A stretch of 64,000 nucleotides of DNA from Antedon mediterranea (Eukaryota > Animalia > Echinodermata). The stretch spans positions 32,919,648 through 32,983,647 of the forward strand of contig NC_092673.1 in assembly GCF_964355755.1 (NCBI RefSeq). The letters run 5' to 3'. Shown here in pieces: positions 1-64,000 of this stretch. The position numbers were made by a program, and so were the translations under genes. The first letter of the stretch is position 1. Every line of letters begins with the position of its first letter. The notes beneath the pieces were generated by a model that saw nothing but the letters and a program-made list of their open reading frames with translations, searched no databases and had not been told where the DNA came from.

Positions 1-851
1 CGAAAAAAAAAAAACTCTCGTGAATAAGCCGTGTAATCACAGTCAACTCTTCGGAATCCAGACTCTCTAAAAACACAACTTTTTGGCCAACCTGAAGCTA
101 AAAAATGTTATTATGATTCATAAGTATATAATATTGCAATTACATTTGAAATGTTTTGGGAATGAAGAGATAACAATTAGGTGATCAGAAATCTTGTTGC
201 TTCTTCCAACACACTTTCCACCCTCCCTTTTTTCAACAAGATTGGTATCGGTAACCATGTTCTTTTTGTAGGCCCCTACTTTAAATCCGCTTCGTTCTTT
301 TAATTGCCAAGCTTGTACTTTCATCGCGTTGTTTATGACAACAAATTGAATCTTAATCTTAATCAATTACAGTTGTCTTTAGGCCTATTGTCTTATTTTA
401 AATTTTACTTGAATTTCACAATTATTCAATGTTTTTTCGAGTCTGTTTTAGCTGATGGACCGGTCTTTTTATACACGTTTGTTTAGTGAACTGAAAACAT
501 CAATATAAAATTATGCATCTATTACACAGCGGCAATAAAGACTCATCAATTTTACGTAGATATGAACACTTTTAATAAATAAACAATTCAATTCAATTCA
601 AAGCAACATTTATTTTCTCCTTTCACATACAAAATTGATTTCAGTGATCAATAAATATGTAAACAAAATTTGGAAAGAAGAAGGTACACGCCCAGAAAGA
701 TGAAAAACACATCTTGTGGAGGACGTACCTATTACAGACACAGACAATGAAAATTTATAAAATAAAAAAAATAAATAAATAAATAAATTTACCGAGGAAA
801 AGTTAATATTTGGCAATAAGGTGACTTTTAAGTTTAGATAAAAATGATTTA

Positions 852-1439
852 CTAGAAACAGATCGAGTTTAAGATGGGGAGTGGCAGATCGTTCCAAAAA
901 GTGGGTCCGGAATACCTAATGTTGTGTTGAAAGTGGTTGGTTTTATGGGTTGGAATATGTAATTTTGAACAAATACGGGTATTATGATAATGAATTGAAG
1001 AATTTGGAGTGAACATGGAGCAGAGATGTTTGGGAAGGTTGGAATTAATAGAAGAAAAGATGAACGAGCCTTGTTGGGTTAGATTGATATCGGAGACATT
1101 GAAAAGATTAAGCTTTAAAAAAAGATGAGATGAATGAGACAGGGGTGGGGCGCCAGATATAACCCTGATGGCCTTTTTTTGAAGAGTTTGAAGTTTTTTA
1201 ATACTGGAAGGATAAGAGTTGCACCAGACAATATTGCAATAGTTAAGATAAGGCAGGATGAGGGAGCAGTACAGGATACGAAGAATGTTAGGGGGTGAAA
1301 AAGAAGAAAGTCTAGTGATGATGCCAAGACTTTTTGAAATTTTATTCTCAACAAAATTGATGTGATTTTTCCATGAAAGTCGACTGTCAAGATGAACTCC
1401 TAAAAATGTAGCAGATTGGACTGAGGGAATATCATGATT
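852..1439 (-). pseudogene. L2/CR1 ORF2 C-terminal (post-RT thumb) fragment
   Basis: Motifs FLGVHLDSRLSWKNHI, LYCSLILPYLNYCNIVW, LQKKAIRVI and YSGPTFWNDLP are typical of L2/CR1 ORF2 C-termini. Confidence 0.88.
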
Positions 1440-1809
1440 TTTTTTTTCTCTTTTGTGGCGCAAACACCACTTTTATTCACATTCATATTATCTTATATTA
1501 CATAAAATCGTATTATTTAACTTGTAAATGTCGTTACAGTTCATAAGTAACATTTTTACATATATGAATTCTGTATTACTCCTTTTTTTATTAATTTTCT
1601 TATATTTTGTTATACACTTGACAGGATCATCATTATCATCTATCCCGTTTTAAAATAGTTCACACATTTTCATTTGTTTGTTTTCATTTTACAACCCGGA
1701 TTTATACAATATATTTATATACATGATAAAAAAAAACAATAATAGCTCAGTACCACCAATAACCCGTATCACTGTAATTCTTTTTCGGTTAATCGTATCA
1801 AATTATAAA

Positions 1810-4800
1810 TTATATTATCATAATCTTATTTCTTAAAGCTACCCATTTTTCTATACTTGTTTCTTTATTGTTATATGTTTCACATTCAATGTTATATAAC
1901 ATATTGCTTTTAAATGAATTCCATAAAGATTTACCCACTGGCTTATTTAGTGCAGATAACATTTTTATTCTATAAATAGTAAATGCTGCAAAAGTGTAAA
2001 TATAATCTATTAGCTTATCTCCCGTTCTAGTATTAATTGTTTAAATGATATATTATTGTGATTTAAACTTACAAAGATACTAAGCATTTTCCTCCAATAT
2101 TTCTGAATAAATCTACAACTAAAAAACAAATGATTTTCATTTTCAATTTCTCCACATTTGTCACACGTTTGTGTTTCCTTAACTTTCCACTGATACAGCC
2201 GTTTGTTGGTAGGCAGTATTCTATGTAACATCTTATAATTGAATTGTGCTAGTTTCTTATCTTTCATTTTACATACTTTCCGTAACCAAGAAGTTTTCCA
2301 ATCAATGTTGTTATCATTGAAGTACTCTTCCCATTTTAGTTGTGACATTGGAATAATGAAATATTCTTTCACAAACCATGAGTATATTAGTTTGGTAGTA
2401 TTAATCTCATACTTGGTCCCAACTAATTCATCATTATCATCACAATTGAAAATATCTACCTCCTTAATAATACGTTTCAATTTAATTGGTATTGCCTTAA
2501 TAATGCACAAATACTCATTTAACCAGTTTGTTTTACATTGTAGTTTCACCAGTATTTCGTTTGATGTTAAAAAAGTGTTCTTATTAACAATGTCTTTAAT
2601 ACTGATAATGCCACTGTCAATCCAATGCTTGTAGAAAAGCGATTTTTTTTAGTTTAACGTAGTGGTTTCCCCACAGTTGCTCATTCATTATATCGTTATA
2701 AGTTTCAGGTTTTTTTTTAAAGATTCTGTTATAATTTATGTAGGCTTTTATCATATTTTTGTAAAACAATGGAATTTTATCAGAATTAACATCAATAATG
2801 TTATAACATGACATATTAAGTAGAACATTAACATCACATATTTTTTTAAATATAATACATTGAAATATTTTTCCATTTAGCACCATCATCATTCATAATT
2901 CTTTTTAACCAGCCACACATGAGTGCGTTAACATGAAGAGTAAAATAAGGCATTTTAATGCCTCCCATCTCAACATCACCAATTAGAGTTTTTCTTTTTA
3001 TCTTTTCCCTTTTATTGTTCCAAATAAAATTATATATTAGATTTGTAACTTGTGTATATACATATTTTGGAACATCAGTGATATTTGCAGCATATGTTAA
3101 TTTAGATAGTGCAAGACTTTTCAGGATTATTATTCTACCAAAAAATGAGAGATTTCTAGCATTCCATTGTTTTAAAGTCTTTTCTAGCTCTATTATTTAT
3201 TTATTTTCCCAGTTTTTCTGGTACATTCTTCTGTATTATACCCTACATATATGCCTAAAATTTTGATCGGGTGTTTTACCCAATTTAATTCTAAAGGTCT
3301 ATCTATTCTGTTCTTCCATTTACCAATCCAAAAAGCATTGTTTTTTTTTACACTGACTGCTGACTTAATACTTTTGTCATTACCAACATACAAAACAGTA
3401 TCATCGGCTCATTGGCTTATTCTAGCTTCTATGTTATTTTCATTATTTGGAAGTTTAATACCCTTATAGTCTTCTTTGTTTCTTATTCTAGATGCCATTA
3501 CTTCAACCACTAAAATGAATAACAGAGCAGATAGAGGACAACCTTGTCTAATACCTCTTTCCATTTTAAAATTGTTTGAAACCCAACCATTGTTAACTGT
3601 GACACATTCAACGTTATTGTATAATACTTTTACCCAGTTACAAAAGAACATTCCAAAGTTAAACTTTTCTAGAACATTGAACATAAAATCTCTACTAATA
3701 GAGTCAAAAGCCTTCTTAAAATCTAAGGTAATTATTGCCCCTTCGATAGCATTACACTCTGTATAATAAAGCAGGTCTTCTATTAACCGAATGTTTTCAC
3801 CAGCGAAACGGCCTTTTATATAACCTTTTTGGTCTGAACTTACTATTGATTTAATAACCATTTTAAGTCTGTTACTTAATACATGTGCAAGAATTTTGTA
3901 ATCGGTGTTTAAGAGGGTAATGGGACGCCAATTATTCAAATGTTCTCTTTCTCCATCCTTGAACAAAGGGGTGATTACACCTCGTTTTTGCGAAAAGGAT
4001 AATTCTTGAGAATTATAACTTTCATTTAACGCATCGCAAATTAAATGTTTAATATTATTCCAAAAGAAAACATAAAATTCAACACTTAAACCATCCGATC
4101 CAGGTGTTTTATTTTTTTCCATCATTGAAATGGCCTTTTTACATTCATCAATAGTGCCGTAACCTTCACAATTTTCTTTTTCTATTTCTGAAAGCTTGTT
4201 TATAATAGAATTACAAAGGTATTTATTAATTTTTCCAGGGTTTATAACATTTTTTGCGTATAAACCTTCGAAATGTTGTATTTGTTCCTTTAAAATATCA
4301 ATTGGGCTCGTTGCTAAGCTCCCATCTTTAGTAATTAAACTTTTTATGTGTTTCTTTTTACTTTTGGATCTTTCTAACCCAAGAAAGTATTTTGTATTCC
4401 GCTCGCCTTCCTCTATCCATTTTACTCTGGACCTAATTTGCGCGCCTTTTGCTTCTACATTATAAATGTTTTCAAGCTCTATTTTTTTGTTTTCAATTTT
4501 ATTTTCAATGGTTATATCACGATTTTGAGTATTCATAATTGTTTCATTTAAGTTTTTTATTTGTTTTTGTAATTTTTCTTTCTTTTTATTCTGGTTTTTA
4601 TTTTTTTGTTTTCCGTATGCAATTGAAAATTCTTTTATTTTTGTTTTTACAAGCTCCCATAACAAACTTGCACTTACAGGTTCTCTATTATTTTTTAGTA
4701 TTGAAACATCAATTGTTTTAATTACTAATTTTGTAAATGTTTCATCTTTCAGAAAGCTATTGTTGAACATCCATAAACCAGGACCGCGTATTTTTTCATG

Positions 4801-5529
4801 CAAATCTATTTTAATTGATACCGCCTGGTGATCTGTGAGAATAGCTGGACGAATGTCACAGGCTAAAACATCTCCATTTGAAAAGAGATCTTCTGATATT
4901 AACCAGTAATCCAGCCTACGGAAAATGTTGTTAAATCTCTTACGCCACGTAAATTGTCGCTTATTCATGTTTTTGGATCTCCAAATATCATTTAAATTTA
5001 AATTTTTCATTAGGTTTTTAATTGTAAAAACAGATTTATCAGACCTATTTGCGCTACCTTTTTGGTCAATGTCACTATTCATGATGCAATTCAGATCTCC
5101 ACCTAGAATGATAGAATTACCCTTCCCTCCATCAAAGTCATTGTAACATTTGTGTATGGTCCTAAAGAATTCACTTCTATTTTTGCTTTCATTAGGAGCA
5201 TAAATATTTATAATGTCCAATTCCTTTTCATTTATCATTAAATTAAGAAATATATATCTTCCATCAATATCACTTAACTTTTTAACAATTTTGCATTCAA
5301 GACCTTTTCGTAATAGTATCGACACTTCTCTACTATGTGAATTACCTATACTATGGATCGCTTCACCTTCCCAAACAAAGTTTGATTTATTAATAATCTC
5401 ATTTGTTAGATGGGTTTCCTGAAGCAGACATATATCCGCTTTTTGATCTTTTACCCGTTGGAATAGCTTATGTTGCTTATTTATATTTCTAGCTCCTCTA
5501 ACATTTAGTGTTATACAATGTAAATTCAT
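1810..5529 (-). pseudogene. L1/Tx1 ORF2 (APE endonuclease, reverse transcriptase, CCHC), disrupted
   Basis: Endonuclease motifs LNVRG, LLQETH, GGDLNC, RLDYWLIS and TDHQAV; RT motifs WRPITLLNTDYK, LDFKKAFD and RQGCPLS. The catalytic motif reads Q*ADD (TGA at 3409-3411). Further frameshifts follow, then a C-terminal CDKCGEIENENHLFFSC. Confidence 0.92.
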
Positions 5530-5594
5530 AAGATTAGAGTAAAGAGCTTCCTAGGGAAATTACAATATTTAGAATACATATTATTAAGATTAAA

Positions 5595-6921
5595 TTACTT
5601 GTTTTTGTTTCTCTTTCTTAAACTTCTTTTTTCAATACTCTTTGTTTTTTCTTCTGTCCTGCCTTCATTTCCGGACTGTTCCTTCAGATCTCTCGCTGCT
5701 TTCCTGTTTGTGTTAACACTTTTACTTTTTTGCATACTTTTTTCAAAGTAGTCAGTTACCTTCTTCTGTTCATGCTCCTCTCTTTCCCCAACTTCCTGCT
5801 CCTCTCTTTCTTCAGCTTTCTGGTACTTTCTTCCCGGTACTTCTTGTTCCTCTCCTTCTTCAACTTCCTCCTCCTCTCTTTCGTCCACTTCCTGCTCTTC
5901 TCTCTGCTCCTCTCTGTCATCATCTTCCTGCTCATTTTGGTTTTTTGTGTTGTTCTATAGTGATCACACTTGTTTCTTTTTGCGCATTTTCATCATCTGA
6001 TGATTCACTACTTCCATAAATACTAAACACTTCATCATGTGTTTCTGTATCAGATTGTACCGTAGCTCTTTTCCCGTAGTGGTTATCGTTAGCATTACTA
6101 TTTTTTGGGTTTTCAAAGTTAAAAACCGATTCCCAAACTTTATTAATGTATGCACCAGGTAAACCAGATGATGATACATTATGCGCTTCAACATTACATC
6201 TGTCCCTAGTATGCCCTGGTAAATGACACTTGAAACAGATTATATCAGCTTTGCATTGAAAAGCTAAATGCCCAGTCTTTGTACATTTGTTGCATTTCAC
6301 TTCCTGACCGTCATGAAAAGCCCGTGCTCTAAAACCATTTATTATTATATGTCTTGGTATTGGCGATTTTAGCTTTTCTACAACGACAGCTCTGTCACCG
6401 TTTAGCCAGCTGGTTAATTGACCATTAACCCTTATTTTTAGCCTTTTAACATCTCCTATTGGTTTGCATCCTAGCGCTTTCAACTTGCTAGCAATCTCTA
6501 CGTCAGCAACCGATAATGGTATATCCTTTATGACTATTCTCGTTGTTTCCATGTTGTTGTATGCCAAATAAGGATTTTTATCATGAATTGTGATATTACA
6601 ATTCCTAATGTTTAGTCCATTCGTAATTAGTTTCACTCTATCATTTCTATTATTTAGATAAATTCGCCATAGGTTCCGTATTTTTTGAACACCGATTATA
6701 CTTTCTGCAGCAATTATTTTTAGTAGGGCTATACATAGGTCTTCATCTTTGAAAAAGCTTTTTCCTGTTGGTATTTGATCAGCCTTCAAAAAGATTGGCT
6801 TCACTACACTACGTTCTTTGTTTACTGTTTGCCCGTTCATCCTGCTGATTTCGTCACCGTCAGCCTGTGCAGCACTGTACATTCCTTTGTTAGTCCCGTT
6901 TCTATGGGTTTTTGACGCCAT
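5595..6921 (-). pseudogene. L1/Tx1 ORF1 with two CCHC zinc knuckles and an acidic repetitive tail (frameshift near 5940)
   Basis: RRM-like region (RIVIKDIPLSVADVEI) is followed by CNKCTKTGHLAFQC and CFKCHLPGHTRDRC. The Glu-rich tail is in ORF 5595-5888, directly upstream of ORF2. Confidence 0.85.
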
Positions 6922-6969
6922 TGTTTGGCTTTCACCGGGCCTAGACGTGAACGATATACAAATTGTTTT

Positions 6970-8810
6970 CGATTTTATTTGGAATAATAAAAAACAGAAA
7001 AGATAAAAAGATTAACATTAATCAATGATTATAATAGTGGTGGAATAAATGCTCCAGACTTCAGATCTCAAGTCAAGGCACTACAAATGTCATGGCTTAA
7101 AATATTGTACAATGATGACACTTCAAAATGGAAGTGTTTACCTAAAATGTATTTTAACAAAATAGGTCCAAGAGAGGTTATTGAAAATATATCAAATGTA
7201 AAATATAAAGAAACACATTACAGTAGTATGCCTTTATTATATAAATCAATGTTAAAGTATTTAGCTGAATTCAATCAATATTCTGTCAAAATGTCACTTT
7301 CCTATGAACAAATTATAGAACAACCTATATGGGGCAACAACTTGATAACACACAATGGTTTCTCACTCCTTTATAGGAATTGGATTAGATCTGGTATAAC
7401 AAAGATGAAACATATTATAATTGATAACAGATTTATTAATACAAATGAATTACTATTTTTGTTAAATATCAAATCGAATTGGATTGCTGAATATTGTCAT
7501 GTCTACTAAAAGCAATACCACGAGAATAGAAAGATATAATTTATTCAAAAATTGATAATGTAAAAGTTAACGAAGTTATATCAATACAGTATAGTAAATT
7601 GAGTTGTAAAAACATTCGTCTCTTTTTTATCAAAGAAAAATGTAAAGAACCAACCAAGAGTAAAACAAAGTGGGAAACACATTTTAATATAGCGAACGAT
7701 TGGACACTGACGTGGAAAAGAAAAGTAAATGATATTAAAGATAACAAACTTAAAACAGCTAAATTTCAAACTATTGCATTGTATTATTCCTACCAATAGA
7801 AGGCTCTTTAAATGGAATATTAATAATACAGACACTTGCACATGCAATGTAATGTAATAGAAGATGATAAACACTTCTTTTACCAATGTACTGAAGCAAA
7901 TGATTTATGGAAATACATTAATGTTTATACCACATATAAGTTTGGAATTGAGGCAAACTTTCAAAATATTGTACTCGGTACCGGAAACAGATATGTTGAC
8001 CACATGTTCTCTCTTGGATGCTTCTGTATCTATAAAGGACACATTTTGAAAAAAAGTAAAGAAATGGAATTATGGTTCACTTTCTCGCCTCCTTTTGGCA
8101 GAAAAAAATAATAGGTTATACCTTAACCGACTATTATAATACGGTATATTCTACAGAGGTTTATATAACGCTGTGCAATGCCAATAGGTGGTTAAATCTT
8201 TATATAGAATTATTAAAAAAAAAAATGAAAATAAATGAAATAAATATTAAAAACAAAACGAAACGTAACATATAAGTAAGCAACAAATATAACCATGAGA
8301 CATAAAACTAAAACACAAGAGTAAGGAAAGAATTTTTTTTAAAGCTTACTATAATTATTTGAATTTTATATTTTTATTTATGTTCTTATTGTAAAAAAAA
8401 AAAAGAAAGAATTAAGAATAATAATTGTATTGCATTTTATATATTGTAAATATTTATTTATTTATATACCTTGTGGGTATGTATGTATGCATGTGTGCAA
8501 TCATGTACTCGAATATATGCACTTGTGTGTTTTGTACAGAGACATAGACCTATTGTAGAAAGGAATAGTTAAAATAAAAGAAAATAATGAAAAAAGTGGA
8601 TAATACATATAAAAGTATAAAGTATATATATATATATATATTTGACCGAATTGTTTCGATCAAATCGTACTAAAGATAAAAGAAAATACAAGAAAATAAC
8701 AGAACAGAATAACAAGGGAATATATATTTGGATGAAGTGTAAAATCATTGTATTGATCATTTGAGAATGAAATGAATAAAATAGTGGTTAACGCCACAAA
8801 AGAGAAAAAA
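6970..8810 (+). mobile_element. 5'-truncated L1/Tx1-clade LINE (copy B), inserted antisense into the 5' UTR of copy A
   Basis: ORF2 C-terminal fragments (FIWNNK, EQPIWGNNLI, CMQCNVIEDDKHFFYQC) and a 3' AATAAA-hairpin-AAAGAG-A tail. A perfect 16-bp TSD atatacaaattgtttt lies at 6954-6969 and 8811-8826. Confidence 0.9.
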
Positions 8811-9014
8811 ATATACAAATTGTTTTTTCCTAGTATTTCTTTCAGGTAAAAACTTCCACCTTAACAAAGACTTGGTTTAACTTGACTTATTCACTGTATT
8901 ATACTCACTTAGAAATCAATCGAGATTTAGAAAACGTCAAATTTTAACTATATTTCAGGAGCTGTAAAAAACTATACCTTGGTTAAGTAAAATCACAACG
9001 CCCTCTCTCTGATT

Positions 9015-10621
9015 GTTAATAGAAATGTTATAGTTTGCAGTATCAATGTTTTTAATTTTCTGAGGGGTCCCAAACAGGATGAAGTTACATTTTTTGTGGT
9101 TAAGAGAAAGTTTGTTAGCTGAAAAGTATTGAGACATGAGGGTCAGATTGGTATTAACAGTATTAAATAATTCCAATATAATTTCAAATGCCTTTAACAA
9201 ATATTTTTCTGAAATCGGCCCTTCACTTGCTAATAAAATTCCCAATAGTAACAGATCATTTAAAAACTTTTTACCCAACCCTACCCCTAACTCAATATTC
9301 TTTACTCCAGTCAATGAGGCCGAAGTTTTTAAAATCATTTCTATACCTTTAAAAACAACAAATCACCCGGTATTGATGGTCAACTCACCTTGAAAATTGA
9401 AAGAAGTATTTGTATGTGTATTATTTGATTTATTGAGCAGGGAATTAATTGATTTCCAAGTTGCCTTAATATCATTTTTGTGTTTGAGAAACGTTTTGTG
9501 AAAATGATTTTTTTTTGCAGCTTTAATTGTAGTATTTAATTTATTACGGAATTGTTTAAAGGCTGTTTCATTTTTTTGGGTGGGACAATGGATAAATTTA
9601 GAGTCTGTTAGTTAGTATGTCTGTGTTTAATTGAATTAAGTAGGCCATTAGACATCCATGACTTTAATTTATTTATTTTTTTTTTCGTTTTTGAGGAGAG
9701 GAAAGTGTTTATCATATATTGATTTTAATATAAGTTCAAAGTGTGAATAAGCCTTATTTGGGTCATCAGTGTTAATAACATCAGTCCAATGTTGGGTGGA
9801 AATTTCAAGACGAAAGTTTGCCAGTGAAGTAAGGTTAAATTTTCTAAAAGTATAGTTTTTATTTGGATTAAGATTATGGAAGGAAGCATTGAGAAGAGAA
9901 ATATTGAAGACAGGAAGATGATTGGAAATGGTATTTAGTCTGATTAGTAAAAATGTTGTCTAATAAAGTGGCAGAAGTTTTACTGATACGGGAAGGTCTA
10001 TGGATACAAGGAAGGTAATTATTACTGAAAAGCGAGTTGATAAAATCACGAGCATTGTTGTCAGTATCGTATTTAAGGATATCGATGTTGAAGTCTCCAA
10101 GAATGTAGACAATCTTGTTATTGTTGTGATAAAGAGGAAAGCACAGAGTCAAGTTCATTAGTAAATTGTTTAGGGTCAAGGGAAGGCGGTCTATAAATGG
10201 TTCCAACAAGAATATTGTTTAGGTTGGGTCTAACAATTTCAATAAAGATAGATTCAGAAGTAGAGGGTGGCAGAGTTAGATCATTTCTAAGGAAAAATTC
10301 AAGGCCATCACGGATATATAAGGCAACCCCACCACCGTCTTTATGAGTTCTATGGTTGGAAACAAAATGATAATTGGGTAGCTGGACTAAAGGGTTGTCA
10401 TGTTTGAGCCATGTTTCGCTAACACCAATAATATCAAATTGGTGATTAACTATTTCAAGAAGTTGTTTGATTTGGTCAAGATTTTTTAAAATGCTTCTTG
10501 AGTTAAAATGGATAGTGGAAAAGCATTCGTGAGATTTAATATTGGTCGGGAACTGACTGGGATTGTAATATTTAGAGAGGTTTTGGTCATTAAAAAAAAA
10601 AGTGAGTATCCGGATCCACAT
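9015..10621 (-). pseudogene. L2/CR1 ORF2 endonuclease and linker, with an internal inversion (about 9167-9379) and the RT core deleted
   Basis: Motifs IHFNSRS, IIGVSETWL, GGGVALYIR, GTIYRPP, ILGDFNID and LLDNIFTN. A plus-strand piece NAFNKYFSEIG...KSPGIDG intervenes, and the minus strand resumes at LFNTVNTNL...ANKLSLN. Confidence 0.85.
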
Positions 10622-10712
10622 TTGTAGTAAAATTATCAGATCTGTTGGAAAAATGGAAAAAAAAAATCAGAAGACATAAAAAATGTATAATAATTATAAT
10701 AAAATAAAAATA

Positions 10713-10785
10713 AAATCAATATAAATCAATATAAATCAATATAAATCAATATAAATCAATATAAATCAATATAAATCAATATAAA
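10713..10785. repeat. (AAATCAATAT)n 10-bp tandem repeat, about 7 copies, in the LINE inter-ORF spacer
   Basis: Directly visible in the sequence. Confidence 0.9.
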
Positions 10786-11018
10786 AAGCAATTGAAGTAT
10801 GTAGATAATATACACCACATTTGTGATTGAAACAATTCAATCAAGAATCAATAATTGCAGAAAAATATGAGTTAAAAGTTAGGTATTAAAAAATAGATGA
10901 TAAAGAGAAAATAAATTCATTTATTTTGAAGGTAAAAAAGTTCAATAGTAAAAGAAATGTGGAAACAGAAATAATTACAGAGAAAAATCAAACAGTGTAA
11001 TTAGTTAGGCAATCACTT

Positions 11019-11316
11019 TGTTGTGATTTTAGGTCGGTGCTGGAATGGCCTGATAATGAAAGCTACTAGGCTTACCTTAACAGTCCCGCTTGTCCTAAAT
11101 CACACAAGTATCCGGAAGCAGTAAATCCAAATATCTTGGTCAATTCCGGTTGCGTCCGTTTCTCCTTGGTTCCTGCTTCGAATAGAACGGTTCGGCCGGC
11201 GTCGAGGCCCCACGTTAACATTTGCATACCCCCTGTATGCAAATCAAGCTATCGGGGCGACGCCCTCGTTCGGTCGGAGGGGTGGTCTGTTTACCCAGCG
11301 GGCGCCGTTCACAACA
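11019..11316 (-). repeat. 3' LTR (298 bp; TGTTGTGA...TCACAACA)
   Basis: Direct repeat of 20531-20828, identical by eye, with an 8-bp terminal inverted repeat and TG...CA ends. Confidence 0.96.
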
Positions 11317-11324
11317 CTCCTCCC
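11317..11324 (-). other. Polypurine tract (GGGAGGAG)
   Basis: Purine run on the minus strand immediately upstream of the 3' LTR. Confidence 0.75.
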
Positions 11325-11548
11325 GTGTTTGAAAAGCGGGCACCCCGTCCTGGGTCCACCTCGGGGGTAAACCAGGTGATTTTCGTACGTGAAAAAATAC
11401 CCGATACCCGTAGCTATGTAGACTGCTCCCAACGATCTCTTCAGATAGTCAATGGCCGTGGGACATGCCAGTAGCACCGTCCCCTGCTTCCGTCAGCAAA
11501 CGGCACCTGGTCCCTGTCTGAGAGAGAAGAGAAAATAAACGCGAGTAC

Positions 11549-13473
11549 CTAATTGTTAACCGAGGACTTGCAGTCCGCACATCGATATAAGTCGATGTCC
11601 AAGGCCTCAGATGGTGCAATATTCACACATGCACCATGGTACCACACCTCGCAATAGTCACATTGTATCATAAATGAGCCGGCCCAGGGCTGGCGACATA
11701 GACAATACAACGGTCCTGCATCCGGATCTGTAGGTGGAGAGAGAGGGGGTAAATGAAAATCAGCCAGCCATTTGGGAAGTTGTCGATCCCGACAGGGCTT
11801 CAGCTTATCATGATTTAACACCACCGTCTTATTTCTCAGCTGCACCTGAAATAAACAAGAACTAATAACGTTAGTAATAATACCGGGCCCCTTCCAGGGG
11901 GGACACAATTTCTTGCACTTTTTCTGAGGGGTAGCGTTGTCAAGAACGTAGACCTTGTCCCCGCATTGGTATGGACGTTCCAGCACTCGAAGATCATAGT
12001 CCCGTTTCATTCTCTTCTGAGTCTGCTTTAGCGTATCCCTAGCGATGCCATGGGCATCACGGGTCGCTTTCACCAAATCTGCAACGTAGATAGCGGCTTC
12101 CTGCTCACCAGTGGACCGGCATTCTCCGAACATGAGATCAGCTGGTAAATTAACCTCTCGGCCCAGCATCAGCATGTTTTGAGTAAAACCAGTCGAGCGG
12201 TTCACCGTGGCGCGTAGTGCACCAGCAATCTGCGGGAGATAGACATCCCAGTCTCGTTGTCTCTTCCCAACGAAGCATCGTACAGCATCCATAAGTGTGC
12301 GATTAAATCGCTCTACTTGACCATTAGCCGACGGTCGGTAGCTTGTCGTCCGGGTCTTGTGGATCTGTAAAACTTTACATAAAGATGCAAACAATTCACT
12401 CTCAAAATTTCTTCCCTGGTCTGAGTGTAACTGAAAAGGTACACCGAATCTAGAGAAGAAGTCCCTTACTAGGGCTCTAGCGGTTACCTCCGCAACCTGA
12501 GACGGGAGCGGGCTGATCTCAACCCATTTTGTGAATTGGTCGACCATCATAAGAACGTAAATATTCCCCTGTTCAGTTTTTGGTAACGGGCCGAGGAAAT
12601 CGATATGTACGCGTTCCATGGGAACGCCGGCCTGGAATTCAGTCAACCGGTGTCGACCTTGCCGAGTAGCCTTCTTGCTTCTATTACAAATATTGCAAGT
12701 CTGTACATACCTCTGTATATCCCCGCCCATACCGTACCAGAAAAACTTCTCCTTCAATCGGAACTTGGTCCGGGCGACCCCTTGATGACCCGCCGACGGC
12801 AAATCATGATGTAACCGCAACCAGTCCAGAACAGGTGCCAAGTCAGGATCACTCGTTTGATGTTGCCGTAGCTCATCCAGTGAGTAACCCCAACACTCGG
12901 CTCCCTTCGGCCGTAGCTGTACTGCAGCCACTCGTCCACCATCATCGTCCTGTAGGAAAAAAAACTGAATCGTACCGTTAGTAGCAGTCCGTGATACCTC
13001 TATACTTACTTGTCCCCCGGGGTCCCAAGGAACATCGTCCCCTGGCAGAGTACCCTCCAGGTGGTCCACGGCTACCTGTTGTACGTGCGCGATGGGCACA
13101 ACGTCGTCCACTTCATCCCGGAACGCTGACCATCTCGCATCCGCTCGTTGACAGTACGAACAGCCCCCACAGGGAAGCCCTTCAAGCGCAGGCCGTTCGT
13201 GGCTACTGTCATGAGTTTCTGGTCGGCGAGAAAGAGCATCGGCGTTGCCATGGTGTTGCCCTCGGCGGTGTTCAATCAGCAGGTGGTACTGGCTCAACTC
13301 CTCGATCTACCGAGCGAGTTGCCCCTGTGGCTGCTTGAAGTTGAGGAGCCAGGTCAGGCTGTTGTGATCAGTCCGCACTCTAAAAGGTCTGCCTAGAAGG
13401 TAGTGCCTAAAATGCCTTGTCATGAACACAATTGCTAGCAACTCCTTGCGTGTAGTGCAATAGTTCCGTTGTT
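11549..13473 (-). pseudogene. pol: Gypsy pol 3' part: RNase H C-half, integrase (HHCC, DDE, GPY/F) and C-terminal PHD finger
   Basis: RNase H motifs YCTTRKELLAIV and TDHNSL, with a premature TAG at 13307-13309. Integrase motifs H-x6-H...CNIC, HIDFLGP, HSDQGRNFES, NGQVERFNRTL and WKGPGII. PHD finger LYCLC...CDYC..WYHGAC...CADC at 11570-11710. Confidence 0.93.
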
Positions 13474-15745
13474 TTTTTTTTTTTTCTCTTTCGTGGGGGT
13501 CACCCACATTTATTCATTCCTTTTACAAATATATATTACATAACATACATACATTTTTATAAAATAAAGAACAATAAAATGCAACATAACAGCTAAAAAG
13601 GCACTATATCTATACATGTACATAAAATCGATGGAGTAAAAGTATGCTTTAAAAACGTACATTTTATGTTTATTGCAAGTTATAGTAAAAGTACAACTAT
13701 TTATCATTTAAATTTACTTTATATTAAGAAATGTATTAAAAAGTAGCTGTTTCTTTTATTATATCTTAAATCAGTACTCACAATTTGTTTCTTTATTTCT
13801 TTTGACCTTATATTACATCCGTTACAAATATATACACACATACACACATTAATATACCTATTTACATTTACGAATCAGTTTAATATAGTTATTATAAACA
13901 CATTATATGCTACTTTTTATGTTTTGGCCTTGTTTAACATTTGTTTCATTCCACTATTTCTATTCCTTTAAAGTTCTTTTCTTACTATGTTGGCCCTTTA
14001 CATTTACCAGTTTGTTTACTTATATGCTTGACCGTGTGTTTCAGTCTATGTTTTACCCTAATACATTTATTTCTATCATGTATTAGTTTTAGTATAAGTC
14101 TAGGTGTTAGTTTTACACTACAGCTTGTACTAGTTTTATATTTTTCTTATTTTATGAATTCTAATAATTTAATTTTAGCATCATTCCATTTTATAACTGC
14201 TTTATACTGATTACATGCGTATTCATTTTCTATAAGATTTTTTAATTCAAACTTAAACATATTCAAGATACTTTTTGATTCGTTACCCATCATGTTATCT
14301 AATAAACTAAGCCTTATGCGGGATTTGTATATACAAAACGTAAAGATAGATGTTAGCTCATTTACAAGTTTATCTTTGGAACCAGTAACTATATCAAACC
14401 AATGTATTGGCGTTTCATTGGGAAAACATTCAACAATAAGATTATTGAATTTCCTCCAAACTGGCTTAATCACTTTACACTTAAGTAACATATGTTCTTC
14501 GTTTTCTATCACATTCTTACATCTATCGCAAATATTAGTTTTAGACAATTTCCAAATATGTAATCTTTTATTACAAACAAGTATGCGATGTAAAAGTTTA
14601 AAATTGAATTGCGCAACTTTTACCATATGTTTCATATCTTTGACTTTATTATTCCATATTTTGTTCCATACCATAGTCTTATTTAAAAACTCTGCTTCCC
14701 ATTTTACTTGGGAGATTGGCACTGTCTTTAGTTCAAATATAAACTTATCATAAAAACCTGTTTTAACATTTGATTTGAATAATTCATTTTTAATATCAAC
14801 ATTAACTTGTTCTTTCTCTAATCTATGTCGTGCCAATACTTCCTTCCATTCAATAGGAATAGCATTCATGAGCTTGAAGTATTCTATTATCCCATTATGC
14901 TTTACTAATAACGTGGGAATTAAATCTCTAAGACTTACAATTGTGTTATTGACCAAAATGTCACCAATTGTTTTATAGCCCGACTTTAACCAATCTTTGA
15001 AGTATAAAGACTTTCCGTCTGACAGTATATGTTTATTTTCCCACAAGGTTTGAGATTTAATTTCCTGTACATTTTGAGGATCTAACATTTCAATATTATT
15101 TATTTTCACAATTGCATTAATCATATTTAAATAAAATTCAGGCATAATTTGTAATTGTTTATGCTCTTCAAAATTAAGCCTACTTATCTCTAATGTACAT
15201 TCTATAGGGTACATGTAATATTTTGGAATACATTTCCACTTGCCTGGGTCTGGGCTAAGTAGTCTCTTAACCCAGTTTAGCTTTAACGAGTTCACAACTA
15301 CATAAAAATCAATCATATTAACCCCTCCTTCTTCTATTTTATTTATAAGTGTTTTCCTCTTAATCTTTTCTTTTTTATTTCCCCATAGGAATCTATACAG
15401 TAACTTCTCTACCATTGGAAATACATGTTTTGGTACATTGATAATACTAGCATTGTATATTAATTTTGAAATTGCTAGACTTTTAATTATTATCATTTTT
15501 CCAAAGAAGGTAAGGTGTCGTTTTTCCCATAGCCTTAAAGTATGTTCTAACTCCATAATTTTATCATCCCAGTTTTTTTTTCCACAAACACCTTTTTTAC
15601 AGCCTACATAAATTCCGAGGAATTTCACTGGCTCTTTCGTCCAAGTGATACCACAAGGGGTTGCTAGGTTATTCTGAATTGATCCAATCCAGATTCCTTT
15701 ACATTTTCCTTTATTTAGCTTCAACCCTGAAATATTACAAAATGC
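13474..15745 (-). mobile_element. 5'-truncated L1/Tx1-clade LINE (copy C), inserted in the Gypsy RNase H
   Basis: Open ORF2 C-terminus at 14147-15745 (ISGLKLNKGKC...CDRCKNVIENEEHMLLKC) with poly(A) at 13474-13485. A 12-bp TSD agttccgttgtt lies at 13462-13473 and 15746-15757. Removing the insert restores LTHEQRN|YCTTRKE. Confidence 0.93.
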
Positions 15746-17900
15746 AGTTCCGTTGTTCATGAGTTAGACGAGCACTTGCGTATGCAATTACCTTCTTCTT
15801 ACCTTCCTGCACCTGGAGCAGCTCGCCTCCTAGCGCTTGATCCGAAGCGTCGACATCCAGAATAAATTCATCAGTCCCGTTCGGCAAGGCGAGTAGAGGA
15901 GGTTGAACGAGAGCAGCTTTCAGGTCGGTGAACGCTTGTTGTTGTTCCTCACCCCAGTGAAACTTCACCTCTTTTTTAGTGAGTTCATATAAAGGTGCAG
16001 CTAAACCAGCAAAGTTCTCAATGAACTCTCTATGGTAATTAGCCAACCCCAAGAACTGCTGTACTTCTCTCAGATTGGTAGGTGTCGGCCAGTCTTGAAC
16101 AGCCTTTATATCCGAATCGGACACCGCCACCGTATCCTCCCCAACGATTCGCCCTAAAAATTCAACCTGTTTCTGAAAGAAAACACACTTTTTAGGTTTA
16201 AGTTTAAAGTTGTTAACACGAAATCGCTGCAGAACCTGAGAGAGGTTGCTGAGATGATCTTCAAACGTTTTACCTAGCACGACAATATCATCGAGAAATG
16301 CCAATACCGTATCCCACGCCAATCCCCGCAGCACCAAACCCATGGCACGAGAGAAGGTTGCAGGACAATTGGTAAGACCAAATGGCATTTTCACGAATTC
16401 ATACAGGCCATGCTTGGTGATAAACGCTGTCTTCTTACGGTCTTCATCTTTCATCTTAATCTGCCAGTACCCCCAAATCGCGTCCAGTTTAGAAAACCAG
16501 ATATTCCCCGACAGTGTGTCAAGGCAATCACGAATCAGAGGTAATGGATACGCATCTTTAGTCGTGATGTTGTTGAGAGCTCGATAGTCAATGCAAAAGC
16601 GCACAGAACCATCGCGCTTCCGGACCAACACAGGCGGTGACGCCCATTCGGACATGGATGGTTGAATAACACCAGCCTCCAACATCTTCTTTATCTCCTT
16701 TTCCTCCTCCCCCACAAAGCGCAGAGGAGTATGGCGGAGCCGTTGCCTGATTGGTGAGGCATCTCCAGTGTCGATGCTGTGTTCAATATCACCAAAGGTG
16801 CCAATGTCGAACTGATGAGCGGCGAAGACATCCTGGTAATCAACCAATAGTTTAGTGAGCGCGTCAGCCTCTTCACTTGAGAGATTAGATCTCGAAGAGT
16901 CCAACATGCCCACTAGGTGCGCCGGCACCCCCTCAGGTTGGTCACCGTCATCGCCCCCTTGATTCGACAAAGCATCCTCGGACGGAGTCACCCCCGTCTG
17001 GAACACACTCACCCCTTCAGCTTCCCTGGCCGTACCTATCTGTCTACCCTTTTTCATAGTAAGGTAGTGATCAGATGTGTTGATGACACAGATGCATGGC
17101 GCATCAGTGCGTAGATGTAAAGTTGCCGGTATTGCCACATCGTCAGTAGTTGGAACTGGCTCTATAAAGAAATCAGGCATACATAAATTGTTAGTCACAA
17201 GTTTACATTTAACATGAGCGGCTGAGTGAGGAGGAATTACTCTCCGTTTAGCCACCGTTACCTGGGCAACCCTAGGTTCCACCGGTGAATCCCCTCTTAG
17301 AGATATGGTACTGCCCCCAATTGCCAAAAGCAAATGTCCACAATCGATAACGGCTCCCTGTGGATGAAGAAAATCACCACCCAAGAGCATATCGTCATTG
17401 ATGGGGGCAACATAAAAGAACTCATGGTACTCTTTGGTTCCCAATGTAAACTGTAGCGGCCCCACCTTCGACCCTGGCATAGATGTCCCCCTCTCTGCCA
17501 AAGTAAAGGACAGGGTGGACACCACAGGTGGTGCCGGATCTAGACTTTTATAAACCTTATCGGATAGTATGGTAAAATCCGCTGCAGTATCCACGACTGC
17601 GTGAATTTTGGTACCATTGACAAAGGCAGTTGCATGCAACGCATTCAACGATTTTACCCTATTGATAACAATCCGGGTTTGAGTCTCTTCAGTTTTGGTT
17701 GTCGTCGGTGTAGATGATTCAATCAGCCCTGAGCTAATCGCAGATGGCTCAATGATCGTCACAGAATCCGGTGCTACCCCCTCTGTATTTACAGGCTTGG
17801 CCATCGGGCCTAGCTTGGGGATAGTCGACGAACCATCTTCTTTCTGGCCAGCTTCCGGAACCGGGTTAGGTCGTCGGCCCTCTGACCCAACCCTTACTCG
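15746..17900 (-). CDS. pol: Gypsy pol 5' part: aspartic protease, reverse transcriptase and RNase H N-half (in the -1 frame relative to gag; interrupted by L1 copy C)
   Basis: Motifs AVVDTAA, LLGGDFL, WASPPVLVRKRDGSVRFCIDYRALN, MPFGLTNCPATF, AFLDDIVV and FILDVDAS. The frame is open from 17900. Confidence 0.93.
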
Positions 17901-17906
17901 TTTAAC
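17863..17906 (-). promoter_or_regulatory. Predicted -1 ribosomal frameshift signal (G_UUA_AAC plus 10-bp stem)
   Basis: Heptamer at 17906-17900, a 6-nt spacer, and GGGTTGGGTC pairing with GACCTAACCC. pol is in the -1 frame. Confidence 0.8.
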
Positions 17907-19705
17907 GGATCCGGCTCATTGCCACTAACCTGACGCAAACGGCTCGCTAATCTTGGACACTCCCTGCAGAAGTGTCCCACCTCCTTACATTCAAAGCAAG
18001 CCAGTTCGCCTGGTCTCAGGAAACGCATGAGCTGATCCAATTGATTCCGCATGGCGGCAATCTCCGTGTTCACGGTGTTCTCCACCCGTCCCAGATTGGT
18101 ATTCAACGTCTGGAAATTACCCTCCACAGTAGCCAAACGGGCCTCCGTAGTAGGAGTATTGTTGGTGGGTGGCACCGACGTCACAGTTCGAGGCTGGTTC
18201 TGGCAGTCAGTAGGTGCGGGTTCCGGAGGAACCCAAGCCTGTGCTGGCCTTTGAAACGTTACACGGTTTCCCCTCATAGGCCTCCCTCGCACCTGCTGAA
18301 TGGACACCTCATCGCCAGTTTCACCCTCGGTATCGTCCTGGTCTTCTGAAGGTAGCTGAAAAGATAGTGGGGGTGCAAAAGAAGTACGGACCGTGGACCT
18401 AACATGAGGTTTCACGGTATCCTTAACCTTACTCTTACGTTTACTATATAGCCCCCTATAACTATCATATTTTTCAAACTCCCTAATAGCTCTGGGAATA
18501 GTTGAACAGTGCTTGTGCATGACGTGCCTACCTACTTCTGCATCCCTGCACCCAATACAAAACCTAACTACGGCCTGCTCTTGGATCCACTCCTTGGGCA
18601 AATCCTTAAACGCCTTTCTAGTCAAGGTTAGCACTCTATCTCCCCATTCTTCTATAGTCTCTCCCTCGTTTTGCGTAGCAGTCTCTAATTTAGCTTGGAG
18701 GACCGCCGCCCCGTCTAAACACCAAGTAAGGACGTCCTTACTTTCACGGTTTGTGAGTTCCTGCTCCTCTATAAATGAAGCCAACCGCCGCTTAAAAAAG
18801 GACCAGTTGTCTCCCCTCCCCCTAAACGTTAGAGACCTAGGTATATCTTTTTTACGCATCCTCCTACGTTCTAAAAAACCCTGCCGGCCTTCATAGTGCC
18901 TGATTCTTGGGGTAGCCCTAAGACACTCCACTGCTGTCCTAGCCCCTGCACTATGTCTATCCGACTGTCTATCCGACTCTCTACTCCTGCTACTATTAGT
19001 ATCAGCACCATCCCCACTAAGGTCACTATCGCTGGCCGATGGAGATCGCCGGCGAGCCCTAGTTTTAGACCTAGCGGTTTTAGATAGTCTCCTGGGGAGT
19101 CTTTCCTCCTCGTCCTCCCTAGAGCTAAAACACGAGTCTAAGGTTATCGGAGATTGCTTTTTGATGTAGCTTCTACGTTGTGTTGACCTATTCTTACTCC
19201 TATCCTGGTCAGAACGCCCAGCGAAGGTGGATGGCGTATAAGCCCCAAGCCCACCTTCGAGATAACGAGGATCACTAGCAGGTCCTGTAGTATAATACGT
19301 ACCTGGTACGTCTAATAAAGGAGTAGCCTGGGGCGATGAGAGGACGTGGTATCGACCACTATGGCCCCCGTCATTTTTCCCCCGATATGCCCCTTCCATA
19401 CCTACAGATTGTGAGACCTGCGACCCCTTTCTGGCCGCTCTATTTTGCTTCTCCACTAGAGGTGACACATTATCAATCATCTGGCCTACGCCTCCCCCTA
19501 AACTCGGATTCGGCTGAAAATCCAGGTAGTCCACCAACCTGGCAGTACCAGCTACTCCGTGTATCTGATTAATATTAGAGGGCGTAATGTTGCCATGGGT
19601 AGCCCGCCATTTAATTATTCTAGTTGCTCGTTTCTTCCCTACATTAGGGACTCCATGAAGATCTTGCACTGGGCAAAAGTTAACTAGAACCTTATTAGAC
19701 GACAT
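17894..19705 (-). CDS. gag: Gypsy Gag (603 aa) with N-terminal HhH-like motif, capsid-like region, coiled coil and CCHC knuckle
   Basis: Motifs LTFRGRGDNWSFFKRR, QNEGETIEEWGDRV, VVRFCIG and CFECKEVGHFCREC. It lies between the PBS and pol. Confidence 0.9.
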   Translation of the reverse strand: MSSNKVLVNFCPVQDLHGVPNVGKKRATRIIKWRATHGNITPSNINQIHGVAGTARLVDYLDFQPNPSLGGGVGQMIDNVSPLVEKQNRAARKGSQVSQSVGMEGAYRGKNDGGHSGRYHVLSSPQATPLLDVPGTYYTTGPASDPRYLEGGLGAYTPSTFAGRSDQDRSKNRSTQRRSYIKKQSPITLDSCFSSREDEEERLPRRLSKTARSKTRARRRSPSASDSDLSGDGADTNSSRSRESDRQSDRHSAGARTAVECLRATPRIRHYEGRQGFLERRRMRKKDIPRSLTFRGRGDNWSFFKRRLASFIEEQELTNRESKDVLTWCLDGAAVLQAKLETATQNEGETIEEWGDRVLTLTRKAFKDLPKEWIQEQAVVRFCIGCRDAEVGRHVMHKHCSTIPRAIREFEKYDSYRGLYSKRKSKVKDTVKPHVRSTVRTSFAPPLSFQLPSEDQDDTEGETGDEVSIQQVRGRPMRGNRVTFQRPAQAWVPPEPAPTDCQNQPRTVTSVPPTNNTPTTEARLATVEGNFQTLNTNLGRVENTVNTEIAAMRNQLDQLMRFLRPGELACFECKEVGHFCRECPRLASRLRQVSGNEPDPLNE

Positions 19706-20516
19706 GATCTAAAAATCGTCTCTCTTCTATTGGGTTGTTATGCTCCTAAATCTAGTTACAGTGTATGGCAGATGTTATTAAGCAAAGAGTACGATACAAA
19801 TTAAAATACCGCCAGACGTAATAAAAATTACAGGCCCAACAGTAGAATAAAATATCGTCAATGCAGTAACACACACACAATATTGCAAAATGGTTGTTGG
19901 AGATGCAAATATAATAAAATATTCCACCAGCAAACCTGCAATGAGAAACAACTAGATAATTCAAAAAGACGTCAATACAGTTTAACAACACTTACCACTA
20001 AACCTTCCCCCGATGCAAAGAAAGGAGAGCGATAATGCCACTGTGAGGTTAACACAATAATACGCACAGCCAGTATAATTTCTAAAGATGAAAAACCTGA
20101 CTGACGGACGAAAAGGATGTTATCAATAAAAAACAATCAAATTTAAAATTAGTGGTGCCACTCAGTTCAACGGCCACGCCTAGTATCCCACCAGGTGATA
20201 CGGCCTAGTAAACTGCCCACTAATCCTTCAACTATAGCAAAATAAATACAACTCCCGGTACGCATCGACTACCCCGTCGATACGCTAATCAGCAAGTATC
20301 CAAATGCCACAATACTGCGTGATTAACTTTACCGGTATGTTGTAATCTTCAATAAAGATATCGACTTCAATAAACTAACAAATTCACCGTAAGTACAATA
20401 AGTTAATAGTTTCAGCAGAGGACGAAATACCTCGCAATCAACCCGATCACGTTAAGAATGCCAGCTGGCAATCAAGGCACCCGCCTCCCCACCAAAAAAA
20501 AGATTTCCGAGCTTTT

Positions 20517-20529
20517 GCTCGCAGCGCCA
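20517..20529 (-). other. Primer binding site, probably tRNA-Ser (TGGCGCTGCGAGC)
   Basis: Begins TGG 1 nt after the 5' LTR and is complementary to a ...GCUCGCAGCG-CCA 3' end resembling metazoan tRNA-Ser(CGA/UGA). Confidence 0.75.
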
Positions 20530-20530
20530 A

Positions 20531-20828
20531 TGTTGTGATTTTAGGTCGGTGCTGGAATGGCCTGATAATGAAAGCTACTAGGCTTACCTTAACAGTCCCG
20601 CTTGTCCTAAATCACACAAGTATCCGGAAGCAGTAAATCCAAATATCTTGGTCAATTCCGGTTGCGTCCGTTTCTCCTTGGTTCCTGCTTCGAATAGAAC
20701 GGTTCGGCCGGCGTCGAGGCCCCACGTTAACATTTGCATACCCCCTGTATGCAAATCAAGCTATCGGGGCGACGCCCTCGTTCGGTCGGAGGGGTGGTCT
20801 GTTTACCCAGCGGGCGCCGTTCACAACA
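20531..20828 (-). repeat. 5' LTR (298 bp)
   Basis: Direct repeat of 11019-11316. Confidence 0.96.
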
Positions 20829-20960
20829 AGTTACTGATAATTGAAAGCCATTATTACATAATTATTATGTTGCATGAAATTTGAAAATGTCGTTAATTTG
20901 ATGAGATAATTTGATTAAGAACAGAGGAAAGTACAGTACTTATCTCTTAGTTGATACATT

Positions 20961-21929
20961 TCACAGAAGGCGGAGGAGATCAGATTCAGATTTGACGATG
21001 ACTTTCTGTTTGTTTTTCTTCAATAGACAGTAAATGTTACCGTCTATGGACCAAGCAGATTCAATGTTGTCATGGAGGTTAGCCTTACGGAGAAGATCTA
21101 GACGCTTGGATGTAAGGTTTTCGGTTACTAGGTATCCAGAGTGCTTTAATGATCTTTTTTTGCGGAAGACCTCAGAGCGCGTGCGATAGGATGTAAATTT
21201 GATGATTATTGGCCTGGGTTTGGATTTGGCTGCAGATTGGCCATGATGTATCCTTTTCCTCCCAAGTCTATGTGATCGATCAATATCGCATAATTCAATG
21301 TTATCCGTTATTTTTTACTTTAATATATCAAGCGCCAGGTTGTCAGTTTCTTCGATTGATGATTCTTGGACACCGTGTAGCAAGAGGCAGTTCCTTCTAC
21401 TGTATTGCTCAAGATCGTCTATTTTATTACTAAGTGAGTTGTTTACAGCAGTTAGTGTGTTATTATGTTCTTTTAAGACTGCAATGTCGCCAGCTGTGGA
21501 CTCGTAGTCAAGGGCAACGCTATTGTAAACAGATTCACTTACTTTTTCACAGATAGATTTGCTAATAGCCGAAATTAGTGTTTTATTTTCACTTACTGCA
21601 TTTACAATCTTGTTGAAAAGTATTGGTGATGATAAAATATGGTTGCTTATGGATGAAGCCACTATCAAGATAAGCTGAGGGTCGTCGGCTAATAGGTTTT
21701 GAAGTTGGCCTAGCCCTTCCGGCGACGATGACATTGTAGGCTGGGACTCCTCCGAAGTAGCTGATTTAGTCGGCGTCAGCAGTTCCGGGTTAGTTTTATC
21801 TTCCGGGCCTGGGCCTACAGGTTTTAGCCCCGTCTTTTCGGCTGATTTGTCTGTGCTACGTTTAAGTTTTGATGATCTCGTGGACATTATTGTAGTTGAA
21901 TAATAACTAGATTGCAATTTAGATACCAA
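20961..21929 (-). pseudogene. L2/CR1 ORF1 (coiled coil, RRM-like and CTD type), frameshifted near 21310
   Basis: Motifs KIDDLEQYSRRNCLLLHGVQES, IDRSHRLG, RPIIIKFTSYRTR, LVTENLT and AWSIDGNIY. Confidence 0.85.
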
Positions 21930-21983
21930 TGTTGAATCTAAGGTGCAATTAATGAGACTTGAGTGAAGAGTTCAATCAACACA

Positions 21984-23397
21984 TTACGTTACGTTAGCCT
22001 CACACCATTGTTTTGTCTTCCATACATCAAACTGTGTTTTTCGTAAAGCCATTATTTCTGATGAAAGCTCGTAGAGATATGCTTCTCCTTCCCCTTCTTC
22101 TTTTAAGTTTTGATGTAAGAGTTCTCGACTTTTGCTTGAAATTTCTGATGACTGTGACTGAAATGAAAAATGCTTATTTTTCTTCTTATTTTCAAGCAAT
22201 CTAACCTGTTGTTGGGACTTAGACTTACTATTAGCAATTTTGTCTTTATTTGATTGAATATTTGTAGAAATTGTGAATCTTTCCAAGTCGTCCAAACTTT
22301 TAAGAGTGGTTTCATCCGACACACACCGTTTCAGAGCGTATTGGAGTAGACATTTAGGTTCATCCTTGACAATCAGGTGAACCCTTTTCTTTTCACCGAT
22401 CGGATATGCTGACTTTAAAGATTGAAGGATTTGTTTCCATTCTTGATTTTGTTTCCCATCAAACACAAGAATAAGATGGCTAGGTTGATTATTCCAAGAT
22501 GTAATCAATTCCATATCTTCTTTTCTCAACATGTCACTTTGGCAGAAAATAACACTCGTCGACGATGTCTTCGTTAAAAACGCGATATGTAATGGAAGAT
22601 TGCAGACGTTGCCTCGTAAGTTCATAATCCCAAAACCTGTTGGAAAGCTATCTCCATCATTTCCCTTAGGAAGATACCACATTATTTCTAGTAATCCATT
22701 AGAAATTACTTTTTTCATTTTTCCACCTTTACTTTCACATGTTAAGAAATGATCTTGTTTCGAGCTAATGACTTGATTGAGCAGTTTTGATTTCGATAAC
22801 TTAGGTCTTCCTACACGCAGAGCACACACTATTGGTAGTTTATGAACTGCCAGTGATCGTTCACGAGATGGGTTTGAGCAAGTCTTCAATATTTTTCGCA
22901 ATGTGCTTATTGCAAAAGAATGCATCTCAATAGCTACTGTTCGTGACACGGTATCTATTACTGGCAATATTAATGGAATGCCTAACTGACATTGTGACAG
23001 CTTTTCTACTAATATCTGCATGAGGAAGTCATCACTACATAAATAAATAGTGACGTAAGAACGTCGAGGGGATGTACCCGTAGTTCATCTTCTATAGTAA
23101 CATCTTCATTTGTCTCCAAAGAATAATTTTGCAGAAAAAGGTCTAATGAGGTGATATCTGTAGATGTTTCCGTTTGTCGATTATGTTCGAACAACAAGCC
23201 TTCGTAGTTACACGCGATAATATTTTGTAGCATAAACCAAGGGAGTTGGCGTGGATGTTTGATATCTGATTGTTTAATAACATTGGCTTAAGCGTTAGTG
23301 CCTTGTTCCTTGTAATTTTCTTTGGAAAACAGTTAGGACTAGGTAGTTCCAGTGATGTTAATAAATCAAGATATTGATCATAATCAGGAAGCGCCAT
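21984..23397 (-). pseudogene. VLIG/GVIN1-like GTPase paralogue, N-terminal third only, frameshifted and truncated at the LINE
   Basis: Three overlapping ORFs align to the gene at 40434-45152 (LQNIIACNYEG vs LQNIVTCNYEG; ILVEKLSQCQLGIPL vs ILIEKLSICQLAIPL; GLLEIMWYLP vs GLLEIAWYLP). A splice acceptor tttcag lies at 23414-23419. Confidence 0.85.
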
Positions 23398-25679
23398 TGT
23401 TTGACTCTAGTACCTGAAATGATAACATTCAATAATGTGGTGTAATGTGCAGTAAAACTCGTGTCGGTTAATTTTCAAAAAATGTATATGAACTAAAGTG
23501 TTTCAGAAAAACCTATTCGAAACATAATGGCTTTTACATCAAGTGGGTTTGGTCCACTGTGACCACCATTATTGTAGTTATGCCTAATTAAAAAAACTAG
23601 ATGGTTCTCGAATACATAATAATTTCAGCGTTAAAAAACTGGCGATTTCAAATGCACGTACCGCAGGACAATAATGTCGTTTACAGGAACGGATAAATAG
23701 ACACTGTGATTTATGTACTCAACTAAAATTAGCACCCTGGGAATTACTTCCGAAAGAGAAACTTGTCACAAAATGAGACCAATTGTTTAAGTCAAATTTA
23801 AACAAACTTAATTTGTGTTTTATATGTAACATTAGGGTTGAGGGATGGAAGAGGAACCATTTTTAAATATATTCTTTATCCATTTAGTAACGAAATATTA
23901 ATTGTTTTCATGTTTTACAAATAATATACCACTAAACCATGGAGGTATTTATACCCCCATGACTAAACACAGTAAAACACTGCGATGTAATACTTTGTTG
24001 AAACTATCACCGTCCTAGTCGATTGAAAAGTACAGTACGTGTAACGATACATCACTACGACGTGTATATGTTTATATAATGTAAAACAATTTGTGAAAAC
24101 CACCTCTATTCGGGGGGCAAATCCTAAATTTGATTTAATCGTCAATAAATATCAAATTATCTAACTCAACTTAATTAGTAGGCCTAATGGTTTTCAATTG
24201 TTTCTTAGAGCTAATTCATAAGTTGGTTCCTACCCTACCCACCAAAGTTGTTCTGCGTTTAGGGCATGTGATGCACTGTAGGCCTATCCTCTACTGGCTT
24301 TACAACGCTACTCATTCCAGTGAGGGAAGGGTGATGATGTGGGTGGTTTAACTGCAATAATAAAGATTTGTACGTAATATACGGCGACTGAAAACGCTAG
24401 CTCATTATTCGTTTAAAAAAAATCTATATCCAACCTCTGCAGCACAGATTGAAAAAAAAATGGATCGAATTTCTGTTATGAGTATACAGTACTTGCCTTT
24501 ACGACGCCTGAGGGAGGAATAGACACTTGTGGAACAGAGATTGGAATGTTCCATTCATCGCAAATCAATACATTTGTATAAACGTATATTAAATCTATCA
24601 AAATAATACTTTTTAAAGAAAATCGGCCTGTCTTCAACATTATGATGCTATACTCGAGCTGTTCAACCGGTTTTCAGCGATTAAAAACAATTATCGTAGG
24701 AGGAGATAGGAAAATTCGAAGCATCCTCGTAGTATTGTATGCGGGTATTTTTCAAGATGGACATGCATTAGACAGTGTATACCACGATCGGAAAACACCC
24801 CTATTTGGGGCAAATCGTTGAACCTAAATTCGTTTTAATCGTCAATAACTAATTATCGAACTCAATTTAATTAGTAAACAGGGTTACATCAGGTGGTTAA
24901 AATCAGTATCGAAAGTACGAACCAACTTTATATACCATCAAGTAAACATTCTAGAAATAACGCGCGATTTACCGAATTTTGCCCTTACGTAAATTTATAT
25001 ATAGAAAATAATATACCGACGGGACGCTGCACATACAGTAACTACCCATATTTACCCTAAATACCCATACCTTTTGCCATCAAGAGAAACATTTTTAACC
25101 TAAGCCTGGGTGCATCCATCTAAAGTATAGTACAATTTGCAGACAGTTGAATACAGCCATAACAAGAAATAACATGGGCAGGAGGGTTTGTGATTTGTCT
25201 ACAATATATTGTTTCTTTTTTCTTTTTAATTTGTATGTTCTATGTTGATTTTGGTATTCTTATCTTTCTTTTATATTCGTTTAGTACAAATGTAAATGTT
25301 CAAGAGAACAGAAGCATTAGGAAATTGTATCAAGCGGAAGCAGAGTTTACTAAGGCTGAAAAAATAAGTATTTGGAAACTCGGACTGGGCATACTCAAAC
25401 ACCAAAGCACGTCTGGCAGAAGAGTAGTAGACAGTACTATATTTTTAGTTCAGGATTATATTTTTGTTTTTGGCCACAGACTTTGTTCATTTCAGACTAT
25501 ATTTATGTTACCTAAAAATTAATGTTTAAAATAAACTTGATAATAAATCATAAATTTTTTAAAATTATGAAATAAATTATGAAAAAACAATAATTAACAC
25601 TATTACTTCAAAAAGTGAAGGGGTGTTTTTGTAAGAAATATTTCTTGTTTATTTGTGGTTTGATATGTATATGTTTTTT

Positions 25680-26260
25680 ACTTTATCCGTCGATTGTGAT
25701 GTTTAACATTTTTCTTTCTTAACAGTCTTCTTTTGAATGCGTCTATGTTTTGTTCAAGCATTTTTGTTAGTGTCCAAAGTTCACTATTGTATAGTAAAAA
25801 GCTAAATATGTACATTATAGTCTTATAATTAACAAGCATGACTTTGTCACATCCAAATTTAAACTTTATTTGCAATTTTCCTTTTTTTTTAAATTCTATC
25901 ACTTTTAATAATGACACCGATGGAAACTGATTTTCCTGTAAAGAATAATTGGGTCGTCCTGATTCTAATGAACTATCAAAGTTGGAACCATTTCACTTAC
26001 CCAATCATTGATTACAAGTTAATCAGTGCTAGATAATAGCCCCACATCTAATGTTTTTCTTCACTGATCGTTTACAAAGATGTTTGTTCAGAATGGGAAA
26101 GTTTTCAGTTGTGGAGTCCAACTTCAACTTCATTGCCAGGAAATCCAATCATTTACCTAAGTCGCTTTTTTCTGATGTTTGTATTAAATGTAGGTTTTGA
26201 TAATGATTGGCTCGGTTCGCTTGAATCTCTGGAATACTTTTCTATTTGAAAGGTAGATAA
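25680..26260 (-). mobile_element. Old RTE-like LINE remnant
   Basis: FLLYNSELWTLTKMLEQNIDAFKRRLLRK resembles the RTE-clade LLYGSETWTL...F.RRCLRRI motif. Boundaries are approximate. Confidence 0.5.
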
Positions 26261-28784
26261 ACTCAGACCCATTTATTTTTAATGGATAATATATATTAGG
26301 TATATTTATTCATAAAAAGACATCAAAATACAACGGCAGCCAAAAGGCTGAAAAGTAGTATTTTACAAAATTTGATAAAAATATATAAATACAGTATGTA
26401 TAAAAGGTAAAACTAGTTTTAAAAAATTAACACATTAAAATTGGTCCACCTGTAAGTTAAAATAGTGCCAGCCTATTCAATATTCATCATTAATGAGTCA
26501 GACTAAAAAAAGGGACTGGTGAAGATCTAAATCTTTCTGTACGACCAAACGGGATTTCGAGTAGAGGCTTACTCGCAGACCTCAGGGTTCTGCTAATGTC
26601 ACGAACAGGGGGAAGAATGCTTCTAAATGTATCAGACTTTATTATTCCTTTACCAAATTTCAGTAAGAGTTGGACTCTTCTGTTAACTAGCGATGGAAGG
26701 TCTGACAATTTAAGAGCAGACTCGTAGGATACATAGTTCATGCCATAAATGATTCGTAGAGCTCTTTTTTTAACTCTTTCTATTGACTTAGTTTGGTCTT
26801 TCATAATTGAACTGTGCCACACAGGGCATGCATATTCAACTAAAAGACGTATATAGCAAGTATATACTTGTAGTAAATCTTTAGAAGGCGCCTTGGCTTT
26901 CTTAAGTATAATGAAAGTGTACAAACGTCGACATGCTTTAGCAACGATATCATGAATATGCATCTCCCATTTAAGGTTATCCTGCAAGGTGACACCAAGC
27001 AGTTTAATGTGATTTACACATTTAAGATCATGGCCATTTAGATTGAAACTGGGAGGAGGACAGTCGGACTTTAGGAGGGAAATACGCATCACATTGCACT
27101 TGGATGGCTTGAGGAGGACTCTATTTATCAAACACCAATCATCAAGTTGATTTAAAGTGTCCTGCAACAATTGGCTATCACTACTTCTAACTACTTCACT
27201 AAGAGTGAGGTCGTCCACATATTTCCACCGCCTGTCAGTTCCCTCAGCAACATCATTGACTAATACCAAAAAGAAGGGGGCCCAACTTCGTGCCCTGGGG
27301 CACCCCACAAGTAATATTAGAATTTGAAGAGGTGGCTCCCTTAACTTTGGTATTGCATGTGCGATTTAAGAGGAAACTACAAACGGTAGGAAGAATGGAC
27401 GGCCTCACTCCTATGGATATTAATTTATTTATGACAACATTATGATCCACACGATCGAAAGCCTTCGTAAAGTCTACAGCACATAAGTTTAAATATTTTC
27501 TACCCCCCTCCAGGTCAGATACAACAGAATTTATCAAGTCTACGAGGTAGTGTGAAGTTGACGAGCCTCTACGACAACCAAATTGCTTACTATCTAAAGA
27601 ATCTTTTATATCATTAGTTACCCACTCCGCTAAAAAGCTTTCAAATATCCGAGAAAAAATGGGTGTTAGGGATACAGGCCGAAGGTCATTACAATTATTA
27701 GCATCTGGAACCTTAGGAACTGGTATTATAGTAGCCTTTTTCCATTGTTCAGGAAAATTACCTTCATTTAAAGAAGAATTAAAAATGTCCTCTAATGGAT
27801 AAGAGAGTTCAAATGAGAATTCCTTAATTAATCTGACCGGTAGATCTTCTGGGTGTCCTGCTTTTTGTACGTTTAACTTATCGATTGCAGATTTCACTTG
27901 TCCTGGGTAGATAACGGGTGGGGGTTCCGATACTGGTAAGTAACTTGGTAGTTTTGTAATGTCAAGCGCTGAAAGTTCACTACAAATCGTGGCAAAATGT
28001 TGGTTATTTACTTCAACAGCCGCTTACGTTGATGTTAAACGTGTTCTTTTTCTTTAGATTGCAGAGATTCACAATTCCTTTGTGCCATCTAGCAGGGCTA
28101 TTGCTTTTTAGACACTTTAATGAGGTCGCGTAAAACTTCTTCTTCGCGTGTGTAATTGCTCTTTGTATGGAGTTCCGTATCCTTCGCCATTGGTGGGTAT
28201 GGTTACTAGAAAAGGCCAACTGTCGTTCTACAATCAATCTCTTGATTCTCGGCGTCATCCACGGCTTATCTGTTTTCTTATGGCAAATCGATTTCACGGG
28301 GAAAAAATCCGCAAATTTCCCATTAAGCACAGTAAGAAATTCATTTGTTTTACAACTTGTTGATTTGCTATCAAGAATATGGCACCAGTCATGGGCAGTG
28401 ATCCACGATCCAAATGATCTAACCGACGAGTTACGATACGGTTGGATAGTACAAGTGGTGTAGTTAGAGGTAGGTATAACATGGATTGGTTTCAATAGTA
28501 TACAATGGTCGCTACGCCCTAAGGGGGCCAACTTAGTGGCTTTACTGTATCTCTCCGGTCGATTCATGAACACTTTATCAAGGATGTTATTTTTCCTATG
28601 GGTAGGAAAATCAATCATTTGTTCCATACCTAATTCACATTGCATATAGGTAGTGTTTAGATGGTTGAAGTCACCAAGTACTATGATATTTTCCAATCTA
28701 TCCATTCCATAAATACTATCAATTACATTTCTAACATGCTCTAAAAGTTGGTTGGGGTAGTTGGCAGACGGCGGGTAGTAAATA

Positions 28785-31700
28785 TAGGCCATCGGGTGAA
28801 AATCCTATCGTTCAATCCCGTTCCAGTCTCATTAGCCTAAAAAAACTCTACATGATAATTATGTTAATAATATTTTAAAAGTAATAACACAAAGTTTCAC
28901 CTAAAAAACGTATCATATAACAAGGAAATCACATTTCAACGTCAGTATTTGAAAATTTTTTTACATTGTGTTGACCCATGACCTTTTCCACACGAAACTC
29001 TTTTAGCCAAAAAATGTTTTTTTTTCATTGAGGTTTTATTCATTAAATAAAATATTTATTCACAAAAACTACATTGAAGAAGCTCAGTGATATTTAGTAT
29101 ATTAATTATAACAGAAAACTTGATAATAAAACAGTATTATCGTAATTTTAGTACAACAATTGTTAACGATTTGGTGAATATGGACGCGTGACATGAACTG
29201 TGCACACAACAGCATGGCTTCGATTGATGAAAGCCACGTTTGTGATCTTCAAATAAAATGTTGTTTTCACCATGAAAACATTACTGATAAAACGGCATTT
29301 CCAATTACGGAAGTTCGATTTTATAAGGTTGTTGCTTGTACCAAGTTATGGGTAAACTTAGATGGTACCTGTAAAGATATTGCTAATAAACTAGTATCCG
29401 AGCTAGATATTCTTAATGCGTCATATGAAGACATAATAACAAAGCATCCATATTTTGGATTTCATCACCATTGTTATCGTAAATACATCAACACAAGAAC
29501 GATAGAATTGGTAAGTTTAACACATTCACTAGCCTATGTATCATTTGTAAGAAGGCACAGAAGCAGATTAGAAAAAATTACAAAACCTGCAACCAGAAAT
29601 TGAGAAAGGCTCTCACAGATGATGCAGGTAAGAGCCTTTTAAAACAATTAATACAATTTTTTGTACGTGGTATAGATTATGTACATATATATAACTTATT
29701 AACCATTTTTTTATGCTGTATATTTAAAGGATTCCTAAGAGCAGCTGCTGAAATGAAAAATGACCAAGAAATGTTGAAGGACATACACGGAAAGAGCTGT
29801 GCTTGCATTGAAGTGAGGTACCATGACTCATGCTACAGGGAATATATAAAAATTGTGCACCGAAAGAAACATATTCATGCAAAGTATGTTTAATTTTATT
29901 TATGTTAAGTTATTGTATGTAAGCCTTATTATTATACATATTATTATTACTGTATATATTAATTTGATATATATCATATACCAACCAAGAGATTTGTCAT
30001 TATTTGTTCAGGTCTTCAACAAAGTCATTTTTTGATGAACATAAAAAAGGCTACAATGTGTTTTGTGAAACAATTATTAAAGAAAGAATGAAAACCGGTC
30101 AAGAAATCATCAGATTAAGTAAACTTCAGAAGTACCTTGACAAGTATATTCAAGAAGAGGAACATATTAATTTGGGATATGTAAGGTACTGTATGCAGTT
30201 TGATTAATTTTCTTACCTTACAATGGAACATATGCGTAATAATGATATTGTTAATTTAATTTACCTTCACAATAAGTTATAGCTTCTAATGCAATATTTT
30301 GTTTTATAACAGGTCAGATTTACTAAAAGCAAAACTCGAAAAATATTTTCCAGAGCTTGTATTCCATTTACCAAGTAGAAGGTTTGTAATTACAAATTGT
30401 AGATATATAGATGGTAACCCATAAAAAATTGGAATGCTTTTTTTTTTAACAATTTGAATGTATGTATACTATATTATAATAAAGTAATTATACTTTTTTT
30501 GGCATTTTTTAGGAATGAGGCAACCATGGTTTATTTTGCTGACATATCCACAGGCTCTTTTGCTGAGCAATTTTTGGAATCAGAAGAGAGTACTGACCTG
30601 TCATCAGATGCATCTGTTAATCCTGATATATCTACCACTACAAATAAAGAGGAAAGATATCATTTGCAAGATGAATCACGAACAATTCACTTAGCAGGTA
30701 AACCATATTGTATAATTGTTTTAGACAACATATGAATTCATTAAAATAATAGCCTATTTAATGGTAACTTTATTTGTCTTTACAGGCCTGATTTTAAAGA
30801 ATGCAATCAAGACATCAGAGTCAATGGACTATAAGTGGCCTCCACGAGCAAGTGATATTAACAATGTAGTTATGAGTGACATCATTCCATTCCACCTTTT
30901 TAATATCTTGGCAATATGTACCAACACAGTACAGGAACACATTGATCCATCGATGGCAAGTGTTCCAGAAGAAATCCGAAATAAACTTGAGGCAATCTGT
31001 CAAGACATTGTGTACTTAGCTTCAAGAGGCAGGCGACAAACACCAAAATCCTTAGCACTTGGTCTTACTGTTAGGCATATGACTGGTTCCACGCACCTCT
31101 TAGATATATTAAGTAAATTTGGACATTGTACGAAACAAGTCTTGCGATGTTTCGATTGTCCACTGCTAATGCTGTTCCGGATGGTTTCAGGCGTGGGGAA
31201 CTTGTTACTATGGTTTGGGACAACATTGATTTTAATGAAGAAACCACAAGTGGCCAAGGCACAACATGATGAAATGATTTTATTCTATTTTTATATTAAG
31301 TTGCCATGAGAAAAACCAATTTCAAATCTTTCGTTGATGAACTTATTGACAATAAAGTTATCTTGTATCTTGTAAATCTAAACATTAAAATTTAGTTGAA
31401 ATGTGTTGTGGTCTTAATTAAATGGTTTAATTTTCAAAAGTATTGATAGAAATAAAGAAATAATTCAAATGCTTTTAGAATTATATATATAACGTGTATT
31501 TGATGGCAGACACTCGTTTATAATTGTAAATTAAATAAACTACAGTAATTTAACTTATGACGCGACTTGACTTAGCCTGACGCGTTTTACCTTGACAGTG
31601 ACGCGATTAGATTTTAATTGACGCGATCTAACGAGTCGGGACGTAACAACGTACAATTACCACGGTACTCGTCCACGCTTTTTGCCTGTTACTTCAGCGG

Positions 31701-31898
31701 GATGTTTTTAATCTTTCGGGCTAGCGATGGTCTTTTATCAAGATAATTGTGCTTATGTGATACGGTATTTTGGTGAAAAAGTTCAAATTATTACTTAAAA
31801 CATGTTAATAGATTGATCTATGACAATTTTTTGTATACTAAAGAGGTTGGAGCGAAAAGTGTTTTCTAGTGGCTTTTTTTTCTTCACCCGATGGCCTA
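28785..31898 (+). mobile_element. Academ DNA transposon, internally deleted
   Basis: Perfect 16-bp TIR TAGGCCATCGGGTGAA (28785-28800 and 31883-31898) and a 3-bp TSD ATA whose removal restores the host frame GAIYYPP. TAG termini and 3-4-bp TSDs are Academ hallmarks. Confidence 0.85.
29193..31270 (+). pseudogene. Intron-containing Academ transposase, 5' part only
   Basis: Exons are bounded by GT-AG (for example donors near 29511, 29628 and 30698, acceptors near 30011, 30311, 30511 and 30785). Motifs EVRYHDSCYREY, QDIVYLASRGRRQTPKSLALGLTVRHMTGS...GHC and, after a frameshift, WDNIDFNEETTSG. Confidence 0.75.
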
Positions 31899-32704
31899 AT
31901 AGCTCCAATATATATAGAACGCGTTTTGCTGTTCTGTGTAGAGCGATAGCTAATTTTTGACCATAGGCATTCGAATTTGCAATCAGTATGCGTAACAATC
32001 GGATGGATTTCCAGGTGGTCCGCTGCAAAGCATGCTACGCCACCGCCGATTTTATCAGTTCTGTTTTTAAAAACGCCTTTATAATCGCAAAAGTTAACAA
32101 TACCTTGTGTTTCCTCTGTTAGCCATGTCTCAGTGACTATCGCTACATCTACATTATGTTTCTTTAAGGTACAGTAAAATTCGTCTGCTTTATTCTTTAA
32201 TGACCACGCATTCGTATACATAATTGTCGGTGCAGCTAAATCCCCTGTGATGCATGGGATCAAATTTCCAATATTACGACCTTGGGTCACCGTATTTTCT
32301 ACTGAACGAAAAGTTACCCTTGTATCAATTTTCCTTCTTAGCTTAACACCTCCGCGTTTCCTTCTTGGTCGTTTTCTAGGCCGAGAGTCGCTACCGGTAT
32401 GCATACAAGTCGGTCTATTGTTTACCTCCACCTGTATATGCAGTTCTTTTGTCATTGCGTACCGTACCGTGTCCAAAAAAAAACCAACAAAAAACAAGAC
32501 CAAACCGGCGACAAGCACAAAAACGGCTAAATTATGAATGTACAAGCACAAAAATCCATCAAAATTCATCAAAATATCATCTAAACCAACAAGCAACGCT
32601 TAGTAATCGCTAAATAAGACACATCAACAAGTTAAACAACGAAAATAAGGAAAATAGAGGTGTCTTGCAGATAGCTCAGCGACACACGTCTACACGCTAC
32701 AGCG

Positions 32705-34026
32705 CAGGGGCGCAGCCAGCAAAGAATTAAAGGGGGGGTCAACCAATATGTGAGTATTTTGCGAGCGAAGCGAGCAACCATGGGCTGGGGGCCAGGGGGC
32801 CGCCAAGGGCCCCCGGTTGGGGTCCAGGGGGCGAAGCCCCCTGGAAGCTTTGGCGGTCTAGGGCAATCTAGATCATTTGAATCGGTTTACGCACACACAA
32901 ATATGACAATGTTAACACTAATAAACTGAAACAAAGAAAACAAAAAACAACTCTCATTTTCATTACAGAACATTTTTATATTCCAGGCTGCCACAGACAA
33001 ACACTTTTTTCCTTGCTTGTTTGTTGATTTGTGTAGAGAGGCTGTAAACTCAGGAGGAATTATTTGAATTCCTCCCTTTTCACCAATACAAAAGTTGCAT
33101 GAAATGAACGTAGAGATGCAAAAGTTTGAAAAAAGAAATTAGAATGATAGCATGGAGGGAGTGATATTATTAAATGAGAACCGTAATGTTAGAGTTCATA
33201 CACTATGCAAGTCCAAGAAGCTATCTTGGCTCCGTGTGTATGTGAGACGCTTATCATACCCAGTACATACAATATTTTGTTTGAAAATATACCTATTTTG
33301 TTCGAATGTATAGTATAGGTGATAGCTTATACATAATTGTAATAACTAACTTCTAAATTATTATCATACATTTTACGTTAGTTACTATAACGGCGCTCTT
33401 GACATCGCGTGATGCATCTTTAAACATAAGTTTGGAACATTCTTCTTGGCTTGGAGACAGAATTCGCGAATGACATTCTCTGTATTAATGTTCATGTTAA
33501 AGTGTATGTTCATGAGGCACAATCCCGAAAGCTGCTCATAAGACATGTGATTTCCCAAACAGGTTTTCGTTCTCCATAAAGTCGAAAAACTCCGCTCAGC
33601 TTAAGCAGACGTTACGGGCATAGGCCTGCGCGATTAGAAGAAGTGCACACACATTCGGGAACACATCTGGATCCGCTAATTTTACACAGTCGCTTCCATC
33701 ACTGAAGCTCGGAATGAAGATGTTCGTGTCTTGGCAGATCATCGTACCAAATTCAAGTTCCTTGAAGACTTCTTCAACATTACACTTCACGATAGACTCG
33801 GGTGCTACGCCAAATATTTTAAAGCATGGCCTGTTATCGGCAGAAAAACGGGTTTTTTAACTCGGTTTGTAATCAAGAAGTTGATTTGGTAATACTGCTC
33901 GGTAGTAATCTTCCACAGTATCTCCAGATGATTTGATCTGTATTGTTGTCTCATGTTTTTATTTATTTTTTCTAAAAAAAAGGGGGGGTCAGGACCCCCG
34001 TGACCCCCCCACTGGCTGCGCCCCTG
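32705..34026 (-). mobile_element. hAT-superfamily non-autonomous derivative with 5-bp TSD
   Basis: Perfect 15-bp TIR CAGGGGCGCAGCCAG, with cagcg at 32700-32704 and 34027-34031. It carries a remnant of the hAT dimerisation domain (DVFPNVCALLLIA...ERSFSTL.RTKTCL...LSGLCLMNIH) at about 33460-33700. Confidence 0.85.
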
Positions 34027-35149
34027 CAGCGTCATATATGTATATTAATAATAATAAACCTCATCATAGATATAATCTCACCATTTATTTCTTACTCCTT
34101 TTATACATTTTATTTCCTGATAAAATGGTTAAAATACTGTATTCTTTTAATTTAGAGCTAGTTATTCTATAGTTACTCTATTTTTAGCTTTTACTGGAAG
34201 TTCCAGCTTGACAGCCATTGGTCCAAATATACCTTTTGTTTTACTCTTGAGAACACGCACGCACGCGCAGTAAAGAATAAGTTTATTTATAAAGCAAATA
34301 TTCAGCCATTGTGATCATGTATGTTACACGATTCTCAATCCTACTCAGTGTTTTTTTAAGTTTGATATTTTAGCCTTTGAATATACGACAAAATGTAATT
34401 ACCTAATTTTTGGAATACATTTTAATTTGAATCGCATTCATTATCAGAAGTAATCAGTTGTGATTACTGTGAATACTGAGCTAAAAAACACTCATAAAAC
34501 TAACGTTTTATAAAGTTTTTATTTAGGTTAATGCTTTTTAAAAATTGTAACAACAGTAATGTGATGGTTTATAAAACTTCAACACAATCTTGAAATCAAT
34601 ATACTTTAATCAATACAGTACTGTAATTCGCGATATAATAATATCTTGAGTGAATCTAACAAGTATAACAATAAATGAAAATACGAACCTTATCATGTCT
34701 GTCAGAAATTACATCAACTACGAATGCGTTTCTACAAAGTCCGTCCAGTTTAAACGTTATCTCGATACTGGTTGTTCGTTGCTTCACACACCCAAACTTG
34801 TTAAAGTTGAATTTCAGTGATTGGTTAATACAGCAAAAAGTTATTTGCATAACTATACAAATGTACCCAGGTCAGAAAACATCATGGAGCCACATTTCTG
34901 ATGTCTTAAGAAAACCCAGTGACTATGCACTTAAAACATAGACAGGCGGCGTCGGTTGCCCAAACCAAATCGTTTTATCGTAAATAAACCCTTTAAGTAT
35001 TGGCCATTAAAAAAAAAACCTGTACTACATTCAACTATCCCGAAACCAGATTGTTTGAACAAGAGAAAATCTAACAATGGAATAGCAACAATACCGTATA
35101 GCAATGTGCAGCTATTTCTAAATAGTTAATACTACTAGATATGGGAATT

Positions 35150-36080
35150 GTTCTCAATCAATTCAATGAAGCTATCAACTAATTTTATCGACAACAGATA
35201 GTCCAGAAGTATTATGCTAATTTGCTATGGCATTTCACGTCTTCCTCACCGACGATAAATGTTATTTTTGAACGAGGTATACGCCCAAAACTATGTACCT
35301 ACCCGGTAACAAGCTTTCCCAGATTCATGTTTCCATGGCCTAAGACCTGGACTCGATACAGAATGATTGGATAGACGATAACAACGTTTAGTTTAATTTG
35401 TTTATATAGCTAGACCTATATGACAGTAACAGAAATTTGGCTGGATAAACCAGACCTCTTTTTTTACAAATTTATATTGTATGCTCAATTTACTGCAAAT
35501 CACATACGTTTTTATTCGAAATTGATCTTTTGTGTTATCGCATGAGAACACGCACGAGTAGTATGGAATAAACTTATTTATAAATCCAGCATATTTATTG
35601 TTACACCCACGTACATTCATTCATTGTTAAATTTAGTGCTAGACCCAAACAATTGTGATACTTACAATTAGTATTCTACGAGGTAAATGTAGGCTTATTT
35701 ACATTTTTTTCACATATCAATCACGTTGTGTCGAAAGTTAATAGGATGATGGGCTTGTGGAGAAATTGTAGGTTCATGAGCGATGGTAGGGCACTTTTAT
35801 CTTTATACAAATCTATTATACGTCCTCACCTTGAAGATTGTTCAGTAATTTTATTAATTCAATTTCTCAATGTCAGGCCCGTCGAATTGACGCTGTGCAA
35901 CGGAAGTTGGTACGGTACGATTTTTGTCTTATAATTGTCCTGATTTTGTTTTTTTCCATTGAATCTGTTAGCAATCGTCGAAGGATGGCTGATATGGTTT
36001 TTCAACTTGTTTATGTGGCATTAATTGTGAGTGGTATCTCACTAATCTATGCTATCGCCATTTTAAGGCCTTCCATATAG
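35150..36080 (+). mobile_element. Old CR1/Jockey-like LINE RT remnants
   Basis: Fragment HINHVVSKVNRMMG...LLSLYKSIIRPHLEDCS...IDAVQRK. Boundaries are approximate. Confidence 0.6.
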
Positions 36081-36188
36081 GGGGGTTCTGGCGGGCCTAT
36101 GCAGAGGAGGATGTCAATGGGCATCTCATGGTGGTGAAATTAAGTGGTATTTTATCTGGTACAATTTTGTAAGCACATTTTGTGGTCC

Positions 36189-37120
36189 CCCGGGTGCGAT
36201 TTTTTTTTTCGTACATAAGTTGGGGACCCCTTAATGAAACGTCATAAAATAAACATGAATAATTCATCAGTTAAATTTTCTTGTTCCGTGTGCACCCAAG
36301 CGTATAGCAACACGAAGTGATTACACGACACAACTGCGATACGATTCTAGGCCTATCTCCGCTGTGGTTGCGGCGTGCGATTTCATAAAAGAATAGCGGC
36401 GTTTTGTGTGGATTGTCGAAATAATCAGCCTATAGTTTATGATAGTGTTTTTAATATAATGTATTACTAAAGAATTACGTGTTAAAATTATAGTTTCTAT
36501 TAGTACTATTAAGCCTAATTATTAGTCTCTAAAGCCCATGTCTATTCTAGTAGTCTGTGTGGGTGTGACGTGTGTGTTACTGTTAGGTATGACACAGTCC
36601 GAGTAATAAGTGATCAGCAAAATTAAACAATTACATTATACAAAAATACATTTTTTATTCTTGTGGTTCTAATCTTTCCATTCCATCTCATGTGTTCATA
36701 ATTCAACGCGGCATTTTTAAAGTTCCTTTGAGTACATGGGATGCATATTGTTTGATAATAAAATAGCAGAATTAAAAAATTACAGTACACAAATTATACA
36801 CATTCTTCTTGTGGGTCTAAGCTTTCTATGGCCTATGTCTAATTACTACTAGTTGAATGTCTTGCCTAGCTGTCGAATAGCCTCGACACATTTTGCATAT
36901 GTTGGTGTGTGTGTGAAGAAGAGTGCGCGAAGGTAATCACATGAATTGACCTAGAATCCTAGGCCTAGAAAGAATCGTATCGCAGTTGTAATCACTTGTT
37001 GCTATACGGTTGGGTACACACGGAACCAAAAATTTAACTGATGAATTATTCATGTTTATTTTGTGACGTTACATGAGGGGGTCCCCAACTTATGTACGAA
37101 AAAAAAAATCGCCCCCCGGG
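36189..37120. mobile_element. Foldback/MITE with about 170-bp terminal inverted repeats
   Basis: CCCGGGTGCGATTTTTTTTTTCGTACATAAGTTGGGGACCCC... at the left is the reverse complement of about 36960-37120. No clear TSD. Confidence 0.8.
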
Positions 37121-37314
37121 TGTATACGCAGACTCACATTTTCTTTGACTTCAGGTGACCTCTTACAAACTTACATAGTCAGATATAGTAATCTAACCAA
37201 ATGTATCTGGGCTGCCATCTAACAGGATATTCGCCGTCCTCCCCCAACCGTCCTGTTTCGTAAAGTACCTACTTTATAGCAACAACGGTGATTTGTCGCT
37301 GCACACATGCAATC

Positions 37315-38899
37315 TTTTTAGTCGCGTGGAAGCGACTCTATAGTTCACTATGTCGGTCGGTCGGTCTGTCGGTCTGTCGGTCTGTCTGTCGGTCCGGTAT
37401 CACTATGCGTTTTATCGCTTTCTGACCTTATCTTGATATCATTTTAATCTAGCTAAGTCAATTTTTCACAGTATATTCCTTATGGCCAGGAATCGATGTG
37501 GTTATGTTTTCACGGTGCGCAATAAAAAAATACGCGGTCTACGCACGATTTAACGAAATCACGTTTGTAATCATATCTTCACAACCATGAATCACAATTA
37601 AATAAAATTTGGTACTCATAAATTTCAGGGCATAAATCATCATATGGCAATACAATTACGTGCGTAGCACATGTAACGCATGCGTACGCGCGCTTAAAAT
37701 TTTCAAAATTTATTTTTGATGAAATAAGAGTACGTTTCAGGTAATTTTATTACAAAATTGCCATGAGTCACAAAGCCACAAAGTTACGCGCGCACACGCA
37801 TTTAAAATTTTAAAATGCACAAAATTCATTTTAATCAACTTTCTACGCGTTTCTTGTCATTTTGAGCATGTAAAAAATTCCCATACGCCCGCAAATTTTT
37901 ACGCGCGTGGTGCGCACGTAGCGTTAAATACATATTTTTTTCGCGTGATTTATGTTTTTGCAGCATTTTCTAATAATTTTACCATCTTTTAAACAATTTC
38001 GACTTAAAATTACGTCATACGAGCACGTCGAATTGGATAATTTGCGCACGTTTTTGATGAAAAAGTTAAAAAATTCGTCAAAATTATGCCTTTTTAGTCG
38101 CGTGGACGCGACTATAGTTCACTATGTCGGTCGGTCTGTCTGTCGGTCTGTCTGTCAAGGCTGTTGGCCTTGTTTTTACTATCCGTACTTCGCGAATAAC
38201 CCAAGGATAATTTTCTTAAACCAACAAAAGTTCCTCATATTTTGTGGCGTTCCGCTAAAACTTGGAAATAGAACATTTCGTAATGTGGTCACGTCAACAT
38301 ATAATTTTTATGGCGTCAGATTGCACAGCGATACTTGCGCGACATTTTATGAAAGATTGAACATAAATTCAAAAGTAATATGGATATTTTGCAATGAAAC
38401 TTGATAAAGGTATACTTCTTATCAAGGTCATGTGTAAATGGCGTGCACCACAATAAGTTCTAAAGTTCCATAACATCCTAAAATGTGCTCATTTTAGGAT
38501 ATGTTTGATCAAATCATTGGTATTTCCTCCATCTTGATGGTTTTGACTCAATAAACATATCTTTAATATTATGGTGACGATTTTTACACTAATTCAGTAC
38601 TTGTATTGTTATACACTTGATACAGGTGAGTATGACGTATATTATTATTACGAAATAAAATAAATATGGAAGAAATTTGATTTAGACGTTCAAGAATGTT
38701 AGTGGTTGAAATCGGTGGTGTTAATGTAATCATTATTTCGTCATCGTCGGGTCACGCGTATATTAATTATGTTTATGGAATAATACATTTTTAGTCGCAT
38801 GCAACGCGACTCTAGAGCTCACTATGTTGGTCGGTCGGTCTGTCGGTCGGTAAACACTAACCTCAGCACGCGACTGCAGCCATGTATATGGCCTTGTTT
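37315..38899 (+). mobile_element. Three Helentron-associated (HINE/DINE-1-like) elements, starting near 37315, 38091 and 38788
   Basis: Repeated head TTTTAGTCGCGTGG..GCGACT.TAGTTCACTATGT followed by a (CGGT/CTGT)n microsatellite. The third copy ends with a subTIR CACGCGACT, the hairpin GCCATGTATATGGC and a T-run. Confidence 0.7.
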
Positions 38900-40433
38900 A
38901 TTCATAATTTTTCAGTCGGCATTGCTGTCTTTACCGCTGTTACTTTGTGTGTTTAGTCTTGAAACATGTGAGCCGACTACTTACTAATTTCATAACAAAT
39001 AATACAACATCGAACGTTATTCTAATTATAAAAGCACAATTTTTGTTTGCAAAGCCAAACAATTATTTTAGTCCATACAATTATTCATTAATATAATTTT
39101 TGAAATAGGCCTACTATAACTATATTAATTTCGGACATGAATGCCTTTCTTTCTCATTTTAAAAACACTACAAGCAGAAATATGTAAAAGTATCATTTTG
39201 AAATCAAAGGAAACATAATGTTACGGTATACATTAAAGAAAGCAATTAATGAGTAATTTACTGGTACCTAAGATGACACAGTAAGACAATTATTTAATAC
39301 AGCAATCAGGCCAAATCGTACTAAGTACAGTGTAAGAAACAAATAGGCTATTCCAAAGTAGAATATTATTACTAATACATTACGATATATAGTTTTGAAT
39401 AATTTTTCTCTTATACTTAAAAACCGCATTATTAAAAAGACTAGGCCTACAACGTTACACATCCAAACTATTTAATTATTACTATTATCCATTACTCCAC
39501 AATTATTATTTTTCTCATTTCTGTAATTCATTTTCATTTATCTTTTTATTTCGGAATATCATGGTGACATAATATAAAATCCATAGCAAAAGAGAGAAAA
39601 AAAAATCTTAATCTAACAGCTCATAGAACAAAAACAAAGATATGTAAATAAATAAAGTCAATGCAACAAAGCATTCCATTGTATGTGCATTATTGACACA
39701 TTAAAATTATTTTGATTGATTATTTTCTAAAATGGAAAGTACAGTAAGTGAATTTAAGTTAAATTAATCATTCAAATTAAGGATAGGAAAACAATATCTT
39801 AATGATAAGCGATATTATACAAACATTGTCACACCATTCACTTGATACATTTTAAGTGAATGACAGAATTATAAGACAAGAATGATAACATCAAACACGA
39901 TTATATTAATGAAAAAGTATAAACAAATGGTATTCAATTAATTCACGACAATTTAATAATCTAAATAAAGCGAGTGAGTATATTATACACTGTACGAGTG
40001 GATAAAAGAAAGTGAATATAGGTCTAATACGTGAGTGGATATAAAGCAAATGAATAGTATAATATTTCTAATAAAGCAATTCTAATTTTAAAATTACGAT
40101 GCTCCAGAAATCACGAGATAATAACAATATGTATTTCCCGGCCAATTAGAAACAAAAATCTTCTTGGATCATCAACAGTTTTTTAAATTATGAGAGTCAA
40201 TTGATCCTACAGTAACATTGTAGCAATTGTTTATATAACACTTTTTAAAATTAGCATATCCTTAAAGAAAATGTATTATTCAGAAAATGTAAAACAGTAT
40301 TGAATACTAGTTGTATTACTGTCTATGTCACAGCAATCTTAAATGTCAGTGCTTCGGGCCACGGTAAACATTATAAACGAAAATTGAAAGGTTGGTACAG
40401 CCATATAAACCAAATCATTTTTATGTAGCTTAT

Positions 40434-43400
40434 TTAAATGTCGTACAGCTTTTTCATATCTTCTTTAGCTTCTTCTAATGTAATATTCTTCCATCCTTCC
40501 GGAATATCAGTCAACTTTGTACCGTAGAACTTAGCTAGTTCAGTATTATATGTTGCCAAAAACCATTTCCAGAACTTCTCCGACTCGTCTGCCAGAGGTT
40601 CAATTTTCCATGATGCGCATCTGGTATTCACACTCTTATAATTTCTAAAATTAATGTATTCATTATTCGTAATTTTACTCTTAAAGCTATAGTTACACAT
40701 TACTGCAGTTGTGCACATATCTGTAAGAAGTTTTTCAGTATGCGCCCATCTACCTCCAGTAACTCCCATTGGTATGTGACAATCTGTACGATGATGATCA
40801 TGTTTCCCATTAAGATCGCATAGAGCATGACAAAACGGACACACTTCCTGGCAATTTAGCAGATCAGCTAAAAACAACTGACAGCAGGATTTGATAATTT
40901 CACTGAAAATGCTACTATCAAAAGCTTTAATAACAGTGTCTTCGATGCCTTTTAGTTCAACCATCAATGTGTCGATGAGCTCGTGCAATTTCAAGTCCCT
41001 TTCTTCATCAAACAACCTAATGTCTGTTTTGAGACCTAACTCTTCATCAGTATGTTCCAGTAAGGCTGGCCACCACAATTTCATTGTTGTCATAGCAGTA
41101 TCTCCTTCTTTGTCCTTCTTACTTACTACCTTACTTTCTGTACGTAAGGTAGTGATATCTTGCTTTAATCCAGTTACTATTTCTGAAACTTTATCCCTGT
41201 ATTTTTGTTCTAGTAAAGAAATACCAGTTTCATCATTCTTTTGTAAACACATATTATGTATCTTTGTAAAGCTAAATTTGGTGATACACAAAATTGGCTG
41301 AAATAAACATGGCAAAAGTGATTGGAAGCCCATGTCGGCTTTTTCAATCAACATCATTGCATGGAGAGACCTCTTACTAGAAAACCCTTTAGCCGTACTG
41401 TGTCTTAGATGGTCGATTACTTCAAATTTACATTTAGCTGGAAGAGATGTTTTAATAGAATATGTAAGCTCTCGTGATATAGCTGACGCAACTTTAACAA
41501 CTATTTGGAGATCCTTACATTCTTCTTTAAACATGTGCCATAGTCTTTCCTTTTGAGACTCCATGTATAGTCTCGGGTCATTTTCGCGTTTGTGTTGCTC
41601 CTGCATATCTTCCAAGCTGGGTATAAGTACAGCATAGAAATTGCACACGGCTAGTGGAATAATACTGTTTTTGTTAATGGTAACTTTTTCATCTATCTTC
41701 ATGTTTTCCAATCCACTTGATAGCTTACTAAACAGTTCAAATCCAAGTTGTTTATTGTATTTTGTTCCACTCTGTCTATGATTTGAGATTACCGTTTTAA
41801 GATCTTCTAAAATCTGTTGTCTAGCGTAATTAGCTTTATATGCATACGCTTTCTTGCCCTTGAAACGGAACACTAGTTTCACATTTTCGAACCATGAAAA
41901 ATCCAGATCGTTTTCTTGTACTTCCGTTCGGGAAAGGTCAGATTGCCATACGCGCTTTACTTCTAATTTATGGTTTTCTATTTGATAGTCTTCAGTGATT
42001 ATTTGAAAAGACGTTCTTATATCTTCATAATCATCACCAATTGGTACTTTTGTAACCCACTCATTCCAGTTTTTAGCAAACTCACTTTCAAGTTGTTCAT
42101 CAGGCAGTTTTAGGTGTCGATACTCATCGGCAAGGGTTTTAGCTTTTTCATAGATTTCTTGTTCGTACGTTTTAATATTGGCCTCGATTTTAGCTCTTCC
42201 AGTTGTTTTAATTACAATAGATTTAAATGTACCCCTCATGTCTTTTTTGATTTCACTACAAACATCTGAAAGTTGTATTTCCACCTTTTTTTTCCATTGA
42301 ATTGCTTTTTTGTTTTCTTTAAAATAAGTCTCCATGCTTGATTGAACATCACTGATGTCTTTCTCTAACTTCTGTAAGTAATCGCCAAGACATTTTTCTC
42401 CCTTTTCATTTACATTTTCAACTGAAAACTCCTTACATTTAATTTGAAGGCTTTCGCTGTATTTCAGTGCATTTCTTCTTAATGTACGGGCATGCTTCAC
42501 ATGTTCTGCATTCAACGCATTAAAAGCTTGGATGTCGAGAGAATTTCTAAAGCTGAATACAAAATCTTGACATAATATTGCTTTCCAAAGATCAGACAGC
42601 AATGTTATGAAATTAGGTATACTTTTTGGTTCTGAATTTTTCATGATTTCCACGATTTGTTTCTTTACTTGAAGAATGCATTTGCTGTAACCGGGATTTG
42701 GAGGCGCCATCGGTGGATCTCCTTGCCAAAGGCTGGAAATGTACATAATGTGCTTGTGTTCTTGAAAGGTAATGACATCAGAAAACGATTTATATCTTTC
42801 ACTGCAATTCTCGGCATGAGCTGCAATTTCAGTAATCTTATCCAACATTTCTCGCATACTTCTTTTTTGTGTCGTATTCAATTCAGATGCTGTGACATCA
42901 GTGACGTTTTGGTGTACAAATAAACAGCTAGGTTTAATATTAACATTACCCATTTTCATAAAAGCATGTACAGCAATTTGAAGTGTGTCTTGCATGTCAG
43001 TTGGGTTTTCTCCCATAATATTTATTATGGTAAGATCACCTAAGCCAATCACAAGCGTGGCCAGTTCGTTGTCACGGTTGTTGGTATGTTCAATGCTAGC
43101 AGATTCAGGAGATCGCAACCCCTCAGTGTCAACCACCAGAATGTAATCACACTTTGCCTTTAAATCTGTATCTAAAGGTACAAGCTGGGCAAATATGCCT
43201 TTAGTACATCTACCAGCACTAACAGCAAATTGTAAACCAAACATAGCATTTAACATAGTTGATTTCCCGCTACTCTGAATGCCTAATACAGATAACACAA
43301 ACATCTTTTTATCTTTGCCAATTTGACACTTCAGAGATTCGAACACGGCCTCAACCCAAGTGAGAGGCACGTGGCTGGCATCACCATCCATTAACTCAAT

Positions 43401-45152
43401 GGGGTATCCATGTAGTAACATTTCAGCAGCAACTTCAGGTAACCGACTATTTCCCGCTGCTTGTAGTTGTTTTAGATCTAATGACATTTCGTAGTGTTGT
43501 CCAATTTCTCTATTGAAGTGTTCTAATCCCAATGAATCACGTGACAGTTTCTGCTCAAGCTCATCAAGTTTAGCTTTTGATGATACAGATTTCTCTTGTT
43601 GGGGGTTTTCACATAAGTCATTCCATCTTCGGATGTACTCTCTACGTATTGGATGTAGCGTATCGATACAATATTTATCGGTCAAAACCTTGACAAACCC
43701 AAAGAAATATTTTCTTTTTAAAAGTGTGTTTGTGAACGAGGATCTGAACATCTCATATGTGCAACCCATACGTCTGTTTTTGTGTTTGGCTAACTGTTTA
43801 CGACGAAGTTCCAATACCTCTTCCTTTTGCTTGTTAACATATGCTACAATTTGCATATGACTTTCTTTTCTCAGTAGCCGATGCTGTTCCTTTTTTGCCT
43901 CTCCTATATCTACTGTTATCTCCTGTAAGGGCAGCTCTTCCTGTTTTCCTGCACGTTTGACTTGCTGGAGCAATTTTTCGGCACTCTGTTTAGCTTCGAA
44001 ACAGTTCTGTTCGATTTCGTCAGCATGATAATTCATTTTCTCCGCTATTTCAATGCACATTTCAATACTATGGCGTAGTCCTACAGTACCTTTTTCACAA
44101 TTAGATCCAAGTATTTGCCAAATTTGTCCACTTAATTTCAGCTCGTTCTTGTTTTCTGACGTAATATATTGTACTTGTTTCTTCATATCTCTGTTTTCTG
44201 TATCCATTTTACAAAATGCATCTCTTAAAGCTTCGTTAGGAGATCCATCTAAGATAAAAATTACGTGTCCCTCTTGTGTATATAAAGATTCAAGTAACGT
44301 GGTGTGATGTTCATTAAAATCAGAACAGGAAACAAATGCAATAGTGACCAGTGATATCTTGGATAAAAATGACGTCTGACTTTCAAAATTTGACGCATTT
44401 CCTCGCAAATTTATGAAAGTCAGAGCATCTGCAAAGGTACATGTACTTTTCTGTGAGGGAAGGTACCATGCAATTTCTAATAAGCCATCTGATAATTTTC
44501 GTTTTAAATTACCACCTTTGCACTCAGAATGAAAGAAAATGTTGTGTTTCTGCTCATTAATGACACAGTTGACAACTTTAGATTTGGAGATTTTAGGTCT
44601 TCCTAATCGCAAAGCAGACACAATCGGTAACTTCTCTGTTACCACTGATCGTTCACAAGATGAACCTGAACTTGTTTGCCATTTCTTTGTGATTGTTCTC
44701 ATTCCCCACACAATCAGTTCCCATTCTTTATTAGGTACGTCCGTAACTGGCATCAGTAACGGAATAGCTAGCTGACATATTGACAATTTTTCAATCAAAA
44801 TTTGTCTTAAGAAGTCGTCACAACACAAGAAAATAGCTACCAATGAATCTATTGGATTTACTTGACCGTCATTTGTATCTGTTTCTTTTCCTAGAACAGA
44901 AGTAAGTGAAAATGACTTTTCTTGTGAAGATGAACTTTCTTCTAATTCGAAAGATCTTCCTTCGTAATTACACGTTACAATATTTTGCAAAATGTACCAT
45001 GGTATTTTGTCAGGGTGACCATTGAGTTCCTCAGGTGAAATCACATTTTCGGAAACTACAAATACTTGTTTACGAGTCAGGTTTCTTGGATAATACTTAC
45101 TAAGTCCCAGCTTTTCAACCACTCGCCGGTATTTTCTTAATTTATTGTCCAT
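40434..45152 (-). CDS. GVIN1: Very large inducible GTPase (VLIG/GVIN1/URGCP family), about 1572 aa, single coding exon, intact
   Basis: G1 GIQSSGKS, switch I AVSAGRCTKG, G3 DTEG, NELATLVIGL and FVHQNV; C-terminal CPFCHALC...H...H.P.G and WKWFLA...IPEGWKNIT. A splice acceptor tttacag ends at 45166, ahead of the ATG at 45152. Upstream coding exons cannot be excluded, and the symbol is family-level only. Confidence 0.93.
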   Translation of the reverse strand: MDNKLRKYRRVVEKLGLSKYYPRNLTRKQVFVVSENVISPEELNGHPDKIPWYILQNIVTCNYEGRSFELEESSSSQEKSFSLTSVLGKETDTNDGQVNPIDSLVAIFLCCDDFLRQILIEKLSICQLAIPLLMPVTDVPNKEWELIVWGMRTITKKWQTSSGSSCERSVVTEKLPIVSALRLGRPKISKSKVVNCVINEQKHNIFFHSECKGGNLKRKLSDGLLEIAWYLPSQKSTCTFADALTFINLRGNASNFESQTSFLSKISLVTIAFVSCSDFNEHHTTLLESLYTQEGHVIFILDGSPNEALRDAFCKMDTENRDMKKQVQYITSENKNELKLSGQIWQILGSNCEKGTVGLRHSIEMCIEIAEKMNYHADEIEQNCFEAKQSAEKLLQQVKRAGKQEELPLQEITVDIGEAKKEQHRLLRKESHMQIVAYVNKQKEEVLELRRKQLAKHKNRRMGCTYEMFRSSFTNTLLKRKYFFGFVKVLTDKYCIDTLHPIRREYIRRWNDLCENPQQEKSVSSKAKLDELEQKLSRDSLGLEHFNREIGQHYEMSLDLKQLQAAGNSRLPEVAAEMLLHGYPIELMDGDASHVPLTWVEAVFESLKCQIGKDKKMFVLSVLGIQSSGKSTMLNAMFGLQFAVSAGRCTKGIFAQLVPLDTDLKAKCDYILVVDTEGLRSPESASIEHTNNRDNELATLVIGLGDLTIINIMGENPTDMQDTLQIAVHAFMKMGNVNIKPSCLFVHQNVTDVTASELNTTQKRSMREMLDKITEIAAHAENCSERYKSFSDVITFQEHKHIMYISSLWQGDPPMAPPNPGYSKCILQVKKQIVEIMKNSEPKSIPNFITLLSDLWKAILCQDFVFSFRNSLDIQAFNALNAEHVKHARTLRRNALKYSESLQIKCKEFSVENVNEKGEKCLGDYLQKLEKDISDVQSSMETYFKENKKAIQWKKKVEIQLSDVCSEIKKDMRGTFKSIVIKTTGRAKIEANIKTYEQEIYEKAKTLADEYRHLKLPDEQLESEFAKNWNEWVTKVPIGDDYEDIRTSFQIITEDYQIENHKLEVKRVWQSDLSRTEVQENDLDFSWFENVKLVFRFKGKKAYAYKANYARQQILEDLKTVISNHRQSGTKYNKQLGFELFSKLSSGLENMKIDEKVTINKNSIIPLAVCNFYAVLIPSLEDMQEQHKRENDPRLYMESQKERLWHMFKEECKDLQIVVKVASAISRELTYSIKTSLPAKCKFEVIDHLRHSTAKGFSSKRSLHAMMLIEKADMGFQSLLPCLFQPILCITKFSFTKIHNMCLQKNDETGISLLEQKYRDKVSEIVTGLKQDITTLRTESKVVSKKDKEGDTAMTTMKLWWPALLEHTDEELGLKTDIRLFDEERDLKLHELIDTLMVELKGIEDTVIKAFDSSIFSEIIKSCCQLFLADLLNCQEVCPFCHALCDLNGKHDHHRTDCHIPMGVTGGRWAHTEKLLTDMCTTAVMCNYSFKSKITNNEYINFRNYKSVNTRCASWKIEPLADESEKFWKWFLATYNTELAKFYGTKLTDIPEGWKNITLEEAKEDMKKLYDI

Positions 45153-45401
45153 CTTCTCTATAAAACTGTAAATAAAACAAACATACAAATACATTATTCT
45201 TAAAAATAAAATCAAAAGGCAGACTAATGTTCTATTTTCTATTGTTTTTGTGTGTAAGTTTCAAAACTGCGATCCCTGATGATCCGAGATTGGCTGGCTA
45301 TGTATAGTTGCGAAACGTCACTCACTCGTTTTGAAAAGTAGATTAGACGCAAGGAAAACAATAAACAAACGAAGCATGGATTAATGGATAACGATAACGA
45401 T

Positions 45402-47250
45402 GAGCTTAGGTCCATCTCGGCCGCCGACAACCTCGGTCGCCGGTTACAGAACGCGATATTGTATGGAGCGCCAAAAGTGCCTGTTATGATAGTGTAATAG
45501 TGACGACGTGGAATTACAGTCGACGCGGCCGCTAGTTCAATAACGGTAATCTGTATGGAACGCCGTGTGCGCTTTGATTGTCGTTTTATATTAGGCATAA
45601 TATTATATTTGGCATATAATAATTTACCTCTATTTATATGTACTGTATTAATTAATATATTATATAGAGAATATACGTCTGTGTCTTTTATTATGCAAAC
45701 AATTACGTAAAAGAGAACAATTTATTTAAAAACAATAATTTTTACAAATAATAATTTTTACAATATAGCCCGTAAAGCCAGCGTATCCATTTTTATACTT
45801 ATGCATACTGTGGTAGATTATATCATATCCGTGTCGTTAACAATTACATACTATTCGATCACCTTATTTTTATTTCTATTTTATTTATATCCGTAATGTA
45901 GGATAAAATTAAGTTTATAATGATTACTGTTGAAGCATATCACGTGTATATTTTATTTCTAATGTTTAAAATAGTTTTTAGTAAAATGATCATTATATGC
46001 GAGTTACTGAAATAAACCCCCGAATAAGCCATATTGGAGATGCGCCTTTTATGATCGTGCAGCTGTTTCCCGTAACAATACGTTATTTTGCTGACGGGGT
46101 TTCCCCTTTAAAAAAAAAACGCACTTGTTAGTATATACGTCGGCGATACTATAGATTTTAATTAGAAAAATCTTTTATTTCTTCATTTATAATAACAAGA
46201 ATTTATAATAAACAAGAAACAAACAAATAATAATCATTTAATGAAATAATTAAGTAAATGCAACTTAGTGTCTCACATTCATACGCCGTTCGTAAATCTA
46301 AATGTTTAAATATCAGTACAGATTACCTCTTTGAGAATCGTGTCCACCTTATTATCCATACATTATTCTCACATCTATCATTAATTGTACATCATAGTCC
46401 TACTGTAGGGGCAGTAGATTGATTTATAACGGCATAGTATCTGTATATTTTATTATTATCCCAAAACCATGCTCACTTCAAAGTAGCGGATATCGAATGC
46501 AAAAATCATCATCCATGCATCATCTTCCTTTATTGCATAAACCTCCTAAGCCACCCCAAGCTGGTATAGAACGAGTTTCGTAATTAACTGTGATTAAAAA
46601 ATACGCAATAGGCGCGTCTACTTGTTTAACTATTACATTATTATTTATTATTTTCAAAACTTTAAACAGTGGCATGCAAATCTTTTCAAAAACTTGCACA
46701 ATATTCAATAAAACATAAAACATGCGCCATATACAAATTAGCGCGACCAAAATAAAACGCGACCGATATCAAACGTAACTAAAATGATAAAAAGCGTATC
46801 TAGCAGCGCTCCATACAAAATACCGGATGTTGATTTTATCACGACCGATTTCAAACGCGACCGATTTCAAGCACGACCGATTTCATCTGACACCTTTAGG
46901 GGTATCCATGGAGAAATAAACTTATTTCTCCATGTGGTATCACAAATAATATTTTGTTAAAGTTAGCCAGCTTTAGATATAAAATAAATCGAATAGTAAA
47001 ATTATATTGATATTGATTGATATCACTACTACTAATTTATTAATCTGAAAAATTTAGAAAAAAAGCATTTATTAAAACAAAAATTAAAAGTTAATTAATG
47101 AATATATTAATAAGTATACATGTAGAATGCGTGCGTATGCGCTGCATTAAATTTTAATTACTCACAATACAAGCATCGGTGGCGTGCCATACAATTCGGC
47201 TTTTTAATCCGGCGGCCGAGATTTTCGGCGGCCGAGATGGATCTAACCCC
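45402..47250. mobile_element. Diverged TIR element (MULE-like) immediately upstream of the VLIG exon
   Basis: TTAGGTCCATCTCGGCCGCCGA...TTGTATGG at the left is inverted relative to CCATACAA...TCGGCGGCCGAGATGGATCTAA at about 47180-47246. Internal CGACCGATTTCA repeats lie at about 46760-46885. Confidence 0.6.
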
Positions 47251-47487
47251 CACCACGCTTTCCATTTGCACGATCCCTTCTAAAACGCGTGAAATCTGCA
47301 AGTGTAACCTCAGCGTCCAGCACATTATAGCAAAGAACAACAAAAACAACACAAGAATCTCCTGTTCGTAAGCGTGTAACAATTTCAAAAGGCATTGTAG
47401 GATAGAATAGAGCTAATGGGCCAATGGACAGATCCATATATATAAAGAGTTGCGACTTTGAATGGAGTAGAAGCCATGTTCGTGTCC

Positions 47488-48529
47488 GGGTGTCACGAAA
47501 CCTAAGACCACGAAAACTAAGACCCCCCCCCCCCCTAAGACCTAAGATCACGAATATTTATCTTTCGCACCTGCCTTGTATTTTAACTCCCAACATTTAT
47601 TCTGAATACCACCCCTTATAATTGGCACTTTTATGAAAAAGAATCACATAAAAAGTAACAAATACATTTTTAAATTGATGATTTTACAGACGTTTTTCTC
47701 GCACACAAACTGTGTGAATTTTGCATGACTAGCCTACAGTACAGTAGGCCTACCCCATGTTCAATGTTTTTGTTTCTATGGAACGTCAAAAGAGCAAAAA
47801 TTATATAGAGGGCTAAAAACTCGGTGGAGTCCATCTACAGTGTGGATGGAACAATGTAAAATTAAAATTGTAATGATAATAGTATAATCATGCAAGCACG
47901 ATGAAATAAATACTGGCAAATAAATTTTAATTTAAAAATCATGATAATAAGTTTTTTTCTTTCGTTTTCTTTCTGTTTTTATACTTGTACTATTATTGTT
48001 GCTCTTTTGGCGCTTCATAGAAACAAAAACATTGAGCATTGGGGGAGCTCGAGGAGTTACAGGTAGAGATATTATAGTTCACTATAATATCTCTATGAGT
48101 ATACAAAGAAACATATCTCCTAATTTTAAAGTGTGGTATTCAGGATAAAGTTAGTCAACAAATTTGGAGTCAAAATACAAGAAAGGCAGGTGCGTAAGAA
48201 AAACATCCTCTGAACCAACACAATGGAGTAAATATATACTAACAAACAACCCGTCAAGTTTGTTTGTTGTAAAGAAAAAAATATACATTTACTCAACGGG
48301 CGAAAATAATGTGAGTTTATCTATGTTTTGCGGTAGTATTTAATTATATTTATGGTAATAAATGAAACCTACTGTGTTTAAAATTAGGGCCTATGTATGG
48401 ATAAACAAAGTATTGTTTTTAAGCTGTAGTATATCTTAGAATTTGTAATCTTAGGTCTTGGGTCTTAGCTTTCGTGATCTTAGGTCTTAGGGGGTCTTAG
48501 CTTTCGTGGTCTTAGGTTTCGTGACACCC
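47488..48529. mobile_element. Mutator-like non-autonomous element
   Basis: TIR GGGTGTCACGAAACCTAAGACCACGAAA with CTAAGAC subrepeats, a second inverted pair at about 47755-47800 and 48000-48045, and a degenerate 10-bp TSD gttcgtgtcc/gtttgtggcc. Confidence 0.75.
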
Positions 48530-48550
48530 GTTTGTGGCCAACTATTTCTA

Positions 48551-48973
48551 TGTAGAGTATGGAGTTGAGTCTTTTGTTTTGAAAATGTATAACGTTCAAA
48601 AGGCTTTAACTATCGAATTTAATATCAAAACAATCAATTTGTTTAAAGGCTTTTGTTAAAATAATAAAACTAATTATAAAGTTACTGCGAACATGATTTT
48701 AAACAACAAAAACAGCAATATCGGAACGGCTCTGGCTGTGCGCTCTATGCACGCTCTACGCGTGCACGTTTAGTTTGTACAGCGATTCTCTATAGTAATG
48801 CATTGTTTTTACATTTTGTTGTTTTAAATCATGTTCGCAGTAACTTTATGATTTCGTTATTATCTTAACAAAAACCTTTAAACAAATTGATTGTTTTGAT
48901 ATTAAATTCAATATTTAAAGCCTTGTGAATGTTATACATTTTTTAAGCAAATGAATCGACTCCATACTCTACA
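48551..48973. mobile_element. MITE with about 165-bp inverted arms and a TA flank
   Basis: TA|TGTAGAGTATGGAGT...ACTCCATACTCTACA|TA; the arms match throughout. Confidence 0.8.
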
Positions 48974-49372
48974 TAAACCAGTGATATGTAATAGCCTAAG
49001 GCTGGATAGTGGCAATCTTTTAATGTTATCGCGGTTCAAAAGTGATTCTCCATGGAGAGGGAACCAACAAGATGGCGGCTGCAATCGACCAATCAGATAT
49101 ACCCTACGCAGTACGCACTACTACGCCTGCGTTGAACCTATCTGCGTGAAAACGATACGCAACGCAGCGCATTTAGAACGCATTTTATCAAAGATAATAA
49201 AAGGAATAAAAACCTATTTATATTCTTTGATTTTATATAATCCTCGTATACAAAAAATGCTAGATTACCAAGAAATTATTCATTTTATTCCGATTAACAA
49301 TAATTATATTTAATTTTATAAACCTTCACTGTGCTTTGACAAGAATATGTGTTGTAATTTATGTGGTCTTAA

Positions 49373-49906
49373 AGATGTATTGTCCCTTGAAACACAAAAA
49401 AATAAAGGTAAAAATATTCTAAATTTAAAATGGCCATATCAAAGTAATATTAAAGTTATTCACTTTAAGTTGAAAATTCGAGCTAAAAACAACAAGTTTA
49501 CGTAATTAACAGGTAAATTAGTTTGATTACATTTCATCTGGAAAATCATCGCGAGCGAAAGTAAACAAAGATTTCAAACCATGAGTACGCATTATGCATA
49601 TGCTAATTAGGATTGTTTACAACTCGACACGGTTGAGAAGGTATTTTCACACAGATCATAAGGAGGTTTTATGATTATGCGCGCATACAGAGTAGCCAAA
49701 CAAGCGCGTTTCATTATGGGATATGTTTTGATCGAAAACTTTAACTGGAAGTCAGAGTTATTTTTTTTTAAAAGAACGTCTGTATTTCAGTTAAATGATT
49801 TTTTTTTCGAAAAATTTTTGGTGATAGTTAATAATTATTATGATACCTTTTTTCGAAATCTTAAATTTTTAATTTTTTTGGAATTAGGCAAAGGGACAAT
49901 ACCTCT
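49373..49906. mobile_element. Kolobok-type non-autonomous element
   Basis: TTAA|AGATGTATTGTCCCTT...AAGGGACAATACCTCT|TTAA. Confidence 0.8.
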
Positions 49907-49979
49907 TTAATGTATTATATTAGATTATTATTTTTTATATTAAAATAATGCTTTTGAACACATTTACGGCCGTTAGAAT

Positions 49980-50412
49980 CACTTTCCAGTCTGGAGTACG
50001 CCCTCTAGTGTTCTTATTACATCTCTCTGACATAAACATAATATTGGGACACAAAGATGGCCGGTGTGCACCCTACGTGACTTTCTAAAATCCGTTGCGT
50101 AACTCTTTATATTACATAGCCTATGTAAATACGTGAACGTGATTGGTTGAAACTGCGTCACATGACTACCACTGCAAGGATCGTAAATCGTATATATCCT
50201 CGAGGACGATGATATTGACTGAGTAATTTTCGCGTATTTTTCGGGTCCCCTGTCATTAAACATACACATTCTCGAGTTCGATAATATTGACTGTGTAATT
50301 TTCGTGTGGCAACACTCGCGTTTGCCGATAGATAAAAGTCATCTACTGGATCTTGAACTTGGGTGGAATTGTCACTCCATCGCAAGACAACGCTTCACCC
50401 GCTGCGCCACGG
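49980..50412 (-). mobile_element. Possible tRNA-derived SINE
   Basis: Minus-strand head TCCGTGGCGCAGCGG (A-box) and GTTCAAGATCC (B-box-like). The 3' boundary is uncertain. Confidence 0.4.
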
Positions 50413-50447
50413 AACTTGCTTGAAGAAATGAATCTTAAACTATTTAA

Positions 50448-52893
50448 AGATGTATTGTCCCCCCTGAAAAAAATTTTTTTTTCAATATTTTTGTTGAATA
50501 GGCCATTTTAATTGCACATAAAAGTTATTCACTTTGACCTCAATTTGGATTGAAAAAAAATATTTTTTTACACGGGAAAATCGCAATTTAATGCAAAAAT
50601 TAACCAACCGGAAGCTATATGTCTGGAAGACAAATGTGTTCCGGTTTAATTTAACCCTTGACCTGAGTTAGCTCATAAATATTCATATTGTATGGATACA
50701 TATCATCGTGTGGTGGGATGATGATGCTTTCCAAATCATCAACAGCCAACAACGATAGCAATGCACAGCTGGGAGCATGCGTGCGAGAGAGTCGAGTAGT
50801 GATGCGATACGAATCTTGAAGAAAACACGAAAACTATAGCTAGCAGAATGCTAAGTTAGAATTACAGTTGGTTGGTAATCTTATTCATTTAGGTGAGTTT
50901 TTGTTTCGCTAACAGGAGAGGCCTAGCTAGGCCCGAATTTGCTGCTACTGTACTAGTCTACTACTCTACTAGCACTGACAGTCTCGAGTAGCCTAACTGC
51001 TACCTACTTCTGTCTCTAAGTAGAGTGTTGTAGGCCTAGGCAGTACACTGCTAGTTAGGGCTACAGTAGACCACCACCAGAAGGGATGTGTTTTTGTTTA
51101 TAATTTTTTGTTTCTATCATGATGAATTGGTTTAATTTTTAAAGATTTCAACTATCTATTCGGCAGAGAAAATTACCAAATAAATCTAAATATTGTTTTG
51201 GATGTTTACTGATGCAATATTTTAAAAATATTTTCTGCATCAAATGCAATAGGTTCAAATTAAAAATCCGCAAATAAACATTTTATGCAGATATTTCTTT
51301 TTCTTTTTAGGTATTAACATTGATTGAACAATAAGAGCAAGTAGTGAGAAACATAAAATGTATCGTACAGTGGCAACATTCACAATTTTATTGAAACGTT
51401 TCTTACTATTAAAATGACACTTTGTAATGGATGTGAGCGATCTTAGATGACTATAGCTGTCGTAATTACTGCCACAATCAACACATTGATATTAGTAGAC
51501 AAATTGACACAAAAAACAATACAGGAATTCAATAAGATATACTGTATATATATTTTATTAACTCCTTTTGCACTCTAATATTTACAATAAAATTATGAAG
51601 TATAAGTAAATTTGAAGAATTTATCCTGTGTACTGTTGTAGTAGTTTTTTTTTATTTATTGAATGTTATGTTTACAAAATAATATACTGTTGTACATATA
51701 TACAAAAAAATTATACAATATTTTACAAGCTGGACAAGAACATATTGGCCGAATGCAGCAGGAGAGTCACAAATATTTTTCCTGCAATATCCAATCATAT
51801 TCCAATACCGAGTCTATCATTGTTGTCTTTGGGTTACCTCTGTTCCAGTCTTCATCAGCTCAATGTCTTTAAATAAAGTAAAAGCAAAGTATGAAAATCT
51901 GGAAAAAATAGATCATGCATATTTAGTGAAAAATTGGGCTGGTGAAATTGCTTACTTTGACATAGTCAAATAAGTATTCTACCTTTCTATGGTAAAACAC
52001 ATTACTTATAATGTTATAACTTATAAAAAGAGAAAATAAATATTTGACTTACTACAGTACAGAGAACATTTGTTTGTGTTGTAAAATGGCTAAGCTGGCT
52101 TTTCCCCTCTGTCTACTTGTACAGTGCTGCTGGAAGGTTCTCAATTTCAGGCTTGTATTGTAACCATTTTTCCTGAAAAATGTTTGTTTTATTTTTATCA
52201 TAAAAATTATTTAAACAAGCTTCAACTGTAAATGTATATGGTACAGCAAGCTGGCTGTATTTTCGGAATGTAGCTAAGATTGATGGCATATAGCCTAGGC
52301 CAGTCTATGGAGAGTACAATGTATAGGGCCTAGCTGGGCATCTTCTGCAGGGACCCGATTATCACAGTCTGCTTGCTACTAGCTTAGTAATATGCAGCAG
52401 CATGTATTAATTATTCTAGTATTCTAGGCCTAGGCTAGCCCTGAACTGAAAAAATCCCAGGCTAAGTTAATTAATTTACCTTCCTGTTATTATTGCGTTA
52501 TATATATTATTATATTTAAAATAACCGTCTAGGCCTACTTACCGACAAATTAACAGCTCAGCTTTACATACGCATAAAACCCACAGTCGAGTCGCGTCGA
52601 TCTCTCTGGTGGTGTTGTTCATACAACGTAACGTGCATCGTCAGATCTCTGGTGTGTGGATGCTCATTAACATATCATGCATATGTATGAGTTAGCTCTA
52701 CCGGCCAAATTTTTTGAGCCGATGAGTTCGAAAAAATGGTAAACTTATTTTGATTTTTTTATAAGCGAAATCAATATTTTTTTCGGATTTTTTTTTGGTG
52801 GAAGTGAATAACTTTATGTTAACTACAAAATGGTCTATTCAAAATTTGATTTTTTTCATCTTTATTTTTCATTTTTTGGGGGACAATACAACT
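50448..52893. mobile_element. Kolobok-type non-autonomous element (2.4 kb)
   Basis: TTAA|AGATGTATTGTCCCCC...GGGGGACAATACAACT|TTAA. The subterminal AAAGTTATTCACTT motif is shared with 49373-49906. Confidence 0.8.
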
Positions 52894-54210
52894 TTAAGCT
52901 ATGCATACATAGCGCCCTCATTTGTTGTTAGTCCACCCTAAATGTGATGAAACACCGTTTGTGATTGGTCAATACTCACGGTAGTAACTTAGTAATTATT
53001 ATTAAAATAGGCTTATTGATGGAAATTCTTCTGTTAATTTAAACGACCTAGGCCTAGGCCTAGGCCTAAGTGAATATTTTATTGCCAAGGAATCATTAAT
53101 TAGTAATTATCTGTAAATTATTCTTCGCAAGGTAAGGTGTCTAGGCAAGCTTGTTACGTTTAAATACACTACAAATACTAGGCCTAGGCCTAGGCCTACC
53201 TCTAGGCCTACTAGCTAGATCCTATCCTAGGAGGCCAGGCTAGGAGTAGTGTTGCCAAAGTGCGAGTCAACGAGGCACGCAATGCACGCATATTACACGC
53301 AATCCACGCAATGCATGCAATCCACGCAATGCATGCAATCCACGACGGTAATTGAACGGAAAAAATACCAACAGCGAGCGAGCTTTCGAATAATAATAAG
53401 CCTTTTTTTCGATAATATTTGTGTACAATTCATAAACATTTATGAATCACTTACTTACCGTTAATGTAATTATGTTAACAATTTCGAATATCCAAATGCG
53501 ACTTCGATGTTTACAGTTAGTTTTAGGTGGTGCCTGGTCACCGTCTAAGAAGCCTAGCTAACTAGCCTAGGCCCTATATAGTATACTGTAGCCCGCCCGC
53601 CGGGGAGTAGAGACCGTAGAGACGGCTATTCGCTGTATGCCTAGTACGCTCTAGGCCTAGCAGTAGCTTCTATATCAACGCTGTCAATGGACGAAATACA
53701 ATAGATTACAGATATTTTAAATCTAAGTCTTGTGAAACGTATTTTTTTCAACAAATTATCATCTAGTAGGAAGCCCTATATTGAGGGGCTAGACTAGGCT
53801 GTGTGGTGGGCCGGCGGGGGACATTTTGAAAAAAAAATAACTACAAGCGAGACCAACAAGAAGGGAGCAGCAGGCAGGCTTGACTTTATTTTAGTAGTAG
53901 TCTAGTACTAGTAGGGTATGTTTAGAACAACATAACATAAAATAATGATTTTATTTTATAATTACTCCTCTCTAATGTTTCATATGAACATACTAGATTA
54001 GGCCTATATTAAATTATTTATTATGTTTTTTTGGTGCCTCGGACTTTTGGTACAATAGTGCAATTACACTTCGTACTGACTCGCGTGAATTGCAATTAAT
54101 ATGGTCACGTGGGCCGTTGACTCCACTTACTCCAATGAATCCATGGCTTGCAGTTTGTCAATACCCGAGGCCTAGCCTAGCTTCACCCAACCCAGCAGAC
54201 TTGTTCTTGG

Positions 54211-54420
54211 TTATATAATATAACAGATATTGCCTTTTATATCGGTTAAATATAAGATTTGACATCCCCTCGGGAATGATATTAAGTTCTCGGGGAATAT
54301 ATATTTCCCTCAGCTGGCGCTTCGGGAAATATATATTCCCTCGAACTTAATATCATTCCCTCGGGGATGTCAAATCTTTTATTTAACCTCTAAGCAGTCA
54401 ATATCTGTATAATATATAAT
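54211..54420. repeat. About 200-bp near-perfect palindrome (hairpin MITE)
   Basis: ACAGATATTG...AAGATTTGACATCCCC...GGGAATATATATTTCCC is mirrored around about 54315. Confidence 0.85.
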
Positions 54421-55619
54421 GGCTCTGCCAATGGAGTAGCGCGCCCTCATAAAATTACAAAGTCAACATATGTAGAGGGGATCTACTACTAGGGGATAGA
54501 GTATTTGACTGAGTCCGCTATGTTTAGAGAAAGCGCTGCTTCATGCTGTGAAATGGCGTCGCCCAGTTTGACCTTTTAACCCTGTACTCCCGATGCTGTG
54601 TTTTGAATGCAAATTGAAGAACAGGATTGGCATTTATCAATATTTGCTTATACAGTATTTGTGCTTAAGCTGAAATATTTAAGAAGTGCTTAAGCAAATA
54701 ACTTAAGCTTATTTATAAAACCGTCTTAGCAGAGATTCTTGTATTATAAGTTCTTTTATTATTGTTGAGCCATGTCTCAGTTAGACAAATGATGTCAACA
54801 TATCTTAGTAACAATTCATTGTGGAAGATTTCCATTTTGTTTTTCAGACTTCTTAAATGGATGAGAAGTGCCTTTTATATCGTTAGGCCTATTGTAATAT
54901 TGCACTTAATGCCCAATAAGGCGCTTTCAACTGATTGCCATATGCCTTCATAGTACGATGCCTTTTACAGGCAAAACTGATTCAATCCCACTAACACCCT
55001 AGGCCTAGGCCCGCACTTCACACGGTTGTCAGATTGACAGACCATCAGGGCCAAGGACGATCGGGTACCAACGTGCATGGACGTTCGGGCTCAACTGTGT
55101 GGACGTTCGGGCCAATATAATTAGACGATCAGGCCCATTATAAAATAAAGGAAAGACTGACGATCGGGTCCAAGAAAAAAATTTGGATTTATGTTCACCA
55201 TAAATAAATTAAATGTGTTCTTTCCAGGAGTTCGTGATACAAAATAATGTAATATGTACTTGAGGCCTAGACCTGTAAGAGTATCGATGGGGACAGTAGA
55301 ATCTCTTTTTTGGGACACCTTCTATAATTATTTTCAATGGACACTTTCCCGCAAAAAAAGTTTAAGGGTCGAGGACACGACGTGCAATATAATTTAAACA
55401 TTTAATTACAAACGGCGACACTGACTTTATTTGCTGTTATTACGTTTTCATTTTAATTATAATGATTATTTCTGTATTACACTTGACTAAAAACGAAATA
55501 AATAATTCTAAAAAAACATCTTCATCGCCGGCAATACGCTGCTCACACGTGCAAGTAGCCTTTCCGTGTATATTATTTTAGTAAATAAGAGGTTGCCATG
55601 GAAAAAAAGATCGTAGCCT

Positions 55620-56030
55620 ACGTCATTCAATGAAATACTATAGTAATGCGTATTTTATTTTAAGGGAATCCCCGGTGAGCAAAAACACGTACCGGTAGCA
55701 TCCGCAAAAAAATGTTTAATCGGTTAAAAAAACTGTATATGATCATTTCACTGAAAATTATAGGCCTACGTCATTATTGCGTCACACACTATTAATGTAT
55801 GTTTGTTTTATATATAAAATGGAAATCCCCGGTCAAAAACACGTGTGTTGAGGAAATATTTGTCAAAATGTTTAATCGCCTTAAACAAACTGTATATCTG
55901 ATTTCACTGAATTTTTTTATAAAATACATAAACGGAACCGTTGTCTATTTGACACTATAGATGCCTGTTGTTTTTCTACTGTATATAAAATGAAATCCCG
56001 TGGTCAGCAAAAAACACACGTACGCGTGAT
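55620..56030. repeat. Three diverged tandem units (about 160 bp), the first two with NF-kB-consensus sites
   Basis: GGGAATCCCC (55664), GGAAATCCCC (55821) and a decayed GAAATCCCG (55992), each followed by GGT.AGCAAAAACACG-like sequence. Confidence 0.7.
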
Positions 56031-56250
56031 TTGACCCCAAGGCCCTCTGCAGGCTTTTTGCTTAATACCAATAAAATGTAAGCCTACATAACGGGCACAT
56101 TGAATCTAAATAGAAATAATAATTACTTATCGAATATAATATGTAATCCGGGAAGATAATTAGGTTATAAAGATAAGTATAAAATATGTAGAAAACGGTA
56201 ACAACGCTTTTTCGTTAAGAACAATCTCAACACTCAAAATACTCAGTTAA

Positions 56251-56879
56251 AGACCCCTTCCCTGCAATTTTGGACGTTTTTTGGAAAATAATACATATAT
56301 ATCACTTTAAAAACATTAAACCATGTCATTTCTTGTCTTAAATGTACGTTTTATGGTAAATTATGATAAAAAGTGAGAAACAATGCACTACCTAAGTAGC
56401 TTGCGGCGATCGACCTCTCGTGGACGGTCTTAGGCCTAGCCTAGCTAGGCTTAGTTTTGTAGGCCTAGCTGGTAAACATCGGTAACGTACGAACATCGTA
56501 CGCGAGCTATATACCTAGCCTGACGTTGTATAGTTGCTGCATTAATTGTCTTTCTATTTTTGCCAGACTCCGTTGATACAAATTGGGGAAAACCCGGTAT
56601 TTTCGCTGAAAAGTTAGGAGTCTTCCATTTGTTTTGGCCTCATCACGATCGATCGAAAAGTGGGCGAATTACAGGTGAAAAACAAAAATATCAATCCGCG
56701 CGCAATGCATTTTGGGATTTATAGCGGGCCGCTATAATTATTAGAATCGACTTATTTTTCACATTTTTAACCGTTTAAAGACGAAAAAAGTTATCGCAAT
56801 AGGACCATATAGTATTATTTTTTCATTAAATATAGTTTGTGATCTTAAATTAGATCTAAAAAACGTAGGGAATGGGGCT
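56251..56879. mobile_element. Kolobok-type non-autonomous element (second family)
   Basis: TTAA|AGACCCCTTCCCTGC...GTAGGGAATGGGGCT|TTAA. Confidence 0.72.
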
Positions 56880-57345
56880 TTAAATAAGACTTAACGGGTA
56901 AATCAACGGAAAAACTAACAATATTTCACTTCATCTCGGTATGCACCAGAGATCAAATTGATACGCCCTTATCTTTTTCAGTATTTTATTCACGAAGAGT
57001 TTTATATTATTTCAAAACATGGTTTCTCGCTCACCATTGGTCAGGTCATCAAATGATTGGTTGGTTGGTCATTTGGAATGTTCCATTATAAATCAAAGGG
57101 TATATTATTTTAAATACTATACAGTACTGTATTATTAATACTGAATATACGTTTCTTACTAATATTGCAACGTGTAGTTAGTGGCCTACGGCTTAAATCA
57201 TAAAGAAAGTACAGTTCACGTTAGGGTTGAAATTTAGGCTTAACATTAATTTAGGCCTAGTTTAAGTAAGCAAACTCGCGAAGTAAGCCTACTAACTAAG
57301 CCCGGAGTAGTAAGGCTTAGCCATAGCAAGTATAGGCGCCTAGCA

Positions 57346-57682
57346 TTTTTACTCGGGGTACCCGAGTCTAGGACTTACTCATTTTCTCCTCTTCTTCTTC
57401 CATCTGGACACTATTGAGTAAAAAGTGCGATTTTTAAAGTACTACTCCTCCCTTATTAGTTGTAGTATTGAGCTGGGATTTGGCATGAATATACTACAGG
57501 GACATGTCCTAAAATCTATAGAGCCGGATTTTTAAATTTCAGACCGGATGCAGCCATATGACGTCTCGAAGATGGTACCATATAGCCGTATTTGGTAGGT
57601 GTATGTGACGTCACATCTTGTCTTATGACGTCATTACAGCTTCATTTGCTGTACCCCGAGTATCGCACATTCGTGCTTTTTT
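57346..57682 (+). mobile_element. Helentron-associated (HINE-like) element, copy 1
   Basis: T-run, subTIR ACTCGGGGTAC...GTACCCCGAGT, terminal hairpin GCACATTCGTGC and T-run. It is repeated at 58211-58580. Confidence 0.72.
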
Positions 57683-57751
57683 GTTAATTAATTTGTTTGA
57701 TTAAAAAGCCACAATGTGTGACACACACCACAGCGTTATGTAGGTACATGC

Positions 57752-57824
57752 GGCTTTTTGGCGTATTGGTTATCACGTTTGCTCAACACGCAGAAGGTAC
57801 CTGGTTTGAGCCCGGGCGAAACCT
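57752..57824 (+). pseudogene. tRNA-Val(AAC) pseudogene
   Basis: TGGTTATCACGTTTGCTCAACACGCAGAAGG...GGTTTGAGCCCGGGCGAAACC followed by a T-run. The acceptor stem and B-box are mutated. Confidence 0.75.
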
Positions 57825-58036
57825 TTTTTTTAAACTTTATGATGAAAAGTACTGTATACGCAATATGATAATTATACACAGTATATCTTATTTTTATTAT
57901 TTTGTAAATACTTATTTTGTGTAATCGGTAATTATCGCTTTTACACATGTTTATTTTGCTTTGTGCTTATTACCATATTTATTTGTAATTTAAATGGATT
58001 AAAAAACTTTCTGTAACCAACATTTTTAGTGTAAGT

Positions 58037-58108
58037 GGTTTCGTAGTGTAGTGGTTGTCAAGTCTGCTTAACACGCAGAAGGTCCCGGTTCGAGCCCTAG
58101 CGAAACCT
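58037..58108 (+). tRNA. tRNA-Val(AAC)-like gene, probably a pseudogene
   Basis: Acceptor stem GGTTTCG/CGAAACC, anticodon arm TCTGC-TTAACAC-GCAGA and B-box GGTTCGAGCC. The T-stem and D-stem have mispairs. Confidence 0.7.
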
Positions 58109-58210
58109 ATTTGTCTTTAACTTTATGGTGAAATAACTGTATACGTAATATGATATAGAGTATATCTCGTTTAATACGAAAAGATGTTACAATTCAGTGA
58201 TTTATTTCTA

Positions 58211-58580
58211 TTTTTACTCGGGGTACCCATACCTCCATAGGGTACCTGAGTCTAGGACTCTCTCATCTTTTCCTCTTCTTCTTCCATCCGGACACTATTG
58301 AGCAAAAAGTGCGATTTATAAAGTACTACTCCTCCCTTATTCGTTGTAGTATTGAGCTCGGATTTAGCATGAATATACTACAGGGACATGTCCTCAAAGC
58401 TATAGAGTCGGATTTTTTAATTTCAAACCGGATGCAGCCATATCACCTCTCGAAGATGGTACCGTATAGCCGTATTTGGTAGCGCGGTTATTGATGTGTA
58501 TGTGACGTTACATCCGGTCTTATGACGTCATTACAGCTTCTTTCGCTGTACCCCGAGTATTGCACATTCGTGCTTGTTTT
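58211..58580 (+). mobile_element. Helentron-associated (HINE-like) element, copy 2
   Basis: Same ends and body as 57346-57682, with two small insertions. Confidence 0.72.
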
Positions 58581-59039
58581 TTACAAATCTGTCGATATTC
58601 ACATTAAACTGTGCAGGCAACTCTACCTATGTCGAACCTAATGGGGCTGGCATAAACAGTTAAACATTAGGTATGTACGAGTTGGTTGAGGTATGTGTTA
58701 GCAAAGTTGGGTATGAGTTGCTATGGGTACGATAGGGCCTACGATACGATAACACTTTATTGCAATTATCCTCATATAAAATATGTCAAAATTGAAGTTT
58801 AACATTGATGAAAAAGAGCGAGTTAGCAAAAAAACACATATTAATAATTATTATAATATATGACTTCATAAGTTCGATTGATTTAAAATTTAGCTAGCAA
58901 GATATATGTAATTTAATTTAAGGGTCTTTTTATAATAGGTCGTTTGGCATCAATTTAATTACAATTTACAAATATATGTATCAATAGAATCCAATTGGGG
59001 CTGACGAAATTACTAATTAATAAAATAGCAAAATTATGA

Positions 59040-59330
59040 AATAATTTACAATAAAGTTTTTAGATCTGGTATTTAGTCCCCGGAAGAATGAATCCAATTG
59101 CCCTACATTGTATCTGTTCTAATTATTAGTTCATTTGGGTTTGTGTAAGTCCTGTTCCCCATACTGGACTCTCGCGTATCCAATTGCTGATCTTACAACT
59201 GACCCGTAGAAGTCTATTCGGTGATAAGAAGAGAGATGTTCATTAATTCTGACCTCCTGCTGTCGCTTATGCAAAAATGCTTCTCAATGATGTTATCAAT
59301 CTCCAAATTTCTAAGTTTATCAGGATTCTA
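59040..59330 (-). mobile_element. Old CR1/L2 LINE remnant
   Basis: Fragments FLHKRQQEVRINEHLSS, FYGSVVRSAIGYA..VWGTGLT and LEQIQCRAI. Confidence 0.5.
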
Positions 59331-59659
59331 TGTGGGTACAAGTTGACCAGCAGGGGCGGATTTAGGTGGGAGGTATATACGTCAAAAATGGAACGCCGTG
59401 GTTACCTCAGTATGTGTGGCTATATAGTATAGTTTTAACTCTTCCCTGGTATAGTGTATCATCATCATCATAGAGGATATGTTAATAATAATATAGTGCA
59501 CTAACTGTGGTAACTGTGTCCTGTATAGTATACATTATAGCAACCGATTTTTTTTTCTACGCCACCCACCGATACGTAGGCTACTCAACTGTATCAATAC
59601 ATAATATTTATATTGATATATTTAATTTCCTCAACAAATTGATGTAAATAAATATTTAG

Positions 59660-59830
59660 CTATAATAAGCATTGAATTTTGCGCTTTTTTCGGGGCTTCC
59701 CCTAGACGTACGTTCGCATTGAACTTAAACGCAACGCAATAAAATCTATAATAAGCATTACATTTTGCGCTTTTTTCGGGGCTTCCCCTAGACGTACGTA
59801 CGTTCGCATTGAACTTGAACGCAACGCAAT
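59660..59830. repeat. About 86-bp tandem duplication containing GGGGCTTCCCC
   Basis: Units lie at 59660-59745 and 59746-59830. Confidence 0.85.
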
Positions 59831-60532
59831 CAAAACAAAATACTGAGTGAATGAACTATCGGCGACAAAATGTTATCGTCCTTTAATTAGTCAAGTGTGT
59901 TTATTGGAGGGAAAAAGTATGATTGTTTTGCTCATTGGTAGCATGCTACATGAGAGTACCTTTTCCTGCAAATTAGAGGTGCCATATCATGAATTTTTTG
60001 TGCGAGAGTACCATTTCCGGCCACCCGGGGCGTCATTTAACAAAGTTCGCTTTGCCACAGGTCCTGGCGATGGCCCTAACATTTGGGTTTGTTGTTGTAT
60101 GGGCTTGGAGATTGAGACGAGATCCTTTTGTATAGTAGTGCCATCATCGACGAAAACCGAATAATTATCATATAAATATGCATAAAATGTCATGCTTTGG
60201 GAAGTGAATCAATAGGTTAAAAGTCTTTCATAATAACATTGTTATAACCATAAATCGTAAGGTTTGTAAATTTGTAATTTGATCCTAATTCAGACCTTTT
60301 CTCATGCGAGCCAACCTAAATATGTACAGTAATATTGTATGCAATAGTGTACTTACCGTGCGAGTGGTCTTGAAATTTCGGATGTCCAACTCCCTGAGTT
60401 CAATGCATTTTTACCAAGCCATTTGAGAGAAGTCGGATTGCGCTTGTTGAGTTGGAAGAACTGGTACAGTAAAATATTTGATGCCTACTTATATATACGT
60501 ATATATCGTGATAGAATGTTTAATTTGATTAA

Positions 60533-60935
60533 ATTTCGCTGATTAAAACCAGAACAACAAACTCATTAGTTATCATTTTCGGTGAAAAGGTTGTCAAGAT
60601 GTTGATTGTAGGCCTATCGTTTGCCTTATTGTTTGTACAAAGCTTATTATTACATAGCGTGACTGAATGTTTGCTTAGTTTGTCAAGGTGTTGATTGTAT
60701 TGTTTTTACACATGTCGAAGGGATCACATTTTATAGCTTAGCGTGTCTGTTTGATTCTGATTTCGTTGATTAAAACTAGAACAAACTAATTAGTTATCAT
60801 TTTCGGTGAAAAGTTTGTAAAAATGTTGATTGTAGGCCTGTTGTTTGTGTACAAAGTTTAAAGGTTTCAAAATTATTACATAGCGTGACTAAAATGTTTA
60901 CTTCAACTTTAGTTTGACTGATTAGAACCAGGGAA
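60533..60935. repeat. Diverged tandem duplication, about 230-bp period
   Basis: ATTAGTTATCATTTTCGGTGAAAAG and TTATTACATAGCGTGACT each recur at about 225-bp spacing. Confidence 0.75.
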
Positions 60936-61110
60936 ACAAACTGATATTAAGTTTTCGGCAACTTTTGCATGCTTTGTAACATATTTTTCTTATAATTTTG
61001 GTTGCTTTGTTCGTCCAATGTACTCGACGATATTGCCATCGTCTTTACGTCGCAGATATTAAGATGTTGTTAATTAACGTTAAATTGCCATTAGTATCAT
61101 CATCACTTAA

Positions 61111-61350
61111 AGATATATTGTCCCCCTAAATAAAATATGCCATTTTAATGGCACGTAATAGTTATTGACCAAAGCTGGATCGAAAAAAAACATTATTTAA
61201 CTGAAAAAAATGTAATTCAAAGCAAAAAATGCTTAAATTGTCTGTCAGACAATGGTTTTTGGTTAACCGTTTTTGTCATTTTATACGTGAAATAATTATT
61301 TGTTTGCGGATTTGTTTTTACAGAAGTGAATAACTTAAAGAATGGCCTAA
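61111..61350. mobile_element. Truncated Kolobok-type element related to 50448-52893
   Basis: Left end TTAA|AGATATATTGTCCCCC and an inner GAAGTGAATAACTT. The right TIR is missing. Confidence 0.55.
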
Positions 61351-61373
61351 TTAAAGTCTGATTTTATAAATCT

Positions 61374-61600
61374 TTATTTACCTCCGCCAAGGAGGTATAT
61401 GTAGTCGATCGCGTGTGTCTGTGTGTCAGTTATTGCAAGATCTTTTTCAAAATGAAATACAGATAGATATTTGATCAAGGACCACACCATTAAGTTTTGG
61501 AGAAAATCCGGACATGGTACCAATTCTGGACCACTTTTTAGTATTATTTTCAAACCTGCTAGTATTAAAAGATAGGAGACAGTTTTCAAAAGCCGGCGAG
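61374..61600 (+). mobile_element. HINE/DINE-like element 5' part
   Basis: TTATTTACCTCCGCCAAGGAGGT hairpin head followed by a GTGTGTCTGTGTGTC microsatellite. Confidence 0.55.
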
Positions 61601-61607
61601 CAGTCTT

Positions 61608-62037
61608 AAAGTAAAGGTAAAGGTAAAGGTATTCATATTTGTCCTCAAGCTTAACTGGAAACTGAGGAAATTCGGATTAGGCCCTCCACAGACCCACGGC
61701 AGTCAGCAGTGCAGCGCCTACCAGATCAGCACACCGGGAGACGATCCCCTACTCTTTTAGAATAGTGTACCAAGTTCTTTAACGTGCACTGTTAAGTACA
61801 CGGGACCAACGGCTTTACATCCCATCCGAAGGATGCAATTAGCATGGTACAGATAACCTCGAACCCATGCCTATCACATGCTAGTCCGATATTAGCATTA
61901 CGCCATCACTCTCCAGTATATACAGCACCCGCCGAGATTTCTAGACGGTCTCCCATCCACAACGCAACCAGGCCCAACGTTGCTTAACTTCGGTGATCTG
62001 ACGAGAACCGGTGTTTCAACGCAGTATGACCGTATAT
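61608..62037 (-). mobile_element. Chimeric SINE: 5S rRNA head, tRNA-like segment, Deu/Nin-like core and (ACCTTT)n tail
   Basis: 5S-like region at about 61920-62037, A/B boxes TGGCGTAATG and GGGTTCGAG, core CCTTCGGATGGGATGTAAAGCCG...GCACGTTAAAGAAC...AAGAGTAGGG...CCCGGTGTGCTG, and a tandem tail at 61608-61630. Confidence 0.8.
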
Positions 62038-62339
62038 AAGTAACAAGGAAACTGAAATTGCATTTTCTTGAGAACTACTTGTCAAAAAAACTTTTATACA
62101 AGAGGCAAGAGTTATAATTTGTGATTTTTAGTTTTAAGACATAATTTGATTTAATGTACAGGATTTTTGATACGATTAGTTAAAAAAAACCTATTTCTTT
62201 TCAAATTCACCTGTTTGTTTTTGGCGTTGCTGTTTTATTGTTAGTCAACAATTGTTAGTTGAAAGGCTTGTTACATAACCATTACACCAAACTCACATAC
62301 ACTTGGCTGTAGTGAAATTAGCCTAAATCACACACAGCC

Positions 62340-63800
62340 TTAAGAAACATAGATGCATTCCCATTTAATCACATTATCGATGATGATGAATTCTTGCATG
62401 TCATTCACTATTACTTTTGTGACGATAGAATTGACTTTGATAGATTTAATTCTTTAATTTTTAACCTTTTTGATATTAGCCTAATTTTAAAGAAGTTATT
62501 AATGACAACGATGCCCAATTATTATCCGAAAATATTGACTCTTGTGCCTATGAATATATCGATAGTCTTAAAAACAAATATTCAACACAAGATTATTCAT
62601 TTAGTATCTTTCACTTAAACGCACGCAGTCTTGTTAAACATTTTAACGATATCAATGTATGCGTAGGTGCTATTAACCATGAATTCTCAGCACTATGCTT
62701 CACCGAAACTTTTTTAAATCATAACACGCCCTTTTCCTTTTATAATATTCCCAATTATAACCTCTTGCATGTTCCAAGAGCTGATAGACCAGGAGGAGGC
62801 GTTGCCATTTACCTACACCAGAGATTTAAATATATTCTTCGCCCTGATTTATCATTTATCATTACTAATGGTTCGGAATCTCTTTTCATTGAAATCGATG
62901 CACAACCCAAAAACATAATCCTTGTAGTAGTATCTCGTTTGCCTGAATTATCCATTAACACATTTAATAAAGATATCTCTAATTTAATTGACACCATTAA
63001 TAATGAGAAAAAACAGCATATATTTCAGGAGACTTTAATGTTAACTTGTTAAATTCTAAAACACACAAAGGAAATTCTGATTTTGATACTTTATTTCAAT
63101 CCAATTATTACCCTCTTATTACTAGGTCAACTAGAATTACGCGTAATTCTGCAACTTTAATCGACAATATTTTTTGTAATAATCTATACGATAACATTTC
63201 TTCCGGAATTCTATATTCGGACATTTCGGATCACTTTCCTGTTTTCTTGTTAATACATAAATCAGAACCTCTCCAACACCTGAAACCAAATTCAAAATAT
63301 ATATATACATAAAAAAGTCAATGATATTTCAATTTCTGCCTTAAGTAATTATTTGTCAATTGTTGACAAATATTTTTTTCTCTCATCCTAAATTAAATAC
63401 CTTGTTTAAAATTGTCAATGATGAGTTACTTACAGTTTCAAATTGGCTCAAGCACAATAAGTTTACTCTTAATACATTCAAAACGAACTATATAATATTT
63501 TCTAAACGTAACATTTCAGATTCTTTAAATGAACAAATATACATTGATAATAAAATCATCAAACGAGTTAATGAAACACAATTTTTAGGAGTAACCATAT
63601 GCCTAGATGACTCTCTGACTTGGAAACTGCATATAAATAAAATCAGTAATCTAGTTTCCAGAAATGTTGGAATATTGAACAAATTAAAACATATTTTCCC
63701 TCAAAAATCCTTATTAACCCTTTATAATACTTTAGTTTTGCCTTACCTTTCTTATGCCAATTTATGTTGGGCAATTACTCAAAAACACAAAATGGTGTCA
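62340..63800 (+). mobile_element. L2/CR1-group LINE ORF2 remnant (endonuclease plus post-RT part, RT core deleted)
   Basis: Motifs FHLNARSL, CFTETFL, GGGVAIY, ATLIDNIF and ISDHFPVF, then a jump to TNIFFSH...WLKHNKFTLN, FLGV..DDSLTWKLHI and LYNTLVLPYLSY. Confidence 0.82.
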
Positions 63801-64000
63801 GAATATGCTACATAATTTTTCGCCGATCTTTTATCATTATTTATTTGGTGGTGATACATGGCATTAAATCCTTCACCCTGGTATTCAATAATCTCCGCTA
63901 CATTGTATCGTTATACTTGTTATTAAAATACCATAAATACCATATTTAATTATATTTCATATTGTACTCTAATTGTTATCATTATCCCTTTTATCATTAT

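Follow-up and report, generated by a model that had tools for sequence, protein, structure and literature searches.

Introduction

For targeting, retroviruses and Ty elements rely on proteins of the host, and to our knowledge the self-encoded readers known on integrases point to silent chromatin. In chromoviruses, for example MAGGY, Pol terminates in a chromodomain, a reader of histone methylation that follows the C-terminal domain of integrase (PMC12440569, PMC6673714, bioRxiv 2021.11.30.470311), whilst CopiaMBD of arthropods carries a captured host chromatin-mark reader as a proposed integration guide, though this element belongs to the Copia superfamily and reads methylated CpG (PMC6673714, which also makes a general statement on PHDs on mobile elements). 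PHD fingers have been described on several related proteins: the Chlamydomonas elements Gypsy-7a_cRei and REM1 encode a Gypsy Gag-Pol with a PHD (PMC9940879, and for REM1 a citation therein), with Gypsy-7a insertions 2.6-fold enriched in intergenic DNA (PMC9940879); Grau-Bove et al. report cnidarian retrotransposons fused to H3K4me-reading PYGO-like PHDs (bioRxiv 2021.11.30.470311); and the Gypsy-like transposase of Ginger1-9_HM ends in Ulp1 and a PHD (PMC2836005). Among elements with a third reading frame, Juno and Vesta of bdelloid rotifers have a non-env, enzymatic ORF3, a 3'-5' nuclease (DEDDy exonuclease), typically with spliced messages; they are without a chromodomain, and the paper makes no mention of an integrase PHD (PMC5408684).

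We analysed a 64,000-nucleotide stretch of the crinoid Antedon mediterranea (hereafter the window, in which all coordinates are given), which contains a Ty3/gypsy element with a PHD finger at the end of its integrase. In place of the chromodomain of chromoviruses it has a PHD whose cage is of the H3K4me3 type, which makes active chromatin and not heterochromatin its predicted target; although it has no chromodomain, it probably works like a chromovirus. Gypsy-7a_cRei and REM1, compared here by description, are green-algal, and the legend depicting them lists the PHD before the integrase, which is list order only (PMC9940879). The PHD described here is nearest to those of KDM7, BPTF and CXXC1, not PYGO as in the cnidarian fusions, and the ORF3 of intact relatives encodes a TatD nuclease of the amidohydrolase fold, preceded by helical and Cys/His domains, unlike the exonuclease of Juno and Vesta.

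The original prediction knew of no named, characterised system of this type, whilst allowing for uncharacterised examples in repeat libraries. We found no mollusc or echinoderm Gypsy integrase-PHD clade described in bioRxiv 2021.11.30.470311 or PMC2836005, although the supplementary tables of the former may list such genes; the term PHD is absent from the main text of PMC13524379, PMC6238403, PMC12440569 and PMC8556966, and has one irrelevant mention in bioRxiv 2026.05.21.726589. The papers on MolGy, PolGy, Cigr-1 and CsRN1 contain no PHD in the main text and motif searches of their readable supplements were negative, though one of these names may already apply to the clade. A literature search, the scope of which excluded Repbase, GyDB and most subscription journals, returned no paper on an animal Gypsy integrase-PHD clade, and a search on TatD in such elements gave no relevant title. 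The clade is apparently undescribed in animals, but the idea of a PHD on an integrase is less new than the clade, because earlier papers report PHDs on Gypsy-type polyproteins and on Ginger transposases.

The Antedon element and its parts

The element spans 20828-11019 on the minus strand, as do all of its features given below, and is bounded by LTRs which are 100% identical over 298 nt: the 5' LTR at 20531..20828 (298 nt, TG...CA ends, 8-nt terminal inverted repeat) and the 3' LTR at 11019..11316. One base past the 5' LTR is a primer-binding site (20517..20529), a 13-nt motif starting TGG, presumably of tRNA-Ser type, and a polypurine tract (PPT) lies at 11317..11324. The flanking 4-mers at 11015-11018 and 20829-20832 match at three of four bases and form a candidate target-site duplication. 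Two LTRs with TG...CA ends, a primer-binding site, a PPT, and gag followed by a pol in the order protease (PR), reverse transcriptase (RT), RNase H (RH) and integrase (IN) identify a Ty3/gypsy element; in intact relatives PR, RT, RH and IN are all within one ORF. Among the JGI loci, none contained an element complete with its two LTRs and the flanking sequence on each side, and several are circular contigs.

The gag ORF (17894..19708) encodes an N-terminal helix-hairpin-helix motif and a CCHC knuckle, with Pfam matches that are both under the curated cut-off (HHH_3, E 1.4e-4; zf-CCHC, E 0.006). This DNA-binding-like motif (PF12836) opens Gag family-wide, here at 19708-19580 and also in the gag of loci L006, L014 and L024. 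The 5' part of pol (15746..17915) encodes the protease, RT and the start of RNase H, as found by Pfam (aspartyl protease, E 2e-6; RVT_1, E 7e-32; RT_RNaseH_2, E 7e-19). Between RNase H and integrase (13180-13150 here), 83 of 88 family Pols have a conserved PCxGCxxC motif, which may be an additional zinc site; outside the family it occurs in 2 of 42. The integrase occupies a frame of 585 aa (13306-11549), in which the H2C2 zinc finger and DDE core have approximate bounds of 12290..12820 (Integrase_H2C2, E 1.2e-15; rve, E 2.8e-15), followed by an SH3-like C-terminal domain with a GP motif at approximately 11791..12019, whose structural model aligned weakly with the C-terminal domain of HIV-1 integrase (rmsd ~2.3, E 0.03-0.06).

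A PHD finger closes Pol

The integrase frame runs unbroken into a complete C4HC3 PHD finger (11570..11707; residues 535-579 of the frame, PF00628, E 2.7e-8, above the curated cut-off), as had been predicted from the sequence, and the peptide quoted in that prediction is exact. The pattern occurs once in the six frames of the window and was not found in 30 codon shuffles. Pfam detected this PHD and no chromodomain in the 585-aa frame, and no chromodomain accession is among the precomputed domains of relatives. The finger sits after the integrase C-terminal domain, separated by a linker of 23-48 residues in the family, and closes Pol; here the stop codon (11549..11551) follows six residues past its last Cys. 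It belongs to the element, as originally proposed, because it lies between identical LTRs and in frame with integrase, upstream of the PPT and 3' LTR. The frame was also said to stop just before the PPT and 3' LTR: this order is right, but the gap is ~225 nt, because the Antedon copy is without the ORF3 that intact relatives have there.

The best matches amongst solved structures are PHF8 (E 3e-17), PHF2, KDM7A, BPTF, CXXC1 and DIDO, in agreement with the PHF8/PHF2/KDM7 and BPTF type assigned at the outset. The cage of the PHF2 PHD consists of Y7, Y14, M20 and W29 (PMC9898751), and alignment of these residues gives Y534 (11707), W541 (11686), M546 (11671) and W555 (11644), reproducing the Y/W/M/W cage read from the sequence beforehand; an acidic D550 is also present. 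The ING2 PHD is reported to bind using W-M-Y alone (PMC9898751, PMC3241642), and Trp is described as a mark of H3K4me3 readers, with the cage absent from readers of unmodified H3K4 (PMC3241642). AlphaFold placed a disordered linker between the SH3-like domain and the PHD, the latter with a moderate pLDDT of about 63-77, and a Foldseek search with the PHD model returned nothing at E<=0.001, its top rows being BPTF, KDM7A and PHF2 at E 0.003-0.006. The best host PHD matches, CXXC1, PHF2, KDM7A, BPTF and PHF8, differ by no more than about 6 bits, so that no single donor gene stands out.

To describe the finger across the family we used 92 PHDs dereplicated at 90%, with a median pairwise identity of 57%. 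Position I of the cage is Tyr or Phe in 90/92, and Met and Trp are each invariant (92/92), whilst adjacent positions vary freely. An Asp follows the third Cys in 83 of the 92 and in the Antedon copy; the residue before the cage Trp is acidic in 86/92 but Val here, and the position of PHF2 E22 is mostly Gln. The closest matches among solved structures and host PHDs support the prediction that the PHD is of the KDM7/BPTF/CXXC1/DIDO H3K4me3-reader type.

The PHD marks one clade of Ty3/gypsy elements

When the integrase tail served as the query, PF00628 was present in 26 of the 30 longer proteins and in all 32 of similar length; as this query contained the PHD, the search was repeated with RT-RNase H alone, taking the best 120 of 1,779 matches. 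In this sample 81 Pols had at least 55% RT identity, 70 of which end in a PHD, the remaining 11 being seven that stop early and four with a basic tail; none of the 42 rows below 55% RT identity had a PHD, among the matches listed. Of the 70 PHDs, 67 retain Y/F-M-W and all have the Trp. In an RT tree of 125 rows (FastTree only), 75 PHD rows and eight truncated rows form one branch (SH 99), adjoined by five basic-tailed, PHD-less rows, and in the integrase tree all 14 chosen PHD rows group together (SH-aLRT 100), both trees having been built without labelled chromovirus references. The PHD thus marks one RT-defined Ty3/gypsy clade, bearing out the proposal of a PHD-carrying lineage, and is retained in other copies of the family rather than being confined to this one. 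A second, independent PHD gain in P0175 and P0178, suggested by the FastTree integrase tree, was not upheld, as their joining the main clade was not rejected (AU p 0.61).

The family is widespread in marine invertebrates: named hosts are echinoderms, molluscs and a brachiopod (Anneissia japonica, Lytechinus pictus, Mercenaria, Mytilus, Gigantopelta and Lingula), with the Gigantopelta and Lingula records being without a PHD; the nearest named relative is from Anneissia japonica, at 76% over the integrase core. The PHD of the Antedon copy is covered by contigs in all four sequencing runs compared. Within the nearest cluster 5 of 16 sequences (P0026 and 4 of the 15 others listed) stop within the PHD, directly following a short run of Gly; these ends may represent assembly slips or real losses. 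The ESM Atlas holds one unnamed integrase-PHD cluster, mostly molluscan. Two further proteins include a Tpt1/KptA RNA 2'-phosphotransferase domain (PF01885; E 4e-43 and 4e-54, respectively), P0144 between integrase and PHD and P0118 at the Pol N-terminus. The family also flags annotation errors: the Mytilus member P0061 is annotated as 'COMPASS component SPP1', and P0093 and P0351 are filed as bacterial proteins in metagenome-assembled genomes, where they are likely to be host DNA in symbiont bins.

Chromatin readers in the same integrase position

Across the 150 best representatives and the RT matches listed, relatives outside the PHD clade mostly end in a basic R-x-R...P motif. In PHD-less sister integrases (P0148, P0153, P0156, P0030 and many of P0159-P0308) an acidic linker precedes a basic R-x-G-R...P motif, which is reminiscent of nucleosome-binding arginine anchors. 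Two other reader types occupy the position of the PHD. In P0154 and the two other sequences of its cluster this is a CW finger (Pfam E 4e-15; MORC3, E 1.6e-11), a domain that reads H3K4 methylation. P0267, a single sequence, has an ING-type PHD (E 1.8e-14 to ING3), and ING PHDs are listed among H3K4me3 readers (PMC3241642). Both P0267 and P0154 are only loosely placed on the trees. This distribution suggests that H3K4-methyl readers have been captured repeatedly into the integrase slot, and since three reader types share one position, selection on reading the H3K4-methyl mark can be argued; repeated capture of this kind would be a natural experiment on targeting.

A TatD nuclease in intact relatives

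Intact relatives carry a third ORF after pol; neither this nor the broken state of the Antedon copy featured in the original prediction. From 74 metagenome-contig loci we counted 66, leaving out L067-L074, which are mostly PHD-only matches resembling host genes, with L073 a short family fragment. Where at least 1.5 kb follows the PHD motif, 28 of 31 loci matched an ORF3 profile (20 of 23 without the eight loci used to build it). ORF3 is 700-1,080 residues in length and ends in a C-terminal TatD nuclease (PF01026, E 1e-27 to 1e-39 in eight of nine ORFs scanned). The metal-ligand motifs of TatD nucleases (HxH, Glu, His, His and Asp) are all five present in 8/8 aligned ORF3s, and the TatD model superposes on YcfH with Z 27.1 and an rmsd of 2.9 over 251 residues. 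The full layout is a helical N-terminal domain, a long disordered region, a Cys/His finger with a helical domain, and TatD; Pfam gave no match to the non-TatD domains and fold searches were filled by TatD. In L002, L004, L006, L014, L021, L022, L024 and L026 the ORF lies just past the Pol stop.

ORF3 is probably expressed from a spliced message, as an acceptor-like pattern suggests: a polypyrimidine tract and CAG at 11518..11539 form a candidate ORF3 splice acceptor, and a pyrimidine tract with AG within 150 nt after the Pol stop is found in 9/19 loci, compared with 2/19 and 5/19 in control stretches. The nuclease may trim or protect element nucleic acids or counter host silencing.

Possible roles of the PHD finger

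We propose that the PHD acts as a targeting module. It is likely that it would remain on integrase after protease processing, and very likely that it would bind the H3 tail with K4me2/3 in the aromatic cage; it would then tether the integration complex and bias insertion to promoter-like active chromatin, in parallel to the way in which chromoviral chromodomains steer to heterochromatin. That a predicted H3K4me3-binding PHD steers integration to active chromatin in this clade is our main reading, to which we assign an overall probability of roughly 0.6. The one surviving insertion, inside a LINE, cannot test targeting and gives it no support, and Grau-Bove et al. point out that targeting active chromatin may harm hosts (bioRxiv 2021.11.30.470311). 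If both binding and target bias are true, the clade would have an element-encoded route for an LTR retrotransposon into active promoters, and one could predict from it at which places in the genomes of molluscs and echinoderms PHD families alter gene regulation.

Alternatively, the PHD might bind methylated H3K4 without choosing sites, anchoring the pre-integration complex to chromatin or retaining it in the nucleus, or serving post-integration expression, possibly with ORF3. Conservation of the cage fits such binding equally, the sole insertion site seen lies in a LINE, and the Gag helix-hairpin-helix motif and TatD ORF3 are further nucleic-acid modules, suggesting an anti-silencing toolkit; against this, the PHD occupies the slot where chromodomains are described as directing integration in chromoviruses, and three reader types recur there, so that we regard binding without site choice as rather unlikely. 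A different ligand has also to be considered, such as H3K4me2/me1, found in enhancer-like chromatin, or some non-histone protein that is methylated, at any rate for subfamilies with Asp at cage position II: this position, the second aromatic, is Trp or Tyr in 44/92 fingers but Asp in 31/92, the PHF2 PHD is reported to bind methylated VRK1 as well (PMC9898751), and PDB entry 2ri7 is, by its title, a BPTF Y17E mutant in complex with H3K4me2. However, the cage of TAF3, a listed H3K4me3 reader, also includes an Asp (PMC3241642), whilst the Antedon copy has Trp at position II and a full four-wall cage like PHF2, making another ligand improbable. Finally, the view of the PHD as a neutral passenger, or as a host exon fused by chance in this copy, is hardly credible, the truncated members being its sole support, as the finger lies in frame between identical LTRs with contig cover in every run compared, and its clade-wide conservation across several phyla in the RT-only sample refutes a passenger.

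Steering to active chromatin thus remains the preferred role, and a broader picture can be drawn around it, in which an undescribed animal lineage of Ty3/gypsy elements would aim its own integrase at H3K4me3 chromatin through a captured PHD, as a mirror of chromoviruses, the wider group having taken three H3K4-methyl readers (KDM7/BPTF-type PHD, ING-type PHD and MORC-type CW) and the PHD clade having added an intact TatD ORF3 for the possible functions named above. We hold this combined picture tentatively, at a little short of even odds.

Damage to the Antedon copy and its genomic setting

An inserted LINE, an in-frame stop and deletions have broken the Antedon copy. A ~2.3 kb LINE 3' fragment with poly(A) (13474..15745, minus strand) lies inside RNase H, flanked by a 12-nt target duplication at 13462-13473 and 15746-15757, and the LINE-free joint 13461-15746 was found in all four sequencing runs compared. 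An in-frame TAG is present in the RNase H region (13307..13309, minus strand). At 12816..12817, directly before the integrase zinc finger, other copies have an additional 174 bases (runs X6 and X10), and gag is ~34 residues shorter than that of locus L006. Further sequence is present in other copies at 11487..11491, where they diverge from the window at 11487 and rejoin at 11491, with loose ends on both sides (runs X5 and X10), whilst one X1 contig spans the short form. The TatD ORF3 was likely lost at this junction, and a search of the 64-kb window with the ORF3 profile gave no match. Internal losses thus occur at several points in an element whose LTRs are identical, and the Antedon copy may be a deleted, non-autonomous derivative which recently moved in trans.

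The element is flanked by an ORF1-like frame, which has no Pfam name, and by an endonuclease frame (Pfam E 6.6e-8), which together are probably one older LINE. This insertion site is a repeat-rich stretch with no visible promoter, and lies ~24 kb away from where the window's sole long host-like ORF begins. This ORF, at 40434-45260, is a gene for a URGCP-like very large GTPase of 1,608 aa in a single frame, and there is a separate URGCP fragment at 21984-23084 (minus strand). Another LINE at 3409-7011 (minus strand) has a CCHC-bearing ORF1 separated by a 24-nt Glu-rich repeat from an endonuclease-RT ORF2, and ARAGORN identified one tRNA-Val(AAC) gene at 58037-58108.
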